This document shows, in pieces, positions 1-64,000 of a DNA stretch of 64,000 nucleotides. The notes under the pieces are model-generated. The model worked only from the letters and a program-made list of their open reading frames with translations, made no database searches and was not told where the DNA came from. Position 1 is the first letter of the stretch. Every line of letters begins with the position of its first letter. This stretch comes from Candidatus Dojkabacteria bacterium. Lineage in GTDB: Bacteria; Patescibacteriota; Dojkabacteria; J137. The DNA lies in assembly GCA_025993875.1 (NCBI GenBank), contig JAMQHH010000005.1, forward strand, positions 8,183 to 72,182. The letters are read 5' to 3'. The translations under genes were made by a program, and so were the position numbers.

Positions 1-120
1 TCTTTTACACTATTGGCGTTGATAAACCATACATAAATTCATTAGTACCTACTTTTGGTTATTTGTTATCAACCATGACACTTGGCGTAATTAAAAATAT
101 TTGGATTAAAATACAAAGCG

Positions 121-327
121 ATGGAAGAAAATAAATTCTACACAATCGAACAGGTAGCTGAAATGTTACAAGTTGTTTATCTGACGGTTTATCGCTGGAT
201 TCAAGATGATAAATTAAAGGCCGTTAAGGCAGGTAAACAGTATCGAATTAGGCAATCTGACTTAGATAAGTTTTTAGAAGCAAAAGATAAGTCATTTGCA
301 AAGGGTGTTGAAAATGGAGGTAAGTAA
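121..327 (+). CDS. Excisionase/AlpA-family helix-turn-helix DNA-binding protein (putative recombination directionality factor)
   Basis: 68-aa ORF. The segment YTIEQVAEMLQVVYLTVYRWIQDDKLKAVKAGKQYRIRQSDLDKFL has the look of small excisionase-family HTH proteins. It is the first gene of a recombinase-bearing module. Confidence 0.55.
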   Translation: MEENKFYTIEQVAEMLQVVYLTVYRWIQDDKLKAVKAGKQYRIRQSDLDKFLEAKDKSFAKGVENGGK

Positions 328-418
328 AAGCCAAAAACCTTTACAGGGCTTATTTGTTTAGGAATCGTCCATTTGCAAGACGCCTTGAAAATGAGTAATA
401 GTTATTACAAATAAAATT

Positions 419-943
419 ATGATTCATATAGTAATGGGTATTTCTGGAAGTGGTAAGACAACTGCTTCGAAGTATCTTGCAGAAAAGTTAGATGCTGAAA
501 TAATAAATACTGATGTACTGCATTCGCTTTTATTCCCAAATGGTGAAAGAACCGAAACAGGTGATTTTACGCCAGAACAATTAGCAGAAATATATAGGTG
601 TTTAAGACCGCTTGCTTATTATCTGTCAAAGACAAGTCCTACAAAACATATAATCTTCGAAGGTAATTTTAGATTCAAATCACAGCGAGATTTTATTACC
701 GAAATGATGAAGGCAGAAAATTTATCTTACAAAATTTTGTTTATTCAAATAGGCAACGATGCAATAGCAGAAAAGCGCATTACTAATAGGCACTTGAATG
801 AAGGTGCTCCTGATACTTACGAAGATTATTTGAAAATAAAGCAGGTATATGAAAAGCCTGATGACGCCTATATTATCGATAATTCAGACGATGTTGGTTC
901 TTTTGAAACCAAATTAGATGACTATATAAAATCTATTTCTTAA
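419..943 (+). CDS. P-loop kinase-like protein (AAA_33 / zeta-toxin-like fold)
   Basis: Walker A GISGSGKTT near the N-terminus and a lid-like RITNRH segment; 174 aa. An EEP gene follows immediately. Confidence 0.55.
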   Translation: MIHIVMGISGSGKTTASKYLAEKLDAEIINTDVLHSLLFPNGERTETGDFTPEQLAEIYRCLRPLAYYLSKTSPTKHIIFEGNFRFKSQRDFITEMMKAENLSYKILFIQIGNDAIAEKRITNRHLNEGAPDTYEDYLKIKQVYEKPDDAYIIDNSDDVGSFETKLDDYIKSIS

Positions 944-953
944 TTACAGTGTT

Positions 954-1745
954 ATGAAACTTCTAAACATAAATGTGGGCATAAAGATTAACAATACTCT
1001 GGAAGTCGGCAATTACATTAAAGAGCAAAATGCAGATTTTGTTGCAATTCAGGAAATTGTCAGGCATCTTGAAGATAGTGTCTACGATGAATTTCGTTCA
1101 AAAGCAGGTGTTGAAGAAATATTAGGTAAGTTGTACCCACACAACTTTTTTGGAGCACTTTGGGTCACCGATGCTTTTAGAAAAGGTGGTAAAGTACATC
1201 GTGACTTTGGCGGACACATCGAACAGGGTAACCAGATTTTATCGAAATATGAAATTGTAGAAGGAACTAATGAGCATTACTATAAAACATATTCTTATGC
1301 CAAAGATTGGACTAATTGGCGTGATGAAGACCACGGCAGGGCTGTTCTAATAAGTGAGTTTAATGTTAGTGGGAAAAGGTTACAAATATTAAATCTTCAC
1401 GGAATCTGGACACACGATAAACAAGGCGATAATAGAACTATTGCCGAATGTGAATATGTTCTAAAAGCTGCAAAGCGTAAAGATATACCAACAATTATTA
1501 CAGGTGACTTCAATTTATTACCAGAAACAGAATCTATAAGGATACTCAATAAGGAGTTTACTAATCTTATTTCCGAATATGGAATAACTTCAACACGTCC
1601 GCATTTTGATGATGGAACTGACAAAGGCAACCAAGTTGTTGATTATATTTTTGTGAATAACGGAATTAAGGTAAACAGCTTTGAAGTACCTGAAACGGAT
1701 GTATCTGACCATTTGCCGTTAATTTTGGATTTTGACATTAAATAA
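954..1745 (+). CDS. Endonuclease/exonuclease/phosphatase (EEP) family protein
   Basis: N-terminal ...DFVAIQEI (catalytic Glu region) and C-terminal SDHLPLILDF (EEP signature His motif). Tightly linked to the kinase-like gene upstream. Confidence 0.7.
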   Translation: MKLLNINVGIKINNTLEVGNYIKEQNADFVAIQEIVRHLEDSVYDEFRSKAGVEEILGKLYPHNFFGALWVTDAFRKGGKVHRDFGGHIEQGNQILSKYEIVEGTNEHYYKTYSYAKDWTNWRDEDHGRAVLISEFNVSGKRLQILNLHGIWTHDKQGDNRTIAECEYVLKAAKRKDIPTIITGDFNLLPETESIRILNKEFTNLISEYGITSTRPHFDDGTDKGNQVVDYIFVNNGIKVNSFEVPETDVSDHLPLILDFDIK

Positions 1746-3323
1746 ATGAAAAAAGCCATAATACTTGCCCGTGTATCAACTCCTGAACAGGAAAAGACAG
1801 GATTATCACTGGAAGACATTCAGTTACCGCAAATGCGTGAATATGCCCTTGAAAAAGGGTTTGTTGTTGATAGCGAGTATGTATTTCAAGAAACCGCCAG
1901 CCAGAAACTTAGAAAAAAGTTTGATGAAATGGTTGACTATGTCAAAAAGAGTAAAGATATACGAGCGATAATCGCATTTAGGGTTGATAGAATGACCAGA
2001 AACTACCGTGATGCTGTCGAAATGGATAATTTACGGATTGAATATCACAAAGAACTTCATTTCGTGAACGACAGATTGATGTTAGATGAAAATAGTGTCG
2101 GTCGGGATATTCAAGATTGGGACTTAAAAGTGTTTTTAGCAAAACAACATATAAACCGTTGCCAAGAAGATGCCCATAATACTCTTCAATCAAAGTTAAA
2201 GTCAGGTGGTACTTACGGTCGAGCACCTTATGGATATAGAAATATCAGTAAAGAAGAAGAAAGAAATAATCTAAATCTACCTCGTGTAGTTGTCGAGCCG
2301 TTCGAAGCAGGAATTGTTAAGAAAGTTTTTGATTGGTATACAACAGGCTCAGATTCTTATTTATCCATTGCAAATCGACTACACAAAGATTATCCAACAC
2401 AATTTCCAGTGCTAAAAACAGCCAGACGGAAAGTCGAGAATATTATAAAGAACCCTTACTATCACGGCGAACGTGAATACAAAGGTAAAATCTATCCGCA
2501 CAGATTCGAAACCATAATTCCAAAAGAAGTATTTGAATTGGCAACGGAAAAAAGAACTGGTCGAGCAAGAGTAAAGGATAAACAAAAGAAAGTCACAAAA
2601 TCAATCTATGGCGGTCTTATAAGATGTTCAGAATGTGGATGTGCATTTAGTCCAAGCCCAAATAGACATACTCGTTTAGGGCGTGAAGTTGAAAGCGATA
2701 CTTATTACTATTGCACTAATTCAAAACGACAACACGAACAAAAGCCGCCTGGAACTAATGATAAAGAATTAACTGAACAATTTGCCAAACTATTCAAATC
2801 AATAAAGATTCCACAAAAAGACTTAGACAAACTAACCAAAACACTTCGTGACTCACACGAAGGCAAGAAAGCATTTACGATTGCGGAAACACAAGAATGT
2901 CGAACACAAATAGATAAACTACAAAGACGAATTGAAAATGCTTATGAAGATAAACTTGACGGCAGTATTACTACCGAACAATATAACAAATTCCGTGAAA
3001 ACTGGACTAAGCAAAAAGAAGAATATGAAGGCAAACTGGCAAGAATTAGTAAGGCAGATAAAGAGTACTATATTACGGCATCTTACTTACTGGAATTGGC
3101 ATCTCGGAGTTATGAATTATTCTTAGGTTCTGAACCTGAACAAAAAAGGCAGATTATCACATTAACACTTCAAAACCTTACTTTGAAAGATGGAAACCTT
3201 TGCTATGATTGGGTTAAACCCTTCGACAGTATCTTCGTTTCGGCTAAAAGTCACAAATGGGGTAGATTATGGCGAGAAATACGAACTGCTCTAATGGCTC
3301 ATTATATTGATTTAGCAATATAA
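1746..3323 (+). CDS. Large serine recombinase (integrase)
   Basis: N-terminal resolvase catalytic region AIILARVSTPEQ with Ser nucleophile, a recombinase domain, the Cys-rich zinc ribbon CSECGCAF...YYYCTN and a C-terminal coiled coil; 525 aa. Its last ~12 codons overlap a degenerate copy of the tRNA-His 3' end (3255-3286). Confidence 0.9.
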   Translation: MKKAIILARVSTPEQEKTGLSLEDIQLPQMREYALEKGFVVDSEYVFQETASQKLRKKFDEMVDYVKKSKDIRAIIAFRVDRMTRNYRDAVEMDNLRIEYHKELHFVNDRLMLDENSVGRDIQDWDLKVFLAKQHINRCQEDAHNTLQSKLKSGGTYGRAPYGYRNISKEEERNNLNLPRVVVEPFEAGIVKKVFDWYTTGSDSYLSIANRLHKDYPTQFPVLKTARRKVENIIKNPYYHGEREYKGKIYPHRFETIIPKEVFELATEKRTGRARVKDKQKKVTKSIYGGLIRCSECGCAFSPSPNRHTRLGREVESDTYYYCTNSKRQHEQKPPGTNDKELTEQFAKLFKSIKIPQKDLDKLTKTLRDSHEGKKAFTIAETQECRTQIDKLQRRIENAYEDKLDGSITTEQYNKFRENWTKQKEEYEGKLARISKADKEYYITASYLLELASRSYELFLGSEPEQKRQIITLTLQNLTLKDGNLCYDWVKPFDSIFVSAKSHKWGRLWREIRTALMAHYIDLAI

Positions 3324-3336
3324 TCTACTCCATAAA

Positions 3337-3786
3337 TCAATGGGTTAATTCTTTATCAGGCCAGGGATAAGGCATAAGTTCTGATATTGGAACTTGTTTT
3401 ATCTTACCTTCTTCTTCAATAATTATAACCGTGTCAATTTTGGACCTTATGCTACTTTCCCAGACTAGTTGTTTGCAGTTATGACAATTTGGTCCAGTCA
3501 TAGCTACTATCCGAGTTTCTCCATGCTGGGCTGCTCTTGCCAAAGCTACTGCCTCACTGTGCATAGTAGTATTGTGAGTATCAGACTTGTAAGAAGCACC
3601 TGTTATTACTGTACCTTTGTCTGTAAGAAGTGCAACTGCAAAGCCACTATTATTTTCAGGGAAAGTGAACTGTAGAGCCTTATCACCTTCATTCAATAAT
3701 AATTTGCAGGTTTCTTCATCTAGCTCATAAACCAAGAAACCATCATCTTTTTGCTTTGGTTCAGTTAATTTTATTTGTTGAAACAT
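3337..3786 (-). CDS. Cytidine/deoxycytidine deaminase-like protein (CDA fold)
   Basis: Zinc-binding motifs HSEAVA (the H/C-A-E motif) and PNCHNC (the PCxxC motif). Layout matches homotetrameric Cdd: FAVALLTDKGTVITGASYK...HSE...PNCHNCKQ. Confidence 0.7.
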   Translation of the reverse strand: MFQQIKLTEPKQKDDGFLVYELDEETCKLLLNEGDKALQFTFPENNSGFAVALLTDKGTVITGASYKSDTHNTTMHSEAVALARAAQHGETRIVAMTGPNCHNCKQLVWESSIRSKIDTVIIIEEEGKIKQVPISELMPYPWPDKELTH

Positions 3787-3859
3787 GGTTTTTGCAATAA
3801 AAGCTATATAAATTTTACTCTTTTTTCCACTTTACTTACGACCATTATACGACTATAAT

Positions 3860-4891
3860 ATGAATATGTTCAAGCCTAAATATACAATAACAAATACTCT
3901 TGCTACCAACATGCGTAAAGTTGGCGAAATTGTGGGAGAGCTTAATAGTAAAGTGCTTTCAAGCACTGTTCTAATGAATATGGAGCGAGATGCTAGAGCA
4001 TTATCTGCTCATTCTTCGACTCAAATTGAAGGTAACCCTTTACCTTTAACTGATGTGAAGAAAATCATTAAATCCAGACCTGAACATATTCGGGATACTG
4101 AACGAGAAGTCCTAAATTACAACAAAGCAATGTTGATGCTTGATGAGCAAATTAGAGCTGGGAAAGTTAGTAAATTATCTAATGAATTTATCTGCAAAAT
4201 CCAAAGTATAGTTATCGATGGTCTAATAAGTGAGTCATACAAGGGTAAATATCGAACAGAGCCAGTGTTTGTAAATGACCCAGTAAAAAGAGAGACTGTA
4301 TATTTACCACCTGATGCCAAAGATGTAGAAACTTTAATGACTGAGTTAGTTGAATTTATAAATGAAAATAAAGGCAAAATTGACCCTTTGATAATTGCAG
4401 GACTTTTTCATAAACAAGCAGTTGTGATTCACCCATTCATTGATGGAAATGGTAGAACTACGAGGTTAGTAACAAAAACCTTACTTGCCGAGCTTGGTAT
4501 CAATACTTTTCCATTATTTAGCTTTGAAAACTATTACAACAATAATGTAACTAGATATTTCCAAAATGTAGGGGTATTTGGAAATTACTACGATATTGTA
4601 GAAAGCATAGATTTTACCCAGTGGTTAGAGTACTTCACCGATGGAATTATTGATGAATTAAATAGGGTTAAATCGCAGTTTCCACAATATCAAGAGAGAC
4701 TTGAACCGCATCACAAACAAATTCTTGAATACATCAAAGAACATGGCTCAATTACAATGAGAGAGTATGAAGAAATTACAGACAGAGCAAAAGCAACAAG
4801 GATACAGGACTTTAAGAAGTTGGTAGATTTAGGGCTGATTGTGCCTGTAGGGGCTGGCAAGGCTACTTATTATATTTTGAAAAGCGAATAG
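3860..4891 (+). CDS. Fic family AMPylase, class II (intramolecular inhibitory helix) with C-terminal winged HTH
   Basis: Fic motif HPFIDGNGRTTR. The N-terminal inhibitory motif STQIEGN fits [ST]xxxE[GN]. The C-terminal ILEYIKEHGSITMREYEEITDRAKATRIQDFKKLVDLGLI is wHTH-like. Confidence 0.85.
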   Translation: MNMFKPKYTITNTLATNMRKVGEIVGELNSKVLSSTVLMNMERDARALSAHSSTQIEGNPLPLTDVKKIIKSRPEHIRDTEREVLNYNKAMLMLDEQIRAGKVSKLSNEFICKIQSIVIDGLISESYKGKYRTEPVFVNDPVKRETVYLPPDAKDVETLMTELVEFINENKGKIDPLIIAGLFHKQAVVIHPFIDGNGRTTRLVTKTLLAELGINTFPLFSFENYYNNNVTRYFQNVGVFGNYYDIVESIDFTQWLEYFTDGIIDELNRVKSQFPQYQERLEPHHKQILEYIKEHGSITMREYEEITDRAKATRIQDFKKLVDLGLIVPVGAGKATYYILKSE

Positions 4892-4916
4892 TTAAATATT
4901 TTTTACTTTTACATTT

Positions 4917-5639
4917 ATGAATGATGAAATAGAAGCAAAATTTAGAAAAGTGGATAAAGATGAAGTTCGAACAAAGTTGCAGCAAGCGGGAGCTAGTCTG
5001 TTAAAACCTGAATTTTTGCAAAAAAGAGTTGTATTCAATCTACCCACCCTAGAATCGAATCTCCCTGAAATGCCAATAATAGAAACTATTGATGGTTCTG
5101 ACTTTGTAGTTTTTGAAAACGACAAAAAAGTTAAGGTCAGCAATGGAGCTAATGCCCAACAAATAATCGAAACAATATTTTCGACCGATATTAGGGCAAG
5201 AGCTAACAAGGGTTGGCTTCGAGTTAGAGACGAGGCAACTAGGATTACAATGACCTACAAAAGACAGGATAGTTCTTTGATTGATGGAATGAGAGAAATT
5301 GAAGTTACTGTAGATGATTTTAACTTAGCTTTTGAATTATTGACCTATCTAGGATGTAAATATAAAGCATATCAAGAAACTAGACGAGAGTTATGGGAGC
5401 TTAATGGTGTGGAAGTCACTATTGATGAGTGGCCTTATTTAGAACCTTTTGTCGAGGTTGAAGGACATTCAGAAGGAGAAGTTAAAGAAGTGTCTAATAC
5501 GCTTGGTTTTGAGTGGGAAACTGCTCACTTTGGTGCAGTTGATACTTTATATTCTGAGAAATATGGCGTTACAGAAAAGCACATAAACGAAGAGACACCT
5601 GAGATTCTATTTGATAAACCAAATCCTTTCACTAAATAA
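4917..5639 (+). CDS. CYTH / triphosphate tunnel metalloenzyme domain protein (CyaB/ThTPase-like)
   Basis: N-terminal EIEAKF (ExExK signature), then LRVRDE, TYKRQ, REIEVTVDD and ELWELNGVEVTIDEWPYLEPFVEVEG, the acidic tunnel residues typical of CYTH. It has a ~50-aa insertion after strand 2. Confidence 0.65.
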   Translation: MNDEIEAKFRKVDKDEVRTKLQQAGASLLKPEFLQKRVVFNLPTLESNLPEMPIIETIDGSDFVVFENDKKVKVSNGANAQQIIETIFSTDIRARANKGWLRVRDEATRITMTYKRQDSSLIDGMREIEVTVDDFNLAFELLTYLGCKYKAYQETRRELWELNGVEVTIDEWPYLEPFVEVEGHSEGEVKEVSNTLGFEWETAHFGAVDTLYSEKYGVTEKHINEETPEILFDKPNPFTK

Positions 5640-5760
5640 TTTAATTTTTATTCTATGAACACTAAAATGAACACCACAAACGAATACTATGATAATATTA
5701 TGGTTTATTCCAGACCGTCTAAACACTCACTTTGAAAATTAAATTATTAACTAAAAAATT

Positions 5761-6798
5761 ATGAGCAAAATACGCTACCAAAATGAGAAGATGAAGCGAA
5801 AGTATTTCGATTGGGCAAAGGGAGCTTTGGGTTACTCAGATAAAACCATGAAGGTTAAAGAAGCAGCTTTGTGGAAGTACGATGAATATACAAAGAATCA
5901 GGATTACAAAAAATTTAATGCTGACTCAGCAAAGGGTTTTAAGAAATGGCTTGAAGTAACTAAGAATAAAAATACTGGTAATACACTAGATAAGACTACC
6001 CAATACAGCGTATTGCGACATGTGAACCATTTCTTTAATTGGCTATCTATGCAGTCAGGCTACAAGTCGAAAGTAACGATGGATGATGTAGCTTATTTAA
6101 GACTAAGCAAAGCAGATACCAAGATTGCAACTAGTTCTAAAATGCCAAAGTATCCAAGTCTAGCTTACATTCAGAAAATGTGTAGTTTCCCTATTGAAAA
6201 TGAGATTGACCAACGAGACAGAGCCTTAATTGCTTTTACAGCTTTATCAGGGATGCGAGATTTAGCGATTATTAGTTTACCTATTGGCTGCTTTGCTCCT
6301 GAGAAATTACTTATTGAACAAGACCCAGCACAAGGTGTAAAAACAAAGTTCTCCAAAACCATATATACAACGCTTTTTAAGTTTGATGATACCCTTCTAA
6401 ATTATATTTTGGAGTGGCATCAATTTTTAAGAAAAGAGAAACTATTTGATAATAGTAACCCACTATTCCCAGCAACTAAGATTGAACTAGCGAGTGAAAC
6501 TCAACATTCATTTATTGCAGCAGGTGTAGATAAAGTTTACTGGGCTGACACTAATCCAATGCGAAAGATGTTTCGAGCAAGAGCCGAACAGATGGGTTTG
6601 GAATACTACTCACCTCACAAGTTCAGGCATTTTGCGATTAGTGAAGCTAACAAGTATGCAATTGGGGCAGAGCAAATGAAAGCAATTAGCCAGAATGTTG
6701 GGCATGAGAGGTTAACAACAACTTTTTATGGATATGGAGCAGTTGATAACTACCGAGTCTCTGACATTATTTCAAGTATGGAGTTTAAGGGTAAGTAA
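5761..6798 (+). CDS. Tyrosine recombinase / phage-type integrase
   Basis: C-terminal catalytic signature ...RALIAFTALSGMR..., HKFRHFAIS and GHERLTTTFYGY, i.e. the R...HxxR...Y pattern; 345 aa. Confidence 0.8.
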   Translation: MSKIRYQNEKMKRKYFDWAKGALGYSDKTMKVKEAALWKYDEYTKNQDYKKFNADSAKGFKKWLEVTKNKNTGNTLDKTTQYSVLRHVNHFFNWLSMQSGYKSKVTMDDVAYLRLSKADTKIATSSKMPKYPSLAYIQKMCSFPIENEIDQRDRALIAFTALSGMRDLAIISLPIGCFAPEKLLIEQDPAQGVKTKFSKTIYTTLFKFDDTLLNYILEWHQFLRKEKLFDNSNPLFPATKIELASETQHSFIAAGVDKVYWADTNPMRKMFRARAEQMGLEYYSPHKFRHFAISEANKYAIGAEQMKAISQNVGHERLTTTFYGYGAVDNYRVSDIISSMEFKGK

Positions 6799-6851
6799 AA
6801 TTGTCGTTTATTGTAAAAGGGATATAAAGTAAAATATTTTTAACTATAAGT

Positions 6852-8555
6852 ATGAGTAAATTTATTAAAGAACACAATTTTGCCAAGAACCGCTACTTTC
6901 TCTATGCCAGAAAGTCTAGTGAATCGGAAGACCGCCAAGTCGCTTCAATATCAGCACAAGTAGAAGTAATGACTGACGTTGCAAAAGAGCTTGGTTTGAA
7001 AATTGTCGATACTCTTAGTGAGTCTTCATCAGGATTCCATGTAGGCAGAAAAGTGTTTAATGAAATGCTGGAAAGAATAGCTAATGGTGAAGCGGATGGA
7101 ATTATTGTTTGGAAACTTTCCCGTTTGTCTCGTAACCCTGATGACGCTGGCAAAATAATGGGTATGCTTCAAAGAAAAGAAGTTAAACATATTCGTACAA
7201 TTGATAGAAACTGGCTTCCAGAAGACAATGTAATGATGATGTATGTCGAGTTTGGAGTAACCAATCAATTCAGTAGGGATTTGAGTGATGACACCACTAG
7301 AGGTTTAATCAAGAAAGCAGAAAGAGGTTGGAATCCAAAGGCTTCATTGCCACTCGGCTATATGCACTCACCCTTCAAAAAAGTTGGTGACCAAGAAATA
7401 ATGCCCGACCCAGAACGATTCGAGATAATCTCAAAAGCACTAAGAAAAGTTGCTACTGGTGAAATGCGCCCACTAATTGCTTTGAATTATGCAAATAATC
7501 TTGGTTTAAGGACTAAGAAAGGTGAGGAAGTGTCTGAAAGTGTATTCTACAGAATGCTTTCCAATCCTTTTTATTGCGGAAAATTTGAATATCCAGAAGC
7601 TAGTAGTAATTGGTATGACGGTAAGCATGAAAAAGCAATTTCAGAAGAAGAATTTGAACTAATACAAAAATACAGAGGACATAAAGATAGACCAAGACCT
7701 CAAAAGCACTTATTCCCGTATACAGGAATGATGAAATGTGGTGAATGTGGATGTTCAATTGTTGTAGACCCGAAAGTGAAGGTTCAGAAGAATGGTAATG
7801 TACACAAATATTTTTATTACCGTTGCACAAAATCCAAAGGTAATTGCAGTCAGAAGTACTTAGAAGTAACCCAACTAGAAAAGCAACTAGCTGAAATGCT
7901 TGAATCCATTGAAATACCTGATTCTTTCCATCAATGGGCATTAGATGAACTAGAGCTTGATGTTCAGAAAGACATTTCAGATAGAAATGAAATTATTGAG
8001 GCTGCGCAGAAAGGCTATGATGAAGCCCTAGAACAGATTCATAATTTGGTGAAGGGATATTCAAGTGGCAAAATTCCAGAAGAGGCTTACGATTCTAACC
8101 TTGCAGAATTTAATAAATCAAAAGCGAAATACAAAAAGATTTTAGACAATACCGACGAACGCATAGCAGAATGGACAGAACAAGCTAAAAAATCGTTCAA
8201 ATTTGCTCATGAAGCTAAACAGAAGTTTGAGGATGGAGATTTGACAGTTAAGAACGATATTTTTCTAAATTTAGGAGCCAATATTGTAATTAAAGATTTA
8301 CATCTTTCAGTTGATATAGATAAACCTTTGTTAATAATCAAGAAAGCAAAGTCAAAATTTGAGAAATTGGAGTCAACCTTCTCACCTGTCAATACCCTGA
8401 ACGGTGGGGAAAATATTGAGATTTTATCGTCTAAAAAAATCATGATGGGTGATCTGTTAGACATATTCAGAACAAAATTCCCACACTTTAATATTAGCTT
8501 GGAACAGTTTAAAATCTTCTTTCAAAACTTCGGGATTCAGCCTTTAGTTATTTAA
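6852..8555 (+). CDS. Large serine recombinase (second copy, distinct C-terminus)
   Basis: YFLYARKSSESEDRQVASISAQ (Ser nucleophile region), a recombinase domain, the zinc ribbon CGECGCSIVVDP...YYRCTKSKGNCS and a coiled-coil tail; 567 aa. Confidence 0.9.
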   Translation: MSKFIKEHNFAKNRYFLYARKSSESEDRQVASISAQVEVMTDVAKELGLKIVDTLSESSSGFHVGRKVFNEMLERIANGEADGIIVWKLSRLSRNPDDAGKIMGMLQRKEVKHIRTIDRNWLPEDNVMMMYVEFGVTNQFSRDLSDDTTRGLIKKAERGWNPKASLPLGYMHSPFKKVGDQEIMPDPERFEIISKALRKVATGEMRPLIALNYANNLGLRTKKGEEVSESVFYRMLSNPFYCGKFEYPEASSNWYDGKHEKAISEEEFELIQKYRGHKDRPRPQKHLFPYTGMMKCGECGCSIVVDPKVKVQKNGNVHKYFYYRCTKSKGNCSQKYLEVTQLEKQLAEMLESIEIPDSFHQWALDELELDVQKDISDRNEIIEAAQKGYDEALEQIHNLVKGYSSGKIPEEAYDSNLAEFNKSKAKYKKILDNTDERIAEWTEQAKKSFKFAHEAKQKFEDGDLTVKNDIFLNLGANIVIKDLHLSVDIDKPLLIIKKAKSKFEKLESTFSPVNTLNGGENIEILSSKKIMMGDLLDIFRTKFPHFNISLEQFKIFFQNFGIQPLVI

Positions 8556-9157
8556 AAACAGCTCCATTCAGTCATATTACTTGAATATCCGATAATGACT
8601 GGTATGGTTTCTGGTACTAAATCAGGATTCATTGCATAAACAGTAAGTCTTAAATGTCCTTCTAAAACTACTAATTTTTTGCCATCGCTTACCAATATTA
8701 GCTTATTAAACTTTTTACCTTTTTTAAAATCTTCACTTGCATTTAAGAATCCTTCATTACTCACTTCAAATACAGTTTTTCCTTCTTTAATTGACTTAAC
8801 AGCATCTTTTGGTAATCTACTCCCACTAGTTAATTCAGTCCAATAATCATAATCTATATAGAAAACTTGATTAAGTAATTCTTCTTTAGTTATATCAACT
8901 TCATGCCATTCGATATTGGTAGGAAAACCTTCAAATAATCCTACGTTATTATCGTAATCCCTGTATATATTAAAAAGTTTTTTCCTTGTTTGATTTTCTT
9001 CTTCATTTTTAAGGTCCGCATTAGTAATGATTTCAGTATTTGCATTTAACTTATTCAAACCTTCGGTTAGCTTATTCTTGAATCTACTGGAATCTAATTC
9101 TGCCTTTAAGAACTCTAAAATCATTATATTTTCAGTTATCTTCTTTCTGTTGTTCAT
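8552..9157 (-). CDS. Hypothetical protein (201 aa, no recognisable motif)
   Basis: Clean ORF divergent from the THUMP methyltransferase. Lys/Asp-rich and non-repetitive. No catalytic motif recognised. Confidence 0.4.
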   Translation of the reverse strand: MNNRKKITENIMILEFLKAELDSSRFKNKLTEGLNKLNANTEIITNADLKNEEENQTRKKLFNIYRDYDNNVGLFEGFPTNIEWHEVDITKEELLNQVFYIDYDYWTELTSGSRLPKDAVKSIKEGKTVFEVSNEGFLNASEDFKKGKKFNKLILVSDGKKLVVLEGHLRLTVYAMNPDLVPETIPVIIGYSSNMTEWSCF

Positions 9158-9180
9158 AGTTTTTTATATAATTCAGCTAT

Positions 9181-10212
9181 ATGAAGTATATTGCATTTGT
9201 AACAAAAGGTATAGAAGCTATTTGTGCTAAAGAACTTTCTTTGATTGAAGGGCTTACTGTTATATCTATACAGTCTAAACAGTCTAAATATGTAAGGTTT
9301 GAATATACTGATAATCCCTTAAATCTAAGCCAACTTAAAACTATTGATGATGTAGCCTTACTACTTGGTGATTTTTCATTGCAGGATATAATGGATTTAA
9401 AAATTGAGCTAAATGTTGTTCAACAGGATTTCATCCCCTTTATTTCCAAATTTAGAAGCATTTCAAATAATTTCTCGGTTACTTTAAGCAATTACAAATC
9501 CAATATTAACAAAGAAGAATTAAAACTTAGTTTACAGAAATACTTTTCTAACAGATTGAATTTATCTTATTCTGAATTGGACCATTCAAACTTAGACTTT
9601 AGAATAAACATAGAAGAAGACACTGCTTTCATTTCTTTAAAACTTTTCCCCGAAAGTCTTTATAAAAGAAGCTATAACCACACAACTACTTTAGGCAGTA
9701 TACGTTCAACTATTGCTTCAGCAATCATCTTAGAAATACTTAATAAATTAAATAAAAAGCCCAATTGTTTAAGTTTAGTTGATAACTTCTGTGGAAGTGG
9801 TACTTTTCTTTGCGAAGCTAGTTTAATGGGATTTAACGTATTTGGAGGTGATATAAAACCATCTAGTGTTACACTAACTAAGAAAAACTTAGTGAAAGCT
9901 GGTTTAAAGAATGTAGAAATTAAATTGCAAAATGCAGAACAAACAAAGTGGCAAAATAATTATTTTGATATTGCTGTTAGCAATTTCCCTTGGAACAAAC
10001 AAATTAGTGAAAGTAATTTATCAAAACTTTATGATAAATCTATTAAAGAATATGCTCGAATACTCAAAAAAGATAGTTCCTTTGGATTTATAGGAATGAA
10101 ACCTGATTTAATAAAGAAGTATATTAAAATCTACTTCCCAAATTATGAAGTTGAGGAATTTAAAATTGGATATTTAGGTCAGAATCCGACGATTTTAATT
10201 TGTTATTTATAA
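9181..10212 (+). CDS. THUMP-domain class I SAM-dependent RNA (m2G-type) methyltransferase, Trm14/RlmL-like
   Basis: PESLYKRSYNHTTTLGSIRSTIASAIILEIL...LVDNFCGSGTFLCEA matches the 'RGYR...DPFCGSGT' block of THUMP methylases. Motif IV reads NFPW instead of the canonical NPPY/F. Confidence 0.7.
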   Translation: MKYIAFVTKGIEAICAKELSLIEGLTVISIQSKQSKYVRFEYTDNPLNLSQLKTIDDVALLLGDFSLQDIMDLKIELNVVQQDFIPFISKFRSISNNFSVTLSNYKSNINKEELKLSLQKYFSNRLNLSYSELDHSNLDFRINIEEDTAFISLKLFPESLYKRSYNHTTTLGSIRSTIASAIILEILNKLNKKPNCLSLVDNFCGSGTFLCEASLMGFNVFGGDIKPSSVTLTKKNLVKAGLKNVEIKLQNAEQTKWQNNYFDIAVSNFPWNKQISESNLSKLYDKSIKEYARILKKDSSFGFIGMKPDLIKKYIKIYFPNYEVEEFKIGYLGQNPTILICYL

Positions 10213-10233
10213 TTGTAGAAATACAAAATTGTG

Positions 10234-10674
10234 TTATTTAGACGATTCTAACGCTCTGTACTTTGAATCATCAAAGTCTTTATATTTGAGCTTAAGTACT
10301 TTATCTACAATTAAATACAAATCATCTAGATACTTTTGCTTCTTGATTGCCAAAGCAGTTAAAAATAAAAGTTTTTCTAAAGAAATTATTTTATAGTCCT
10401 TCATTTCTATTGCACCATCTGAAAGGTAATCATAGTCAAATTGACAAATTGTTTTCCAAATCTCAAATTCATAAACTACAATTCCAAAATCTCCCCACAA
10501 ATCTTTTAGATTACTTGGATACATTTTAGATAAGGCTTCGTAATCTTCAGTCGAAACTATTAAGTCAGTGTCCTCACCAGATTTTCTAATTTCATAATAT
10601 TCTTTTGCTTTGCCTCCTACTAGTAAAGGCTTATTTTTGAAGCTGTAGTTTAGTTTTGATAAGTCAATATTCAT
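10234..10674 (-). CDS. Putative minimal nucleotidyltransferase (MNT/pol-beta fold)-like protein
   Basis: N-terminal LLVGGKAKEYYEIRKSGEDTDLIV fits the hG[GS]xA[KR]...[ST]DxDLxV NTase signature; 146 aa. Last gene of a three-gene minus-strand cluster. Confidence 0.35.
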   Translation of the reverse strand: MNIDLSKLNYSFKNKPLLVGGKAKEYYEIRKSGEDTDLIVSTEDYEALSKMYPSNLKDLWGDFGIVVYEFEIWKTICQFDYDYLSDGAIEMKDYKIISLEKLLFLTALAIKKQKYLDDLYLIVDKVLKLKYKDFDDSKYRALESSK

Positions 10675-10677
10675 AGA

Positions 10678-11157
10678 TTAGTTATTTAATATTTCAACTT
10701 TAAAATCTTTTATATCTTTAGACTTTAATGCATCCCTAAGCTTTTGTACTATCTTAAATACAAGTTCTTTGGGAGCAAGATTTTCATCGTTAAGAAACCG
10801 TATTGTTCCTTTGCCAATAAAACCTTCGTCCGTAAAAGTGTGTCCTTCAAAAACTCTTTCTGATAAATATCTAGGTTGTAAATGTATATGAATCCTTTTA
10901 ACGTTATTCCCTTGCTGACAGTAGTTAAACCAGTCAGGATTGAAACACTCTTTTAGTAAATCCTCAGCAATTTGTCCAATTTTCTTAAAGTCTAACATCT
11001 CCTTGTCAGTTAGATGTACCATTGAACCTTCAAATGCTCTTGGAGGAAATATTATTAGCCAACCTAAGACATGTTGGTTTCCTCCAACTCCTAATGTCCA
11101 GTCATCAAATTTAGCAATATGAAGTTTTGACCATTCTTCTTTAGGTATTATCGACAT
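10678..11157 (-). CDS. HIT (histidine triad) family nucleotide hydrolase/transferase, FHIT/Hint-like
   Basis: NQHVLGWLIIFPPRAFEGSMVHLTDKEM...GNNVKRIHIHLQPRY parallels FHIT GHVLVCPLRPVERFHDL...GQTVKHVHVHVLPRK. The triad is reduced to R-x-H-x-H. Confidence 0.65.
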   Translation of the reverse strand: MSIIPKEEWSKLHIAKFDDWTLGVGGNQHVLGWLIIFPPRAFEGSMVHLTDKEMLDFKKIGQIAEDLLKECFNPDWFNYCQQGNNVKRIHIHLQPRYLSERVFEGHTFTDEGFIGKGTIRFLNDENLAPKELVFKIVQKLRDALKSKDIKDFKVEILNN

Positions 11158-11164
11158 AAATTTT

Positions 11165-11590
11165 CTACTCTAAAAGTTTAAAAAGTTTCTTAATAAATTC
11201 AGATACATCCGAGCTGCTTCGATATATTTCTTTGGCTTTAGCAATGAAATCTTGATGGTCTGGATAACCACTATCTCCTTCAGTGCCTAAAATTTGAGTA
11301 AATTCTTGAGAAGAAAGTACAACACTGTTGAATACTTCTGCAACATCCCACCATAAACCATTATTAGTATCTAAATTTTTTGTTATTTCGGGAAATTTGT
11401 CTGCAGAATATCCATAAAATATAAAGTGCATTAGTTCGTGGCTTGTTACTCTTATGCTCGAATCACATTGATAAAATATTTGGAAAGTTTTATCTTCTAA
11501 AAACCTGGGATTGCAGTTAAAAGAAGATATGTAACCTATATACTTACCTTCAGGAAATTTACAGCAATTAAAGAGTATTACGAAGGATTT
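11165..11590 (-). pseudogene. ImmA/IrrE-like HExxH metallopeptidase, 5'-truncated
   Basis: The annotated ORF starts MHFIF. The frame stays open upstream (...IFYQCDSSIRVTSHELMHFIFY...) to a stop at ~11591-11593, giving HELMH plus a downstream E..A..F..L segment typical of DUF955/ImmA peptidases. The extension has no ATG and abuts the recombinase remnant. Confidence 0.5.
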
Positions 11591-11867
11591 TTATGAAGCA
11601 AAGTGGAAAGAATACAACGCAAGACAAAGTGAAATTACTGACCAATTATCTAAGCTAACCAAATCGGATGAATCTTATTATATTACGATGGGTTATGTCT
11701 TTCAGCTTGCTCATAGTGCTTATGATTTATTTTTGTGTTCTGAAATGGAAGAAAGAAGGCAAATTATCAATTTAGTATTTCAGAACGTCAAGATGAATGG
11801 TGAAAAACTAGAATACACAATGGATGAGGCCTTTGAATTACTACGAAATTTAGACGATTGTACTATA
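11556..11867 (+). pseudogene. Serine recombinase C-terminal remnant fused to the tRNA-His 3' end (att junction)
   Basis: Translation DFYEAKWKEYNARQSEITDQLSKLTKSDESYYITMGYVFQLAHSAYDLFLCSEMEERRQIINLVFQNVKMNGEKLEYTMDEAFELL aligns with residues ~400-500 of the 1746..3323 recombinase (QYNKFRENWTKQKEEYEGKLARISKADKEYYITASYLLELASRSYELFLGSEPEQKRQIITLTLQNL...). There is no N-terminal catalytic domain, and the frame runs directly into the tRNA. Confidence 0.7.
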
Positions 11868-11944
11868 TGGGGTGGTTGGCGGGGCTCGAACCCGCGACAA
11901 CCGCTTCCACAGAGCGGCGCTCTACCAACTGAGCTACAACCACC
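11868..11944 (-). tRNA. tRNA-His (anticodon GTG), with G-1 and genomically encoded CCA
   Basis: Hand-folded cloverleaf on the minus strand: G-1, acceptor GTGGTTG/CAACCAC, D-stem GCTC/GAGC, anticodon stem CCGCT/AGCGG with loop CTGTGGA, T-arm GCGGG-TTCGAGC-CCCGC, discriminator C, then CCA. Confidence 0.85.
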
Positions 11945-12042
11945 AACACAATATCAACGTCTTGTAACAATTCTACCTAATCATTAAATTTATGTTAAAT
12001 TATAGCATTAACAGCAGCTCGTAGGCATGTTAGTATACAAAA

Positions 12043-12615
12043 GTGGACAATATTCTAAAATTAAAATATATCTACGCATCTTCTTTTATATTTTGGCTGG
12101 CATCAAATCTTGTAAGCCCGTTTTTGGTTTTATTTGCTCTTACATATATAAATGGAATCAGCGCGCTCGAAATCGGCATTGCGTCTATGTGCTTTTTTCT
12201 ATCGTTCGGTGTAAGTGTAATTTTATTTGCTACAATTGCCGATAAAATTAAAGGTGTTAAAGACGATTTCCTTATTATTTTTTGCGGTTTTATATTTAGG
12301 GGTGTTATTTTTATCTTTATCAGTGTAGTAAATAGTATATGGGGGTTTTATGTTATTCACATACTTTTAGGTCTGAGTCGAGGTCTTACGGATTCTTCGC
12401 AGGAAAAAATTATTTCTAAAATATCATCTGAGGATTTTTTGGGAAGAACATTTGGCTTAAAAATAGGACTTGTAAATATAGCTGCAGCTGCCGGCGCAGC
12501 TTTGGGTGGTATCTTTATTGATCAATATGGCTTTAATTATGTGTTTATTGCTGTCGGCATTTTAACAATAATTGCCGGATTTCTTTTTTACTATAATCGA
12601 AAGGTTATAATATAA
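12043..12615 (+). CDS. Six-TM MFS-like membrane protein (possibly a truncated half of an MFS transporter)
   Basis: Six hydrophobic helices. The TM2-TM3 loop ADKIKGVKDD resembles the MFS D-R-x-G-R-[KR] loop. At 190 aa it is about half the length of a typical 12-TM MFS transporter. Confidence 0.45.
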   Translation: MDNILKLKYIYASSFIFWLASNLVSPFLVLFALTYINGISALEIGIASMCFFLSFGVSVILFATIADKIKGVKDDFLIIFCGFIFRGVIFIFISVVNSIWGFYVIHILLGLSRGLTDSSQEKIISKISSEDFLGRTFGLKIGLVNIAAAAGAALGGIFIDQYGFNYVFIAVGILTIIAGFLFYYNRKVII

Positions 12616-12623
12616 ATAATTTT

Positions 12624-13049
12624 TTAATTGCGGCTTTTTCCGCTAAACTTAATAATTGATACCAGCAGCCCAAAACTCGAAATTATTGGGGGAACGATTA
12701 TTAAAAATCTAAAGATTTTATCCCATGTTTCTTTATTACCAAAAACCTCGGTGCTAAAGGGAAACACAACCCAAAATATGTACGCCAACACAATAAAAAA
12801 TATGTTTTCTATTACGTCGGTAAATAACTTATAGACTTCGGTTTTTATAAAATATCTAAGAAAATTAAGTAAAATGCCAATAACCAGTACAGCATTGTAA
12901 AAAGGCTTTATACTGTCAAAATTATCCGATAAAAACGTAATTTTATAGTACAAAAGATTAAAAAGTATTAAAAATCCCGTAAAGAAGAATAATCCTATGG
13001 TATTTTCGATTAAATCTCCTACTCTATTCTTTTTCATACTAAAAACCAT
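12624..13049 (-). CDS. Small polytopic membrane protein, unknown function
   Basis: 141 aa with four hydrophobic segments. Overlaps the start of the pseudouridine synthase gene by ~10 nt. Confidence 0.4.
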   Translation of the reverse strand: MVFSMKKNRVGDLIENTIGLFFFTGFLILFNLLYYKITFLSDNFDSIKPFYNAVLVIGILLNFLRYFIKTEVYKLFTDVIENIFFIVLAYIFWVVFPFSTEVFGNKETWDKIFRFLIIVPPIISSFGLLVSIIKFSGKSRN

Positions 13050-13971
13050 TAATTAAATTATTGAATAACTCCGTAAATTCGACTGGAAGGTTAGCTTTTA
13101 TCTCTCTTATACTCCTATCCAAATTATTTACTCTTAGTTTATGAGAATGAAGCATAAGCCGGCTGTACTCTTTCCCGCCGTATAAAGTATCTCCAAGTAT
13201 GGGAAACCCTAATTCAGAAAGATGGACTCTAATTTGGTGAGTTCTCCCCGTCTTAGGAACAATTTTTACGGCAGATAAGCCATTTTCCAGTCTCCCCAAA
13301 TATTTAATTTCGGTTTCGGCTGGCTCAGAATTAAACACATTGGTGCTTTTGTACCTTAAATTGTTTGGAGATTTTGTTAAATTCGATCTTATTGTAAGCT
13401 GCGTAGAATTTTTAAACTTTTCTCCAATATCTCCTGCAACGATTGCAATATACTCTTTGTATATATTTCTTTTCTTAAACTGTACCGAAAAGTAGTTATG
13501 AGAATCGATATTTTTTGAAAACAAAACTATTCCGGAGGTGCCTTTATCCAGCCTATTTATTGCTCTTGGCTTACAAAATGGAGTTTTTGAATTATTAATA
13601 ACATAGTAGATAACTCCATTTAAAAGAGATTCGTTTTTGTGCTTATACGATGGATGTGTAACTATCCCCGAAGGTTTATTGATTGCCAAAAGATTATTAT
13701 CTTCAAACAATATATTGAGTTCCATTTTTACCGGTGTAATTATTGCCGACTCCTTCTCGGCAAGTATCTCTCGCATTCTCACCTCATCGATGGTTATTTC
13801 GTCGTTATTTTTTAGCTTATAGTTTGGTTTTTTAACTATATTTCCGTTTACTTTAACTGCTCCGTTTAGTACAAGCCTTTTGGAGGTACCTCTTTTAAGT
13901 TCTAAAATAAAAGAAAGTAATCCTAAATCCAGCCTGGTGTTTTTTAAATTTTCGGTGAAAATGTAGCTCAT
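13039..13971 (-). CDS. RluA-family pseudouridine synthase with N-terminal S4 domain (RluD-like)
   Basis: S4-like N-terminus (LVLNGAVKVNGNIVKKPNYKLKNNDEITID) and catalytic motif HRLDKGTSGIVLF (HRLDxxTSG); 310 aa. Confidence 0.85.
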   Translation of the reverse strand: MSYIFTENLKNTRLDLGLLSFILELKRGTSKRLVLNGAVKVNGNIVKKPNYKLKNNDEITIDEVRMREILAEKESAIITPVKMELNILFEDNNLLAINKPSGIVTHPSYKHKNESLLNGVIYYVINNSKTPFCKPRAINRLDKGTSGIVLFSKNIDSHNYFSVQFKKRNIYKEYIAIVAGDIGEKFKNSTQLTIRSNLTKSPNNLRYKSTNVFNSEPAETEIKYLGRLENGLSAVKIVPKTGRTHQIRVHLSELGFPILGDTLYGGKEYSRLMLHSHKLRVNNLDRSIREIKANLPVEFTELFNNLINGF

Positions 13972-13985
13972 ATATTACAATATTT

Positions 13986-14057
13986 TGGGTTTGGTGGGAT
14001 TCGAACCCACGACCAATCGCTTAAGAGGCGACTGCTCTACCACTGAGCTACAAACCC
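13986..14057 (-). tRNA. tRNA-Lys (anticodon CTT)
   Basis: Minus-strand cloverleaf: acceptor GGGTTTG/CAAACCC, D-arm GCTC..GAGC, anticodon stem GTCGC/GCGAT with loop CTCTTAA, T-arm GTGGG-TTCGAAT-CCCAC, discriminator A. Confidence 0.8.
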
Positions 14058-14074
14058 CATATTTAGGAAAGAGT

Positions 14075-14147
14075 TACACACGACTGGATTCGAACCAGTG
14101 ACCTACTGCTTAGAAGGCAGTTGCTCTATCCACTGAGCTACGTGTGT
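14075..14147 (-). tRNA. tRNA-Arg (anticodon TCT)
   Basis: Minus-strand cloverleaf: acceptor ACACACG/CGTGTGT, D-arm GCTC..GAGC, anticodon stem ACTGC/GCAGT with loop CTTCTAA, T-arm ACTGG-TTCGAAT-CCAGT, discriminator A. Confidence 0.8.
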
Positions 14148-14187
14148 GAGCTTTGAATTATACCACTACACAAGAATAAATTTAAGG

Positions 14188-14862
14188 TTATTCTACTTCT
14201 ACTCCTGCAAAAATAGCCGTCCCGTCGATGATAAGCTTTGGAAGTGTAGACACACTTTGTGATTTGCTTTTTCCCTCAAACCCGCCAAATATGCCAAGAC
14301 CTGCTACTTTTACCTCGCAATTTTCGGGTGTTATTATTTCGACACCTCCAAATATTGTAGTAATGTTTATTGTTGCCCCGTCATTACTTATTTTGCACTT
14401 GCTTAGATCGAGTTTTCCTCCACCAAAAATAGCTGTTACATTTCCACCTTTAAAATTTTCGGAGGTAATTTTTTTGTCAAATGCCCAAAAGAGTACCGTA
14501 GTATCGGTTCTATCGTCTTTTTCTTCCATTTTTGCCTGGCTAATAAAATTTCTGTTAAATATCATCGATACTCCAATAAATATAAGTATTAGTGGCCATA
14601 AGTCCCATATATTAAATCTTCCTCCTACAAGAACAGATATTTCCATTACAACACCAGCAAATAATATTGTGCCTCCAACAAGTAATTGCTTTGGACTTCT
14701 AATAATTACAACAAGTCCTAAAACTACTAAAATTAGGGGCCAGCTTTTAGAGAAGACTACTCCGAAGTTAACATTAAATAGTTGATCTAATAAAAATCCT
14801 ATTCCCAAGAGAATAATACCCCCCCCAATAACTAACCTGGTAAAAAAATCAGAGTTATTCAT
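14188..14862 (-). CDS. LiaF-like membrane protein (N-terminal TM helices + DUF2154-type beta-helical C-terminal domain)
   Basis: N-terminal hydrophobic helices. C-terminal repetitive TAIFGGGKLDLSKCKI / TTIFGGVEII / GLGIFGGFEG / TAIFAGVEVE strands. Confidence 0.5.
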   Translation of the reverse strand: MNNSDFFTRLVIGGGIILLGIGFLLDQLFNVNFGVVFSKSWPLILVVLGLVVIIRSPKQLLVGGTILFAGVVMEISVLVGGRFNIWDLWPLILIFIGVSMIFNRNFISQAKMEEKDDRTDTTVLFWAFDKKITSENFKGGNVTAIFGGGKLDLSKCKISNDGATINITTIFGGVEIITPENCEVKVAGLGIFGGFEGKSKSQSVSTLPKLIIDGTAIFAGVEVE

Positions 14863-14880
14863 AAAAAAGTGTAATAATAT

Positions 14881-15873
14881 TTAATTTACGGTTAAACTTC
14901 CTGCTGTTTGGTTAATATTTATAATAACTTTTTTTACCGAATCTTTGTTAAAAGTTTTAGTTTCATTGGCTTTTAACACCTCTCCAAAAATTGTTGTGGA
15001 TCCGGCAATTGAACTGTTACTTACTATTAATCCCGTATCGTCGGGGAGTTCTATTTTAACGCTTCCGGCAGTTAAAGAGATATCTAAAAGTAAGGGAAGA
15101 GATTTATTTGAAAATTCTAAATCTGCGCTGCCGGCAACCATATTTAAAGAGAGATTTTCAACTGCTTTTTCTTCAAATTCCAAGGTGGCACTACCTGCCG
15201 TTAAATTAAGTTCCATATTGAGGAGTTTTTCGGTATCCCCGATTTCCATATTGTAATTTAGATTGGCAGATAGTTTTAACAATCCCTGTTGAAAATACTG
15301 CTCAAAATCTACCTTTTGGATATTGTTATTGACAACTTCGGTTATTTTCGGCTCGCCGTAATTGTTGTAAAACGTCGATTCGATTTGCACACCCGCAATA
15401 TCCTCATCATCGGTTATGGCAAGCTCGCCGCTTTTTAAATTTATAGTTACCTCCTGAGAATTGTACTCGGTCTCTTTGGTAATAAATGTGCTATTTGTTT
15501 TTCCCTCCTGGGAAGAGAGATCAAGGTTTATTAACCAGCCGAATTGAGATCTTAGCTCTTTGGTAAAAGGAGTTTCCTGCGAGTAATTAACAATGCCGAT
15601 AAAAATACCTGCAGCAAAAATCAAAAACCATACAAAACTAAAAAACAGATGAGATAAAAAGCTTTTTCCCAATATAATTTGTAAACCTACTAAAATTAAA
15701 AAAACCGGCCAGATTTTTACAAAAAGAAGGGCAAAACCTCCCCAAACCGACCAGCTTACAACACCTGATGTGTTTAGTAAAAATACAATACCTAAAGAAA
15801 TTAAAAAAAGTGCCGAAAATACCCTGCCCGAGGTGTTTTCGAAAGAAAATCGCTTATTTTTGTCTACATCCAT
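14881..15873 (-). CDS. LiaG-like membrane-anchored putative adhesin (DUF4097-type beta-helix)
   Basis: N-terminal TM segments. C-terminal repeated TAGSxxLEF / VAGSADLEF / TAGSVKIELPDD beta-helical rungs. Confidence 0.5.
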   Translation of the reverse strand: MDVDKNKRFSFENTSGRVFSALFLISLGIVFLLNTSGVVSWSVWGGFALLFVKIWPVFLILVGLQIILGKSFLSHLFFSFVWFLIFAAGIFIGIVNYSQETPFTKELRSQFGWLINLDLSSQEGKTNSTFITKETEYNSQEVTINLKSGELAITDDEDIAGVQIESTFYNNYGEPKITEVVNNNIQKVDFEQYFQQGLLKLSANLNYNMEIGDTEKLLNMELNLTAGSATLEFEEKAVENLSLNMVAGSADLEFSNKSLPLLLDISLTAGSVKIELPDDTGLIVSNSSIAGSTTIFGEVLKANETKTFNKDSVKKVIININQTAGSLTVN

Positions 15874-15996
15874 TTTGTGGGGATATTAAAAATTACTGTA
15901 ACATTATCGCCCTAATAGTATTTAAAGTCCAGTTTAAGGTTCGGGGTTTGGAAAACTTATTTTATATTCACCGTTTACGAAAGTAATAATACCTTT

Positions 15997-16212
15997 TTAT
16001 ATATCACTGCCATATGAATTAAGCGAATTACCTTCTGCATTTGGATTGTTAGGATCTACGATTGTACAGCAATATACAGGGGTGTTAGCAGTATTTAAAA
16101 TATAGTTAACTTGAACACTTATTGTACCTATGGAAGAAGATAATGTAATAATTGCTCCGACTTCTATCTTTTCTGGAGTTGGAAAAGCGGGTAGCTCAGT
16201 ATTTTGTGACAT
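15997..16212 (-). CDS. Small hypothetical protein (71 aa)
   Basis: ORF only. Contains a CC pair and PNNPNAEG. No supporting motif. Confidence 0.25.
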   Translation of the reverse strand: MSQNTELPAFPTPEKIEVGAIITLSSSIGTISVQVNYILNTANTPVYCCTIVDPNNPNAEGNSLNSYGSDI

Positions 16213-16516
16213 ATTTGTAAAAATAATATATAAAGAGATTATAGCTTTATAATTGTAGTTTTTTAAAGTGTAAAAAAACCTTCTAATTTTGGATGTTTAT
16301 AATTTTAATTGGCTTTGGCATGAATTATCTCTTTAGCCTTTAAATTTTTTTTGGATTAGGTTAAAATGCTTATGCCTTAAAAGGCTTAATCGAATAGCAA
16401 TTACTGGTCAGAGAAAATTTAAGGTAGATAATTAACAGAAAGAAGTTTTGAAGGAAACCAAGTACTAAAAAAGTTGTAAATGTAGTTAATAAATTATGTT
16501 CAGGTTAAGTAACAAC

Positions 16517-16710
16517 GACCTGCTAGGCCTGTCGACAAGGAAGTAAAAGAGTTTTGTATAATTAGTTGTTGAACTTTAAAGTGTTTTGTTTATTTCAAAA
16601 CATGACCTACTAGTCATGTCGAAAAAGAAGTAAAAGTGTTTTGTATAATTAGTTGTTGAACTTTAAAGTGTTTTGTTTATTTCAAAACATGACCTACTAG
16701 TCATGTTTTG
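16517..16710 (+). repeat. Tandem direct repeat, 87-bp unit x 2.2 copies, immediately upstream of tRNA-Lys(TTT)
   Basis: Copy A is 16517-16603, copy B 16604-16690, and partial copy C 16691-16710 (gacctactagtcatg...). Each unit holds an extended -10-like TGTATAAT, a GTTTTG/CAAAAC hairpin and the inverted repeat CATGAC-N6-GTCATG. Confidence 0.8.
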
Positions 16711-16782
16711 GGGTCGATAGCTCAACGGTAGAGCAGCTGCCTTTTAAGCAGTTGGTTCCGAGTTCGAATCTCGGTCGACTCA
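16711..16782 (+). tRNA. tRNA-Lys (anticodon TTT)
   Basis: Cloverleaf: acceptor GGGTCGA/TCGACTC (one G-U pair), D-arm GCTC..GAGC, anticodon stem GCTGC/GCAGT with loop CTTTTAA, T-arm CCGAG-TTCGAAT-CTCGG, discriminator A. Confidence 0.8.
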
Positions 16783-16868
16783 AATTAAAGATACACCCCT
16801 TGTAGACATACTGCTCTCGACAAAGTCGAGTTGGTGGAGCTTGTCCGCCGAAGCAAAGCGAAGGAGGA

Positions 16869-16890
16869 AGTTCGAATCTCGGTCGACTCA
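16869..16890 (+). repeat. Direct repeat of the tRNA-Lys(TTT) 3' end (att-like scar)
   Basis: AGTTCGAATCTCGGTCGACTCA is identical to tRNA positions 16761-16782. The flanking bases cannot form a T-stem, so this is not a second tRNA. Confidence 0.7.
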
Positions 16891-17032
16891 AAAAATATCT
16901 GAATAAGCTGAGTAATTATCCAATTTTCCTGGTATTAACATTATGGCAATAATAAATATCTAGTGTATGGCTCGCTTTCTATCTTTTTTAAAATAGTATG
17001 CAAGTGGTTTTAACCATAAGAATGGTTACTTA

Positions 17033-17915
17033 TTTGTAAAATACTATGAACATGTTACAAATTTAATAAGCGATTAAAAGTTATAGCTGATAAGCAAAAT
17101 AGGAATGATGCTGAAATGACTGATCTCTTTCTAAATTTGTTGAAATCTATAGCTGAATAACTTTTTAACCATGCCACCACTTTTTCAATTAATCCTCTAG
17201 TGTATTTATGCTCATGTGTAAACTTAAATCGTGGTCCTAATTTTCTGTTATTGCTACAATTCTTCATCTCCATTCTTACCTGGCAATTTTGTTTTTTTAA
17301 TTCTTGTCTTCTTTGGTACCTCTCATATCCTTTATCCAAGAAAAGCTCATAAGGTAATTTTTTAATACCAATAAGCATTTTATCAAGTATCTCTGAATCT
17401 GGAGCGCTACCAACATCTACAGAGTAATATATCGGAACACAGTCTTCAGTTATTGCTATTGTTATCTTTATACAGTAATTATGATATTTTCCGGAATACG
17501 TTACTAAATTACATGTTCTGTACGATACCCGATCACTTGAATCTATTATTACTTTTCCTAATCTTCTTATTGTTAAGTTGGAAGTTATGAATTTGTGAAA
17601 TTTTTTTAATAATCCTCTTCTTTGAATTTCGTAAAGATATCTTCTACAAGTTGTTTGATGCTTAATTCCCCTCCATCCACAACTTGTTTTAAAAAGCCTT
17701 TGTAATTCAATTAGCATAACAATAGCACTTATTGGTTTGGGTCCTCTTTTCCCAGGTTTTCTTTCTGGTAGGAATTTACATAGATGCGCAAGAAACTTCT
17801 TTGTGTTATTATTCATTGGATGAGTATTTAATAGTTTGACACTATATTATGCCCATCCATTCATAACTTTTCAAGTTTTATTGAAATTTGTAACATCTTC
17901 TATGTAATTACTTAG
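17033..17915 (-). mobile_element. IS5-family insertion sequence (approximate ends)
   Basis: The single transposase ORF is flanked by imperfect terminal inverted repeats sharing the core ATGTTACAAATTT. The left is ...ctatgaacATGTTACAAATTTaataa at ~17045-17075. The right, as reverse complement, is ...catagaagATGTTACAAATTTcaataa at ~17880-17912. Confidence 0.6.
17055..17816 (-). CDS. IS5-family (IS427/IS1031-like) DDE transposase
   Basis: N-terminal KRGPKPISAIVMLIELQRLFKTSCGWRGI matches the 'RGRPR...ILYVLRTGCQWRxLP' block of IS5-group transposases; 253 aa. Confidence 0.7.
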   Translation of the reverse strand: MNNNTKKFLAHLCKFLPERKPGKRGPKPISAIVMLIELQRLFKTSCGWRGIKHQTTCRRYLYEIQRRGLLKKFHKFITSNLTIRRLGKVIIDSSDRVSYRTCNLVTYSGKYHNYCIKITIAITEDCVPIYYSVDVGSAPDSEILDKMLIGIKKLPYELFLDKGYERYQRRQELKKQNCQVRMEMKNCSNNRKLGPRFKFTHEHKYTRGLIEKVVAWLKSYSAIDFNKFRKRSVISASFLFCLSAITFNRLLNL

Positions 17916-17955
17916 CTACTTCGGGGCAGGTGCTCAATAAATTATCACAAGATTA

Positions 17956-18546
17956 CTAGGCAACAACTTTCTTATTAAAAAATTTATAGCTGTAAGTTTG
18001 AAACAATATTGATGCAACGAATAAAATTAATGTAAAAACTCTTATTGTTGGCTGGTTTGTGTTTAAATGTACTATCAACTTATCTATAGAATCAATGCTT
18101 AAATTTGATACAATAAGTAATCCTAATGTTGTAATTGTCGCTCCTAAAGATGCCGTAAGAATAACTAAAATAGCTTTTCTAAAAACTAGTGATAAAACAC
18201 CTCCAATAATAAAGGACAATAATGCAACTGCCCTAAGTGAATTTTCGTCTATTTGTAGTATTGACGAAATATTTAAAAGAACTATTGTTAACAAACCTCC
18301 CCCAGAAACAAAAATGGCAATTTCAAAGAAGAAAAATGATATAGCAACAAAAAACAAACTAACAATAAATGATGTAATAACTATTCCAATCGAATCAGAA
18401 CCGCTTAAGGTAGTTATTAAATAATTAAGACCTAAAAAACTTCCCAAAAAAATCGCCAATAAAAGTGCTCTTTTAAAGTATTTTTTCCCAAACCCCAATA
18501 AAAACATTCCTGTAATTATAAGTACAAGTGAGTATACTATAAACAT
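17956..18546 (-). CDS. Polytopic membrane protein, unknown function
   Basis: 196 aa with five or six hydrophobic helices. Confidence 0.4.
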   Translation of the reverse strand: MFIVYSLVLIITGMFLLGFGKKYFKRALLLAIFLGSFLGLNYLITTLSGSDSIGIVITSFIVSLFFVAISFFFFEIAIFVSGGGLLTIVLLNISSILQIDENSLRAVALLSFIIGGVLSLVFRKAILVILTASLGATITTLGLLIVSNLSIDSIDKLIVHLNTNQPTIRVFTLILFVASILFQTYSYKFFNKKVVA

Positions 18547-18730
18547 AAACTCAAAATAAGAAATAAACTAGATATATAAAATAATCTGCAACCCATTTTA
18601 ACAATATTTTAATTGTTTATTAAAATTATATTGAAAATTTTTTAATCTGTTAGAATCGAAATATTGAAAATCTCTACCCATCTTGTACAATAATACCATA
18701 GACTTTTAATTTATTTTTTAGAATGAACAT

Positions 18731-19552
18731 ATGAAGTTAAAAAATGTTCTTGCAGGTCTTATTCTCTTCGCACCTGCTGCTTTTCCAATCTCGGCATTGG
18801 CTCAAGAAAGTTGTAATAATTTTATGGAGGAATTCTCCACAACTCTTCCCTCTCAGTTAACAACAACAGTTTCGGAAGGTAATTTGGTGGAGACAAAAGA
18901 TGGTGTGCTTGTTAGTACAATATCTAAAGTTAATACTGCAAACAAACTTAATTTTTCCCAGAGGGTTGTAGGCGAAAATGCTGAAGTAAGGGTAGATTTA
19001 TCTGATTTTGTTGCGAATACTGCAGGAAACAGAATTGCAGATGCAGGATTAGATTTTGATAGCAGTTCAAGCTCTTTTAGATTAAGGATGGAAAAAAGCT
19101 CAACAGGACCTGCAAAATTTTACATGACTGCCTTCGGGAATTCAGCTGTAAACATTTTCCCTGGGGTTACTTATTTTGCTAATGATGAAAAAGTCGTTAC
19201 ATTTGTTATAACTAAAGTTGGTAGCTTAGTAACTGGGAGTGTAAAAGTAGGCGATACTTATACAGTTTTAGGTACTGCTTTTACAGATTCTAAGTCTTTT
19301 AAGGTTGCTCTTGCACATTACGTAGGTAATACAGAGGAACAAGTTTCTATCGCAACATTCGATAACTTTTCTGTAAAGTGCTCTGCAGAAACTGAAAGCG
19401 GATCTTTAGTTAACTCTTTGATAACAAATTATGATAAAACGCTAAAAACAACTCCGACTGTTCAAACAGAGGGAGTGGTATGGGCAGCTTTAATAGTAGC
19501 GTTAGCTTTGGGTACAACTGCTGTGTATCTTTCCTTAAAAAAGAGAGGTTAA
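18731..19552 (+). CDS. Secreted, C-terminally membrane-anchored protein of unknown function
   Basis: Signal peptide MKLKNVLAGLILFAPAAFPISALAQE and a C-terminal hydrophobic anchor VVWAALIVALALGTTAVYLSLKKRG. Confidence 0.5.
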   Translation: MKLKNVLAGLILFAPAAFPISALAQESCNNFMEEFSTTLPSQLTTTVSEGNLVETKDGVLVSTISKVNTANKLNFSQRVVGENAEVRVDLSDFVANTAGNRIADAGLDFDSSSSSFRLRMEKSSTGPAKFYMTAFGNSAVNIFPGVTYFANDEKVVTFVITKVGSLVTGSVKVGDTYTVLGTAFTDSKSFKVALAHYVGNTEEQVSIATFDNFSVKCSAETESGSLVNSLITNYDKTLKTTPTVQTEGVVWAALIVALALGTTAVYLSLKKRG

Positions 19553-19576
19553 GCTAATTAGCTTAGAAGAAATTGA

Positions 19577-19608
19577 ATCGGAGCCAAATAGGCTCCGATT
19601 TCTTTTCT
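19577..19608. terminator. Rho-independent terminator (likely bidirectional) between convergent genes
   Basis: A 9-bp perfect stem ATCGGAGCC / GGCTCCGAT with loop AAATA, followed by TTCTTTTCT. Confidence 0.6.
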
Positions 19609-19684
19609 AAGTAATTTTGTGGTAAAAATAAAAAGATATAGCTATTGTCAAATACTTCTAGACAAAGTTTTAAATAAAGCTTCT

Positions 19685-20179
19685 TTATCCCTCTTCTACA
19701 GCCTCGGGCGGATTATCCTCTAGCAGCAGAGTAGTTACTTTATCTAAAACTTCTTGTGGCAACTTTAAAAGCCCTATAAAGGAATAATCCGGACTTTCAA
19801 TTGATATTGATAGTGCCAAACATTTGAGATATTCTTTTTTAAATTCAGTAGTGGGAATATCTCCATTTACCAACATTTCACCTGCGGTTTTAATCCTTTC
19901 TTGAATAAAACTGTATTGTTGCAGTATATCTAAGCTCAAAAATCTCGATAGAAGTGCAGTATCGGTTGATAAAAGACTCTCCGCACTCTTTTGTAGATCT
20001 CGAAGTTCATCTTTAGACATATTTGCATTACCATCTTTTTCCCCTGTCAAAAGCAAGTTGTGTAAACTGCTAACAGAAGAAAAAAAAGTTTTATATTGCT
20101 CGGGAGTTAAGTCCGGCCTAATAGAATCCCTTTTGTATGGGAGAGTAATAAAAGCAGAAGGAATTTTTAACTTACCCAT
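19685..20179 (-). CDS. Hypothetical protein (164 aa)
   Basis: ORF only. Confidence 0.4.
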   Translation of the reverse strand: MGKLKIPSAFITLPYKRDSIRPDLTPEQYKTFFSSVSSLHNLLLTGEKDGNANMSKDELRDLQKSAESLLSTDTALLSRFLSLDILQQYSFIQERIKTAGEMLVNGDIPTTEFKKEYLKCLALSISIESPDYSFIGLLKLPQEVLDKVTTLLLEDNPPEAVEEG

Positions 20180-20259
20180 ATGTTGTGTTTTGTAAAAAAA
20201 TAGATTCGGTGATTTTATAGGCTTTTATCGGCTTTTGTCAACTTTTTGCCTAAATTGAT

Positions 20260-20934
20260 TCATTTTCTGTATTCTAAAATGCTTCCCAACCCCATATTTT
20301 TACCAAAAGTGTCTATTTCGTTAACAAAATATTTAATTTTAGAACCCCAATTTTCGCACCCGGGCTCACTACCGCAAAAGGTGGTTTGCATTAAAGTTGG
20401 ATCGATAATATATCTGTGTCCATACTGGTTTACTAAAACATCCGTTATTGTAAAAATGGCTTCTTTAAAATTTTCAAAACTTCTTCTATAAATTCCTCCA
20501 CCCCCAAATCCCCAGCAGTTTTTCATTTCAAAAGAATTATAGTAGTTGCAAAGATCTGTTTCGTTTTTGGCTATTGCTGCAATAATGGTGCAATCTTTCG
20601 GAGCATTAAATTTTTCACACCCTTCGACAATATTACTGCCTTGTAAATACAATGGGGATTGATTCTTTAAAAAATATTGATCTAGTATATATGCCCTTTT
20701 ATCCTGATAATTTATCTGCGAATATTGTTGAGAATTATCTGCCTCTCCTAAAATTGCGGACCCGGACTTTTTGAAAAGATCCTGTCCTAAAATATCGATA
20801 TTAAATGATGAGCTAAACCCATTCACTCCGGCCGAAAAAAAACTGATTGAAAAAACAATCCAGCTTGTAATTAAAATTATATTAAAAAAATGTCTTCTAC
20901 TTTGCATATACAACAAATACTTTGTTTTGATCAC
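20260..20934 (-). CDS. Putative peptidoglycan hydrolase (glucosaminidase/lysozyme-like), membrane-anchored
   Basis: N-terminal TM helix. IAAIAKNETDLCNYYNSFEMKNCWGFGGGG has a Glu-containing catalytic-like block and a glycine-rich loop reminiscent of GH73/FlgJ-type glucosaminidases. This is weak. Confidence 0.35.
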   Translation of the reverse strand: MIKTKYLLYMQSRRHFFNIILITSWIVFSISFFSAGVNGFSSSFNIDILGQDLFKKSGSAILGEADNSQQYSQINYQDKRAYILDQYFLKNQSPLYLQGSNIVEGCEKFNAPKDCTIIAAIAKNETDLCNYYNSFEMKNCWGFGGGGIYRRSFENFKEAIFTITDVLVNQYGHRYIIDPTLMQTTFCGSEPGCENWGSKIKYFVNEIDTFGKNMGLGSILEYRK

Positions 20935-21622
20935 GGTCTAGGGTTATCATTTTTATCTGGATTTCTTCGCTTTCTTCTACAACGCTTTCTAAATTGGGAC
21001 TAAAACTCCCCTTCCCTTTAACAGCAAAAATTTCTTGCTCTATATATATTTCATCTCCGCTTTGAAGTCTGTCAATAAAACTACAAGTAGCAGCCGTTCT
21101 TAAACAAAAAAGATATCTACCACTTGTGTCTTTGAACCCGCTAAATTTACCTTGAATATTATTAGAAATTTCCGAGCTTACATTTAATCTCGGTATAGAA
21201 ATATTGCCTTGTGTTAACTGCTCAAAACCCGCTTCCTTAAATTTTTCATATAATTCAGTTAACGTATTTTTTGCCTCTTTGGAAAAAGTTACGGGGAGAA
21301 TTTGCGTATTAGTATCAATACTAAAATTATAATTAAGGGCTTTTACAAGTGCTGTTGTTTCGGTTGGCGAAATGACAGCTTCGGTTGTTGGTGTGGGAGT
21401 ATTTTCGGGAGTAAGTGTTAGTTCGGGTGTAATACTAGGTACTATAAAATTATAGTTTCGTCTAACCGGTATAAATTTTTGAATTTCGGCAATAACATTC
21501 TCTAACGGAGCTTTTATAATTAGCCAGAATGAGTTAATAACAGCAACTACACCAATTATACAGACAATCAAAATTGCAAAGATCATAATAAATGTGTTTT
21601 GATCGTCTCGATTAATTGCCAT
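20897..21622 (-). CDS. Membrane-anchored protein, unknown function
   Basis: N-terminal TM helix; 241 aa; Thr/Pro-rich linker TPELTLTPENTPTPTTEAV. Confidence 0.4.
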   Translation of the reverse strand: MAINRDDQNTFIMIFAILIVCIIGVVAVINSFWLIIKAPLENVIAEIQKFIPVRRNYNFIVPSITPELTLTPENTPTPTTEAVISPTETTALVKALNYNFSIDTNTQILPVTFSKEAKNTLTELYEKFKEAGFEQLTQGNISIPRLNVSSEISNNIQGKFSGFKDTSGRYLFCLRTAATCSFIDRLQSGDEIYIEQEIFAVKGKGSFSPNLESVVEESEEIQIKMITLDRDQNKVFVVYAK

Positions 21623-23585
21623 TTACATCCATTTTATTAAAAAGTTTTATATTTTCCTCCGAAGGCGTTTGTGAGATTATAACCTTATTTACCTCGTGTT
21701 TTAAAAGTGTTAGGGGTTCTTGGTTATTAATAGATTCAAGCCTTAAAATTATTTTTAGGTCTTTCTTTTTTAAATTTGTAATAACTTCTGAAATTATTGC
21801 CGTAAGCTTTTTTAGCTCAAGCGCGGTAAATGTTTCTTTGTAAAAAAAGATCTTCCCAAAATTTTCAAAATTAATAACTACTCCATCCGTAATTTTGCTA
21901 TTCAGCTGGCTTAAATCCATTAGAAGTGAAGGAATTTCCAGCTCGACCCAAAAATGGGATTTAGAATTAATCTTTAAAAAATTAAAAGCAAAAAGCTCTC
22001 TTTTAATTTCGGTAATTTCGTCGGCAGATCTACAAGAAGGAATTATCCAATTTATTTTACTTCTTTTAAAATTATCGGGAAGCCCTTTAAAAATACCCTG
22101 AGATTGAATTGCCAATAAATTTTTTAGTTCGGATTGAGTTGTTTTCTGATAATTTGTTACCAGCCTTAAAAAAATCTCTTTTTCTTCGAAAAGTTTTGCT
22201 AAAATTTTGGAATTTAAAGATAAGTTGTTAAGCATTCTTGTAGCGTTTTTAGATGAGTCATTTTTTTCGGCACCAGGATTTATTGTTAGTGAATATTGCG
22301 GACTAATATCAAAAAAAACTCCGTTAAATCTTTTAGCATCATCCAGCTTTTTAGTTTGCATCTCGGTTACATCGAGTAGGATTGGAGTTTTAGTTTTAAT
22401 ATCTCTGTTTAGTTTATTTTTTGATGCTAAATCGCGGACTTGTTTTATTTCTAGATCATTAAGATTAAATTCGATTTTTGCGACATTCTCTATTTTTTCT
22501 AAACTCGTATTTATCTCGTGCTGCTTTATTTTCTCTTGTATGGTTGTAGACTTGATAGAATTTAAATCTAATCTTTTTATAGCGATCTTGTTTTTAGGTT
22601 CAGATTTTAAAAAAGAAAGTGAAGAAATTTCTTCGATCGAAACAATACCTTCGCTTATATTCCAGCTTATCTCGAGAGGAACGCCATGTGATTTAGATTC
22701 AATTTTTTTTCCTATTTTGGCAATTTCAATTATTTTTTCGGCACTTAGTTTGGGTCTGTTGCGCCAGTTTTTAGAGATTTCGACCTCTGTTTTTTCGTTT
22801 GATGGGTCTGCGCTTTTTTTGCTTGTTACTATTTTCATTATTTTTTGCTCTGTGAGTCTTTTTTCTACTATCTCTCCGTTTCTCTTGGAAACTTTGTAAA
22901 CATCGCTGTTAGAATCCAAATAGCTTTGAAAGTCGCTTAAACCGTATACTGCTCTAATTTCCAGCAGATCTTTTTCCTGCGTTGCCGGAGGTATTGTAAA
23001 GATCTTCCCCGAAATTTCGGGAATATTCATTATCTGAATAATTAAACCAAGAGAAATCTCTTTTTTGTAATTATTTAGACCTCTAAGTTCTATTGCTTCG
23101 GTAGAAAATAAAGATGCCCACGAATTAATAATTGCCCACTCCAGAGCTTTTTCACCGTTTACATATTTTACCGAGTATCTCTCTCGTTGAGGTATTACAT
23201 TTTCGGGGATAAAATGTGATTGTTTTACCAAAACAGTCGGATTTTCGGATTTAGTTAGATTATGGTATGCAAACATTAAAGGCTTTTTTATTGTTTCTCC
23301 AAGGCGGGCGTTAAAAATCTCTTTTAGTATTTGCTGAGAACATCGTTGTGCTGATCCCGAGATTAGCGGATTATATTCCTTAAGAATATCCGCGATTTTT
23401 TTTGTAAGACGTGAAGACTCTAAAAAATGTTCAAATGCGTGATTAGAAATACAAAAAAAGGGCGAAAAAGGAATTTTTTCTTTATAAAGATCTAAATATA
23501 TTTTGGCATCGTTACCTAGATATCCAGCTTCTTTTTTCCCGATATTTTTGGGATTGTAAACCATCAAGGGTAATCTTCCAAACAC
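21612..23585 (-). CDS. PPDK_N (PEP synthase/pyruvate-phosphate dikinase N-terminal ATP-grasp-like) domain protein with unknown C-terminal half
   Basis: ALEWAIINSWASLFSTEAIELRG matches the PpsA/PPDK_N block 'vWaSlf..RAi.YR'. No swivel-His (GGxxSHAAI) or PEP-utilizer C domain was seen; 657 aa. Confidence 0.5.
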   Translation of the reverse strand: MFGRLPLMVYNPKNIGKKEAGYLGNDAKIYLDLYKEKIPFSPFFCISNHAFEHFLESSRLTKKIADILKEYNPLISGSAQRCSQQILKEIFNARLGETIKKPLMFAYHNLTKSENPTVLVKQSHFIPENVIPQRERYSVKYVNGEKALEWAIINSWASLFSTEAIELRGLNNYKKEISLGLIIQIMNIPEISGKIFTIPPATQEKDLLEIRAVYGLSDFQSYLDSNSDVYKVSKRNGEIVEKRLTEQKIMKIVTSKKSADPSNEKTEVEISKNWRNRPKLSAEKIIEIAKIGKKIESKSHGVPLEISWNISEGIVSIEEISSLSFLKSEPKNKIAIKRLDLNSIKSTTIQEKIKQHEINTSLEKIENVAKIEFNLNDLEIKQVRDLASKNKLNRDIKTKTPILLDVTEMQTKKLDDAKRFNGVFFDISPQYSLTINPGAEKNDSSKNATRMLNNLSLNSKILAKLFEEKEIFLRLVTNYQKTTQSELKNLLAIQSQGIFKGLPDNFKRSKINWIIPSCRSADEITEIKRELFAFNFLKINSKSHFWVELEIPSLLMDLSQLNSKITDGVVINFENFGKIFFYKETFTALELKKLTAIISEVITNLKKKDLKIILRLESINNQEPLTLLKHEVNKVIISQTPSEENIKLFNKMDVNGN

Positions 23586-23658
23586 TTCTTTTATTTAATA
23601 TTTAAACTGATGTTTTAAATATTATGCGTATAAAAGTTTTTAGTGTCAAATTATAACC

Positions 23659-26154
23659 TTAATTATTATTCTTTTTCTCTAACTTTTTTACTAAAAAGTT
23701 CTCTTTTTGATAATCTACCATAATACTGTCTCCAGATTTTATTTCGCCAAGAAGTAACTTATTAGATAAAAGATTATCTATCTCCCTTTGGACTGTTCTT
23801 TTTACAGGTCTTGCACCAAATTGTGGCTCTATACTTGTAAGCGCTATCTGCTCAATTGCTCCTTTAGTAAACTCTACAGTAATGTTTTGATCTTTTAAAA
23901 GTTTAGCTGTGTTTTTTAAAACCAATTCTGTAATACTTCTTATCTCTTTTTGAGTTAATGCCTTAAACATTATTACTTCGTCCAATCGGTTTATAAATTC
24001 CGGTCTGAAAAATTTTTTTAACAACTCAAAAACATCTTTTTTAAGTTCTTCCCATTTGGGAATAATTTCGGTTGTGGATTTTAGCTTAACTAAACTTTCA
24101 CCGCTTGTTTTGGGCTTTATCTTATCGACCATCTTTGCCATTTCTTGCGCCCCGATCGTTGCTAAAATAAGTTCGGATCCTATATTGGATGTCGCGATTA
24201 TTACTGTATTTTTAAAGTCCACCGTTCGACCTTTCCCGTCGGTAAGCTTGCCGTCGTCTAAAACCTGCAAAAGAATATTAAAAACATCGGGATGCGCCTT
24301 TTCTATTTCGTCTAGAAGTATCACTGAATAAGGCTTTCGTCTAACTCTTTCTGTTAATTGACCCCCTTCATCGTAGCCCACATAGCCCGGAGGAGCCCCA
24401 ATAAGTCTGGAAACTGAAAATTTTTCCATATACTCGCTCATATCGAGTCTTATCATCGAATTTTCGTCTCCAAACATAATTTCTGCAAGACTTTTGGCAA
24501 GTTCCGTTTTTCCAACTCCAGTTGGACCCAAAAATAAAAATGAAGCTATTGGCCTTTTGGGATCTTTTAATCCTGTTCGCCCCCTTTTTATTGCTTCCGC
24601 TACTGCTTTTACTGCTTCTTCCTGCCCTATAACTCTTTCGTGCAGTTTTTGTTCAAGATTGATTAGACTCTCTCTCTCCTCCTTATTTAATTCTGTTAGA
24701 GGTACTCCGGTCATTCGAGAAATTACTTCAAAGATATCCTGCGTTGTGAGTTCGGGAGTACCACTTCCCTTAACGGTTTGCCACTCTGCCTCCAATGGTT
24801 TTAATTCATCTTTTTGTTGTTCTATCTGTACTTTTAATTCTGCTGCCTCTTTAAGCTGTCCTCCCCTTGTTAAAGCCTCCCTTTCACCTTCGAGCTTTTT
24901 TATTTGGGCTTTTAACTGTGCCAGTTTTGGAGGTTCTGTAGTAAATTTTAATCTTACTCTGCTTGCTGCTTCGTCTAACACGTCAATTGCTTTATCGGGT
25001 AGGAACCTGTTTTTAATGTATCTGGCCGAGAGCTTGGCTGCTTGTATAACTGCATTTTCCGCTATTTTTAATTTATGGTGCGACTCGTATTTGGGTTTTA
25101 TTCCTTCCAGAATCTTTATCGTATCATCTATACTTGGCTCTTCGATAATCACCGGCTGGAACCTTCTTTCTAAAGCTGCGTCTTTTTCAATATATTTTTG
25201 ATATTCATTTAAAGTAGTTGCACCAATTACCTGTAACTCTCCTCTGGCAAGGGCCGGCTTAATAATATTAGAGAAATCAAGTTCTCCCTGCTGGGCACCC
25301 GATCCTACAATAGTATGCAATTCATCGATAAACAAGATAATGTTTCTTTCAGCTTTTTCGATCTCATCTACCAGTTTTTTTGCCCTTTCCTCAAATTCCC
25401 CTCTAAATTTAGAGCCTGCAACAAGAGAGGCCAAATCCAGTGCCTTAACTTTTTTATTTAACAATATTTCGGGAACTGAGTTTGTAACTATTCTTTGTGC
25501 AAGCCCTTCGGCAATTGCTGTTTTTCCTACACCAGGCTCGCCAATTAAAACCGGATTATTTTTTTTACGTCTCGATAAAATTTCGATTACTCTTGTAATT
25601 TCGTTATCTCTTCCTATTACAGGGTCAATTTTATCCTGTTTTGCAAGTTCAGTAAGATCTTTTGTAAACTGATCTAAAACAGGAGTTTCGGTTTTGTTTT
25701 TTTGTTTATCACCTTCTTTATCGCCTTCCCCCACAACTTTTATTACAGCCTGCCTTGCTTTGATATGTGTTACCCCGAATTTTTTTAAAACCTGAGCAGC
25801 TAGTCCTTCCTCCTCTTTTACTATACCCAGTAAAAGATGCTCTGTACCGATGTAGTTATGGTTTAATTCCAAAGATTCCTGGTAAGCTAATTCGATAGCC
25901 TGATTTGCTCTTGGTGTAAAAGAGGGTTGTGCATTGGATGTTCCTACAGCCATAATTTTTTCCAGTTCGGAATTTAATGTCGAACTGTTTACACCAAGCT
26001 CTTTAAATATCTTATTAATAACGATTGTGTCTTGTGCTATTCCAAATAAAACATGCTCTGTATCAATAGACCTCTGCCCTTTTTCCTGTGCCTTTAAAAA
26101 AGCCTCCTGTAAAGCTTGATGTGTTCTTTTAGAAAATAATTCGGCAATATTCAT
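23659..26154 (-). CDS. Clp/Hsp100 AAA+ chaperone, ClpB/ClpC family
   Basis: Two Clp_N repeats (GTEHVLFGI / GTEHLLLGI), two AAA+ modules ([15 protein letters not shown]; [15 protein letters not shown]) and a ~100-aa coiled-coil middle domain. No obvious ClpP-docking [IV]GF loop was seen; 831 aa. Confidence 0.9.
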
Positions 26155-26224
26155 ATTAATATTATTAAAATATTATATATAACCAGTTTAAAAAATTTGT
26201 TGAGTTAATTCAAACAGTAAAATT

Positions 26225-26251
26225 TTAGCACAACAGTGCTGTGGCTGCTAA
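26225..26251. promoter_or_regulatory. CIRCE-like inverted repeat (candidate HrcA-type operator) upstream of the Clp chaperone gene
   Basis: TTAGCACAA-N9-GGCTGCTAA against the CIRCE consensus TTAGCACTC-N9-GAGTGCTAA. The outer TTAGCA / TGCTAA arms are perfect. It lies ~70 nt upstream of the Clp start codon. Confidence 0.4.
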
Positions 26252-26401
26252 TTTTTCTCTCATTTGGCGACTTCGGTTTTCTGCTTTTTAAGCGGGGAGA
26301 CATTAACAAGAGGAGATTTGCTTTTGTTTTAATAAAATTTTTGGCAATTAACTTGTTATCAAATTCTTGTTTAATCTGTTTATATACTTTAGAATAGATC
26401 C

Positions 26402-29400
26402 ATGAAGCAATTTTCTAAAATTCCTCTTTCTACAAGAGTGCTTTTTGGTGCAATTTGCACCCTTTCGCTTTTAACAGTGGTTAGAGATTTATCTTCCCGA
26501 AATTTTGAAGCTTTTGGTAATTTGCAATCGGTAACAGCACAGGAAAGCTCTTCCGAAACAATTACAAAAGCCAAAACTCCATCGTTTCCCGAAACTTATA
26601 ATGGTGAGTATAAAATTATTGATTCCTTCGGACGGGCTTTGGTAATAAATCCGGGTAATAAAGCGGATCCAATTAAAACTGTTGCAGAAGTAGACGGAAA
26701 AATCTGGGGAATGGAATTAAACAGCAAAAGCGGGGTAAATATGGGAACTTATTCCGGTGACCTTCGTCCTATTGATTTTATAAGTGGCAAAGGTACCGTA
26801 GAAGATCTAGGCATGAGTTTTGTGGTTATAAGTACAACTAATGATGGTAATGTTGATAGTCTTGTTAAAGCAATAAATGAAGCTGTGGATAACGGGAAAA
26901 TGCCGGTTATCAGGTTGTGTATTGGCCCATGTAATTTTATAATAAAAGGGTCTGCACAAACCGTTGGTGAATCTATGGCCAAATTTTATCTTCAGGTTGC
27001 GCAAGCTTTGGAAGGCTCCGACGCACAGTTTGTAGCAAGTTTGGGCCCAAACGAACCCGGCACGGGTAATGAGATGGCGGATTTTTTATTAACCTCGGAT
27101 GTTAATTACGGATATTCAATTTTACCCGAAGCCGCAAATATTGCAGCAAGGCTTTTACAGGGATACAGAGGCGACACGATGTATTTAGCCCCGGGGATTT
27201 TTAACATAACGAATACAAAAAATGATGATTTTTTAGCATATTCAAAAGTTCTAGATCCTTCTTTATTTGATTATCTTCTTGGAAATACCTATGTATTTTC
27301 GGATCTTTCGGCGCATGCTTTTTACACCGATAAAATTGGGAGTAGGACTTCTTCCGTTAAGGAGTATGTAGAATCAAACAATTTAGGATTTATAGTAACT
27401 GAGTTTGGTTCTTTTGTAACAAACGATTCTCCATCAACAGGAGATGGCGGGGAACTTTCTGTTTCTGCATTGGATTTAGTTAAATCTTCTTACAGCGAAT
27501 TATGTAGAGACCAGTCTATCGATGGAATAAACTTTTTTAGACCTTTTACAGAGGAAGAGTATGGAACCACTATCCCTATCCCCAAACAGGGTATCCCATC
27601 AGATCAGGTACTAGAGATAACATCAGTTTGTTCTGAGATTCCGCAAAAAGCAACAAAATCTAACAGGTGGCTAAATGCTAATTTCGATTCGTGTGTTGCT
27701 TTAGAAGATAATGAAAATAGTGTACTTGGTGTTTCGGATACAGCAAAGCAATACTGTAGTGTAATAAGAGGAAAAACTAGCTGGCTCTCGTTTGGAGATA
27801 GTCTTGCAGGAAACGGTGAAAGTATGGCAGGGGTAACAGGTGCAGAAGTTCTTTCTTTTGAAGGTCAGGGTGCATTAGATTTTTTAGAGGGACATCCTTT
27901 TTATACCCAGAGCTATGTCGATTCACTTAACGCAAAACTGAATGAAGAAAAAATTGCAGCAGTAAGAATTATCTTAGGTACAAATGACTGCCGTTCGGGC
28001 ATAGATCAACTTGATAATTTTAAGAAAGCTATAACATTTATAACACAAACTATTAAACAAAAAGCAGCACCAATACTGGTAACTATTATGGGAAATCCTT
28101 CGTGCACAGGAGGGGCTGAACTTTGGAATGCAAAAATTAGAGAGGTTGCAAGTTCCGAAGGAGCAGTTTTAATAGATACAACTTCGTATTATTCTAATTC
28201 TGATTTAAAAGATGATAGGCATTTAAAAAATTATGATAAATTAAATTCCGAAACAACTGCCGTTTTATCGAGTATTTCTTCAAGCTGCAAAATTTCAATT
28301 AATACAGGAAATTTGCCAACGGGTGATGATAGTTCTAATTTAGAGACAGGTGTTTCGGAAAGTATATATGTTAATTATGACGGGACATATGGGCTTGGAA
28401 GAGATACAAAACTTAAATCCTGCCAGGTTATAGAGAGTAAATCTGATTCTAAGACCTCGGCACTGGTTGTTCCATCGGGTAATGGATTTGGCATTACTCT
28501 TGTTACTTATATGGATGTAAGTCTGCCTGTTTTATCGGTGGCAAGCGCCAATCCTGCAAATAGCTCTGCAGTTATAAGTTCCACACCGTTAACTAATTAT
28601 ATTTCCGCACAAATTGGAACGCCAAAGCAGGGGGAAAATTTTTACGATTCCTTAAACCAGTTTGCCGAAGGGTTAGATTTGGGTGAGATGGGCAGTTATC
28701 CAGTTCCATGGTTAGGAAGTTTAAACTCCTCCGCAAGTTCTTTAATATACTCACTAAAGGATTATAATTTTGCAGGAAATGTGCCTATAAATTACAACAG
28801 TAATGCTCTTTATCAAAATTCTATTTCGGAAATTCAAAACGATATCGAAAACAAATTAGCGGTAGCTTCTACTTACGAAACATCGGGGGTTTACTATAAA
28901 GACGGTAAAATTCCCGACGAGCGTGCAGTTTGCTTTGCAAAAAGATCAAATATTTCCGAAATTGTTGCATGCTTTGATAACAAAGAGTTTACATCTATAA
29001 GACAAAGCAGGTACTCCGATATCGGTTCAGCCAAGTACATTTTAAAAGAGGAGGAGGTATCTTCCTGCCCGGGGATTCAAATTGCGTCAACAAACCGAAA
29101 AAATCTTTTGCCTGGACCAAAAGTTGAGGTTAAAAGGGTATCCGAACAGTTTTCGGGTTCCGAAATCTGCTGGAATTACGGTGTTAGAAAGATAAATTCT
29201 GATATCTCCGAAAACTGGAGCTTTAAATACGATAAAGTGTTTTTAGAGGAAGATAAAGCAAAGTCAAATTTAAAATGTTCTGTGGATCCTAATGCAGTGG
29301 TTTACAGGTACAACAGGTTAAATGTTTTAGTGCCGGTAAAATGTACCAATTTGATTCCACTTTGCGATTTTTCAAGCGGAAGATGTAGTTTCCCTGGGGA

Positions 29401-32400
29401 AGCCGATGTAAAAAACAGCTGTTTTGTTTACGAACATAAATCTGAAGACGAAATTTACAAAAAATCTTCTCAGGACCCTTATGCCGAATGGCCCAAATCT
29501 GCATCTATTAACTTAAACACAGCACTCTATAACCTAGTTTCGTATATTGATATTTACTTAAAGCCAAAAGGGTTGGATTTAAAAATTCCCGAAAGTGAAA
29601 ACTTCGGGTGGCAGGGGTTAATAAGACAAAGTGTGCACGATGAAGGTAAAAAAAACAATTCCAAATATATTCCTGCCGAGGTTTTTAATATGCCTTATTA
29701 TTATAACGGGGAATCTAACGAGCAGTGTGTTAACGATAAATCGAAGTTTTTCGATAACTCTATGCCTGTTGCATCTTCCAGACAGTCGGATGTATATTTC
29801 CCGCTGGCGGGTTGGATACAGATTTTAACTGAATTTGCCACAGGATATGTTGCCAATACTACTCTGCCCGATGTAAAAATTGCTCCACGACAGGAATTAG
29901 TGGCTAGTGTACAAAATGGAAATAGCAGCTTAAATCTTTCCAGCGTGCTTGGAATTGATACCAAAGCAAACGAACAATATATAGAATCTAACTTTGTTCA
30001 GTCAGGTTATGCTTCTAGAGCTCTCTCGTTCCCGCTTTATTCGTGTAACGAAATTGATGAATGCAAAAAAGATTCCAATTCGCCTCTTTGTCCCGATCCG
30101 CTAAAAGGTATAGAGATACCCAAGGATAAAGAATTTACCTGCATTAAGTTAAGGGATGGACAGAGTGAAAATTTTATAAAAAATTATCTTTGTCAAAAGG
30201 GATTTGTTTTTGAAGATGTATGCGGAAAAGATCCTTTACTTTATTGCAGTGTTCCTCAAACCGGAAATGACAGCTCAAAATCCGCCGATACGCCGGTTAA
30301 GATTGCAAGTGGGGGTTATTACGCTGTTGCCAATACTTCCGACTCCCTATTTTTTGCTACTGAAAGTTATAAAATTAAGTCAGAAAATATAACCGAATTT
30401 TCAAAAAGGCATCAGTTAGACTTTGCGATAAACGGAAACTTTTATACAGGAACCGGTTCTCCTTTAGGAATGGTCGGCCAATCACCAAACATTATATTTG
30501 ATAACATTAATGATGCTAGCAGAGCGGGCGCAGAGTTTGCATTAGTGTGGCACGATGGTAAATTAAAAACCGGAAAATCGGAAAACGATAAGTTTATAAT
30601 TTTTTACACAGATAAAATTGCAATACTGGATACTCGAAGTAAATCAATTATGGGAGAAAATGCTGATGTATTTTCACAAAAACAATTTGATGCTTTTAGA
30701 CCTCACATTAAATCTGCAGTAAGCGGGATTGCTCTTTTAGGCAGCCAGAGTAAATTACGTTATTCAGAGTCCGATTATACTACAATTAGACAAGAGGTAA
30801 GAGCGGCTACAATTATAGGGATTAAAGATAAAGGACAAAATGTAGTTTTATCGGTTTTAGATGCGGCAAATTTTTTTGGTATAGAAAATTATGTAAAAGA
30901 AAACAATTTAGAATATGCAATTATTTTGGATGCAGGAGGTTCTTCTCAAATTTATTCTAAAGCCGGTTTTCCTGATTCTGTTGATATTTATAACAATGGA
31001 ACAGTATATTCTCCGGAGGCAGAGCCAAGAGGTGTAAGTGTGTATTTCGGATTTAAAATAAGTAACAGTAGCGTTTTGGTGGGAACGAGTGATTATTGCA
31101 GTTGCATAAATAATATTAATTCGAAAGATTTTGTTCTTAACTATCCAGTTAAAAACGTTATATATGGAGGAGAAACACAAAAAATTTCTCAGGAAAATCT
31201 TGCAGCAGATTATGGGAGAGAAAGAACTATTGACGGATGGAGCGATTATCACACCGGACTAGATTGGCTTGCTACCGCAGGTGAACCTGTTTTGGCAGCC
31301 GGAGCTGGAAGTGTTTATTTTGTAGGCACAGATACCGATTCCAGTGGAAACGTTTCGGGGTACGGAAATTATGTAAAAATAAAACATTCCAACGGAATGG
31401 TAACCTTATATGCGCATTTAAGTGAATTTTTGGTTGCAGCGGGAGATAATGTTAAAGCAGGAGATGCTATAGGAAAAGTAGGCAATACCGGCAGAAGCAC
31501 CGGATCTCATATTCATTTTGAACTACGTAAAAACGATACTTGCGGGTGGGATGGAAGTTTAATTGCAGATAATTTTGGAAGCTGCAGCATAGATCCCAAA
31601 CAGTATTTTTCGGAGCTTTTTGATGAATCTGCTGCAATTCAGTGTAAAAACACTAAGTCCAACAACTATAGTACCATAATGGATTTAGCTCAAAAAGTTG
31701 AAAGTATTACAAAGGTCCCTGCCGAATTTTTGCTTTCGATTCTTACGCTCGAGAGTAGAACCGATATGGAGTTAACGCTTGGAGATTTTATAAAAAATAA
31801 TAACCCTGTTTATTCGGGAGATCCATACGATAGAAAATCTCAAGAAGGGGAAAATCCGTACAAAGCGGCCGGCCCGTATCAGTTTGTTGGGTGCTACTGG
31901 ATACCATACGGTATTCCGAGAAATATTGATCCCGATAAACTAAGGGAATTGTATCCCGGTTGTGCAGATTCTAATTACAGTACGGCAGGCCGAAATTATG
32001 ATGAAGTTTTAAACTGTGTAAAGGAGATAGGAATGGAGGCGGAATACGGTGAAGTTTTGGATAGAGAGTTTGTGGGACATTCGATGTGTGCAATGGCATC
32101 TAAATCTAAAGGATTTTTTGCTAATTTAACATCTTCTCTTTTTGATACTTTTTCGGTCGAAGATAGATCATCTTTTGCTGAGACCAATCCTATTTGGAAT
32201 GCTGCCAGATATCATTATTGCGGGAATGTTTCGCTCGGGAATGCCGAAGGACAATGTTCTTACGGATATTGGTATTCCGATGCAGCATGGGGAAGAGCAA
32301 ATGTTTTTAATAAGTTTATGGATAAGTTAAAATCCGGAGATATAAGTTTTGACCAGGTGTTTTATTATTCGGATACTTTGGAAATTGAGTGTGTAAATAG

Positions 32401-32431
32401 ATCTTATAACCAAGTAGATGACTGCCGTTAA
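26402..32431 (+). CDS. Giant secreted multi-domain cell-wall hydrolase (GH5-like + SGNH/GDSL + phosphodiester-glycosidase-like + M23 peptidase + lytic-transglycosylase-like)
   Basis: Signal peptide, then GPNEPG and TEFGSF (GH5-type acid/nucleophile blocks). FGDSLAG and LGTNDC (SGNH blocks I and III). AINGNFYTG and AIILDAGGSSQ (NAGPA/phosphodiester-glycosidase hallmark). HTGLDW...GYGNYVKIKHSNGMVTLYAHLS...SHIHFE (M23 LytM motifs). FLLSILTLESRTD (SLT-like ES motif); 2009 aa. Confidence 0.8.
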   Translation: MKQFSKIPLSTRVLFGAICTLSLLTVVRDLSSRNFEAFGNLQSVTAQESSSETITKAKTPSFPETYNGEYKIIDSFGRALVINPGNKADPIKTVAEVDGKIWGMELNSKSGVNMGTYSGDLRPIDFISGKGTVEDLGMSFVVISTTNDGNVDSLVKAINEAVDNGKMPVIRLCIGPCNFIIKGSAQTVGESMAKFYLQVAQALEGSDAQFVASLGPNEPGTGNEMADFLLTSDVNYGYSILPEAANIAARLLQGYRGDTMYLAPGIFNITNTKNDDFLAYSKVLDPSLFDYLLGNTYVFSDLSAHAFYTDKIGSRTSSVKEYVESNNLGFIVTEFGSFVTNDSPSTGDGGELSVSALDLVKSSYSELCRDQSIDGINFFRPFTEEEYGTTIPIPKQGIPSDQVLEITSVCSEIPQKATKSNRWLNANFDSCVALEDNENSVLGVSDTAKQYCSVIRGKTSWLSFGDSLAGNGESMAGVTGAEVLSFEGQGALDFLEGHPFYTQSYVDSLNAKLNEEKIAAVRIILGTNDCRSGIDQLDNFKKAITFITQTIKQKAAPILVTIMGNPSCTGGAELWNAKIREVASSEGAVLIDTTSYYSNSDLKDDRHLKNYDKLNSETTAVLSSISSSCKISINTGNLPTGDDSSNLETGVSESIYVNYDGTYGLGRDTKLKSCQVIESKSDSKTSALVVPSGNGFGITLVTYMDVSLPVLSVASANPANSSAVISSTPLTNYISAQIGTPKQGENFYDSLNQFAEGLDLGEMGSYPVPWLGSLNSSASSLIYSLKDYNFAGNVPINYNSNALYQNSISEIQNDIENKLAVASTYETSGVYYKDGKIPDERAVCFAKRSNISEIVACFDNKEFTSIRQSRYSDIGSAKYILKEEEVSSCPGIQIASTNRKNLLPGPKVEVKRVSEQFSGSEICWNYGVRKINSDISENWSFKYDKVFLEEDKAKSNLKCSVDPNAVVYRYNRLNVLVPVKCTNLIPLCDFSSGRCSFPGEADVKNSCFVYEHKSEDEIYKKSSQDPYAEWPKSASINLNTALYNLVSYIDIYLKPKGLDLKIPESENFGWQGLIRQSVHDEGKKNNSKYIPAEVFNMPYYYNGESNEQCVNDKSKFFDNSMPVASSRQSDVYFPLAGWIQILTEFATGYVANTTLPDVKIAPRQELVASVQNGNSSLNLSSVLGIDTKANEQYIESNFVQSGYASRALSFPLYSCNEIDECKKDSNSPLCPDPLKGIEIPKDKEFTCIKLRDGQSENFIKNYLCQKGFVFEDVCGKDPLLYCSVPQTGNDSSKSADTPVKIASGGYYAVANTSDSLFFATESYKIKSENITEFSKRHQLDFAINGNFYTGTGSPLGMVGQSPNIIFDNINDASRAGAEFALVWHDGKLKTGKSENDKFIIFYTDKIAILDTRSKSIMGENADVFSQKQFDAFRPHIKSAVSGIALLGSQSKLRYSESDYTTIRQEVRAATIIGIKDKGQNVVLSVLDAANFFGIENYVKENNLEYAIILDAGGSSQIYSKAGFPDSVDIYNNGTVYSPEAEPRGVSVYFGFKISNSSVLVGTSDYCSCINNINSKDFVLNYPVKNVIYGGETQKISQENLAADYGRERTIDGWSDYHTGLDWLATAGEPVLAAGAGSVYFVGTDTDSSGNVSGYGNYVKIKHSNGMVTLYAHLSEFLVAAGDNVKAGDAIGKVGNTGRSTGSHIHFELRKNDTCGWDGSLIADNFGSCSIDPKQYFSELFDESAAIQCKNTKSNNYSTIMDLAQKVESITKVPAEFLLSILTLESRTDMELTLGDFIKNNNPVYSGDPYDRKSQEGENPYKAAGPYQFVGCYWIPYGIPRNIDPDKLRELYPGCADSNYSTAGRNYDEVLNCVKEIGMEAEYGEVLDREFVGHSMCAMASKSKGFFANLTSSLFDTFSVEDRSSFAETNPIWNAARYHYCGNVSLGNAEGQCSYGYWYSDAAWGRANVFNKFMDKLKSGDISFDQVFYYSDTLEIECVNRSYNQVDDCR

Positions 32432-32828
32432 TAAAAAAACGAGAAAACTTAATAATTTTTCCACTTTTATCACTGTTTTATCGGTGGTTTTTGCACTGCT
32501 TGTAGTGTTAGTTATCGGATTATCTATACAAAGGGCATTAGAAATAAGAGCAATCGAATCTCAATTTGTAAAGCATACTGAAAATTATTATACTTCAAAA
32601 GATTATGATCTTATTGTCGACAAAACTAAAGTAAAAATTGTTTTTTACAATCAAAAACCCCAAGATTCTTTAGTAGAGATAATAAAAAAATACCTTGGTG
32701 TAAACGATTTTGAACTTATCGATAACAGTTACTCCCAAAAAAATTGGCTTAATTCTTCTACAGGCAGCGACCTTCCTATAGATACGTTTCCTCTGGAGAT
32801 TTACAAAGACGATGACAAGTTAGAATAA
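32418..32828 (+). CDS. Small single-pass membrane protein
   Basis: N-terminal TM helix VLSVVFALLVVLVIGL; 136 aa. Confidence 0.35.
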   Translation: MTAVNKKTRKLNNFSTFITVLSVVFALLVVLVIGLSIQRALEIRAIESQFVKHTENYYTSKDYDLIVDKTKVKIVFYNQKPQDSLVEIIKKYLGVNDFELIDNSYSQKNWLNSSTGSDLPIDTFPLEIYKDDDKLE

Positions 32829-32872
32829 TTTTTCTGCTATAATCATCTTCGTAAATATTATTATAAAGTTTC

Positions 32873-35866
32873 ATGCTAAAAAGATTAAAATCCGTTTTTA
32901 ACTTAACAAACGCTCAGCTTAAAAAGACCGATAAGCCATTGATGGAAATTAAAACCTTTATGCAATCTGTTGCAAACCTAACAGATGAAAAAATAAAAGA
33001 ACGTGTTTTTGAGATAAAAAACGAAATAAGAAAGATTGTAGAAAAAATTCCCGATGAAGATAGATTGTCTTTAAAAAAAATTGATCGAAGAGTCGCTCTT
33101 CCTCCTTTGGAAAAAGAGATTCAAACAGCTCTTTTTAAGGTAATGCCCGAGTTTTACGCAATGGTTGCCGAAACTTATAAACGAAAAGTTGGTTTTACCT
33201 ATCACGATGTCCAGCTAAGAGCAGGAATTATTTTGGCCGAAGGACAGAGGCTTGTCGAATTGGCAACCGGTGAAGGTAAAACCATGACATTTCAGTTGCC
33301 TTTACTATTATATGCCTTGGCGGGAAGAGGAGCCCATCTTGTTACAGTAAACGATTATCTTTCCAAAAGAGACGGTGAATATGCAGGGCATATTGCTGCA
33401 GCTTTAGGTTTAACCGTAGGTATTGTTACCTCGGCTGCAAATTATAAATTTATAACAGATTCCGAAATTAAAACATATAAAGGCGAGGAAGGGGAAGCAA
33501 AACGAAAAGAACTGGTAATCGATATTTCCAAAATGGATTCTTTAAATTTAATAGAATGCGCTAAAAAAGATGCATATGGTTGTGATATAACATACGGAAC
33601 AAATAACGAATTCGGATTTGATTACTTACGGGATAACATGGCATGGGATACAAAGTCTCTTTCTCAAAGAGAGTTGTATTTTTGTGTAATAGACGAAGCC
33701 GATTCAATTTTAATTGATGAAGCAAGAACACCTTTAATAATTTCTGGTATGCCAAGTGATTCCGACACTGAAAAATACAAAAATTTTGCTGGTGCTGTGT
33801 CTAATCTGGAAGAAGGGAAAGATTTTGAAATTGACCACAAAACACGTGCAGTTTCTTTAACGGAGGTCGGAATTGAAAAGGTGGAATCGAATCTTGGAGT
33901 TTCCAATTTATGGAAAGATTACTCCTCTGCTTACCATATCGAAAACGCTCTAAAAGCTAAAACATTATTTAAAAAGGATGATGAATATTTAGTACGTAAT
34001 GGAGAGGTTTTAATAGTTGACGAATTTACAGGTAGAGTTTTACCGGGTCGAAGATATTCCGAAGGATTACATCAGGCAATCGAGGCAAAGGAAGGAGTAG
34101 ATATAAAGCAGGAAAGCAAAACATATGCCACAATTACATTTCAAAATTATTTTAGGCTTTACAAAGTTCTTGGCGGTGGTTCGGGAACAATAATGACCGA
34201 AGCTGAGGAGTTTTACAAAATTTATGGCTTGGAGTCTATACCTGTTCCCACAAATAAACCTATTATCCGAAAGGATAATCCCGATGTTATCTATAAAACT
34301 CAAAATGCAAAATTTAATGCAGTAATTAAGGATGTAATAGAAAGACATAATATTGGCCAGCCTGTACTAATTGGTACAACCTCGGTAGAAAAGTCGGAGA
34401 TAGTTTCTCAATTGTTAGATAAAGCCGGAATTACACATAGCGTTCTAAATGCAAAATTCCACGAGCAGGAAGCAAAAATTATAGAAAAAGCAGGAAGCCG
34501 TGGTGCTGTAACAGTTGCAACAAACATGGCGGGAAGAGGAGCCGATATTGTAATTGGAGGTGGAAGAAGGGGCGACGAAGCCTACAAAGAAGTTTTAGAA
34601 CTTGGAGGTTTACATGTAATAGGTACGGAACGTCACGAGGCAAGAAGAATCGATAACCAGTTAAGAGGAAGAACAGGGCGTCAGGGAGAACCGGGGAGTT
34701 CCAGATTCTATGTTTCGTTGGAAGATCAGCTAATGAAGATTTTAGGAGGCGAAATTATGCAACGAATTTTAAGTTTTGTCGGCTTAAAAGAAGATATGCC
34801 AATAGAAGCAGGACTTATTTCGAGGCAGATCGAAACCGCGCAAAAACGAATTGAAGGGATGAACTTTGATAACCGAAAAAGAATTGTCGAGTACGATGAT
34901 GTAATGAACCAGCACAGAGAGATTTTTTATTCCCGTAGACGCAGACTTTTAACACTTTCGGATAATTCCATGGGCGTTTTTTCGATAGATTCTAATAACG
35001 AAGATACAAAGAGCAAAATCGAAAAAGCAAAATCCGAATTAAAGGAGCTTATTATATCTTTTATAAGTAAAGAGGTAGAAGGTATTTTGGAACCCGGTTT
35101 TAACAATTCAAAAATATTTAATAAAAATGAGTTTACCCACTTATTTAAAGAGTTGCAGGAAGTTCTGCCCTTGGGAATATTAGCCCAAATACTAAATACC
35201 GGTACAACAGAAAGTGAAAATGTTGTGTTCGAAAAAATTGTCAGTAAAAAGGAGTGGAATGCAATACTGGAATACACTAAAGATTTAAGCACTAAAGTTA
35301 CAGAAAAGAAATTTGAAACTTTTGGGAACGAATTATACTATGTGGCAAAGGTGTTAATACTTCAATCTTTCGATAATTTGTGGATTGATCATCTGGAATT
35401 AATGAAAGATATTAGGGAGGGTATAGGATTGCAGGCATACGCTCAAAAAGATCCATTAGTAGAATATAAAAACGAAGCTTTTGTTATTTTCAGTTCATTT
35501 ATTAGAAAGGTTAATACAGAGGTTGCAAGAAAGATTTTAAGAATCGAAAAACAGCAAAGAGTTACAGCACCTGCACAACGGGAAATAGTTACAAATACAC
35601 AAGATATCGATGATATAAGTACCGGCGACAGAGAATTTTTGCCCGGCGAAAGTGAAGTTATCACAGAAGGGGGTTCTCAAAATTCTAAAAAACTTGTAGA
35701 AAAACTTTTAGCTCAGAGAAAAAAACAGGAATCTACTTTATCAGAATCCGGAGGCAAAAGCAGCAAAACGCTGTTAACCGATAAGTTTAAAGATGTTGGT
35801 CGAAACGATTTATGCCCGTGCGGAAGCGGAAAAAAATTTAAAAAATGCCATGGGGCTGTAGTTTAG
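32873..35866 (+). CDS. secA: Preprotein translocase ATPase SecA
   Basis: DEAD-like motor motifs (ATGEGKTM; DEADSILIDEARTPLIISG), helical scaffold, and the C-terminal zinc-binding tail CPCGSGKKFKKCHG; 997 aa. Confidence 0.95.
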   Translation: MLKRLKSVFNLTNAQLKKTDKPLMEIKTFMQSVANLTDEKIKERVFEIKNEIRKIVEKIPDEDRLSLKKIDRRVALPPLEKEIQTALFKVMPEFYAMVAETYKRKVGFTYHDVQLRAGIILAEGQRLVELATGEGKTMTFQLPLLLYALAGRGAHLVTVNDYLSKRDGEYAGHIAAALGLTVGIVTSAANYKFITDSEIKTYKGEEGEAKRKELVIDISKMDSLNLIECAKKDAYGCDITYGTNNEFGFDYLRDNMAWDTKSLSQRELYFCVIDEADSILIDEARTPLIISGMPSDSDTEKYKNFAGAVSNLEEGKDFEIDHKTRAVSLTEVGIEKVESNLGVSNLWKDYSSAYHIENALKAKTLFKKDDEYLVRNGEVLIVDEFTGRVLPGRRYSEGLHQAIEAKEGVDIKQESKTYATITFQNYFRLYKVLGGGSGTIMTEAEEFYKIYGLESIPVPTNKPIIRKDNPDVIYKTQNAKFNAVIKDVIERHNIGQPVLIGTTSVEKSEIVSQLLDKAGITHSVLNAKFHEQEAKIIEKAGSRGAVTVATNMAGRGADIVIGGGRRGDEAYKEVLELGGLHVIGTERHEARRIDNQLRGRTGRQGEPGSSRFYVSLEDQLMKILGGEIMQRILSFVGLKEDMPIEAGLISRQIETAQKRIEGMNFDNRKRIVEYDDVMNQHREIFYSRRRRLLTLSDNSMGVFSIDSNNEDTKSKIEKAKSELKELIISFISKEVEGILEPGFNNSKIFNKNEFTHLFKELQEVLPLGILAQILNTGTTESENVVFEKIVSKKEWNAILEYTKDLSTKVTEKKFETFGNELYYVAKVLILQSFDNLWIDHLELMKDIREGIGLQAYAQKDPLVEYKNEAFVIFSSFIRKVNTEVARKILRIEKQQRVTAPAQREIVTNTQDIDDISTGDREFLPGESEVITEGGSQNSKKLVEKLLAQRKKQESTLSESGGKSSKTLLTDKFKDVGRNDLCPCGSGKKFKKCHGAVV

Positions 35867-36270
35867 TTGTAAAAAGCGAAAAGCTGAAAAGGCCACTTAC
35901 CTTCTGGGGTTTTTGTGGTAACTTTTTTGGTAAGATTATCTGCGCCGGTTCTTATATATCGGGGTAAAACATAGTCATTACTTAGAATAAGTAAAAAAAT
36001 TATCCCTCCATTTGCAAGGTAACTTTTTTGCAAAGCTCTTACAAAATCTACTAAATTATCGGGTTTTGATGCATCTTCTTTACTTAACACTAAAATAATT
36101 CTGGAATACTGTTTTTTTATTGTATCTAAACTAAACAGCTTAATTTGATCAATCTGGTTATCGGCTGTTTTAAAAATATCAAAATTTGAACCCGAATATA
36201 AAACTGCACCTTTGTTTGTGTATTCGGAAATTAAATCCAATGCTTTTTTTAATTCTGTGATACTTTCCAA
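35863..36270 (-). CDS. Hypothetical protein (135 aa)
   Basis: ORF only. Overlaps the secA stop by 4 nt on the opposite strand. Confidence 0.35.
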   Translation of the reverse strand: MESITELKKALDLISEYTNKGAVLYSGSNFDIFKTADNQIDQIKLFSLDTIKKQYSRIILVLSKEDASKPDNLVDFVRALQKSYLANGGIIFLLILSNDYVLPRYIRTGADNLTKKVTTKTPEGKWPFQLFAFYN

Positions 36271-36319
36271 TTAATAGTTTTAAGAATATAATGTCCTTAA
36301 AATTATAACCTAAAGCAAT

Positions 36320-37060
36320 ATGAAATACACAGAACTTAGAACAAGAGTTAGAGGAATGATTTTAATAACAGCAGGTCTAATCTCGTTTTTTATTATACTA
36401 GAAATTTTTTTTGATCTGTTTAAGGTAAGTAAAACTCATTTTCTGATTAACATTTTATCTTCGATTTCAGCAATTTTTGTTGGTCCTTTTAGAGGGATTG
36501 CAGCTACAAATGCCAATACATTTGTTAATGTAGATGCTGCAATTGCCCTTACCTCCTACGTACTTGGTGCTATAGTTTTATCGGAAATTATTACCGCATT
36601 TTTAAGAGAGAGCGCATACGAAATTTTTCAAAATTTTATTGATGCGATATTTAAGATAGTAGAATTCTTAATTTTTATTAGAATAATTGTTGTCGCGTTT
36701 TCTACTGCCGCATTAAACATTCCTTTAGCTGCAACAATAGTCAATCTCACAAACTGGACGCAGGGCGTAGTTACCAGTTTCCCTTTGGGCGGCGGGTTTT
36801 TGGATTTATCGGCAATAGTTGTACTTGGTGCAATTATTTTTCTGGATTTACTTTCGGAGAGGATAATTGAAACGATAGCAGAGAGGATAAAACTTCCCAA
36901 AATTAGAATAATACGAAAAACTAAAATCTCTGCACCTCCTGCTCCTAATAAGGAAGCTCCTCCAATAAACCAAAATATTACAATTAATATTCCTGTCCCA
37001 AAAGAAATCCCACCGCAAAAGCAGGTAATTGTTGTTAATCAAAATAAAAAGGAGAGTTAA
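36320..37060 (+). CDS. Polytopic membrane protein with proline-rich C-terminal tail
   Basis: Several hydrophobic helices. C-terminal SAPPAPNKEAPPINQNITINIPVPKEIPPQKQ. Confidence 0.4.
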   Translation: MKYTELRTRVRGMILITAGLISFFIILEIFFDLFKVSKTHFLINILSSISAIFVGPFRGIAATNANTFVNVDAAIALTSYVLGAIVLSEIITAFLRESAYEIFQNFIDAIFKIVEFLIFIRIIVVAFSTAALNIPLAATIVNLTNWTQGVVTSFPLGGGFLDLSAIVVLGAIIFLDLLSERIIETIAERIKLPKIRIIRKTKISAPPAPNKEAPPINQNITINIPVPKEIPPQKQVIVVNQNKKES

Positions 37061-37131
37061 CCCTTCTGCGTTTATAGTTCTCTGAGAACCACCTCTTTAA
37101 GCTCCAGACAGAATCGATTTTGTGTAAGTGT

Positions 37132-38628
37132 TTAGGAAGCTTGTAACTTTTGGCTTAACATACCTTTAGATCTTAATTTACGATGATAAGTTATTCCAAA
37201 TCGATGAGTTTCGTCGCGTAATCTCTGAACTAAAAATAAGGCTTCCGAGCCTCTTGGTAAATAAATTCGCTTAAACATCCCTTTCGATAAATCCTCCCAA
37301 GTCTCGCTTGTAAACTGTAAATTAAGTTTAAAGATCTCCTCTTCTCTCTTTGCTAACCCGACTATCGGTATTTTATTCCCCAGTTCCAGCTGTCTTAGAA
37401 TTTTATACGCAGCACTAAGTTGACCTTTACCGCCATCTATAATAATTAAATCCGGGAACACACTAAAAGACTTGTCGGTGGACTTATCCATGTGGCTAAA
37501 TCTTCTCGAAAGTACTTCTTTTAACATACCAAAGTCGTCGGGCGAATCTTTTGATCTTATTCTAAATTTTCGATATAAATCCGGTCTGACTATACCATCT
37601 ACCATTACAGTCATTGCTCCTACAGAAAATTTTCCTTGAATATTACTTATGTCGTAACATTCAAATTTGAGACCTTTTTTAATGTTTAGATTTTCGGCAG
37701 GAAACCCAAGTTCTTTAACTAGCTCTTTAAGCCCATTATCCCTTTGCTGCTCTTTAATCTGATTTATATTTATATCATCAACAGAATTATCGAGTTTAAT
37801 ATTTTGTGTTATATATTTAATTTCGTTTATTCTATCTCTAATAGTTGCTGCCTGCTCAAAGTTTTTTACTTTAGAATATTTTTGCATCTCCTTTTGCAAC
37901 TTTACTACAATATTGTTTTTAAAGCCCATAAAAAACTTCTTTATATTATTAATATTTTCCATGTATGATTTTTTTGATTGCAAACTGGCACAAGGAGCAT
38001 TACATAAACCTAGATGAAAATATAGGCAGGGAATAGGATTATTTGTTTTAACTTGCAGTGGGCTTGCGCTTTTTTCTATAAGAATTCTATTACAAGAAAC
38101 GTAGGGAAAAACTTTCCGTAAGTTCTTTAAAATGTTTTTAAGAGGAACAGTATCTAAATATGGTCCGAAGTAAACTGCGTTTTTATCACCTTTTTCGGTA
38201 TCCCTAACAATTTTAATTCTTGGAAAATCTCGTTTACCCTTTAACTGCTTTTCAAATTTAACCCAGCTGTAGGTTTTATCGTCCCTCATTAAAATATTGT
38301 ATTTGGGATGATATTTTTTTATTAAGTTTGTTTCTAAAATTAATGCTTCTACCTCCGAATCTACTTCTAAAAATTCAACACTATCGATATTTGTAACAAG
38401 AGCTTGTGTTTTTAAATCCGATAGGCTGAAATTGGCAAAATAGCTTTTTACCCTGTTTTTAATATTTTTAGCCTTTCCGACATAAATAATTTTTCCCGAC
38501 TTATCTTTATAGATGTAGCATCCCGGGGATTTTGGGGCATTTTCAATTTTTTTTAATAATATGCTTTTCTGTTCGGGCGCTTTTTTTTTCATACTAAAGC
38601 AATTATCGCACAAGCAAAACAAAAACAC
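37132..38628 (-). CDS. uvrC: Excinuclease ABC subunit C (UvrC), short form without obvious C-terminal (HhH)2 domain
   Basis: N-terminal GIY-YIG (GCYIYKDKSGKIIYVGKAKNIKNRV), a central Cys-containing region and an RNase H-like endonuclease region (ETHRFGITYHR). The true start is probably the internal MKKKAPEQ. Confidence 0.85.
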   Translation of the reverse strand: MFLFCLCDNCFSMKKKAPEQKSILLKKIENAPKSPGCYIYKDKSGKIIYVGKAKNIKNRVKSYFANFSLSDLKTQALVTNIDSVEFLEVDSEVEALILETNLIKKYHPKYNILMRDDKTYSWVKFEKQLKGKRDFPRIKIVRDTEKGDKNAVYFGPYLDTVPLKNILKNLRKVFPYVSCNRILIEKSASPLQVKTNNPIPCLYFHLGLCNAPCASLQSKKSYMENINNIKKFFMGFKNNIVVKLQKEMQKYSKVKNFEQAATIRDRINEIKYITQNIKLDNSVDDININQIKEQQRDNGLKELVKELGFPAENLNIKKGLKFECYDISNIQGKFSVGAMTVMVDGIVRPDLYRKFRIRSKDSPDDFGMLKEVLSRRFSHMDKSTDKSFSVFPDLIIIDGGKGQLSAAYKILRQLELGNKIPIVGLAKREEEIFKLNLQFTSETWEDLSKGMFKRIYLPRGSEALFLVQRLRDETHRFGITYHRKLRSKGMLSQKLQAS

Positions 38629-38641
38629 ATGGTATAATTAT

Positions 38642-39625
38642 CCAATGGACTATTCACTTGTTGAGCAAGGCAGAAATATATCCGATCGAATTGGTAATTT
38701 CGAAGGTACCCTAAACAGAGCTTCGCCCGAAATTTCTAAACAGCTAAATTCCCTAAATTTTTGGAGTAATTTGATCGATGCCGGTGTTAGCATCTCTGCC
38801 AACATAATGCCATCGGCCATTGGAGGTTATTACGATGCAGCTAAAAAAGCTATTGTAATTAATTCTATTGCGTTGTTAAGATCCTCTCCCGAAATGATTT
38901 TACACATTTTAATACACGAAGGGCTGCATGCAGGAGTTATCAGTTTTCCTTTGGAGGAAGGTAAAATTACAACTCCCCAGGTAGAAGATGAAGCAGCAAC
39001 AGATTCCCTTACGCTTTTAATATTAGAAAAGTTTTTTAACATTACAAAAACCTCTTCCGGATATGCTCAACTTGTACATGATCTAAAAAGGCTCTTACCC
39101 GAAAATAAAGCAGATCCGCTTATAACAATTTATAACAGAGATTTTGCAGGAGAACTCGATTCTAGTGCTGCACCGGATGCGGTTATAAAAGTTATCGAAA
39201 TACTTGTGGTGGATCCGTTTTACGAACAAAATAAAATAAATCCCTTAAAAATGGTAGATCTTATGGAATTTTTTATCTTTCGGCTTAATGATTTAGCAAA
39301 ACTTTTCCCAAGGCTTTTTAATTTGGCTTTTAACAAAAATGCGGATGTTCACGATAGCTGTAGGGTTTCCAAAAAAGAATTTGAAGAAAGATTTAGTGAT
39401 GACATGTTTAAACATTTGGCAAAGAGAATTTTACAAGATGGTTTATTACTGGAGCAAATCTTCGATACTTTAATTTCTAAGGAAACTCGCAGCTCGTACA
39501 CCCAAAAACATCTTGTGAGCTTGCTAAAAGCCGAGGGGTTTGCATTTTTAGCAGATTTTGGAGAAGAGTTACTCTTATCTCATCTTAAAAAATATGTTAA
39601 TACAAAGAGAGTTTTTGCAGAATAA
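38642..39625 (+). CDS. Hypothetical protein with HExxH zinc-metallopeptidase-like motif
   Basis: ILHILIHEGLHAG contains HEGLH. Start chosen at the internal MDYSLVEQ to avoid overlap with the uvrC start. No second defining motif seen. Confidence 0.4.
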   Translation, partial: PMDYSLVEQGRNISDRIGNFEGTLNRASPEISKQLNSLNFWSNLIDAGVSISANIMPSAIGGYYDAAKKAIVINSIALLRSSPEMILHILIHEGLHAGVISFPLEEGKITTPQVEDEAATDSLTLLILEKFFNITKTSSGYAQLVHDLKRLLPENKADPLITIYNRDFAGELDSSAAPDAVIKVIEILVVDPFYEQNKINPLKMVDLMEFFIFRLNDLAKLFPRLFNLAFNKNADVHDSCRVSKKEFEERFSDDMFKHLAKRILQDGLLLEQIFDTLISKETRSSYTQKHLVSLLKAEGFAFLADFGEELLLSHLKKYVNTKRVFAE

Positions 39626-39672
39626 ATTATTCCAAATCGTTTTATAGTTCGGATGTTTCGCTGTGGCAGAAC

Positions 39673-40221
39673 TTGAACTTTACACGTTGTTGGAGTAAAA
39701 TTTGCACATTAATTTTAGTGCTATTAAAAATGAGTAACATACCAGAGACCGGCATTAAAACAAAGTCCCCGGTTAATCAGATTGTAGACCTAGTATTCAA
39801 TCCTAATGCTACCGCAGATTATGTAGTTAATGCGATTGAAAATATGGTTAATCAAGAAAATGATTTGCAGGAAATTTTTAACAATGTTAAATCTAAGGTA
39901 CAAAACTTACAATCTGAGCCAGAGCTTAACCAAGTGCAGAGAGACATTGTAAATGCTTTTATAAAAACGGCAATGTATGCTTTATGTATGGCTTATCCTA
40001 CAGCTGTTTCCATTGACCATAAAAATCCCGCATACTTTGTACTAGCATTAGTTTTTTTGATAGTAATGGAAGTGGTAGCAAAAAAAGTTAAAACAAAAGA
40101 AGATAGAAATTTGAGTCAAAAACTCAACGATATTTACCAGAAACTATTAAAAATGTATCCAGATCTAAATCCAGATAAACAAGATGCCGAGGGGGGTACT
40201 CTCAGCCAATTAGAATTATAA
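39673..40221 (+). CDS. Hypothetical protein (182 aa) with one central hydrophobic helix
   Basis: ORF only. Confidence 0.3.
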   Translation: MNFTRCWSKICTLILVLLKMSNIPETGIKTKSPVNQIVDLVFNPNATADYVVNAIENMVNQENDLQEIFNNVKSKVQNLQSEPELNQVQRDIVNAFIKTAMYALCMAYPTAVSIDHKNPAYFVLALVFLIVMEVVAKKVKTKEDRNLSQKLNDIYQKLLKMYPDLNPDKQDAEGGTLSQLEL

Positions 40222-40340
40222 GGAATTAATAAATATTCTAATTTGTAGCAAAACTGCTGCTATTAGTAGACAACACTAAGATTCTCTTGAGATTTTTAAT
40301 CAAGCTAATTAAAATGTTAAATATTTTATAATTTTGATAA

Positions 40341-40790
40341 ATGACACTAGGACAAATCTCCGGGTTATCAGATGCAGATTTACAACTAAGTTTATCTAAG
40401 AGAATTGAAGTACAGATAGGGAGTCTTTCCAAACGATATAAAGAACTCAGAAATTTATTTATGCAACCTACCGAAAAAGGCGGTGGAGTGCAAATTCAAA
40501 ACCATACTGCTTTTATTAACGATCTTATAGAGCTTTTTAGTGCAATTGAAGTTTTTTTTAACAATTCAGGGTCTTTACAACAAATAAAGCAACAGGTTCT
40601 TGCAGCTTTTAAATCTCCAGATAGCGAGTTAATTAACTTTTTACAAGCATTGAGTAAGTCAGTTAATATCCAAAAAAAAGGTCAAGAGGAAGGGTCTGCT
40701 TTATATCAATTAAGCTCCAAATGTGATGATGCAATAGATAAGTTTCGCAGTCTTTTAAACAGATTTTTTGAAAGACAACGGGAAAGCTGA
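40341..40790 (+). CDS. Hypothetical protein (149 aa)
   Basis: ORF only. Confidence 0.3.
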   Translation: MTLGQISGLSDADLQLSLSKRIEVQIGSLSKRYKELRNLFMQPTEKGGGVQIQNHTAFINDLIELFSAIEVFFNNSGSLQQIKQQVLAAFKSPDSELINFLQALSKSVNIQKKGQEEGSALYQLSSKCDDAIDKFRSLLNRFFERQRES

Positions 40791-40917
40791 TAAACATGAA
40801 TATTTTGATTCGGTGAATATTTCTGCATTCTTTTTTTAGGTTTTTTTTCAAATTTGCTTTACCAATAGAATTTTATTTAAAATGTAGTAAAATTTAGATA
40901 TATTTATAATAAAGTTT

Positions 40918-42048
40918 ATGGATCTTAAATCGGCTGTGGGTGTAGTTATCTCTTCCGCAATTTTTGCGTTTTTAATTGCTTTCCCAATTATTTGGTTATT
41001 ATACAAATTTAACATTACAAGAAGGATGAATATTGATTTTTCGAGCCTTATAGAAAAACGAAATTTAAAGATAGGGGTTCCAATTATGGGAGGGTTGATT
41101 ATTGTTGTAACAGTTTTTATCTTTAATATACTTTTCAACCCTGCCCGAGGTAATCTGGGTCTTTATTTGTTACTTCTTTTATTTGTTCTTTCTGCAGCTC
41201 TTGGCGGACTCGATGATCTTTTAAATATATATGGAGTCGAAAGATCAAAACCCAGGCCATTTGGTAGAATACTAAAACTTATAAAGGTTCATAAGAATTT
41301 TAGAAAAAGAGTTCAGCTCTTTTTACTTTTGCCTTGGAGCGCGTACAAAAGTTTTTTTTATATGCTTGGTTCTAATCCTGGAAAAGGGATTCAAGCTCAC
41401 GAAAAAATAATTGTCCAATCCATTATTGGACTTTCGCTTGGAATAGCTTTATATTTTTTTACGCCCTCATCTTTTCCCGAAATTGTACATATCCCATTAT
41501 TAAATGCTTATATAAATATAGGCTGGCTTTTAATTCCCTTTGCATGGATAGCAGTTGTTTTAATGTCTAACGCGGTAAATCTGGCCGATGGCATGGATGC
41601 ACTGGCTGCTTCGGAATTACTACTTGCCTTTTTTGCTTTTTTTGTAATATCTTTTATAGAAACCGATTCTAGATTTATTTTCTTAAATGCTTCTGTAATA
41701 GGTTCCCTTATTGCATATATATATTTTAATATTCCTCCTGCTAGGTTTCAGATGGGCGATGTAGGATCTTTGGCAATGGGTACACTGCTTACCGTTACAG
41801 CTTTTATGTTACAGCAGCCATTCCTATTACTCATTGTAGGGTTCCCGTTTGTTATTACCTTACTTTCTACAATTATTCAGGGTATTGGAAGAAGAATTTT
41901 GGGAATACGTATTTTTAGAATGGCGCCCATTCATTATCATTTTCAAATGGCAAAAGAATGGAGTGAAGAAAAAGTTGTTATGAGATTTATTTTGTTTAGT
42001 CTTGTTTGTTCCATTATCGGAATATTTGTATATCTTTTAAAACTTTAG
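40918..42048 (+). CDS. mraY: Phospho-N-acetylmuramoyl-pentapeptide transferase MraY (GT4 polyprenyl-phosphate sugar-phosphate transferase)
   Basis: KIGVPIMGGLIIV (the GTPTMGG block), NAVNLADGMDALAA (the N-x-x-N-x-x-D-G-x-D-G-L block), and a ten-helix hydropathy pattern. Confidence 0.8.
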   Translation: MDLKSAVGVVISSAIFAFLIAFPIIWLLYKFNITRRMNIDFSSLIEKRNLKIGVPIMGGLIIVVTVFIFNILFNPARGNLGLYLLLLLFVLSAALGGLDDLLNIYGVERSKPRPFGRILKLIKVHKNFRKRVQLFLLLPWSAYKSFFYMLGSNPGKGIQAHEKIIVQSIIGLSLGIALYFFTPSSFPEIVHIPLLNAYINIGWLLIPFAWIAVVLMSNAVNLADGMDALAASELLLAFFAFFVISFIETDSRFIFLNASVIGSLIAYIYFNIPPARFQMGDVGSLAMGTLLTVTAFMLQQPFLLLIVGFPFVITLLSTIIQGIGRRILGIRIFRMAPIHYHFQMAKEWSEEKVVMRFILFSLVCSIIGIFVYLLKL

Positions 42049-42049
42049 T

Positions 42050-43159
42050 ATGAAAAGCACTCCAATAGTAATTACTCCCAAATCGTTTTTATATGGTTTT
42101 GCTGCAGTTGCAGGAATATGGCTTGCATGGGAACTGCGAAGTGTTATTTTAATATTTTTTATTGCTTTTATTTTAAATGCTGCTTTGAGGCCGGTTATTG
42201 AGTTTGTTGAAAAAAGATTAAGGGTAAGTAGGGGTGTAGCTATATCATTAACTTATGTAATTCTTCTCTCTTGTATTCTTTTTCTTGGTTTTGTGGTTGT
42301 AGAATCTTTAGTTGCTCAAATAAGAATTTTTGCTTTAAACACTCTGCCAGAACTTCCTAAAATATTAAACCAGGTAGCTAAAGACTTTCCCTTTCTTAAG
42401 AGCTTTTTAGATTTAACAAGTATTTCTACGGATCTTAATGCAATAGATAACCTCTCAAAAGTTAATTCCGGTGAAATTGTAAGTATGCTTTTTCAGGCTG
42501 TAAGCACAATAGGAAGCCAGGGACTTGCACTGGTATGGAAAAGTATTGGAGGAGTATTTACAATTTTTATTATTGTAGTTGTATCTATTTATATGGTAAA
42601 GGGAAGGCACAATTTTCATGAGGGGATTTGGGAATTATTACCAAAAAAGTTTGCAGTGATAATAAGAACTTTACTTGGAAGAATCGAAAAAAGCTTAGGC
42701 TCGTGGTTACTTGGACAACTAACTCTTATGCTTATTATTGGGGCAGCTTCTTATCTTATTGTTTTACTGCCTGGTATTTTTGATCCAAATTACAGGCTGG
42801 ACGATTTTGCTTTAATAATCGGAATTATTGCTGGGCTTTTGGAGGGTTTACCCAATCTAGGCCCTACTATAACACTGGTTTTAGCATTAATTATAGCGTT
42901 ACTTAGTGGTGGTGGGGTAATGCCGGTTTTCTATATTCTTTTTTCGTTTACTATTCTTCAACAGCTGGAAGGACTTTTTATTGTTCCTCAGGTAATGCAA
43001 AAGGCAGTAGATTTGCACCCTATTATAAGTATCCTAGCTGTCCTGGCCGGATTTAACCTTGGTGGCCCTATGGGTGCTCTTTTGGCTGTGCCTGTAGTAG
43101 GCGCATTACAAATTATTGTATTAGAGTTTCTTAAACACTGGAAAGAGACATTGGATTAA
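42050..43159 (+). CDS. AI-2E family transporter (PerM/YhhT-like)
   Basis: Eight-helix topology with the typical long central loop; 369 aa. Family resemblance only. Confidence 0.65.
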   Translation: MKSTPIVITPKSFLYGFAAVAGIWLAWELRSVILIFFIAFILNAALRPVIEFVEKRLRVSRGVAISLTYVILLSCILFLGFVVVESLVAQIRIFALNTLPELPKILNQVAKDFPFLKSFLDLTSISTDLNAIDNLSKVNSGEIVSMLFQAVSTIGSQGLALVWKSIGGVFTIFIIVVVSIYMVKGRHNFHEGIWELLPKKFAVIIRTLLGRIEKSLGSWLLGQLTLMLIIGAASYLIVLLPGIFDPNYRLDDFALIIGIIAGLLEGLPNLGPTITLVLALIIALLSGGGVMPVFYILFSFTILQQLEGLFIVPQVMQKAVDLHPIISILAVLAGFNLGGPMGALLAVPVVGALQIIVLEFLKHWKETLD

Positions 43160-43388
43160 GGATAATGGTATAAATTAAGAATTCCAGGTGCTTATTCCCT
43201 TTTAGTTGGGTAACACATTTGTAGCTAAATGTAGCTCTTTAAATTCTCTCAGAGGCATATCTCTCTGGTAAAGTGTCGGGAAAGACAGTCGTATCACCAC
43301 AAAAAGTGTTGTCTTGAGCTCCGAGCTTTGCGAGGAGCCGAATGGCACCCTTCTCCTAATAAACTCTGAGCTTAGAGTTTATGCTTTC

Positions 43389-46300
43389 CTAACTGCATCC
43401 TGTTGTTGTACCACAATCCATGCAAACTGCACAGCTTCCACTTTTTTTAACGTTCATACTGCCACAGCTTGAGCAAATATCCCCTGTATATCCCATCGAT
43501 TTTGCTTTAGAGATTTTATCGGAAAGAGTTTCCTCTTCCATCGAAAAATCATTTTGTGTAATAACTTCTTCCAGCTTAAGTTGGCTTGGCTCAACGTTGA
43601 TATTTTGAGACGCTGTTTCTAAATTTTGATTACTTTTTGGGGTATAATAATTTCCTTTAATCTCTGTGTAGCCTTTACCATTTATGTAAGGGATTAGTAA
43701 ACGAGATTTTGTACCTTCTCTATAGGATCTCTCTACTAGTTCCTCGTTATGATATTGTTTTGCTGTTTCTATATCTAAAAATTTTAGAGCAAGCCACCTG
43801 GATATGTAATCAATTATAGATTTAACCATAGGAATTTCCCTGTTTGATGTTAACCCGCTCGGCTCGAATTTTAAATTTACGAATTTTTTAATTAAAGCTT
43901 CTAACGGTACACCATATTGCATGTTAAGTGAAAGAGAGATGGCAAAAGCATTCATTATCCCCGATAAAAAGCTTCCCGCATTACTCATTGTTATAAATAT
44001 TTCGCCGGGGTTTCCATCTTCGTATAACCCTACTGTTAAAAATCCCTCATGACCTGCCACTGCAAATTTATGGGTAATACTATGTCTTTCATCCCCTAAT
44101 TTTCTTCTTTTAGGCCTGTTTTCAAGTTCTTTATTGATAACCTCCTGAAGTTTAATTGTATCGATAGTAATTTGCTCTCCTTCTTCCTCCGAAAAATTAA
44201 ATAGTTTAGAATAGCTGCTATCCGAACCTCCTGTGGTTAAAGGTTGAGACAACTTTGACCCGTCTCTGTAAAGAGCATTAGCCTTTAACATAAGTTTCCA
44301 TCCATCCAAATAAGTTTCGGAGATCTCTTTTAAGCTTGCTTCTTCGGGGAGATTTACAGTCTTACTTATTGCACCCGATAAAAAAGCCTGAGCTGCCGAC
44401 ATTATTTTTAAATGACCCGTTGTACCAATATATCGCTGACCTTTTTTCCCGCACTTGTTTGCACAGTCAAAAACAGCGTAGTGCTCTATTTTTAAAAAAG
44501 GTGCACCTTCTATTGTCATGGTACCGCACACATACTCTTCCGCTTTTTCTATTTGAGACTCGGTAAAACCAATAGCTTTTAATAAATCGAATTTTGGGTT
44601 TGCCAAGTTTTCAGCGGAAATTTTTAATGTGTTTTTTATAAAATCTTCTCCTAAAATCCACTTACTAAAAACACTACGCAAATCAAAAGCTGTTTGCAGC
44701 CTTCCTTCAATTAAAAATAAAATTTCATCAGTAAACCCTTTATCTTTAAGGGTTAAATTATTTATAAATGGTGCACCATTTAATGTAGCATGCCCAACAA
44801 TATATTTTTCTATTCCGTCAATTTCGGCTGCAGTGTATCCAAATTGTTTTAATGCTGGTTTGACAGATTGATTAACCATCTTAAAGTATCCTCCCCCAAC
44901 AAGTTTTTTAAATTTAACAAGAGCAAAATCGGGTTCTACCCCTGTTGTATCAAAATCCATTAATAAACCAATCGTTCCGGTTGGAGCAATAACAGTTGTT
45001 TGTGCATTTCTGTATCCATACTTCTCACCAAGTCCTAAGGCAAAATCCCAGGATTCCGCTGCAATTTTTGCAAGTTCAAAATCGGGAATATTCGAAAGGT
45101 TAATTCCCATAGGTTTGATTGTAAGTCCTTCGTATTCGTTTCCCGATACATTGTATGCAGCTCGGCGGTGGTTTCTTATTACCTTAAGCATTGGATCTTT
45201 ATTATTCGAATACTTTGCAAAAGGTCCTTTAATTTTGGCCATTTCGGCGGAAGTTGCATAAGATTCCCCCCCCATAATGGCGGTAATTGCACCGGTTACA
45301 GCATAGGCTTTGTCGCTTTCGTAAGCAATCCCCTGCTGCATTAAAAGTGCCCCCAAATTTCCATACCCCAGGCCCAGTGTTCTAAAAAGATACGTTCTTT
45401 CGGCCACAGTTTTAGTAGGCAAATGTGCCATTAAAACAGAAATTTCTAAAACTATTGTCCACAACCTTGTTGCGTGCACAAATTTTTCTGTATCAAATTT
45501 TCCTGTGGCTGAGTTAAAAAATTTTAGTAAATTTAATGAAGCAAGGTTACAAGCTGTATCGTCTAAAAACATGTACTCGGAGCATGGATTACTGGCATTA
45601 ATTCGCCCATCGTTAGGGCATGTGTGCCACTCGTTTATTGTAGTATCGTATTGTATTCCGGGATCGGCCGACTCCCACGCCGATCTAACCACTTTATCCC
45701 ATAAATCACTTGCCTGTAACTTTTTAATAACTTTCCCGTTTGTCCTGGCGGTAAGTACCCACTCTTTATTCTCTTCCAGAGATTTAAAAAATTCATTTGT
45801 TACTCTAATAGAGTTATTTGAATTTTGACCACTTACTGTGCTGTATGCCTCGGATCTAAAATCTGTATCGTATTTTTCGAAGGTAAATTCATCTTCTTTT
45901 ATGCCGTTTTCTACAAGCATTAAAATTCTTTTTATATAATTTAGCGGGATGTGGGCATTTTTAGCATTTTTAATTGCTTTTTTTAGTTCGGGGTTTGATT
46001 CCGGATCAATACCATTTTCTATTGCCAGTTTAAGTATGGACTTTAAGTGTTCATAATTGGTATTTGATCCTGTTACAATTGCGGCAACTTTTCTCTCCTC
46101 TTTTGCTTTCCACTCAATAAAACTCTCGATTTCGGGGTGATCTATATCTAATGTAACCATTTTGGCTGCTCTTCTTGTTGTTCCTCCCGATTTAATTGCA
46201 CCGGCACCTGTATCGAAAATTTTTAGAAAGCTCATCAATCCAGAAGACTTGCCACCACCCGATAATGTTTCGCCTTCTCCCCTAAGAGCGGAAAAATTTG

Positions 46301-47015
46301 TTCCTGTTCCCGAACCATATTTAAAAATTCTTGCTTCTGTAGTTAATGTATCAAAAATTCCTCCTTCGTTTACTAAATCGTCTTTTATGGAAAGAATAAA
46401 GCATGCGTGTGCTTGCGTTCGGGTATATGCATCCGGCGAAAGCTTTAGCTCGCCGGTTTCGGGGTCGGCGTACCAATGTCCCTGAGGAGTACCGGTAATT
46501 CCATAAGCCCATTGCAACCCGGTATTAAACCACTGAGGACTATTAGGAGCTGCGATCTGAGTTATTAGCATGTAGGCAATTTCGTCCTCGAATGCATCGG
46601 CATCTTGTACCGAATCAAAATATCCGTATTTTTCTCCCCACCACCTCCATGCACCTGCAAGTCTGTTTACTGTTTGTTTTACAGATGTTTCCCCTCCATA
46701 TACCTGTTGCCCTTTTTCATCTTTTATTGGGTTACCTTCTGCGTCTTTTAAGGGAATTCCGGTTCTCCTAAAATATTTTTGAGCCAAAATATCTATTGCC
46801 ACCTGGCTCCATAATGCAGGAACTTCAATATCTTTCATTTCGAAAACAACAGAACCATCGGGGTTCGAAATTTTGGAAGTTGTTTTTACAAAAGTAATAC
46901 CATCAAATCTATCCTTCCCTTCTTTTGTAAAAACTCTTTTTATTTTTAATCCTGCTGTACCAATATTATTTTTTTCTCTCTCTTCTATCTTTTCTTTGCT
47001 TATTAAAGTCTGCAT
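43389..47015 (-). CDS. nrdJ: Adenosylcobalamin-dependent (class II) ribonucleotide reductase NrdJ, long form with C-terminal Cys-rich zinc ribbon
   Basis: Active-site block SNPCSEYMFLDDTACNLASLNL (the NPCGE...CNLGSINL pattern), a thiyl-radical Cys region, and the C-terminal CSSCGSMNVKKSGSCAVCMDCGTTTGC; 1208 aa. Confidence 0.85.
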   Translation of the reverse strand: MQTLISKEKIEEREKNNIGTAGLKIKRVFTKEGKDRFDGITFVKTTSKISNPDGSVVFEMKDIEVPALWSQVAIDILAQKYFRRTGIPLKDAEGNPIKDEKGQQVYGGETSVKQTVNRLAGAWRWWGEKYGYFDSVQDADAFEDEIAYMLITQIAAPNSPQWFNTGLQWAYGITGTPQGHWYADPETGELKLSPDAYTRTQAHACFILSIKDDLVNEGGIFDTLTTEARIFKYGSGTGTNFSALRGEGETLSGGGKSSGLMSFLKIFDTGAGAIKSGGTTRRAAKMVTLDIDHPEIESFIEWKAKEERKVAAIVTGSNTNYEHLKSILKLAIENGIDPESNPELKKAIKNAKNAHIPLNYIKRILMLVENGIKEDEFTFEKYDTDFRSEAYSTVSGQNSNNSIRVTNEFFKSLEENKEWVLTARTNGKVIKKLQASDLWDKVVRSAWESADPGIQYDTTINEWHTCPNDGRINASNPCSEYMFLDDTACNLASLNLLKFFNSATGKFDTEKFVHATRLWTIVLEISVLMAHLPTKTVAERTYLFRTLGLGYGNLGALLMQQGIAYESDKAYAVTGAITAIMGGESYATSAEMAKIKGPFAKYSNNKDPMLKVIRNHRRAAYNVSGNEYEGLTIKPMGINLSNIPDFELAKIAAESWDFALGLGEKYGYRNAQTTVIAPTGTIGLLMDFDTTGVEPDFALVKFKKLVGGGYFKMVNQSVKPALKQFGYTAAEIDGIEKYIVGHATLNGAPFINNLTLKDKGFTDEILFLIEGRLQTAFDLRSVFSKWILGEDFIKNTLKISAENLANPKFDLLKAIGFTESQIEKAEEYVCGTMTIEGAPFLKIEHYAVFDCANKCGKKGQRYIGTTGHLKIMSAAQAFLSGAISKTVNLPEEASLKEISETYLDGWKLMLKANALYRDGSKLSQPLTTGGSDSSYSKLFNFSEEEGEQITIDTIKLQEVINKELENRPKRRKLGDERHSITHKFAVAGHEGFLTVGLYEDGNPGEIFITMSNAGSFLSGIMNAFAISLSLNMQYGVPLEALIKKFVNLKFEPSGLTSNREIPMVKSIIDYISRWLALKFLDIETAKQYHNEELVERSYREGTKSRLLIPYINGKGYTEIKGNYYTPKSNQNLETASQNINVEPSQLKLEEVITQNDFSMEEETLSDKISKAKSMGYTGDICSSCGSMNVKKSGSCAVCMDCGTTTGCS

Positions 47016-47054
47016 AGTTAATAATTTAACATACTAGAATAAATTAAATTTTTG

Positions 47055-47528
47055 TTATACATTTTTCTTTTTTTTATTTTGAACCTGCTCCAGCCTCTTT
47101 AATTCTTTATGAATATCTTCCAAACACGAAAAATCTTTATAAACTGCCGCAAACAGCAATCCAGCCAGCTTATCGATTCGAGTTAATTTTGTTAAAACCT
47201 GGTCTCCTATTTCTTTTGTGCTAATTATTTGCTCCTCGGAACTTATAAGGTTTTGCTCAATTTCGTTGATTAACTGGTTAATTGATTCTTCGGAAATCTT
47301 TCTTTTTTTTACGGCTTTTAATATTCCAAGCCTTATTTTTTCTCTATTAAATTCTTCTACTCTTCCATCTCTTTTTTTTACGTTTAGCAAAACCTTTTCT
47401 ATTCTTTCGTAGGTAGTAAAGCGTTTATGACATTTCTCACACTCTCTTCGTCTTCTAGTACTGGTTTCGCTATTGTCTCGAGTTTCGGTAACGCGCAGAA
47501 TACTATGTTTACAAAATGGACAGATCAT
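47055..47528 (-). CDS. nrdR: Transcriptional repressor NrdR
   Basis: N-terminal zinc ribbon MICPFCKHSILRVTETR...CEKCHKRFTTYERIE followed by an ATP-cone; 157 aa; directly upstream of nrdJ. Confidence 0.9.
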   Translation of the reverse strand: MICPFCKHSILRVTETRDNSETSTRRRRECEKCHKRFTTYERIEKVLLNVKKRDGRVEEFNREKIRLGILKAVKKRKISEESINQLINEIEQNLISSEEQIISTKEIGDQVLTKLTRIDKLAGLLFAAVYKDFSCLEDIHKELKRLEQVQNKKKKNV

Positions 47529-47787
47529 ATTTATATTACACTACTTGTTGCGTATAGCATTCAGTCTACATACTATGGATAGCGTAGTCAACCGCATTTT
47601 CTTTCTTTTAGGCATAATGTATTCTGGTAAAAGTTCCACGAACCGGAAATTTATTATGGGATACGTATGCGCTTATAAATTTTAATTTAAAAACCATCTC
47701 TCAATAGCCGGTCTTTATAATAATCTAGTATCAAATATTTTATTTACTTAAATACTTAGTTATAATTATGGTAATTATAAATTTTTT

Positions 47788-49278
47788 ATGAAATGGTTTC
47801 ATGCTATAGGTATTTGCGGAAAGGCAACCTCCAACATTGCTTTAATGTTTAAAAGAGCCGGATGGTTTGTAACCGGTTCCGATTTGCAATTTTTCCCTCC
47901 TGCCTCGGATTTTTTAAGTAACAATAATATTCCGGTTGTCGAAGGGTATAATTACGCGCATTTAAACAAAGACTTTTGGCAAACTAATGCAATTATTAAT
48001 CAATTTTATAAAGAAGAGTTTGCCCAGCTCCCAGAACATCCCGATCTTTGTTTAATAGTCGAATCTGCATCTAGCCAAAATAAAGAATATCTGTATGCTA
48101 AAAAACTGGGAGTACGGGTATCTCCATTTGCCGAAATTTTAAAAGACTATTTTATAAAACCTAATTCTATTGTTGTTACAGGCACAGCCGGAAAAACAAC
48201 TGTAACCGCATTAATTACTTTAATCTTAAAAAATCTGGATATAAACCCAAGCTATATGGTTGGTGCCGAAGTAATTGATATGCCGGATTCGATTCAAAAC
48301 ACCACTTCCTCTTGGTCTGTAACTGAGGGAGATGAATTTTTTAGTAGAGAGTTATCGACCGGAGCAAAATTTTTAAAGTTCAATCCAAAATATTTAGTAA
48401 TAACAAGTTTGGGCTGGGAACATCAGGACGTTTACCCTACAAAAGAACTTTACCTAGATGAATTTAAGAAAGCTGTGCAGATGGTACCAATAGATGGAGT
48501 GGTTTTAGCTCCCGATAATGTTTCGGAGATCGATTATGTGCTATCGGGTTTCACTGATAAGAAAATAGTAAGATACAAATATTCAGACACAAAAAAAACA
48601 GGAGTGTGGAGCATTTTTAAAGAAAATGATAGTCTGAATGTATGTGACCTTGCAGGGAAAAGTTACATTACTCTTACTGCCAGCCTGCTTGGTAAATATA
48701 ACGTGGAAAATATTTGTGGAGTTGTGGCTTTGATCGATTTTTTGGCAGTCGATCTTATAAAAACTAACAGCAATTTAACACTCCCAAAAATTAAAGAAGT
48801 TGTGGCTGCAACCATTAAAGATTTTAAAGGACCCAAAAAAAGAATTGAGATACTAAAAAAAACTCAAAATACAATGGTAATTGACGATTTTGCGGTAGCT
48901 CCCGATAGAATAAAAAATACCCTGCAAACTCTTGCAGAGAATTTTCCCGAATATAAAATTGTAACTGTATTTGAACCAAATTCTGGAAGCCGGCCTAAAG
49001 ATGTTTCTACTCTTAAAAACTTATATCAAAACTCATTTTTTCAATCTGAACTTGTAATTTTACCGGAACTTTCAACTTTAAACCAAAATCTTGCTACAGA
49101 ATTTGAAATAGTAAAAAGTTTAAAGGAAATGAATATAAATGCCATTAATATCCCTGCAAAGGAGATTGAGCAGTTTTTACTAAAACACAGAAAAGGCAGT
49201 TTAGATAAGAATATTTACCTGTTTTGCAGCTCTTACAGGCTAACCTCAATAGCTAACAAATTTGCACTTACAATATGA
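47788..49278 (+). CDS. Mur ligase family protein (MurC / Mpl-like UDP-N-acetylmuramate ligase)
   Basis: N-terminal HAIGICGKATSNIALMFKRAGWFVTGSD (the HFxGIGGxGMSxLA...GSD block) and the ATP-binding VTGTAGKTTVTALI; 496 aa. Confidence 0.75.
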   Translation: MKWFHAIGICGKATSNIALMFKRAGWFVTGSDLQFFPPASDFLSNNNIPVVEGYNYAHLNKDFWQTNAIINQFYKEEFAQLPEHPDLCLIVESASSQNKEYLYAKKLGVRVSPFAEILKDYFIKPNSIVVTGTAGKTTVTALITLILKNLDINPSYMVGAEVIDMPDSIQNTTSSWSVTEGDEFFSRELSTGAKFLKFNPKYLVITSLGWEHQDVYPTKELYLDEFKKAVQMVPIDGVVLAPDNVSEIDYVLSGFTDKKIVRYKYSDTKKTGVWSIFKENDSLNVCDLAGKSYITLTASLLGKYNVENICGVVALIDFLAVDLIKTNSNLTLPKIKEVVAATIKDFKGPKKRIEILKKTQNTMVIDDFAVAPDRIKNTLQTLAENFPEYKIVTVFEPNSGSRPKDVSTLKNLYQNSFFQSELVILPELSTLNQNLATEFEIVKSLKEMNINAINIPAKEIEQFLLKHRKGSLDKNIYLFCSSYRLTSIANKFALTI

Positions 49279-50177
49279 ACTTTATAACAGCAAAAGAGCT
49301 TTTGGCCGAAAGCACCTCTTTATCTAAAACTAAAACCAGGCATCCTAAAAACGAGTTTCAGGCTTATGCTTATAAGCTTGCTATGGATCTTAATGACCTG
49401 GTTAATTTAAAGATTTATATGAGGCTGGCTAAAAATATTGAGAGAAATTTAATGGAGCAGGCTTTTAGATTTGTAGCAGATTCCAATAGTTCCGATAAGG
49501 GCAGATTATTTTTATGGAAACTTAAAGCAATAAGGACAGAAATTGAACATAAAAGAGCTCTGCAAAATTTTGATTACGATTTTGTTAGAAAAAAGACAGG
49601 GGAATTTAGAAATATTTTCTATTCTGATATATTTAAAGTAACAGATAAAGATTTTGACGATAACAAAAAGCATATAATAACAACAAATTGCAATGGATCT
49701 TTGCTAATTATTGGAGGGGCAACAGAAAAAATCTTAAAATCTCTTCTTCCCTATTTTTCTATAACAGTTTGGGAAAATTCTTCTAAAATTGCTTTAGAGC
49801 TAAAAAAAGTTTTTTTAGGCCAGAAAAGGATAAAAATAGTTAATAAGGATCTATTAAAAAAGGGCGACGCGAAAAAGAAATTTAGTTTGATATGGGCAAA
49901 TAATTTATGGCAAAATACTCCACTTTTAAGTGAGATAACTGTTTTAAAAAAATTAAAATCCCTTTTAGAGCTTGATGGAAAACTGTTTATTCCGGTAAAG
50001 CATTCTTTTAGCAATAAAGAGGAGTGGAAAGTATATAAAATTGATAAAGAGGTTTATTACTATTTTTTAAAAATCACCACTAAATCCAATTTTATTGCAA
50101 ATGCAAAAAAATTTAATTTTAAGGTGCAGGAATTGTGGGACAAAGATAATATCGCCTATTTTTTACTTTCTATGTAA
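49275..50177 (+). CDS. Hypothetical protein (300 aa), possibly Rossmann-fold
   Basis: ORF only. LLIIGGATEKIL could be a nucleotide-binding loop. Weak. Confidence 0.35.
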   Translation: MNFITAKELLAESTSLSKTKTRHPKNEFQAYAYKLAMDLNDLVNLKIYMRLAKNIERNLMEQAFRFVADSNSSDKGRLFLWKLKAIRTEIEHKRALQNFDYDFVRKKTGEFRNIFYSDIFKVTDKDFDDNKKHIITTNCNGSLLIIGGATEKILKSLLPYFSITVWENSSKIALELKKVFLGQKRIKIVNKDLLKKGDAKKKFSLIWANNLWQNTPLLSEITVLKKLKSLLELDGKLFIPVKHSFSNKEEWKVYKIDKEVYYYFLKITTKSNFIANAKKFNFKVQELWDKDNIAYFLLSM

Positions 50178-50839
50178 TGGAGGTAAAGATTGATGGTTCT
50201 TGGAAAGAGGTTTTAAGTAGTGAATTTAATAAAGAATATTTTAAATCTCTTACCGATTTTGTAAAAAACGAATATTCTACTAAAACCGTTTTCCCGCCGG
50301 GCAAGAATATCTTTGAAGCCTTTAATTTATGTTCGTTTAGCAATACAAAAATTGTTATTTTAGGTCAGGACCCATACCATACTCCGGGAGTTGCGAATGG
50401 CCTTGCCTTTTCCTCTAATTCTGGACAGCGAATTCCTCCATCGTTGTTAAATATCTTTAAAGAGTTGAAAAGCGATCTCGGAAAAGAGATTCCCGATTCG
50501 CCCGATTTAACTGCATGGGCAAAAGAAGGAGTGCTACTTTTAAATGCAACTCTTACTGTAGAAAAGGGGAAAGCAGGCTCTCATCAAGGAAGGGGATGGG
50601 AAGAATTTACCGATAATGTAATAAAAATGATTTCGGCTAAAAAAGACAATATTGTGTTTATTTTGTGGGGAGCATATGCACAGGCAAAAGAGAGCTTGGT
50701 TGATACATCGAAACATTTTATAATAAAAAGCGCACATCCCTCTCCTTTTTCGGCTCAAAGGGGATTTTTTGGAAGCAGGCCTTTTAGTAGAGCCAATAAG
50801 TATTTAGAAGAACACGGAATTATTCCGGTTAAGTGGTAA
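50177..50839 (+). CDS. ung: Uracil-DNA glycosylase, family 1
   Basis: Water-activating loop ILGQDPYH, LLLNATLTV, and the HPSPFSA leucine-loop region; 220 aa. Confidence 0.9.
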   Translation: MEVKIDGSWKEVLSSEFNKEYFKSLTDFVKNEYSTKTVFPPGKNIFEAFNLCSFSNTKIVILGQDPYHTPGVANGLAFSSNSGQRIPPSLLNIFKELKSDLGKEIPDSPDLTAWAKEGVLLLNATLTVEKGKAGSHQGRGWEEFTDNVIKMISAKKDNIVFILWGAYAQAKESLVDTSKHFIIKSAHPSPFSAQRGFFGSRPFSRANKYLEEHGIIPVKW

Positions 50840-50841
50840 AA

Positions 50842-53700
50842 TTAAGACTCTCTGTCTCGATCGGCACTCGCTTCAAGATATGTTTTTGCTACAGCTTTTG
50901 CTCTTTCGTAATTTGCGGTATCGTGATTAGTATTATTTCCTGAACTTTTTGTGTAGATCAATCCGCAAATTAATACAGTTTTCCCTCTGCTTGTGTTTTG
51001 GATAAAAACAATTCTAAATTGATGTCCCCCATTACATAAAGTGTAAACACCTTTATCTGTATCATTCTTTGGAACCAAATCACGAGGTTGATCATGCGAT
51101 TCAAAGTACGCTCGTAATGCTTTTATTATACTAGGATAATACCTGGTAAAGTTGTCAAGGGAGCTTTCTTGAAATGCTTGTAAAGCATTTACTATGCTCT
51201 GCCGATCTAAATCAAACCCGGTATGTACCTTTTTGGGAAGGGAAAAAATATCTTTCGTTATATTTATTGAACTACTTGAATTTTCTTCTTCACCCTCATT
51301 TTTGGGAATTAAATTTGTAAGTTGCCCATACTTATCTATTGCAAGCCAGATAAATAATTTTACAATATCAGTTAAACCGGCAAATTCTTGTGTTTCGGTA
51401 TAATTTCTCAGTTGGGTTGGGGTATATGTGTTTAGAAATGTTTGTAATACGCTCCAATCAAAGGAGCCATCTACCTGCTCAGCAACTGGAGTGGAATTTA
51501 CTTCTAATCGTTTAGATTTAAGATATGAACTAATGCTACTACCATTAAAGATTTGTTGCATGGTTTCCCATACACTTTTGCCGTTAACACTTTGAGCAAA
51601 AAAGGCTTGAACATATTCCTGTGTAATTTTGTTATCTAGCACAAATTCTACCTCGTCCGGCATCTTCTCAAGCAACTCATTATCTGGTTCTGTAGGCTGT
51701 TCACTATCACTACTAGGCTCGGCTTCGAAATCTTCGGGTGATATTTCACTAGGTTCTTGAGGTATGTTATTTAAACTTGCAAGTTCTTCAAGAAATTCCG
51801 GAGTAATTTTTTGTTTATTCTCCCCAAGTGCTTGAGCAATTTGAGGATACTTGTTTCTAAATTCACTAATTAAACTGTTTAAGGAATCTTCTGTATTTTT
51901 ATATTCTAAAACATCCCCCAAAAAAAGCCACCATGCAATAGCCTGATCTTCGGTAAGGCGATCGGTATTTGTAAAAACATTTTCCGCCGATTCGCTAAGC
52001 CTTTCTATGGCATACGGGTTTTCTTGAAAAAAATCAAAGCCAGTAGCAGATTCATCTATTATTGTATCTTCAAAATATGAAGTAAGATGCTCAATATATT
52101 TTGCATAATCAAAAAGATATCTATTTTCTCTAATAAGTTCGGGTAGGAATAGATATCGGTTGCTTTCACCACGTTTGTTTGCATTTTTCTTAGCAAGAAA
52201 GCTCCCCAAAGTACTTGTAGAAGGATGCATGGATTTTCCTTCTGCTGTTCTTGAATAAAATAAAGAAGATAAGCTTGTATATGTAGAAAATGGAGCATTT
52301 GCCAAAATACTGGGGTTTTTTACCCCGGCATCTTGTAAACTTTTAACTACTTCTTCTAAAAATCTTTTAAGTAAGTTCGCATTATCATTACTTTTATCTG
52401 CTTGAGTTGCATCTATATATGTTTCTTCTCGGAGATCTCTTTTACTTTTTTGAGAAGGGTTTAGAGAGCTTCTATAAACGTCTGTATTTTCTTGTTTTTT
52501 GGTAAAACCACTTGCTAAATCAGTTAACGCTTTTTTTAACCGCTCCTTTTTAGTATAATCTAAGTTGCTTAACTCCTCCTTAACAGAATTTTGGGCTCTC
52601 CTTTTTCTAAATTCGCTGTTTAATACATTAGATACACCTGTATCCCAAGGAATTTGCATAATTGTTAGAATTTTTCTTAAAAGCCCTTTTATTTGATTAG
52701 ATAGATTTTGGGGATTATATGTACGGTCGGTTCTTATTTTTTCAATTATATCAGTAAAGCTAGATAAGTTTTTTAACATTCTGTTGACTGCAGTGATAGT
52801 ATTGCTTTCATTTAAAGGTGTATCGGATGTAACAATTCGAAACTGTATTAAGGCAGCTCTTATCTTTTTAAATTTTTCACCTTTATTTTGTTCACCAATT
52901 GCATTTTGGAAATCAATAAGAAAGCCCGAGTGCTGTAAAAAGTACACATAAACTTCTGGAGTAATTATTCCATTGCTTTTTGCAGCTTCGGATTCAACTG
53001 TTTGTTGTGATTGTTCTACTGTTGTTGTAATAAATGCCGAAGGTCTAATAGACGGGAAAAACCCCAGCCTTTCAAGACCAATAAGCCCATCGGAAAACTC
53101 TTTCCAAGAATTTTTTAAACTATCAAACTGATTAAAATTGGTATAGATCTTATTTGCATATTCTGGAGTAATCTCTTGGCTTTCAACTTTATCAATAATT
53201 ATGTCCCAAAATTCCCTTGGGGTAATCTCTGTTTGCATAGCTGTAATAATCCGTTTTTCTATTAACAGATTAAAAAATTCTGAGTATTTTTCGTTTAAAG
53301 CGATTGCAAAATATCCAATTAACTCTCTTTCAGTTAAGGGCTGTTCTAATTTTGTAGCAAAATCTTCTGCCATTTTTCTTTGCACAGATTCCGAAAAAAT
53401 GCCTACTCCTATTTCTACAAGTTGGGCTAAAACATCTTGCAAAAGCTCCTTTAACTTTTTAACTGTGTTTAACTCATTCTGACTCTCGGTAATGGACTGT
53501 TCTAACTCCTTTACCTTTTGTGCTAAATTAGCAATTTCTCTAAGGCGTGTAAAAACCTCTCCAACACTTGGCAGGTTCGCTTTTTTAGTGCTCAGCTCGG
53601 CCTTAACACTTCCCAGTTGAGCATTTAGTGAATCGATTACAGAAGAAATCGAGTCTTGTTTATCACTTTGCTCCAAAGCAGCCCTAAATACAAATGCCAT
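50842..53700 (-). CDS. Large coiled-coil protein with C-terminal RelE/ParE-like domain
   Basis: The N-terminal ~150 aa are heptad-rich. The C-terminal ~90 aa (SIIKALRAYFESHDQPRDLVPKNDTDKGVYTLCNGGHQFRIVFIQNTSRGKTVLICGLIYTKSS) follow the RelE/ParE pattern '...NP..G..L.g....YRiRvGdYRiiY.v.d....V.ilrighRk'; 952 aa. Confidence 0.5.
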   Translation of the reverse strand: MAFVFRAALEQSDKQDSISSVIDSLNAQLGSVKAELSTKKANLPSVGEVFTRLREIANLAQKVKELEQSITESQNELNTVKKLKELLQDVLAQLVEIGVGIFSESVQRKMAEDFATKLEQPLTERELIGYFAIALNEKYSEFFNLLIEKRIITAMQTEITPREFWDIIIDKVESQEITPEYANKIYTNFNQFDSLKNSWKEFSDGLIGLERLGFFPSIRPSAFITTTVEQSQQTVESEAAKSNGIITPEVYVYFLQHSGFLIDFQNAIGEQNKGEKFKKIRAALIQFRIVTSDTPLNESNTITAVNRMLKNLSSFTDIIEKIRTDRTYNPQNLSNQIKGLLRKILTIMQIPWDTGVSNVLNSEFRKRRAQNSVKEELSNLDYTKKERLKKALTDLASGFTKKQENTDVYRSSLNPSQKSKRDLREETYIDATQADKSNDNANLLKRFLEEVVKSLQDAGVKNPSILANAPFSTYTSLSSLFYSRTAEGKSMHPSTSTLGSFLAKKNANKRGESNRYLFLPELIRENRYLFDYAKYIEHLTSYFEDTIIDESATGFDFFQENPYAIERLSESAENVFTNTDRLTEDQAIAWWLFLGDVLEYKNTEDSLNSLISEFRNKYPQIAQALGENKQKITPEFLEELASLNNIPQEPSEISPEDFEAEPSSDSEQPTEPDNELLEKMPDEVEFVLDNKITQEYVQAFFAQSVNGKSVWETMQQIFNGSSISSYLKSKRLEVNSTPVAEQVDGSFDWSVLQTFLNTYTPTQLRNYTETQEFAGLTDIVKLFIWLAIDKYGQLTNLIPKNEGEEENSSSSINITKDIFSLPKKVHTGFDLDRQSIVNALQAFQESSLDNFTRYYPSIIKALRAYFESHDQPRDLVPKNDTDKGVYTLCNGGHQFRIVFIQNTSRGKTVLICGLIYTKSSGNNTNHDTANYERAKAVAKTYLEASADRDRES

Positions 53701-53761
53701 AGTTTTTATTTAATTTATATAAAAAAGCCTTTACAGGTAGACCAATTATAACTGTTTCCTG

Positions 53762-53777
53762 TATTTGACGTCAAATA
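53762..53777. promoter_or_regulatory. Perfect 16-bp palindrome TATTTGACGTCAAATA in a divergent promoter region (candidate operator)
   Basis: Its reverse complement is identical. It lies between the divergently transcribed 952-aa gene and the HTH-Nudix gene. Confidence 0.4.
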
Positions 53778-53874
53778 TACTAATTTTGCCTCTTTATATT
53801 TGTTATCTATTTGTTTTTAGTGGGGTACAGTTTTTGGCTACATAAACTATTAATTAAAGTGGTAAAATTAACCT

Positions 53875-54570
53875 ATGAATTCCTTTATACAAAACCAAAT
53901 TCTTTCTAAGGCTTTAATGGGGAATGCGTTAAGATACAAAGATTTAGTGCCTAAAGGGCTTGACCGTGATCTATTTAACTATCACTTAAAGTTTTTGCTT
54001 TCAAAAAAACTTTTGGTAAAAGAAAATAACCTGTATTCATTAACTTTAGAGGGTCGAAGAACTGTAACTAATTTAACAATTGATGGAAAAGAACAGCAAG
54101 CATTTAAAGTTTCGGTTTTAATTTTAGCCGTTAACTCCAGTGAAAATAAAATACTTTTTCAAAAACGGTTAAGACACCCATTTTTTGCCGATACAATGAT
54201 AGGGATAAGTGGAAAGGTTAACCTGGGTGAAGATTATATAACTGCGTGCAGCCGAAAACTTTTAGAAGAAACAGGATTAAGCGGAAAGTTTAAGCTACTG
54301 GGAATGTCTAGAATTCTAAAAGTCGATAAAAATAATAAACTTGTAGAAGATAACCTCTACCACATCGTTTTAGCAACTGCTTTAAAAGGTAAGATGCAAA
54401 AATTAAATGATTTTGGATTAAATTTTTGGGAAAAAATTGAAAAGTCAGAAACAATTACAGCCGATAATAAATCAAAATCGGCTTTCGACAAATTTATTGT
54501 AAAACTTTTAAATAAACCTTCGATAAAATTCTTTTACAACAACTTTACCCTCCAGGTGGAAGGGCTGTAG
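53875..54570 (+). CDS. Winged-HTH + Nudix hydrolase domain protein (NrtR-like regulator/hydrolase)
   Basis: N-terminal wHTH-like region. Nudix box GKVNLGEDYITACSRKLLEETGL fits Gx5Ex7REUxEExGU with E to K at one position. Confidence 0.65.
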   Translation: MNSFIQNQILSKALMGNALRYKDLVPKGLDRDLFNYHLKFLLSKKLLVKENNLYSLTLEGRRTVTNLTIDGKEQQAFKVSVLILAVNSSENKILFQKRLRHPFFADTMIGISGKVNLGEDYITACSRKLLEETGLSGKFKLLGMSRILKVDKNNKLVEDNLYHIVLATALKGKMQKLNDFGLNFWEKIEKSETITADNKSKSAFDKFIVKLLNKPSIKFFYNNFTLQVEGL

Positions 54571-54624
54571 TTAGGTTAGTATATACTCACTAAAAGAGTT
54601 TTTCCAGTAACTGTAAAATTCCGG

Positions 54625-55074
54625 ATGCAAACTTTTAACCGGATAAAAAAACAACTTGAGTTTTTTAAAAATGTTAGACGAATCGAGATAATGCAGGAAC
54701 TAAAAGAAGCCTCTGAACTTGGAGATTTGTATAGAGAAAATCACCCTTTCGATATCGCAGTTTCTAAACAAAGAATTAACGAGAGAAGAATACTGGAACT
54801 GGAAGAACTTTTAAAATTAAGTACTAAAAAAAATAATTCTAATACGGTGCAGATAGGTTCGAGTGTGTACGTAAAATTTACTTCTCCGTTTAAAAAAGAT
54901 TTTAAAATTACACTTGTGTCGGTCGAACAAAAAGAATTAGATAAAGACCAAAATCTTGTATCGATAGAATCTCCCTTGGGAAAGGCTATTTGTGGAAAAA
55001 AGGAAGATGATGGTTTTGAATATTTCACGCCATTAGGTGAAAAGATTTCTGGAAGTATTATCCTAATTCACTAA
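54625..55074 (+). CDS. greA: Transcription elongation factor GreA
   Basis: N-terminal coiled coil with GDLYRENHPFDIAVSKQRINERRILELEELL (the GDLsENAEYdaAK..Q...e.RI.eLE block) and a C-terminal FKBP-like domain ...SPLGKAICGKKEDDGF.... Confidence 0.8.
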   Translation: MQTFNRIKKQLEFFKNVRRIEIMQELKEASELGDLYRENHPFDIAVSKQRINERRILELEELLKLSTKKNNSNTVQIGSSVYVKFTSPFKKDFKITLVSVEQKELDKDQNLVSIESPLGKAICGKKEDDGFEYFTPLGEKISGSIILIH

Positions 55075-55155
55075 AAATTTTTATAGGATATTGCCATTAA
55101 TTTAAATTTAAAATAAGATTCTCCAAATATTGGCAATACTTTTTAACTTAAGTAA

Positions 55156-55968
55156 ATGAACTGCCCCGGACAAGCAGTAAACCCATTATTTAACCCTTCC
55201 CCGTTAACTTTGCCAGAACAACAAAATACGCCTTCCAATATTTTGTACGAGATTAAATCTAATTTCCCTGCACTTATAGAATTATATCTAAAACAAATAA
55301 AAACTCCCGGGGTTCCCGAACAAACTGGCTTTTTCCATTGTCTTTTGCATTATGCTTTGGTTAATGTAATTCGTGGAATCTGGAAACTTCCAAAACCACT
55401 GGTTAACGTAGAACCGACACAAAAAATTTCATTACATACCCCTGAACGGGTTCAAACAGATATACACCACATTGTGCCTAAAAGGAAATGGAACGGGAGC
55501 ACTGGAGAACTTGTAGAACGTCTACCTGCTCCGCTAAGTGATTTGTATGCCGAATCTGTAGAAATTTATGGTCAACTTTTAGGCCCAGGCAATTGCCTTG
55601 TTAATCTAATACTTTTGCCATATAACGCTCATCATCAAAATGTTGAGTGCATAGGGGCCAATGCAGCAAAATATATTAACCCCGCAGATCACGAAAATAC
55701 ACTATCGTTAACCGAGATTCTCTTTGCAATAGCACTAAAAGCAATTTTTGACGAACAAGAAAATATTAAAAAAATGTGCCATCAATTAAAGGGCTCATAT
55801 CGAGATAGAATTTCTTTGGGGGTGTTAGAACGTATCGAAGGGGAAACTGAAATGGTTGGTGAACGTTATGCTATTCTAGTACAAAGCTATCCATGGATAC
55901 AAGAAGTTAACTTACACTTAACAAATGGGGGTTACTTTTTACCTGTAAACTTATCGGTAGAGCACTAA
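55156..55968 (+). CDS. Hypothetical protein with weak HNH-like His motifs
   Basis: DIHHIVPKRKWNGSTGELVERL and NLILLPYNAHHQN loosely recall HNH 'HHIxP...N...NL..L...H' but lack the Zn-binding cysteines. Confidence 0.3.
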   Translation: MNCPGQAVNPLFNPSPLTLPEQQNTPSNILYEIKSNFPALIELYLKQIKTPGVPEQTGFFHCLLHYALVNVIRGIWKLPKPLVNVEPTQKISLHTPERVQTDIHHIVPKRKWNGSTGELVERLPAPLSDLYAESVEIYGQLLGPGNCLVNLILLPYNAHHQNVECIGANAAKYINPADHENTLSLTEILFAIALKAIFDEQENIKKMCHQLKGSYRDRISLGVLERIEGETEMVGERYAILVQSYPWIQEVNLHLTNGGYFLPVNLSVEH

Positions 55969-55974
55969 CAATTG

Positions 55975-56292
55975 TTAGGATTTAACATAAGCCCACCGGC
56001 ACTTTTTTAAATCTACAATTTTTTCACTTATAAAACTTGTGCCATCCTCTAATAGTCTAAGTTTTTGCTCTTTCCAACCACCCAGCGAAAACTTTTCGGC
56101 AAGGCTGCCATCTTTTGCAACAACTCTATGGCAAGGAATATTTTTATCCTGGTTCCCATAAACCGCCCAACCTACTTTTCGGGCATCGGTTATCCCTACA
56201 ATTTTAGCCACATCTCCATATGTTAAAACATTTCCTTTCGGAATTTGTTTTACAACTTCTCGTATTTGTTTAAACAGACTAATTTTATCCAT
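55975..56292 (-). CDS. MGMT-family protein (O6-alkylguanine-DNA alkyltransferase C-terminal domain only)
   Basis: NVLTYGDVAKIVGITDARKVGWAVYGNQDKNIPCHRVVAKDGSLAEKFSLGG contains the PCHRVV active-site motif with the Cys present. At 105 aa the N-terminal domain is absent. Confidence 0.8.
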   Translation of the reverse strand: MDKISLFKQIREVVKQIPKGNVLTYGDVAKIVGITDARKVGWAVYGNQDKNIPCHRVVAKDGSLAEKFSLGGWKEQKLRLLEDGTSFISEKIVDLKKCRWAYVKS

Positions 56293-56324
56293 AGTAATTT
56301 ATTACAATCAATCGTTACGAAGCT

Positions 56325-57281
56325 CTACTTTGTACTTTCTATTCTAACCCAGGTTTTTACAAAGTCTTTTTTTAATATTTTTCTTTCCCAGTATATTTTT
56401 AACCATAGCCATAATCTTATTGGGTATAATAAGATTGACCAGCTAAGCTGTGTTAAGTTTTTGGCATAGCTTAATGGAAACCAAAAATATTCCAGCTCCC
56501 TCCAAAACGATCTGGTTTTGGTTTCGGGTTTTACAACTTTGTATTCCCATAATTGCACGTAGCCGCCGGTAGATCTCTTTTTTTGCTTAAAATAGTCAGA
56601 TAATCCCGTTGGGTATTTTACATAAGCAATCGCTTTAGATGCATACCCTATTTTTAGTCCTTTGTTAAACATGTCGTAGGAGATATATGCATCGTCCACT
56701 AAACAATCCTCAGGGAAAATAATGTTGTTTCTTTTCATTGCATAAATGTAGCCCGAAACAGGAAAAAACGCCCTCTTTTTTACAAATTTTAAACTTTTAC
56801 CAACAGGGTGCTTTGTTAGGTCAACTGTTCGCTTATGGTGTGCGGCATCGGCAAGCAAATTGCCAAAATATCCCATCATTGTGTTTTTGCTATCGGCAGA
56901 TTTGGGTCTTCCCGAAACAAGATCGTATCCCTTATTTAATTTAAAACATAGCTTTTTTACAGCATCTGTTCCAAACCAAACATCCCCGTCTGTAAAAACA
57001 AAAAAATCTCCTCTGGCTTCTTTTATTAACATGTTTAATGCGAATGGTTTGCCCTTGCCCGGGTCTTGAATATATCGAAACTTATTGGAAATTCCGAGAG
57101 ATTCGACTGCTTTAAAAGCTTCTTCGTAAGTCTCTTTATCCGGAGCTGCGAGTAGAATTTCGAATGAATCATCAATACCAGAATATTTTTGATTTCCTAT
57201 ACATTTTATACATTTGGCAATCGTTTCTTTTTCTTTCCATGCAGTTATGAGCACAGAAATTTTGACCTTCTCTTTGTCCAT
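56325..57281 (-). CDS. Family 2 glycosyltransferase
   Basis: VLITAWKEKETIAKCIKCIGNQ with an early acidic pair, and FTDGDVWF (DxD-type motif). C-terminal amphipathic/TM segment; 318 aa. Confidence 0.7.
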   Translation of the reverse strand: MDKEKVKISVLITAWKEKETIAKCIKCIGNQKYSGIDDSFEILLAAPDKETYEEAFKAVESLGISNKFRYIQDPGKGKPFALNMLIKEARGDFFVFTDGDVWFGTDAVKKLCFKLNKGYDLVSGRPKSADSKNTMMGYFGNLLADAAHHKRTVDLTKHPVGKSLKFVKKRAFFPVSGYIYAMKRNNIIFPEDCLVDDAYISYDMFNKGLKIGYASKAIAYVKYPTGLSDYFKQKKRSTGGYVQLWEYKVVKPETKTRSFWRELEYFWFPLSYAKNLTQLSWSILLYPIRLWLWLKIYWERKILKKDFVKTWVRIESTK

Positions 57282-57326
57282 ACAAACGTAAGGTAATTGT
57301 TAAATATCAGCTAATTATAACAACAT

Positions 57327-58505
57327 TTACAAGGTTGGGGCAGCCTCTAACACATCTTTGATTTTTTTATTTCTTTTATTGTTAACAAATTTAATAAAAA
57401 AGATTAGTACAATAGCAGCAAAGGTAATTAAAGATAAGACTAAAATAATTATTAAAACCGTATTTGAACTGTTATCGGTATTTTCGGCCGAAACCGGGAT
57501 AGAAATCGGCTCCGTTATAATAATTTCGCCTGTTTGTGTATTTCCTGCTTTATCAAAAGCTGTAATGTAAACTTTATACACACTTTTATCTACCTCAAGC
57601 CCGGTTGTTACTGTTACCGGATCCTTATCATCTAATTTTGCAGTAAAGTGTGAAACACCAGAAAGAGTATCGTTTGTTGCAAAATACAAAATGATTTTTT
57701 CTTCGTTTTCCTTTTCTATCTTTGCTATACCAAAAGGATCCGGCGAGGTTTTATCGTAGTTTATCGCGTAATGGGTTACCGGTCCAAAACCTACACTGTT
57801 TTTTGCTTTTATATGAAAATAACTTCGTCCTTCGGTTAGCGATTCGTTTGTAAATGTAACTTCACTCCCGTCAATCTGATCGTCCGGATTGGTATCGCCG
57901 GACATATCCAATGCATAACTAAAGCCCTCAACTCCATCCTGCTTGTTCCAGTTTAAAGTTACGCCAGAAAGATTATACCAGCTATCCTGTGACGGATGAG
58001 TGGTAGAAGAAAGATTTACGGCATTAGGCGCGGGAGGCGGCGGTGGTGGAGGATCTATCACGGTGTAAGTTACAGTATTGCCTCCTCCGTCTACCGGTGT
58101 ACCTGTTCCGTCTGCCAAAGCGATTGTCCCATAACTATTTATGGTTCCGGTACTTGGATAGTTTAAAGCTCTAAATGTTAGGTTTAAAACATTTTTTCCT
58201 CCAACTGCGCTACTTCCTAAAAGTGCTCCGCTAAACACTACTGTATTTCCCGATAAATACGGGCCGGAAATCCCCGTCCAGCCACCAGCAGGGGATACTC
58301 CAACAAACACAAGGTTGGAAAAATTTACATTAACTGTAACAGCATTGTAAGAATCCGATCCGTTTACATCTACACTAACGTTAAATTGGGTCCCGGAGTA
58401 AATTGTGCCGCCTCCTGTAGTTGAAAATCCTGCACTTGCTGCCTGTACTTTTGGGCTAAAAGCAATTGAGGATATTAGTATTAACAGTATAATAATTTTT
58501 TTCAT
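57327..58505 (-). CDS. Cell-surface protein with N-terminal cohesin-like beta-sandwich module, poly-Pro linker, FN3/Ig-like modules and C-terminal TM anchor
   Basis: Signal peptide. GTQFNVSVDVNGSDSYNAVTVNVNFSNLVFVGVSPAGGW resembles the cohesin strand pattern. PPPPPPPAPNAV linker. C-terminal VLIIILVLSLITFAAIVLIFFI anchor. Confidence 0.5.
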   Translation of the reverse strand: MKKIIILLILISSIAFSPKVQAASAGFSTTGGGTIYSGTQFNVSVDVNGSDSYNAVTVNVNFSNLVFVGVSPAGGWTGISGPYLSGNTVVFSGALLGSSAVGGKNVLNLTFRALNYPSTGTINSYGTIALADGTGTPVDGGGNTVTYTVIDPPPPPPPAPNAVNLSSTTHPSQDSWYNLSGVTLNWNKQDGVEGFSYALDMSGDTNPDDQIDGSEVTFTNESLTEGRSYFHIKAKNSVGFGPVTHYAINYDKTSPDPFGIAKIEKENEEKIILYFATNDTLSGVSHFTAKLDDKDPVTVTTGLEVDKSVYKVYITAFDKAGNTQTGEIIITEPISIPVSAENTDNSSNTVLIIILVLSLITFAAIVLIFFIKFVNNKRNKKIKDVLEAAPTL

Positions 58506-58514
58506 ATTTTTATT

Positions 58515-61283
58515 TTACACATTTTGAAGCCAGTTTTGTGCAACTATACTTAAATCTGAAATATTTACTTTGTTATCGCCGTTGGCATCGGCATTTGTTA
58601 CATTTTGATTCCAAAAAGCTGCTAAAATGCTGAGATCTTGCAAATTTACATAACCGTCGTTATTAAAGTCGCCTTTTAATTTTCTTTGTGCTGCAACGGT
58701 TGTAACTTTAAAAGTATTGATGTTTATTGTGTTGCTTTGGTTAGAATGGTCGTCTGTTAAAAAAAGAGTGCAGCCCGAATATGTGCCGGGCGAAAGTGTA
58801 TTTAAGGAAATTGTGTTGTTACCTAAAACAGCAGTTGAAGAAGAAGATGAGCACACTCCGCCGAAAGTTATTGTTCCTGCTTTATTGGAATTAAAGGTAA
58901 AGGGAGGCGTTGTGTCCACAGTAAGAGATGGAACAGGTGTTATCAAACTGATAACTGGCGGTTCAATGAATGGCTGAAAATAAACCATAATCTTGCCCCT
59001 ATTAGTATCGTAAACAAACAAGTTATCGTTAGAATCGAAAGTTAGTGCAAAAGGCCAACCGTAAAAGTCGTTTAGAGAGCCATTGTGAATAGCAAACTGA
59101 CTGTCGGAAGGGTTACTCGAATTATACGAAGTAGGATTATTAAAATATCGTAAGAATCTTTGCTGACTGTATGGGTTAAAGCCAATTACCATTCTGTTGG
59201 TGCTGTCGAATGCCGGTTCGAATGATGCAAAGCTATATAGATCCCAGGGGAATTCTTTGGTAGCCGAAAGATCAAAAAGAACAGTAGAAGGGCTGGCAGG
59301 AAGAATTTCCGCACTAAACATTAAAATTCGGTAATTGCCGCTTAGCTCAAAAAAATGATCGGAAATATATAAATTGTTATATTTATCCAGTTTAACAGCC
59401 CCGGGATTACAAAGAGTATCTATAGGGGCAGTAGTAGGAAAAGTTAAACCTCTATTACATTCGTTACCTATAATATCTTCTTGCCCAATAACTATATCTA
59501 CAAGAGGTGAAGTTAGCGGATTTCTAATTCTTATGGCTCTGTTGTTAAAACCATCTGTAAGCCAAAGATGTGTACTATCCGAATTAACAGCCATTCCATT
59601 AAAATTAGGAAAGGCAATGGTGCCTCCGCCTGCCAGATTTAATGTTCCGGCTATTGTCTGTATTGGTGTCGAAGATAGAGATAGCGGTCCCTGGAAAACT
59701 TCGATCTCACCGTCGGAATTTTTTACAAATATTCTATCGCTTTCATCGGCAGCAAGAATGTTAAAACCGGGCGTTATATCTATCGCCGACGATCCTCCTA
59801 CGTACCCATCTGGAGCTGCACCGCTGGAAAGATTAATTGCATTATTCCAAAAAAGCATTCGGTTATCAGTAACAACCAGTTGTCCGTTACTTAAAACCAC
59901 CATTCCTGCCCAACCACCCTGCTCCAGCCTATCGGCCGAAGTGGCATTGTAACCCCAAGGTGTAGGGAATAAATCTCTTTCAATTACAAAGGTGTTAGTG
60001 TCAATATCAAAATCATGCTTTATTATTCCGTTCCCATAAACATAAGAACTTGTTAGCACACTACCATTTGTATCAATACCAATTGACCCTCCTCCAGGAT
60101 TCCAGTAAGAAAATTCTTGGACAATTGCGTTACCATTTAAGTCTCTTTTGTTAAAAAAATTAGTGGAAAACGAAAGTTCGGATGTAAAAAATCCGTTTCC
60201 GTCAGGAGTCATTTGAATTGCCAAAAGGTTATCGTGAAAATCAGCGCCATCCATTACCACTGTCCCTGACATCCCGTTAGTAAAAGGAGGAGTAAATTTT
60301 AAAATTCTATTGTTTCCCTGATCGGCAACGTAAATATTTCCCATGCTATCTACTCCAATAGAAGAAGGAGAGGCAAATTGGTTTAAACTATCTCCGTAAG
60401 AATAATCTCCTCCTGTTGTAAAATTTGGTTGCCCCAATACAAGATCGGCATTTTGAGAAATATTTCCTCCACTCTTGGAAAACCTTAAAACTCTATTATT
60501 CCCTCCGTCTGCTACCCACAAGTTTCCGGTTAAATCAATTGTAACTCCACTACCACTACCTCCAATAGATGAAAAGCAAAGCGAACTATTATCTGGAGAT
60601 GGAGCCGCCTGCAGATACCCTCCGGTTTTATTGCAAGAATTTCCTGTAAAATCGGTTTGCCCCCATACCTGATCAGCTACTGTATCTGTAGTAAATGGAG
60701 AGATGAATTTTAAAACTCTATGGTTTAGACTATCTGCAACATACAAATTGCCGTCAGAGTCTGTTGCCATACTGGTAAAAGATTTATCTTCCAGTGTTGT
60801 GTGTGTCCATTCCCCAATTCCACATAAAGATGTAGCGCTTGCAGGTTTTCGATTTGGATAATCGGAAAAACTTGCATCCTGGTTACACGCACCATAATCA
60901 GTACCCGATGGCTGCCCGATAATAATATCTGCTATGCAGCTTTCGGTAATTTCTGTTGCATAGCAAGTAGATAAATCGACCCCTACAATTCTACTGTTTC
61001 CTGCATCCCATACATATGCTCTGCCTGGGCTTACACTTCTATCTACAATTACGCCTCCGGGAGTATGCAGTTTATATGGAACAACTTTTCTGGGTGAATT
61101 TTCGCCGAAATCACGTTTCCCAAAAACTTTATCGGCCCATAAATCGAATTTTTCACCTCTTACTGCAGCAGCAGATAATTTATTTCGATATGGTAGAATA
61201 AGAAGACCGGTTATAGCTATCAAAACAATAACAAAAACTGTTTTTAAGTATTTTTTTAATTTAGTAGTATTATTATTTTCCAT
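58515..61283 (-). CDS. NHL-repeat beta-propeller protein with C-terminal type I dockerin
   Basis: Repeated NHL blades (LYVADSLNHRVLKF; LWVADGGNNRVLRF; IYVADQGNNRILKF; LWLTDGFNNRAIRI). The C-terminal duplicated Ca-binding loops DFNNDGYVNLQD...DANGDNKVNISD are a canonical dockerin pair. N-terminal signal/TM; 922 aa. Confidence 0.75.
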   Translation of the reverse strand: MENNNTTKLKKYLKTVFVIVLIAITGLLILPYRNKLSAAAVRGEKFDLWADKVFGKRDFGENSPRKVVPYKLHTPGGVIVDRSVSPGRAYVWDAGNSRIVGVDLSTCYATEITESCIADIIIGQPSGTDYGACNQDASFSDYPNRKPASATSLCGIGEWTHTTLEDKSFTSMATDSDGNLYVADSLNHRVLKFISPFTTDTVADQVWGQTDFTGNSCNKTGGYLQAAPSPDNSSLCFSSIGGSGSGVTIDLTGNLWVADGGNNRVLRFSKSGGNISQNADLVLGQPNFTTGGDYSYGDSLNQFASPSSIGVDSMGNIYVADQGNNRILKFTPPFTNGMSGTVVMDGADFHDNLLAIQMTPDGNGFFTSELSFSTNFFNKRDLNGNAIVQEFSYWNPGGGSIGIDTNGSVLTSSYVYGNGIIKHDFDIDTNTFVIERDLFPTPWGYNATSADRLEQGGWAGMVVLSNGQLVVTDNRMLFWNNAINLSSGAAPDGYVGGSSAIDITPGFNILAADESDRIFVKNSDGEIEVFQGPLSLSSTPIQTIAGTLNLAGGGTIAFPNFNGMAVNSDSTHLWLTDGFNNRAIRIRNPLTSPLVDIVIGQEDIIGNECNRGLTFPTTAPIDTLCNPGAVKLDKYNNLYISDHFFELSGNYRILMFSAEILPASPSTVLFDLSATKEFPWDLYSFASFEPAFDSTNRMVIGFNPYSQQRFLRYFNNPTSYNSSNPSDSQFAIHNGSLNDFYGWPFALTFDSNDNLFVYDTNRGKIMVYFQPFIEPPVISLITPVPSLTVDTTPPFTFNSNKAGTITFGGVCSSSSSTAVLGNNTISLNTLSPGTYSGCTLFLTDDHSNQSNTININTFKVTTVAAQRKLKGDFNNDGYVNLQDLSILAAFWNQNVTNADANGDNKVNISDLSIVAQNWLQNV

Positions 61284-61330
61284 AAGCTAATAGTACATTT
61301 TATAGATTCTTTAAACACTAATCAAACTTT

Positions 61331-62236
61331 ATGGCTATGGTTCAAATTCAAAATATAAACTGGAAAAAAGACACAGATTTTTATGTCTATATTTCGCTTT
61401 TTAATATAGAAACTAAAGAGAGATCTATTTTAAAAGTTAATGATATTAAGTTTAATTTTGCTTTGTCAAAACACCGCTTCTGTACGGGCTTCTTTAAAGA
61501 TAAAAAACACTTTCCGTGCCGGAATTTAGGTATGCCTACTATTTTAACTTCAATTTCCTCTCAGTGCTATTTATGTGAAAAGGAGGAGGGATTTAGGGAT
61601 GCTTTTTTATTTGGGAAAGAGCCCAACGAAAATGCAAAAAAGTATTTGGCCCAGGAACACTATGTTTATCTGGCATATTTTTCGCCTAATATAATAAAAG
61701 TCGGAACATCCTCTTTAGAGCGAAAGGAGATTAGACCGATAGAACAAGACGCTTTGATTTATGCATATATTGCAAAATCTGACGGATTTAATATTCAAAA
61801 ACTTGAACACGAAATTTCTAAAAGATTTAATATTACAGAATCTGTATCTTCCAGGCATAAGGTTAAATATCTTTTCCAAAAACCGATAATAGAAAATGCT
61901 AAATTTAAGATTACAAATTTATTTAACAAGATTACGGATTATTACAAAGATACCGAATACAAAACCTGGTTTTTAAAAGAACTTAATATAATAAACCATT
62001 CCGATAAACCTTACATTAAATATCCCGAAACGTTAGACGACTTTATTTACTCTGCCGAATTTTTGTGCGGAAAGTTTGTGGGTTTAAGAGGAAAAATTTT
62101 AATCGTCGAAAATTATGGTAATATTATTGGAATTTACAAAGATAATATTATAGGCCATTTTATTGAAGGAGATAGTAACGAAAAATATTTACCAGTAAAG
62201 GAGCAAAATAATTTACAACAACCATTATTCAAGTAA
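61331..62236 (+). CDS. Hypothetical protein (301 aa)
   Basis: ORF only. Confidence 0.35.
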   Translation: MAMVQIQNINWKKDTDFYVYISLFNIETKERSILKVNDIKFNFALSKHRFCTGFFKDKKHFPCRNLGMPTILTSISSQCYLCEKEEGFRDAFLFGKEPNENAKKYLAQEHYVYLAYFSPNIIKVGTSSLERKEIRPIEQDALIYAYIAKSDGFNIQKLEHEISKRFNITESVSSRHKVKYLFQKPIIENAKFKITNLFNKITDYYKDTEYKTWFLKELNIINHSDKPYIKYPETLDDFIYSAEFLCGKFVGLRGKILIVENYGNIIGIYKDNIIGHFIEGDSNEKYLPVKEQNNLQQPLFK

Positions 62237-62242
62237 CGTTTT

Positions 62243-62956
62243 ATGAATGCAGTAACATTTACTTCAAGTCTGTTATCTAAAACACACTTTTCAAATAACA
62301 CTTTTGAACTTAGATATCGATGCCCAAAAGAATTTAGCTTTATTCCCGGCCAGTTTGTTACAATGACCTTTGAAGGAAATATGGTTAGAGCTTATTCTAT
62401 TGTAGCAAAAGAAGAAGATGTTTTGGTTTTACTGGTTAATACAAATCCCGGTGGGGTTGCTTCAAAGTATTTCGATAAAGTTCAGGTCGGATCTGAGATT
62501 AATATAAAGGGACCCTACGGTATATTTACTTTAAGACAAACTTTGCTTAAAAAAGTTTTTGTAGCAACTTCGACTGGAGTTGCCCCGTTTATTCCAATGG
62601 CGAATTCGCTGGCAAGTTCAAAACAAGAGCTATCATTCTCTTTATACTTTGGAGAAAGATATCTAAGTGACGATTATGTATCTAGTGTGTATTTAAAACC
62701 CGTACTAAACGATCCTCGATTTAAATATTTTCGCTGCATAACAAGAGAAACTCCGGAAAATTTAAAACCATTTTTAAAAAGTGGGCAAAACCCGTTAACT
62801 CGGGAAGGCAGGGTGACCAAAGTGGTTTTCGAAGAAGAAAGTAACTTTACCGATACTGAATTTTATTTATGCGGTTCCAAAGATATGATAATAGACGTAA
62901 AAACAAAACTTTTACAAAAAGGTGCAACAAAAATTTTTATTGAGAAATACGGATAA
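62243..62956 (+). CDS. Ferredoxin-NADP(+) reductase-like FAD/NAD(P)-binding oxidoreductase
   Basis: FAD-binding RAYSIV (RxYS) and GPYG, NAD(P) loop VATSTGVAPFIPM, and C-terminal YLCGSKDMI; 237 aa. Confidence 0.7.
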   Translation: MNAVTFTSSLLSKTHFSNNTFELRYRCPKEFSFIPGQFVTMTFEGNMVRAYSIVAKEEDVLVLLVNTNPGGVASKYFDKVQVGSEINIKGPYGIFTLRQTLLKKVFVATSTGVAPFIPMANSLASSKQELSFSLYFGERYLSDDYVSSVYLKPVLNDPRFKYFRCITRETPENLKPFLKSGQNPLTREGRVTKVVFEEESNFTDTEFYLCGSKDMIIDVKTKLLQKGATKIFIEKYG

Positions 62957-63137
62957 TATATCGATTATTTAAAAATTAAATTTTTCAACTATTGAAAAAA
63001 ATGTTATGAGTGCTAAAATTCGTAAACACGTAAATTATTCTAGTTTCTATTGCACATATTTTTCGATTACAGTTTTCAAAATTTCGATTTTACGGATTAT
63101 AAAATATTAAAAAATAGATAAAACAACTATTACAATA

Positions 63138-63452
63138 ATGGAAAATACCCCAAATCTGCCACAAGCTGAGTATTATTTCACGCATAATGGTTTCCAATTT
63201 AAGGTGGAAACTAAAATGGCTTTATTATTTATTGTTGTACAGGAAAGAAATTTGTTGAATAAAAACCTGGAAAATGCATCACAAGTTTCTTTTAATTTTA
63301 CTGTGAAAGATTATATAAAACAAAACTTAGATCAGTTTAAGCAAATTTTTAACGAGTACAAAAGCAAACATAATAAAAATGAAGATGCCCCTTCACAAAC
63401 TAAGGAAGAATTAGATAAAATTAAAAATTTGCTTGAAACTTTATCACAATAA
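63138..63452 (+). CDS. Hypothetical protein (104 aa)
   Basis: ORF only. Confidence 0.3.
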   Translation: MENTPNLPQAEYYFTHNGFQFKVETKMALLFIVVQERNLLNKNLENASQVSFNFTVKDYIKQNLDQFKQIFNEYKSKHNKNEDAPSQTKEELDKIKNLLETLSQ

Positions 63453-63562
63453 CTTTTATTTCTTACAAAATTCTAGCTTTGCCACCTCAAATTGAAACAA
63501 AACCTAAGCCCCCTGAAGAACTAGAAGGGCTGGAAAATCTTAAAAAACTTTTGTTAGAATTT

Positions 63563-64000
63563 ATGGCTCGGAAACAAAGTATCGAAATTATAGGCCTTAA
63601 CACAGACTATGGTGTACTTTTAAATTCCTCTGAACCGAATAAATTACGAGACTTATTTAACGCCCTTTTAAGTATCGATACAAAAATTTTAGTAGATTTC
63701 CTAAGGCGAATCTTTAAAGAGCAGGATTTTAGAGAGCTTCCTTTTAAACTTTTAACAGTTTCTTCTTCGCTTATAGACTTTGCAAACCCACAAGGAAGTG
63801 ATTATTTACAAAAAGCCCAAAAAGTTATAAGCCTTGTTATTTCTGAAACGGCAAGTGCAACTGAGCCGGTACGCCCGGCTAATTTTGCTCAGGAAAGTGT
63901 CGAACCATTAAAAGAGGAAGGCAAAATTGAGGCTGCAGTAAAAAAGTGTAATGATTTAATAAATAACATTAACCCAAATAAAGAAAATGTTTTTGATGTA
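63563..64000 (+). CDS. Partial ORF running off the window end (hypothetical protein; possible upstream TTG start at 63479)
   Basis: The reading frame from ATG 63563 stays open to position 64000. Not in the supplied ORF list, presumably because there is no stop within the window. Confidence 0.35.
   Translation, partial: MARKQSIEIIGLNTDYGVLLNSSEPNKLRDLFNALLSIDTKILVDFLRRIFKEQDFRELPFKLLTVSSSLIDFANPQGSDYLQKAQKVISLVISETASATEPVRPANFAQESVEPLKEEGKIEAAVKKCNDLINNINPNKENVFDV

Follow-up and report, generated by a model that had tools for sequence, protein, structure and literature searches.

The window, a stretch of 64,000 nt of DNA from an ultra-small, uncultured member of the Dojkabacteria (CPR), contains one unbroken reading frame of 2009 codons (Table 1), and the question raised by this locus is what so long a protein does and on whose cell wall it acts. 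The product is very probably a multi-catalytic, extracytoplasmic wall hydrolase.

Table 1. Coordinates of the reading frame, its modules and its neighbor in the window
Feature	Residues	Position (nt)	Strand	Basis
Giant multi-module envelope hydrolase ORF, ATG start	2009 aa + stop	26402..32431	+	ORF scan, homologues
Sole hydrophobic segment, signal-anchor or uncleaved signal peptide	11-27	26432..26482	+	hydropathy scan
N-terminal conserved region with clan GH-A-like (beta/alpha)8 barrel (about aa 105-385)	38-450	26513..27751	+	
Candidate acid/base (GPNEP)	E218	27053-27055	+	
Candidate nucleophile (TEFG)	E334	27401-27403	+	
SGNH/GDSL esterase module	456-610	27767..28231	+	PF13472 and block conservation
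Central family-specific region	641-1330	28322..30391	+	accompanies barrel in 60 clusters
NAGPA-type phosphodiester glycosidase module	1339-1550	30416..31051	+	PF09992
M23/LytM zinc endopeptidase module	1616-1712	31247..31537	+	PF01551
Candidate lysozyme-like/SLT-like glycan-strand cleaving module	1755-2009	31664..32428	+	profile matches
Overlapping ORF with one N-terminal TM helix, probable operon partner	136 aa	32418..32828	+	overlap with giant

Integrity of the gene

The frame and all motifs quoted in the initial annotation were found in the translation, at residues 215 (GPNEP), 333 (TEFG), 464 (FGDSL), 526 (GTNDC), 1510 (the DAGGSS of AILDAGGSS), 1617 (HTGLD), 1703 (HIHFE) and 1783 (LESRTD). 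As the DNA has a G+C content of about 37%, a chance origin of an ORF of 2009 codons is ruled out. The same annotation had raised the risk of a chimera. The exact protein recurs on 14 contigs from at least seven independent SRA runs, flanked in all 14 by ClpC on one side and by a 136-aa ORF and SecA on the other. Homologues are collinear with it at 93%, 83% and 52% identity, the latter two (P0002 and P0003) being full-length with an unchanged domain order, and the order of the core is repeated in about 50 further clusters. These observations argue against an assembly chimera or a sequencing-error fusion of several genes, an explanation that has nothing in its favor beyond the unusual length and mixture of modules and that is scarcely credible. 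The 2009-residue protein is real, and the chimera reading is refuted, barring a systematic misassembly common to all runs.

Membrane anchor and modules

The positive residues named as preceding the hydrophobic segment are K2, K6 and R12, and a conserved juxtamembrane motif, RD..G..PFG....I.AQ (consensus of 26 giants), follows it. The sole cleavage candidate is a conserved A/S-Q site about 19 residues past the hydrophobic core, an atypical spacing, and on inspection of the sequence no canonical cleavage site was seen near the core. Secretion, as first proposed, does not follow from these features: because no canonical site adjoins the segment, a membrane anchor is no less likely, with one N-terminal helix probably holding the giant in the membrane and the remainder lying outside the cytoplasm. 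The extracytoplasmic location is backed by many invariant cysteines and by a hydropathy scan of related giants, in which 46 of 50 have a single N-terminal hydrophobic segment and just one has a second segment elsewhere.

The barrel was modelled with AF2 at moderate quality (pLDDT 59, pTM 0.67), as alternating strand and helix elements. Foldseek returned 79 matches in the PDB at E<=1e-3, almost all of them GH-A barrels with a probability of about 1.0, from families GH26, GH53, GH10, GH5, GH2, GH30 and GH39 (E 2.6e-6 to 2e-4). The first-ranked match, to an entry described as a chain from a glycine-transporter complex, has no explanation. Conserved in about 140 aligned barrel domains are R171, N217, E218, N295, Y297, E334 and F379, of which N217-E218 and E334, nearly invariant, follow the modelled strands 210-213 and 329-337. 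These strands count as beta-4 and beta-7 if strand 1 is formed by the conserved, unmodelled 'SGVNMG' (aa 109-114). On this count the Asn-Glu after beta-4 and the Glu after beta-7 would agree with clan GH-A enzymes (GH26 lichenase CtLic26, GH53 galactanase, GH10 xylanases, GH5 endoglucanases), with which the barrel also shares the predicted (beta/alpha)8 fold and conserved Arg, Tyr and aromatics at other strand ends. Unlike these enzymes, the giant has no sequence-level membership: in Pfam, residues 1-450 gave nothing at E<=10 except an irrelevant match at 0.23, and sequence searches of the PDB with barrel profiles of 7 or 20 sequences gave zero matches. Distant barrel homologues reach Cellulase and Glyco_hydro_cc scores, all of them sub-threshold. 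Membership of GH5 (Pfam Cellulase PF00150) was ruled out by the absent family-model match. From the 'GH5-like TIM-barrel' of the initial annotation, the TIM barrel was thus retained on predicted fold and NEP/TE, and GH5 was not. The N-terminal domain is probably an unclassified family, whose predicted fold and NEP/TE motifs, invariant together with R, N and Y residues across the roughly 140 domains, place the barrel in clan GH-A.

The SGNH module scores at the Pfam threshold (PF13472 Lipase_GDSL_2, aa 456-606; 29.9 bits in the whole protein and 33.8 in the isolated segment, cut-off 32.9). Its catalytic blocks are I GDS (S467), III GxND (G526, N528) and V DxxH (D604, H607); S467 is kept in 20/20 aligned residues (22 rows, 2 gaps) and the other four in 22/22. 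Ten of the 26 giants have a GDSL match in Pfam (best E 1.2e-9). Lytic transglycosylases need a free MurNAc C6-OH, and the O-acetylpeptidoglycan esterase Ape1 acts upstream of them. The giant has the SGNH blocks of Ape1 and adds a candidate lytic transglycosylase in one protein, whereas Ape1 works in the Gram-negative periplasm as an enzyme on its own; the giant's SGNH module showed no particular similarity to Ape1 (no PDB match).

Searches of Pfam and PHROGs and a profile search of the PDB gave no match for the central region of about 690 residues, which always occurs with the barrel. It carries the motifs NQFA, YPxPWLGS, IPDER and GPE/K plus conserved Cys (C923, C959, C1215, C1247 and C1264 are invariant), and it may serve as a spacer or for reach or binding.

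The NAGPA module scores above the Pfam cut-off of 25 bits (26.8 in the whole protein, 32.9 in the isolated segment), and within its D1510-x-G-G-S motif D1510, G1512 and S1514 are each conserved 12/12. Pfam finds NAGPA in 7 of 26 giants (best E 9.8e-14); no relative of the segment was found by PDB sequence search.

The M23 module is strongly supported (PF01551 Peptidase_M23, E 1.3e-30; 105.9 bits, cut-off 28.7), with matches to M23 chains of the PDB down to 9e-20; Pfam finds M23 in 20 of 26 giants. The zinc-ligand and catalytic set is intact (H1617xxxD1621, H1672, H1703xH1705), and so are the zinc ligands in almost all M23 domains aligned from the family; the module is predicted to be an active-type endopeptidase. 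A degenerate EnvC/NlpD-type M23 was rejected, the pattern HxxxD ... H ... HxH being complete.

In the C-terminal domain E1784 (LES, 17/17 aligned), a GDP motif and G1824-P-x-Q-F are conserved, the last with G1824, Q1827 and F1828. A 22-sequence profile gave just four matches in the PDB, all from the lysozyme superfamily: two sequence entries of the phiKZ gp144 endolysin/lytic transglycosylase (E 0.013 and 0.014) and goose-type lysozymes (E 0.034 and 0.42). In the profile alignment these motifs coincide with 'IES' and 'GWFQF' in gp144 and with 'RES' in goose lysozyme, the conserved Glu lining up with the catalytic Glu of these enzymes. Residues 1741-2009 had zero Pfam matches at E<=10, SLT PF01464 included, and 1 of 22 family members reaches Pfam SLT (E 1.5e-3). 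An AF2 model from three sequences was poor (pLDDT 49), with all Foldseek matches at E>1. The SLT-like region of the initial annotation is thus borne out by motif conservation and marginal profile matches and not by Pfam or the structure model; the domain is weakly lysozyme/SLT-like, and the assignment is marginal.

Taken by sequence, one surface protein appears to string together four to five different wall-cutting enzyme modules, and the putative catalytic residues are conserved (SGNH triad and oxyanion residues, M23 zinc ligands, barrel glutamates, E1784). Among the five modules first proposed, M23, SGNH and NAGPA stand, the barrel stands outside GH5, and the SLT-like domain is marginal. The possibility that nothing beyond M23 would find support is set aside by NAGPA, above the Pfam threshold, and SGNH, at it.

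Family and locus

The barrel profile matches 142 clusters, of which about 50-60 are giants of 1400-2450 aa; by sequence, the gene is one of these Dojkabacteria/Patescibacteria giants. Their fixed core comprises the TM anchor, the barrel and the central region. Around it, hydrolase cassettes (M23, M15/VanY, Amidase_2, NAGPA, SLT-like, SGNH) are present or absent; M23 was counted in 51 proteins, the C-terminal domain and GDSL in 26 each and NAGPA in 15, and VanY, M15_4 and Amidase_2 occur as further cassettes. Wall-binding repeats (LysM, SH3b, SLH) were not found.

All 16 GTDB loci are from Dojkabacteria or Patescibacteria MAGs. ClpC adjoins the giant in 15 of them, divergent and upstream, with SecA nearby, and every sampled genome has one syntenic orthologue. 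The downstream 136-aa ORF and the end of the giant, stop codon included, overlap by 14 nt; a single-TM ORF of 131-272 aa lies directly downstream in 11/11 GTDB loci with an intact giant ORF, and across loci these small ORFs have no significant sequence similarity. Between species the barrel is 25-42% identical and the adjacent ClpC 67-72%, a contrast that is weak evidence because extracellular proteins diverge fast in general. The window also encodes a Mur ligase and an MraY-type GT4; the cell therefore has its own peptidoglycan to remodel.

Candidate targets

The modules may act together on a wall of Gram-positive type. O-acetyl groups would be stripped by the SGNH esterase, and the NAGPA module would cleave sugar-1-phosphate links in teichoic-acid-like polymers, both modifications being placed on the MurNAc C6-OH. 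The barrel, as a GH-A-type retaining glycosidase, would cut a beta-linked secondary polymer or capsule, M23 would sever peptide cross-links and the C-terminal domain would cleave the glycan strand.

In the leading reading, given slightly less than even odds, the main target is a foreign envelope: the wall of a partner or host would be cut at the contact site and opened locally for attachment or feeding. Hints in this direction are the cassettes shuffled over a fixed core, the low identity of the barrel next to that of ClpC, and the fast-diverging small TM partner that is always downstream. If the host is the target, the variable cassettes would track the chemotype of its wall. A cultured Saccharibacterium is reported to need peptidase and lysozyme homologues to grow as an epibiont, and M23 domains are frequent in Patescibacterial VirB1 homologues (PMC12102498). 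The 'Archaeovorins' of predatory Omnitrophota (bioRxiv 10.1101/2023.11.21.568195), with SLT-type and other envelope-degrading domains and a proposed action on prey walls, are likewise surface proteins of great length from bacteria that are ultra-small and depend on hosts; the likeness is one of description, and they are from another phylum, ten-fold larger and different in domain set. Against a foreign target, the synteny beside ClpC and SecA is no less compatible with a core function on the cell's own wall, and the predicted N-terminal anchor keeps the enzyme near the producer's own wall. The earlier suggestion of episymbiosis or predation fits the taxonomy, since the relatives are all Dojkabacteria or Patescibacteria, and the data do not tell a foreign from an own envelope. 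The statement that these modules exceed what normal turnover requires was an interpretation and not a result.

Ranked close behind host-directed wall breaching is a self-directed housekeeping autolysin, a real possibility of roughly one in three, in which the wall-remodelling enzymes of a minimal genome are fused into one membrane-anchored polypeptide. It would cover endopeptidase activity, glycan-strand cleavage, de-O-acetylation and removal of wall polymers, with the conserved small TM protein as a possible regulator. The single syntenic orthologue beside ClpC and near SecA, the frequent and nearly always intact M23, the anchor at the producer's wall and the cell's own peptidoglycan synthesis all agree with it. 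The free swapping of cassettes between species does not, as a class should vary little in the chemistry of its own wall, nor does the giant's much faster divergence than that of its neighbor genes. To our knowledge, a GH-A barrel is also outside the enzyme types of peptidoglycan turnover.

The barrel's fold matches include xylanases, galactanases, lichenases and mannanases, and pairs of a GH and an SGNH esterase are typical of hemicellulases. Barrel and esterase could accordingly be a glycanase/carbohydrate-esterase pair of a scavenger of environmental polymers (exopolysaccharide, plant or algal glycans, dead-cell wall debris), with the peptidoglycan modules digesting necromass as a nutrient source and not a living partner. 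A type I dockerin is present in another ORF of the window, and a weak dockerin match was seen in one distant homologue of the barrel; both hint at polysaccharide-degrading surface systems in this lineage. This explanation is nonetheless unlikely: every giant joins the barrel to wall-peptide hydrolases (M23, M15 or amidase), Pfam detected no carbohydrate-binding module in the giant, and a membrane anchor suits distant insoluble biomass poorly.

A VirB1-like role, opening the producer's own wall locally for assembly of a T4SS or pilus, is more doubtful still and quite improbable. Its model would be PrgK (pCF10) and TraG (pIP501). These multidomain peptidoglycan hydrolases serve type IV secretion systems in monoderms and have an N-terminal anchor, an SLT-type domain with a peptidase (LytM/M23 or CHAP) and an extracytoplasmic wall-opening role; the giant's anchor, M23 and SLT-like domain repeat the PrgK layout. 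Patescibacterial VirB1 homologues also often have M23 domains and are mostly unlinked to virB4 (PMC12102498). PrgK and TraG are, however, several times smaller, lie in T4SS loci and have no GH-A barrel, SGNH, NAGPA or 690-aa central region, whereas the giant's neighbors are ClpC and SecA and its SLT-like domain is below Pfam SLT. T4SS or pilus genes were found neither among the window ORFs scanned nor beside the gene in the 16 loci, many family members are without the SLT-like domain, and the size, barrel, SGNH and NAGPA far exceed the need of local wall opening.

Phage virion hydrolases, which breach another cell's wall from outside, are a further parallel to the giant. Presumably phi29 gp13 (lysozyme-like plus M23) resembles the giant in joining a glycan-strand domain and M23 in one chain. 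Unlike phage enzymes, the giant has no phage context and is encoded by a chromosomal gene with orthologues throughout a bacterial class. Tail, internal and tape-measure proteins of phages match its M23 region (about aa 1580-1815), the only segment with a match among 50,697 phage records.

Module composition of the giant hydrolase

The giant is a predicted extracytoplasmic wall hydrolase of several modules, conserved across its lineage. Four of its catalytic modules are well supported and a fifth is probable, and the catalytic residues of all five are intact. The multi-module reading frame described in the initial annotation was confirmed, and the motifs quoted there all lie at the expected spots: GPNEP at residue 215, TEFG at 333, FGDSL at 464, GTNDC at 526, DAGGSS at 1510, HTGLD at 1617, HIHFE at 1703 and LESRTD at 1783. 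Fourteen contigs from at least seven independent sequencing runs carry an identical protein with unchanged flanking genes, and homologues at 99.7, 93, 83 and 52% identity are collinear from end to end; an assembly chimera is ruled out by these data. The DNA around the gene is AT-rich, with a G+C content of about 37%. Coordinates are given in the table.

Main features of the window
Feature	Position	Strand	Remarks
Large serine recombinase	1746-3323	+	Resolvase + Recombinase + Zn-ribbon
Large serine recombinase	6852-8555	+	Resolvase + Recombinase + Zn-ribbon
tRNA genes	11868-11943, 13986-14147, 16711-16782		
DDE transposase	17055-17816	-	
657-aa ORF	21612-23585	-	PPDK_N (ATP-binding) domain of pyruvate phosphate dikinase alone
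ClpC-type ATPase	23659-26154	-	divergent neighbour of the giant gene
Giant hydrolase	26402-32431	+	uninterrupted, 2009 aa
136-aa ORF	32418-32828	+	one N-terminal TM helix; overlaps the giant's stop by 14 nt
Class II (B12-dependent) ribonucleotide reductase	43389-47015	-	1208 aa
952-aa ORF	50842-53700	-	no Pfam match at E<=1e-4
922-aa ORF	58515-61283	-	NHL beta-propeller repeats, C-terminal type I dockerin

The M23, NAGPA and SGNH/GDSL modules of the initial annotation are each matched by a Pfam family model. Peptidase_M23 covers residues 1616-1712 (E 1.3e-30), and the best match of this module among solved M23 enzymes has an E of 9e-20; because the HxxxD / H / HxH set is complete, the module is predicted to be an active-type enzyme and not an activator of the EnvC/NlpD type. 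NAGPA (residues 1339-1550) exceeds its cut-off of 25 both in the full-length protein (26.8 bits) and when the segment is searched by itself (32.9 bits). Lipase_GDSL_2 (residues 456-606) scores 29.9 and 33.8 bits, respectively, and exceeds its cut-off of 32.9 as an isolated segment only. The SGNH catalytic blocks I (Ser467), III (Gly526/Asn528) and V (Asp604/His607) are present, with their residues kept in 20-22 of the 22 family members with this module. PDB searches with the single-sequence NAGPA and GDSL segments gave no match.

The C-terminal region, first described as SLT-like lytic transglycosylase, is without a Pfam match in the giant, SLT included; what held from that description are profile matches to the lysozyme superfamily with an aligned glutamate. 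A profile of three sequences found nothing in the PDB, and neither an hhalign comparison with the SLT-bearing Streptomyces protein P0011 nor a metagenome scan for relatives of the domain gave a match. The AlphaFold2 model from three sequences was unusable (pLDDT 49) and its fold matches are noise. A profile of 22 sequences matched four PDB entries in all, every one of the lysozyme superfamily: two sequence entries of the phiKZ gp144 endolysin / lytic transglycosylase (E 0.013 and 0.014) and two goose-type lysozymes (E 0.034 and 0.42). In the profile alignments E1784 (17/17 aligned) falls on the catalytic 'ES' motif of gp144 and the goose lysozymes, and GPxQF of the domain aligns with 'GWFQF' of gp144. 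One family member reaches Pfam SLT (1.5e-3). The domain is probably a lysozyme/SLT-like module.

The N-terminal region had been called a GH5-like TIM-barrel glycosidase. No Pfam model matches residues 1-450 even at E<=10, and PDB profile searches with 7 and 20 barrel sequences returned nothing relevant among solved structures; membership in GH5 is therefore rejected, and a clan GH-A-like barrel is what stands. The family profile, searched with HMMER against 1.84 billion representatives, matches 142 clusters (50% identity clustering). In about 140 aligned barrel domains R171, N217-E218-P219, N295/Y297, T333-E334-x-G336 and F379 are near-invariant. The AlphaFold2 model built on seven sequences, moderate in quality (pLDDT 59, pTM 0.67; core blocks mostly 60-90), has alternating strands and helices. 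Compared with the PDB by Foldseek, it gave 79 matches at E<=1e-3, almost all to clan GH-A barrels (GH26 lichenase, GH53 galactanases, GH10 xylanases, GH5, GH2, GH30 and GH39). Distant barrel homologues have sub-threshold Pfam matches to Cellulase and Glyco_hydro_cc, both of the TIM-glycosidase clan. The invariant residues, the modelled fold and these sub-threshold matches together place the barrel in clan GH-A as a predicted, unclassified retaining glycosidase.

The first-ranked Foldseek match, 6zpl_C (273 residues), is described as a glycine-transporter complex chain, a misfit in the GH-A list, and was set aside; it is equal in length to the CtLic26 lichenase entry 2v3g, which ranks fourth. 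In many distant barrel homologues outside the window, P0067, P0074, P0077, P0090 and P0094 among others, the profile match to positions of about 215-335 precedes that to about 64-177, a swapped order suggestive of circular permutation of the barrel.

The central region (about residues 641-1330) bears invariant cysteines and conserved motifs, and has no relative in Pfam, PHROGs or PDB profile searches. It stands beside the barrel in 60/60 giant clusters examined, and the two form the fixed core of the family.

Family architecture and conserved locus

In the domain map of the family, built by iterative HMM search, the order is constant: an N-terminal hydrophobic segment, the barrel, the central region and a variable C-terminal part. 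M23 occurs in 51 family proteins, the C-terminal lysozyme-like domain and SGNH/GDSL in 26 each, NAGPA in 15, and VanY, M15_4 and Amidase_2 in some members. The position of the SGNH module varies, in some members after the barrel or within the central region. The barrel is duplicated in tandem in some members, with two copies each in the giants P0018, P0029, P0039, P0049 and P0053. Exactly one hydrophobic segment, the N-terminal one, is present in 46/50 giants (family proteins of 1400-2450 aa), followed by a conserved RD..G..PFG....I.AQ motif. The sole plausible site of cleavage (A/S-Q) is some 19 residues past the hydrophobic core, and the segment is therefore tentatively taken to be a signal anchor, not a signal peptide that is cleaved off.

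Related loci in the GTDB species set all (16/16) come from Dojkabacteria or otherwise Patescibacteria-labelled MAGs. ClpC divergently adjoins the giant gene in 15/16 of them, at 67-72% identity to the ClpC of the window, and SecA is near in 8 of the 16. In the window, the overlapping 136-aa ORF and then SecA follow 3' of the giant gene. Wherever the giant ORF is intact (11/11 loci, within L008-L022), a small single-TM ORF (131-272 aa) lies directly 3' of it and in many cases overlaps the giant's stop codon. These small ORFs have no detectable sequence similarity between loci; position and topology are kept, and the product may act as a regulator, a tether or an immunity protein. Five GTDB loci (L015, L017, L018, L021 and L023) have only a short or truncated ORF (81-993 aa) as the longest on the plus strand, perhaps because of contig ends, masked bases or frameshifts; the 993-aa ORF is that of L018, whose genome is labelled complete (AP024679).

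A giant that acts on the cell's own wall, a possibility that we rate as less likely than not, is favoured by the single-copy, syntenic place of the gene next to housekeeping genes, by the membrane anchor and by the cell's need for autolysins. Genes for a Mur ligase and an MraY-type transferase lie in the window, so the organism makes its own peptidoglycan. A foreign (host) wall as the target is favoured by the shuffling of cassettes (the interchangeable hydrolase modules) on a fixed core, by the fast divergence of the giant, with barrel identity of just 25-42% among GTDB genomes with related loci, and by the fast evolution of the adjacent TM protein. A precedent is a cultured Saccharibacterium, for which peptidase and lysozyme homologues were reported essential for epibiotic growth (PMC12102498). 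Host-directed breaching is rated at somewhat less than an even chance, a little ahead of the self autolysin; scavenging, a VirB1-like role and artefact share what is left. The interpretation in the initial annotation is supported in part: its modular reading largely holds; its view that the module set exceeds normal wall turnover and is aimed perhaps at another organism's envelope or a complex self envelope is conjecture.

Predicted action and significance

The MurNAc C6 hydroxyl carries O-acetyl groups, GlcNAc-1-phosphate linkage units of teichoic-acid-type polymers also attach there, and lytic transglycosylases require it free. The SGNH, NAGPA and lysozyme/SLT-like modules in one chain would thus make a coherent 'unblock, then cut' set. 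From established enzymology, the SGNH esterase and NAGPA would unblock the strand, which the lysozyme/SLT-like domain would then cut, while M23 would cut the cross-links and the GH-A barrel would remove a beta-linked surface polymer.

PrgK/TraG of monoderm T4SS are likewise multi-domain wall hydrolases of comparable working, and phage tail lysins combine a lysozyme-like domain with M23 in their chain, as the giant probably does; the giant differs from both in size, locus and three further module types, and belongs to neither family. The window ORFs that were scanned include no T4SS or pilus genes, and the gene neighbourhood gives no support to a T4SS linkage. Only the M23 segment of the giant matches any phage record, and a phage origin is rejected; a PHROGs search with every module gave no match.

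Multi-catalytic cell-wall hydrolases are known; new in the giant are the unclassified GH-A-like barrel family and the orphan region of about 600 aa. No paper describing the family was found in the literature, and NCBI names one homologue just 'M15 family metallopeptidase'. Whatever the target, enzymology gains a barrel family of 142 clusters, permuted and tandem forms included, and a conserved region of about 600 aa with no detectable relative.

To our knowledge, little is understood of how ultra-small CPR/Patescibacteria attach to their hosts, open them and feed on them, and we know of no cultured member of the Dojkabacteria. The giant locus is a concrete lineage-wide candidate for how they breach hosts, its predicted modules placing every enzymatic step for dismantling a Gram-positive-type wall in one conserved gene, and its species-specific cassettes could be set against host identity. 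A more far-reaching reading, which we consider unlikely, is that the giant is a surface-anchored 'Swiss-army' wall-breaching organ of the whole class. The barrel and the orphan central region would recognise a glycopolymer on the host surface and strip it off, the C-terminal cassettes (M23, M15/VanY, amidase, NAGPA, SLT-like) would fit the host wall chemotype, and the adjacent small TM protein, as an immunity or latch protein, would shield the wall of the producer itself. If so, the cassette set would predict host range for an uncultured lineage, and the barrel would define a new family of glycoside hydrolases with wall-linked polymers as substrates. This larger significance hinges on whether an uncultured CPR class uses the giant to breach its hosts; as the cell's own autolysin the giant would still be a notable consolidation of enzymes in a reduced genome.

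Other features of the window

The two large serine recombinases are less than 5 kb apart and, with the transposase and the tRNA genes, may represent an integrated element or its remnants. L008 also has a weak homologue of the PPDK_N ORF, likewise separated from the giant gene by ClpC. In the ribonucleotide reductase the barrel domain is matched as two stretches and a TSCPD domain is C-terminal; the length of the protein suggests an insertion, possibly an intein. The dockerin ORF hints at surface assemblies of the cohesin-dockerin type in this CPR genome.

Follow-up and report, generated by a model that had tools for sequence, protein, structure and literature searches.

Two adjacent genes at this locus, one ending in a dockerin and the other beginning with a cohesin-like module, raise the question of whether their products form a pair, and, if so, what such a pair would hold at the cell surface. 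Both open reading frames lie on the minus strand of the window (the whole stretch of DNA analysed, 64 kb), and the same two genes were predicted by independent gene callers on at least 24 metagenomic contigs.

58515..61283, minus strand: cargo gene, 922 aa, encoding a putative export helix, tandem NHL beta-propellers, an Ig-like domain and a dockerin (ORF, Pfam, AF2)
58506..58514, minus strand: 9-nt spacer, aataaaaat, from the TAA stop of the cargo gene to the ATG of the anchor gene (sequence)
57327..58505, minus strand: cohesin anchor protein gene, 392 aa (ORF, 42 homologues, AF2 model with an overall pLDDT of 90.6)

The two ORFs share a reading frame, with the anchor gene downstream, and no terminator-like site was found between them; we infer that they are co-transcribed as an apparent operon. 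Searches of the window with regular expressions and custom HMMs recovered a single dockerin and a single cohesin. Our view of the genome is limited to these 64 kb, and therefore cohesins or dockerins encoded outside the window may be the true partners instead.

The cargo protein, modeled by AF2 with a pLDDT of 89.8 and a pTM of 0.82, is divided as follows.

61164..61283, minus strand: residues 1-40, with the N-terminal hydrophobic helix TVFVIVLIAITGLLILP (residues 15-31), then SAAA and, past the predicted cleavage point, V (sequence, AF2)
58959..61163, minus strand: residues 41-775, tandem NHL-type beta-propellers (homologues, invariant columns, Foldseek)
58698..58958, minus strand: residues 776-862, Ig-like beta-sandwich spacer leading from the propellers to the dockerin (AF2)
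58518..58697, minus strand: residues 863-922, C-terminal dockerin (PF00404, AF2 helices, profile, alignment)

The propeller region forms the core of the protein and is strongly conserved. Its blades had been recognized as NHL repeats in the sequence-only reading of the locus, and Pfam agrees, matching PF01436 in four stretches at 88.1 bits against a cut-off of 20 (E 1.8e-25), while the propeller profile matches the NHL structures Pizza, TRIM71, and PknD. Many of the 2595 homologues, which are spread across phyla, show 40–53% identity along roughly 80% of the length, and an alignment of 53 family members contains 69 invariant columns, the first invariant residue being R42. Foldseek searches with the propeller model returned nothing more specific than tandem propellers of a generic type and NHL "Pizza" proteins, and no catalytic signature was found in the propeller in Pfam, NCBIfam or Foldseek searches. 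Orthologues of this propeller core occur elsewhere in fusion with CBM3, CBM60, CBM4_9, CBM96, and a glycosyl-hydrolase core, so that a glycan-directed role of the cargo is quite possible, and the earlier contrast between a ligand-binding propeller and a glycoside hydrolase is firmer than these sequence relationships allow. The Ig-like spacer has predicted beta strands at residues 778–861 (pLDDT ~75–83), and a Pfam search of residues 776–862 matched no family. At the N-terminus, AF2 places a helix at residues 6–32, followed by a low-confidence stretch at 31–38. This helix is probably a cleavable Sec signal peptide, or possibly an uncleaved signal anchor, in which case the protein would already be membrane-bound and a simple tethering role would be less necessary.

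The C-terminal domain passes the gathering cut-off of Dockerin_1 (PF00404) with 34.6 bits against 22.9 (E 2.2e-8, residues 870–916), and the duplicated calcium-binding loops from which it had been called a dockerin, DFNNDGYVNLQD (D872–D883) and DANGDNKVNISD (D899–D910), are present exactly as quoted. Positions 1, 3, 5, 9, and 12 of both 12-residue loops are D, N, D, N, and D, each loop is followed by a helix in the AF2 model (881–889 and 908–916), and the two helices carry the near-repeated motif DLSI[LV]A..W (DLSILA..W and DLSIVA..W). The inter-repeat linker is shorter by 6–9 residues than in the solved dockerins aligned to it. The best matches to a profile of seven orthologous dockerins were the solved enzyme-borne dockerins 2y3n_B, 4fl4_A, and CelS. 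Type I dockerins bind in either of two orientations, and since the two halves of this dockerin are nearly identical, it could bind in either orientation as well.

The second protein has the architecture that the sequence-only reading had given it, from the signal peptide through a cohesin module, PPPPPPPAP and FN3-like and Ig-like domains to a C-terminal transmembrane segment.

58440..58505, minus strand: residues 1-22, predicted Sec signal peptide MKKIIILLILISSIAFSPKVQA, with the probable cleavage after VQA and before A (sequence; position conserved)
58050..58439, minus strand: residues 23-152, cohesin module (homologues, ortholog, HMM test, Foldseek)
58020..58049, minus strand: residues 153-162, proline-rich linker (PPPPPPPAP at 152-160; sequence)
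57750..58019, minus strand: residues 163-252, FN3-like domain with the motif YFHIKAKN (Pfam, PDB, homologues, AF2)
57513..57749, minus strand: residues 253-331, second Ig-like domain with the motif AFDKAGN (NCBIfam, profile, homologues)
57387..57458, minus strand: residues 350-373, transmembrane helix VLIIILVLSLITFAAIVLIFFIKF (sequence, AF2 helix 347-388)
57330..57386, minus strand: residues 374-392, K/R-rich, putatively cytoplasmic tail VNNKRNKKIKDVLEAAPTL (sequence)

A proline-rich segment occurs at the equivalent position in most anchor homologues. The FN3-like domain gave a weak match to Pfam fn3 (E 0.015) and a match to the FN3 structure 2crz (E 0.0034); fn3 was matched in five homologues, and AF2 predicts a beta-sandwich with a pLDDT above 95. 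For the second Ig-like domain, an OmpL47-type NCBIfam domain was matched below its cut-off (E 2e-5), the profile matched the Ig-like domain of chitinase 6bt9 (E 1.2e-4), and Big_13 was matched in ten homologues. The hydrophobic C-terminal segment is conserved in all full-length homologues and, given the K/R-rich tail and the positive-inside rule, the protein would be oriented with its N-terminus outside and its C-terminus inside.

Pfam searches, proposed earlier as a check on both modules, gave a divided answer: Dockerin_1 was recovered on the cargo, whereas the Cohesin HMM (PF00963) did not match the 392-aa protein even at E ≤ 1, short of its gathering cut-off, and yet matched its orthologs. 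PF00963 was found in 21 of 38 anchor homologues at E ≤ 0.01 (best E 1.8e-10), and two orthologs exceed the cut-off of 24.1 bits (L008 with 29.0 bits, L011 with 26.7 bits). When a domain-only HMM was built from the N-terminal domains of 21 distant homologues (P0020–P0040), 15 of which are PF00963-positive, residues 23–152 alone scored 37.3 bits (E 2.9e-10), and the best of 2000 shuffles scored 10.0. In addition, a profile search matched several solved cohesins, each weakly (E 0.01–0.4). Homology of the N-terminal module to Pfam-positive cohesins is supported by these sequence comparisons.

The predicted structure points the same way. The AF2 model, with a pLDDT of 92–97 across the cohesin domain, shows together with Foldseek the nine-stranded beta-sandwich (jelly-roll) of the cohesin fold. 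The top Foldseek match was 2w1n, a double module of cohesin and FN3 from Clostridium perfringens (E 3e-10), and the Archaeoglobus fulgidus cohesin 2xdh (TM 0.73, rmsd 3.4 Å over 131 columns) and the scaffoldin 4fl4 were matched too, so the module does not model as a non-cohesin Ig fold. Its most conserved residues are YNAV at 53–56, F91/G93, and D132-G133-x-G135-T136, which, by the strand numbering that we assigned to the model, appear to map to predicted strands 3 and 6 and to the loop between strands 8 and 9. This would put them on the face (strands 8-3-6-5) by which cohesins bind dockerins in solved complexes.

Gene context also supports the pairing: in 10 of the 10 family loci examined, the cohesin-anchor gene has a dockerin-tailed gene directly before it or a short way upstream. 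A close subfamily comprises six loci (the window, L001, L002/3, L006, L007, and L008), with anchors 43–49% identical to that of the window. In all six the dockerin gene directly precedes the anchor gene, with a small pilin-like ORF between them in one, and the upstream genes all end in the same dockerin subtype. The cargo itself varies: an NHL protein in two of these loci, Peptidase_S8 with Big_13 in three, and a protein without family assignment in one. In four more distant family members (L004/5, L012, L013, and L014), the dockerin gene is 1–5 genes upstream on the same strand. Across loci, cargo types include the NHL propeller, the S8 subtilase, an Ig-repeat protein and also Peptidase_M64, and no GH, PL or CE family was found in the neighbouring dockerin proteins of related loci. 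In one relative (L011), five dockerin genes stand in a cluster with four cohesin genes, and two of the encoded proteins carry both modules; a cohesin and a dockerin are likewise joined in one protein in P0118. We regard the anchor as a generic socket for varying dockerin-tailed cargo.

We consider it likely that the two genes encode a minimal, one-to-one cohesin-dockerin surface-tethering pair, probably in a CPR (Patescibacteria) host, to judge from named relatives. The non-cellulolytic display pair suggested previously is supported by a dockerin above the Pfam cut-off, a cohesin by homology and fold, and a conserved gene pairing.

It is unlikely, though conceivable, that the two proteins act at the surface independently and without binding to one another, the dockerin being a Ca2+-dependent adhesin or a glycan- or wall-binding tail, and the cohesin-like protein an Ig-fold adhesin or a wall-spanning protein with another ligand. 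Speculation about dockerin proteins outside cellulosomes, in Omnitrophota and Saccharibacteria, has included roles as adhesins or in targeting host glycans (PMC10066038, PMC10633639), and the failure of the Pfam Cohesin HMM on the 392-aa protein would fit such a reading. No cohesin gene was found within 6 kb of two NHL-dockerin homologues (L009 and L010), so that genes of the cargo family do not always have a cohesin gene beside them. However, a pairing kept in 10 of 10 loci despite replacement of the cargo is hard to explain otherwise than by a direct functional link; the subfamily conserves the DLSILA..W face of the dockerin as well as the cohesin motifs, and the two-module relatives (L011 and P0118) fit the usual logic of cohesins and dockerins.

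Binding might instead take place between cells, with the NHL-dockerin protein being secreted and docking on cohesins of neighbouring kin cells, or the propeller bridging an epibiont to its host, for attachment or aggregation rather than enzyme display. CPR bacteria of known lifestyle are epibionts (PMC10633639), the propeller has no catalytic signature in the searches described above, and a symmetric dockerin would permit a flexible geometry. We judge this improbable: the present data fit binding in trans and in cis alike, but the subtilisin-like protease that bears the same dockerin in orthologous loci fits enzyme display better, and the CBM fusions of the propeller orthologues suggest a polymer substrate over a protein receptor.

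It is very improbable that the two genes are neighbours by chance and that the dockerin-like loops do no more than stabilize the protein, as a Ca2+ site of the general EF-hand type. In favour of this reading, weak Pfam matches to EF-hand families overlap the dockerin residues (E 0.026–0.23). Against it, Dockerin_1 matches far better and above its cut-off, the seven-dockerin profile reached E-values down to 7.5e-10 on solved dockerins but about 0.005 at best on EF-hand proteins (most ≥ 0.08), and the gene pairing is conserved across loci.

The tethering pair that we favour has close counterparts on the surface of Clostridium thermocellum, where the single-cohesin anchoring proteins OlpA/OlpC and SdbA, themselves anchored via SLH repeats, capture dockerin-bearing proteins. 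The 392-aa protein, which would capture its cargo in the same manner, likewise presents one cohesin on a non-catalytic, surface-anchored protein; the cargo dockerin is nearest in sequence to the enzyme-borne type I dockerins (CelS, Cel9, and CelD), and its duplicated, near-symmetric form is compatible with a dual binding mode. By contrast with C. thermocellum, the anchor ends in a transmembrane helix and a basic tail instead of SLH repeats, an NHL double propeller or, in orthologous loci, a subtilase takes the place of a CAZyme as cargo, one anchor and one cargo are encoded together in an apparent operon, and the host is probably a low-GC CPR bacterium (0.345 over the window) rather than a cellulolytic Firmicute. 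The earlier term "anchoring scaffoldin" holds by analogy, but not in its particulars: the protein has one cohesin and a transmembrane helix, Pfam and NCBIfam gave no SLH or sortase (LPXTG) signal, and the assembly of dockerin-bearing carbohydrate-active enzymes that characterizes a cellulosomal scaffoldin was found neither in the window nor in the related loci.

In C. perfringens, cohesin and dockerin modules join secreted enzymes to each other. In its GH84C (2w1n), the best structural match, an FN3 domain likewise comes right after the cohesin. Profile matches included both the cohesin of NagJ and the dockerin of mu-toxin (2ozn/2jnk), and the function of these glycoside hydrolases is likewise unrelated to cellulose. 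However, the cohesin carrier at our locus is a non-catalytic membrane anchor, and identity is only ~14–17%. The A. fulgidus cohesin 2xdh, similar in structure as noted above, was also matched by profile (E 0.018). It belongs with the non-cellulosomal cohesin and dockerin modules that Peer et al. (2009, as cited in PMC10066038) catalogued, with examples from all three domains of life, and which resemble our pair in being single-copy modules of organisms without a cellulosome. In the Saccharibacterium Southlakia epibionticum, the dockerin-domain envelope protein SEML1_0315 is reported to be essential and was proposed to act in host interaction (PMC10633639); by its description it is, like our cargo, a dockerin-bearing envelope protein with a non-cellulolytic function in a CPR bacterium, whereas a cohesin partner is unmentioned there. 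The statement that cohesin-dockerin pairing is rare outside cellulolytic Firmicutes was thus too strong, in view of the saccharibacterial protein and of the modules known in all three domains (PMC10066038). In the literature consulted, which covers Peer et al. (2009) through a citing paper, we found no description of a lineage-wide family of cohesin-FN3-Ig-transmembrane anchors that follows a dockerin-cargo gene.

Because the cargo ends in a dockerin and its neighbour is a membrane-anchored cohesin protein, the cargo is probably hung on the cell surface. We propose that Sec would export both proteins; the C-terminal helix would keep the 392-aa protein in the cytoplasmic membrane, with the basic tail inside the cell, and the two Ig-like domains and the proline-rich linker would space the N-terminal cohesin off the membrane. 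The 922-aa protein would be released, and its Ca2+-loaded C-terminal dockerin would plug into the cohesin of the anchor, so that the tandem NHL beta-propellers would be held at the cell surface by non-covalent contacts. Where the same dockerin sits on a subtilisin-like protease or on Ig-repeat proteins, as in orthologous loci, these would be what the same anchor captures. Here, the propeller cargo would probably bind or act on a polymer outside the cell, the likeliest being an environmental or host-cell glycan, and the plug-and-socket pair known from cellulosomes would be used without any cellulase.

The 922-aa NHL-dockerin gene and the adjacent 392-aa anchor gene, which the sequence-only reading had singled out as neighbors, were confirmed as two ORFs arranged head to tail and parted by a TAA stop and nine bases. 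The genes that matter here are:

58515–61283, minus strand: cargo gene, ORF of 922 aa
57327–58505, minus strand: anchor gene, ORF of 392 aa, head to tail with the cargo gene
56325–57281, minus strand: family-2 glycosyltransferase gene, 45 nt after the anchor gene and followed by a DNA_binding_1 (MGMT-like) gene

Since the cargo and anchor genes were called, with their order kept, on at least 24 contigs of many sequencing runs, the pair belongs to a recurring natural population and is not an assembly oddity. A promoter and terminator scan, with counts at or below shuffle expectation, placed no terminator-like site between the two genes. The window is low in GC (0.345 overall, vs. 0.388 for the cargo gene) and carries four tRNAs and housekeeping genes encoding SecA, a ClpC-like ATPase, a class II ribonucleotide reductase, UvrC, GreA and a Mur ligase; a mobile-element or phage origin of the pair was rejected on account of these housekeeping neighbors. 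The glycosyltransferase gene is probably not part of the cohesin-dockerin module, because it is not kept in the related locus L001, where EF-P follows the anchor gene.

Three other large genes of the window deserve mention. A 2009-aa protein (26402–32431, plus strand) combines a GDSL-like lipase, a NAGPA phosphodiester-glycosidase-like domain and an M23 peptidase domain, and such a large multi-hydrolase could act on cell envelopes. A 952-aa ORF (50842–53700, minus strand) matches no Pfam family at E ≤ 0.01, and is a variable large protein, since its counterpart in L016, an otherwise syntenic strain variant, has 965 aa. The class II ribonucleotide reductase (43389–47015, minus strand) is long, at 1208 aa, with its barrel domain matched in two stretches and an extra weak TACO1/YebC_N match inside, at 302–364; an inserted element, for instance an intein, may account for this.

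In Pfam searches the cargo matched NHL repeats (88.1 bits) and, at residues 870–916, Dockerin_1 (PF00404), for which its 34.6 bits pass the cut-off of 22.9. The duplicated calcium loops previously read at the end of the protein are indeed present, at residues 872–883 and 899–910, with D or N at the calcium-ligand positions of both. An AlphaFold model of the cargo, made with 53 homologues (pLDDT 89.8, pTM 0.82), predicts the following elements:

Residues 6–32: N-terminal helix
Residues about 41–775: tandem beta-propellers
Residues 776–862: small beta-sandwich
Residues 863–869: short helix leading into the dockerin
Residues 881–889 and 908–916: dockerin helices, one per loop

When a profile was built from seven orthologous dockerins, its best matches were solved enzyme-borne dockerins (2y3n_B, E 7.5e-10; 4fl4_A; CelS), and it also found the dockerin of the C. 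perfringens mu-toxin, with EF-hand proteins scoring far lower. Against a large protein database, the same profile returned 25 fragments of 45–99 aa, which hold no information on cargo. The inter-repeat linker of the cargo dockerin is 6–9 residues shorter than in the matched solved dockerins, and the two halves are near-identical (DLSILA..W vs. DLSIVA..W), as is characteristic of dockerins that can bind in either of two orientations.

The propeller core is highly conserved, with many homologues 40–53% identical across ~80% of its length, and those with a source name come from Bacteroidota, Myxococcota (Hyalangium), Anaerolineae, Woesearchaeota and CPR groups. Among 53 sequences, 69 columns of the core are invariant, including paired cysteines and NHL motif residues. 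The C-terminal appendage of these homologues is variable: a dockerin is found in 12 of the best 120, others bear a CBM3, CBM60, CBM4_9, CBM96 or Glyco_hydro_cc domain, and one (P0118) has NHL, cohesin and dockerin in a single chain. Because modules binding cellulose or xylan are fused to the propeller in other phyla, these domain architectures suggest that it may work on or at polysaccharides; Pfam, NCBIfam, profile and Foldseek searches assigned it no catalytic family. The propeller may therefore bind a ligand, as the sequence-only reading had it, or act as a glycoside hydrolase. The gene segment encoding the core (58959–61163, minus strand) has homologues P0049–P0162, 40–53% identical across unrelated phyla, and the double NHL propeller core is an uncharacterized family that has probably spread horizontally.

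The anchor is composed of the following parts, from its N-terminus:

Residues 1–22: signal peptide, VQA|A, from the sequence
After the signal peptide: beta module of roughly 130 residues, from the sequence
Residues 152–160: proline linker PPPPPPPAP, from the sequence
Between the proline linker and the hydrophobic helix: two further beta domains
Residues 350–373: hydrophobic helix, then a K/R-rich tail, from the sequence

Pfam and NCBIfam scans of the 392-aa anchor gave no cohesin match, and searching it alone against PDB sequences gave a weak FN3 match only. Thus, the "cohesin-like" module of the sequence-only reading does not match the PF00963 HMM directly, but it is borne out by its homologues, by a domain-only HMM and by its fold. 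PF00963 was matched individually by 21 of 38 aligned anchor homologues (best E 1.8e-10), and its cut-off of 24.1 bits was passed by the orthologs in two related loci, L008 (29.0) and L011 (26.7); the assignment of the window to CPR is based on named homologues from Kerfeld-, Lloyd-, Shapiro-, Levy-, Dojka- and Saccharibacteria. The domain-only HMM was built from nothing but the N-terminal domain of 21 distant homologues, 15 of them with a precomputed Cohesin match, in order to exclude homology carried by the downstream Ig domains; residues 23–152 of the anchor alone scored 37.3 bits against it (E 2.9e-10), while the best of 2000 shuffles scored 10.0. A profile of the anchor family found the solved cohesins ScaB, 2xdh and NagJ, each weakly (E 0.01–0.4). 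These matches are of mixed type, and we therefore claim no cohesin type (I, II or III) for the anchor. Its AlphaFold model (pLDDT 90.6) had as top Foldseek match in the PDB 2w1n (E 3e-10), with the two-domain order of cohesin and FN3 shared, and 2xdh, an archaeal non-cellulosomal cohesin, aligns to it with a TM-score of 0.73 and an rmsd of 3.4 Å. Since homologues, domain-only HMM, family profile and fold model agree, the N-terminal module is a cohesin, one too divergent for the Pfam model. The residues most conserved across the family (YNAV 53–56, F91/G93 and D132-G-x-G-T136) map to predicted strands 3 and 6 and to the 8–9 loop, as numbered from the secondary-structure string rather than from coordinates, and this placement agrees with the 8-3-6-5 face by which cohesins canonically bind dockerins.

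A scan of a genome collection with 17 close anchor homologues gave three loci. The close subfamily, with anchors 43–49% identical to the one in the window, comprises six loci: the window, L001, L002/3, L006, L007 (a Dojkabacteria MAG) and L008. In all six, the anchor gene directly follows a gene that ends with the same dockerin subtype, with one ORF in between in L008, where a 203-aa pilin-like ORF (9359–9970; type IV pilin N-terminal methylation motif PF07963, E 1.1e-5) lies between the S8-dockerin and cohesin-anchor genes. The cargo differs among these loci: the window and L001 encode an NHL double propeller; L002/3, L007 and L008 encode a Peptidase_S8 subtilase bearing Big_13 domains; and L006 encodes a truncated protein without an assigned family. 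In the distant members L004/5, L012, L013 and L014, a Big-domain dockerin protein is encoded 1–5 genes upstream on the same strand. L012 and L013 also resemble each other around the anchor gene (6455–15494 and 6479–15524, respectively): the dockerin gene comes after an FGE-sulfatase-like gene, the next gene upstream of the anchor encodes HSP20, and, after a small opposite-strand ORF, a giant ORF (>4405 aa and >6245 aa) starts about 0.4–1 kb downstream of the anchor gene and extends past the end of the locus.

Every ORF in each of the loci was searched with custom HMMs for the dockerin and the cohesin domain. In L004, as also in L005, one dockerin-tailed gene (3851–5158) is followed directly by four consecutive, partly overlapping cohesin-bearing genes (5121–11032), each beginning with the same cohesin-type N-terminal domain, and L014 has two cohesin-bearing genes. 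In L011 (metagenome contig ERZ27247850 k141_66108), five dockerin-tailed genes and four cohesin-domain genes are clustered within 2–13040, with Big_6, fn3, NHL, Big_7 and Peptidase_M64 among the dockerin cargo. Two L011 proteins, of 609 aa (9258–11084) and 227 aa (11083–11763), carry both cohesin and dockerin, the architecture of cellulosomal adaptor scaffoldins. Dockerin cargo, in turn, is not always paired: around the two NHL-dockerin homologues in L009 and L010, no cohesin was found within 6 kb. L009 also contains a 58-aa ORF (5821–5994) that is a dockerin alone (101.6 bits to the custom dockerin HMM), just upstream of its NHL-dockerin gene, with a second NHL-dockerin gene 0.8 kb downstream; it may be the remnant of a third cargo gene.

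Overall, a dockerin gene lies near the anchor-family gene in 10 of 10 loci despite the exchange of cargo, an outcome that chance is very unlikely to produce when a genome holds only about a thousand genes. That the dockerin is kept beside the anchor while the cargo is swapped is therefore as a socket-and-plug arrangement predicts.

In C. thermocellum, anchoring proteins with a single cohesin hold dockerin-bearing proteins at the cell surface, and the window pair would, by analogy, function in a like manner. By the usual definition it falls outside that class: the anchor has no SLH or sortase module, and no CAZyme cargo occurs in any locus examined. The term "anchoring scaffoldin" holds by analogy only. 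Among solved structures, the nearest are the non-cellulosomal cohesins of C. perfringens and A. fulgidus; 2w1n, whose domain order the anchor shares, is a cohesin-FN3 double module and belongs to GH84C of C. perfringens. The statement that cohesin-dockerin pairing is rare outside cellulolytic Firmicutes proved too strong, because non-cellulosomal cohesin and dockerin modules were catalogued in 2009 in all three domains of life (Peer et al., as cited in PMC10066038), and a dockerin-domain envelope protein was reported to be essential in a cultivated Saccharibacterium (PMC10633639). Taken together, the core of the earlier interpretation (a dockerin-tailed propeller encoded beside a membrane-anchored cohesin protein) is supported, with three of its details corrected. 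In the literature covered, which is incomplete and makes the evidence for novelty weak, we found no description of the Coh-FN3-Ig-TM anchor family, of the conserved position of its gene behind a dockerin-cargo gene, or of CPR proteins with both cohesin and dockerin. The interaction module of the window pair is already known; the pair differs in its anchor, in its cargo, in being laid out one-to-one as an operon, and in its lineage.

With the domain identities, folds, homology and conserved gene pairing of cargo and anchor as the observed basis, we propose a mechanism from Sec export, the positive-inside rule and known cohesin-dockerin complexes. Both proteins would be exported; the anchor would remain membrane-bound, with the basic tail inside the cell and a stalk made up of the proline linker and both Ig-like domains, and the Ca2+-loaded dockerin of the released cargo would, by analogy, bind the anchor's cohesin.

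Of the protein plug-and-socket systems on bacterial surfaces, cohesin-dockerin is the one understood best, and to our knowledge nearly all experiments on it have dealt with cellulosomes. CPR bacteria are very small, and most have not been cultivated; those in culture are epibionts, whose attachment to the host is thought to be governed by their surface proteins. It is conceivable, though on balance unlikely, that CPR/Patescibacteria possess a lineage-wide, cellulosome-like but non-cellulolytic surface assembly kit of TM-anchored single-cohesin sockets (Coh-FN3-Ig-TM), cohesin/dockerin adaptors and swappable dockerin cargo (double NHL propellers, subtilases, M64 peptidases and Ig-repeat proteins), which would arm the surface to attach to or feed on host cells and provide the missing partner for dockerin proteins reported to be essential in cultivated Saccharibacteria. 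The pair itself is concrete and testable, its cohesin being about 130 residues long and its dockerin about 60, and the family around it shows a pattern of one anchor socket with exchangeable cargo, including proteases, and relatives with dual-module proteins. If the binding is true, it would explain how the envelope of these cells is decorated without SLH or sortase machinery, suggest a docking partner for dockerin-bearing envelope proteins in cultivated Saccharibacteria, and give protein engineers a compact cohesin-dockerin pair that is orthogonal. For cellulosome specialists the principle is unsurprising; for CPR biology, it offers a directly testable hypothesis of surface assembly together with a compact pair for experiments.
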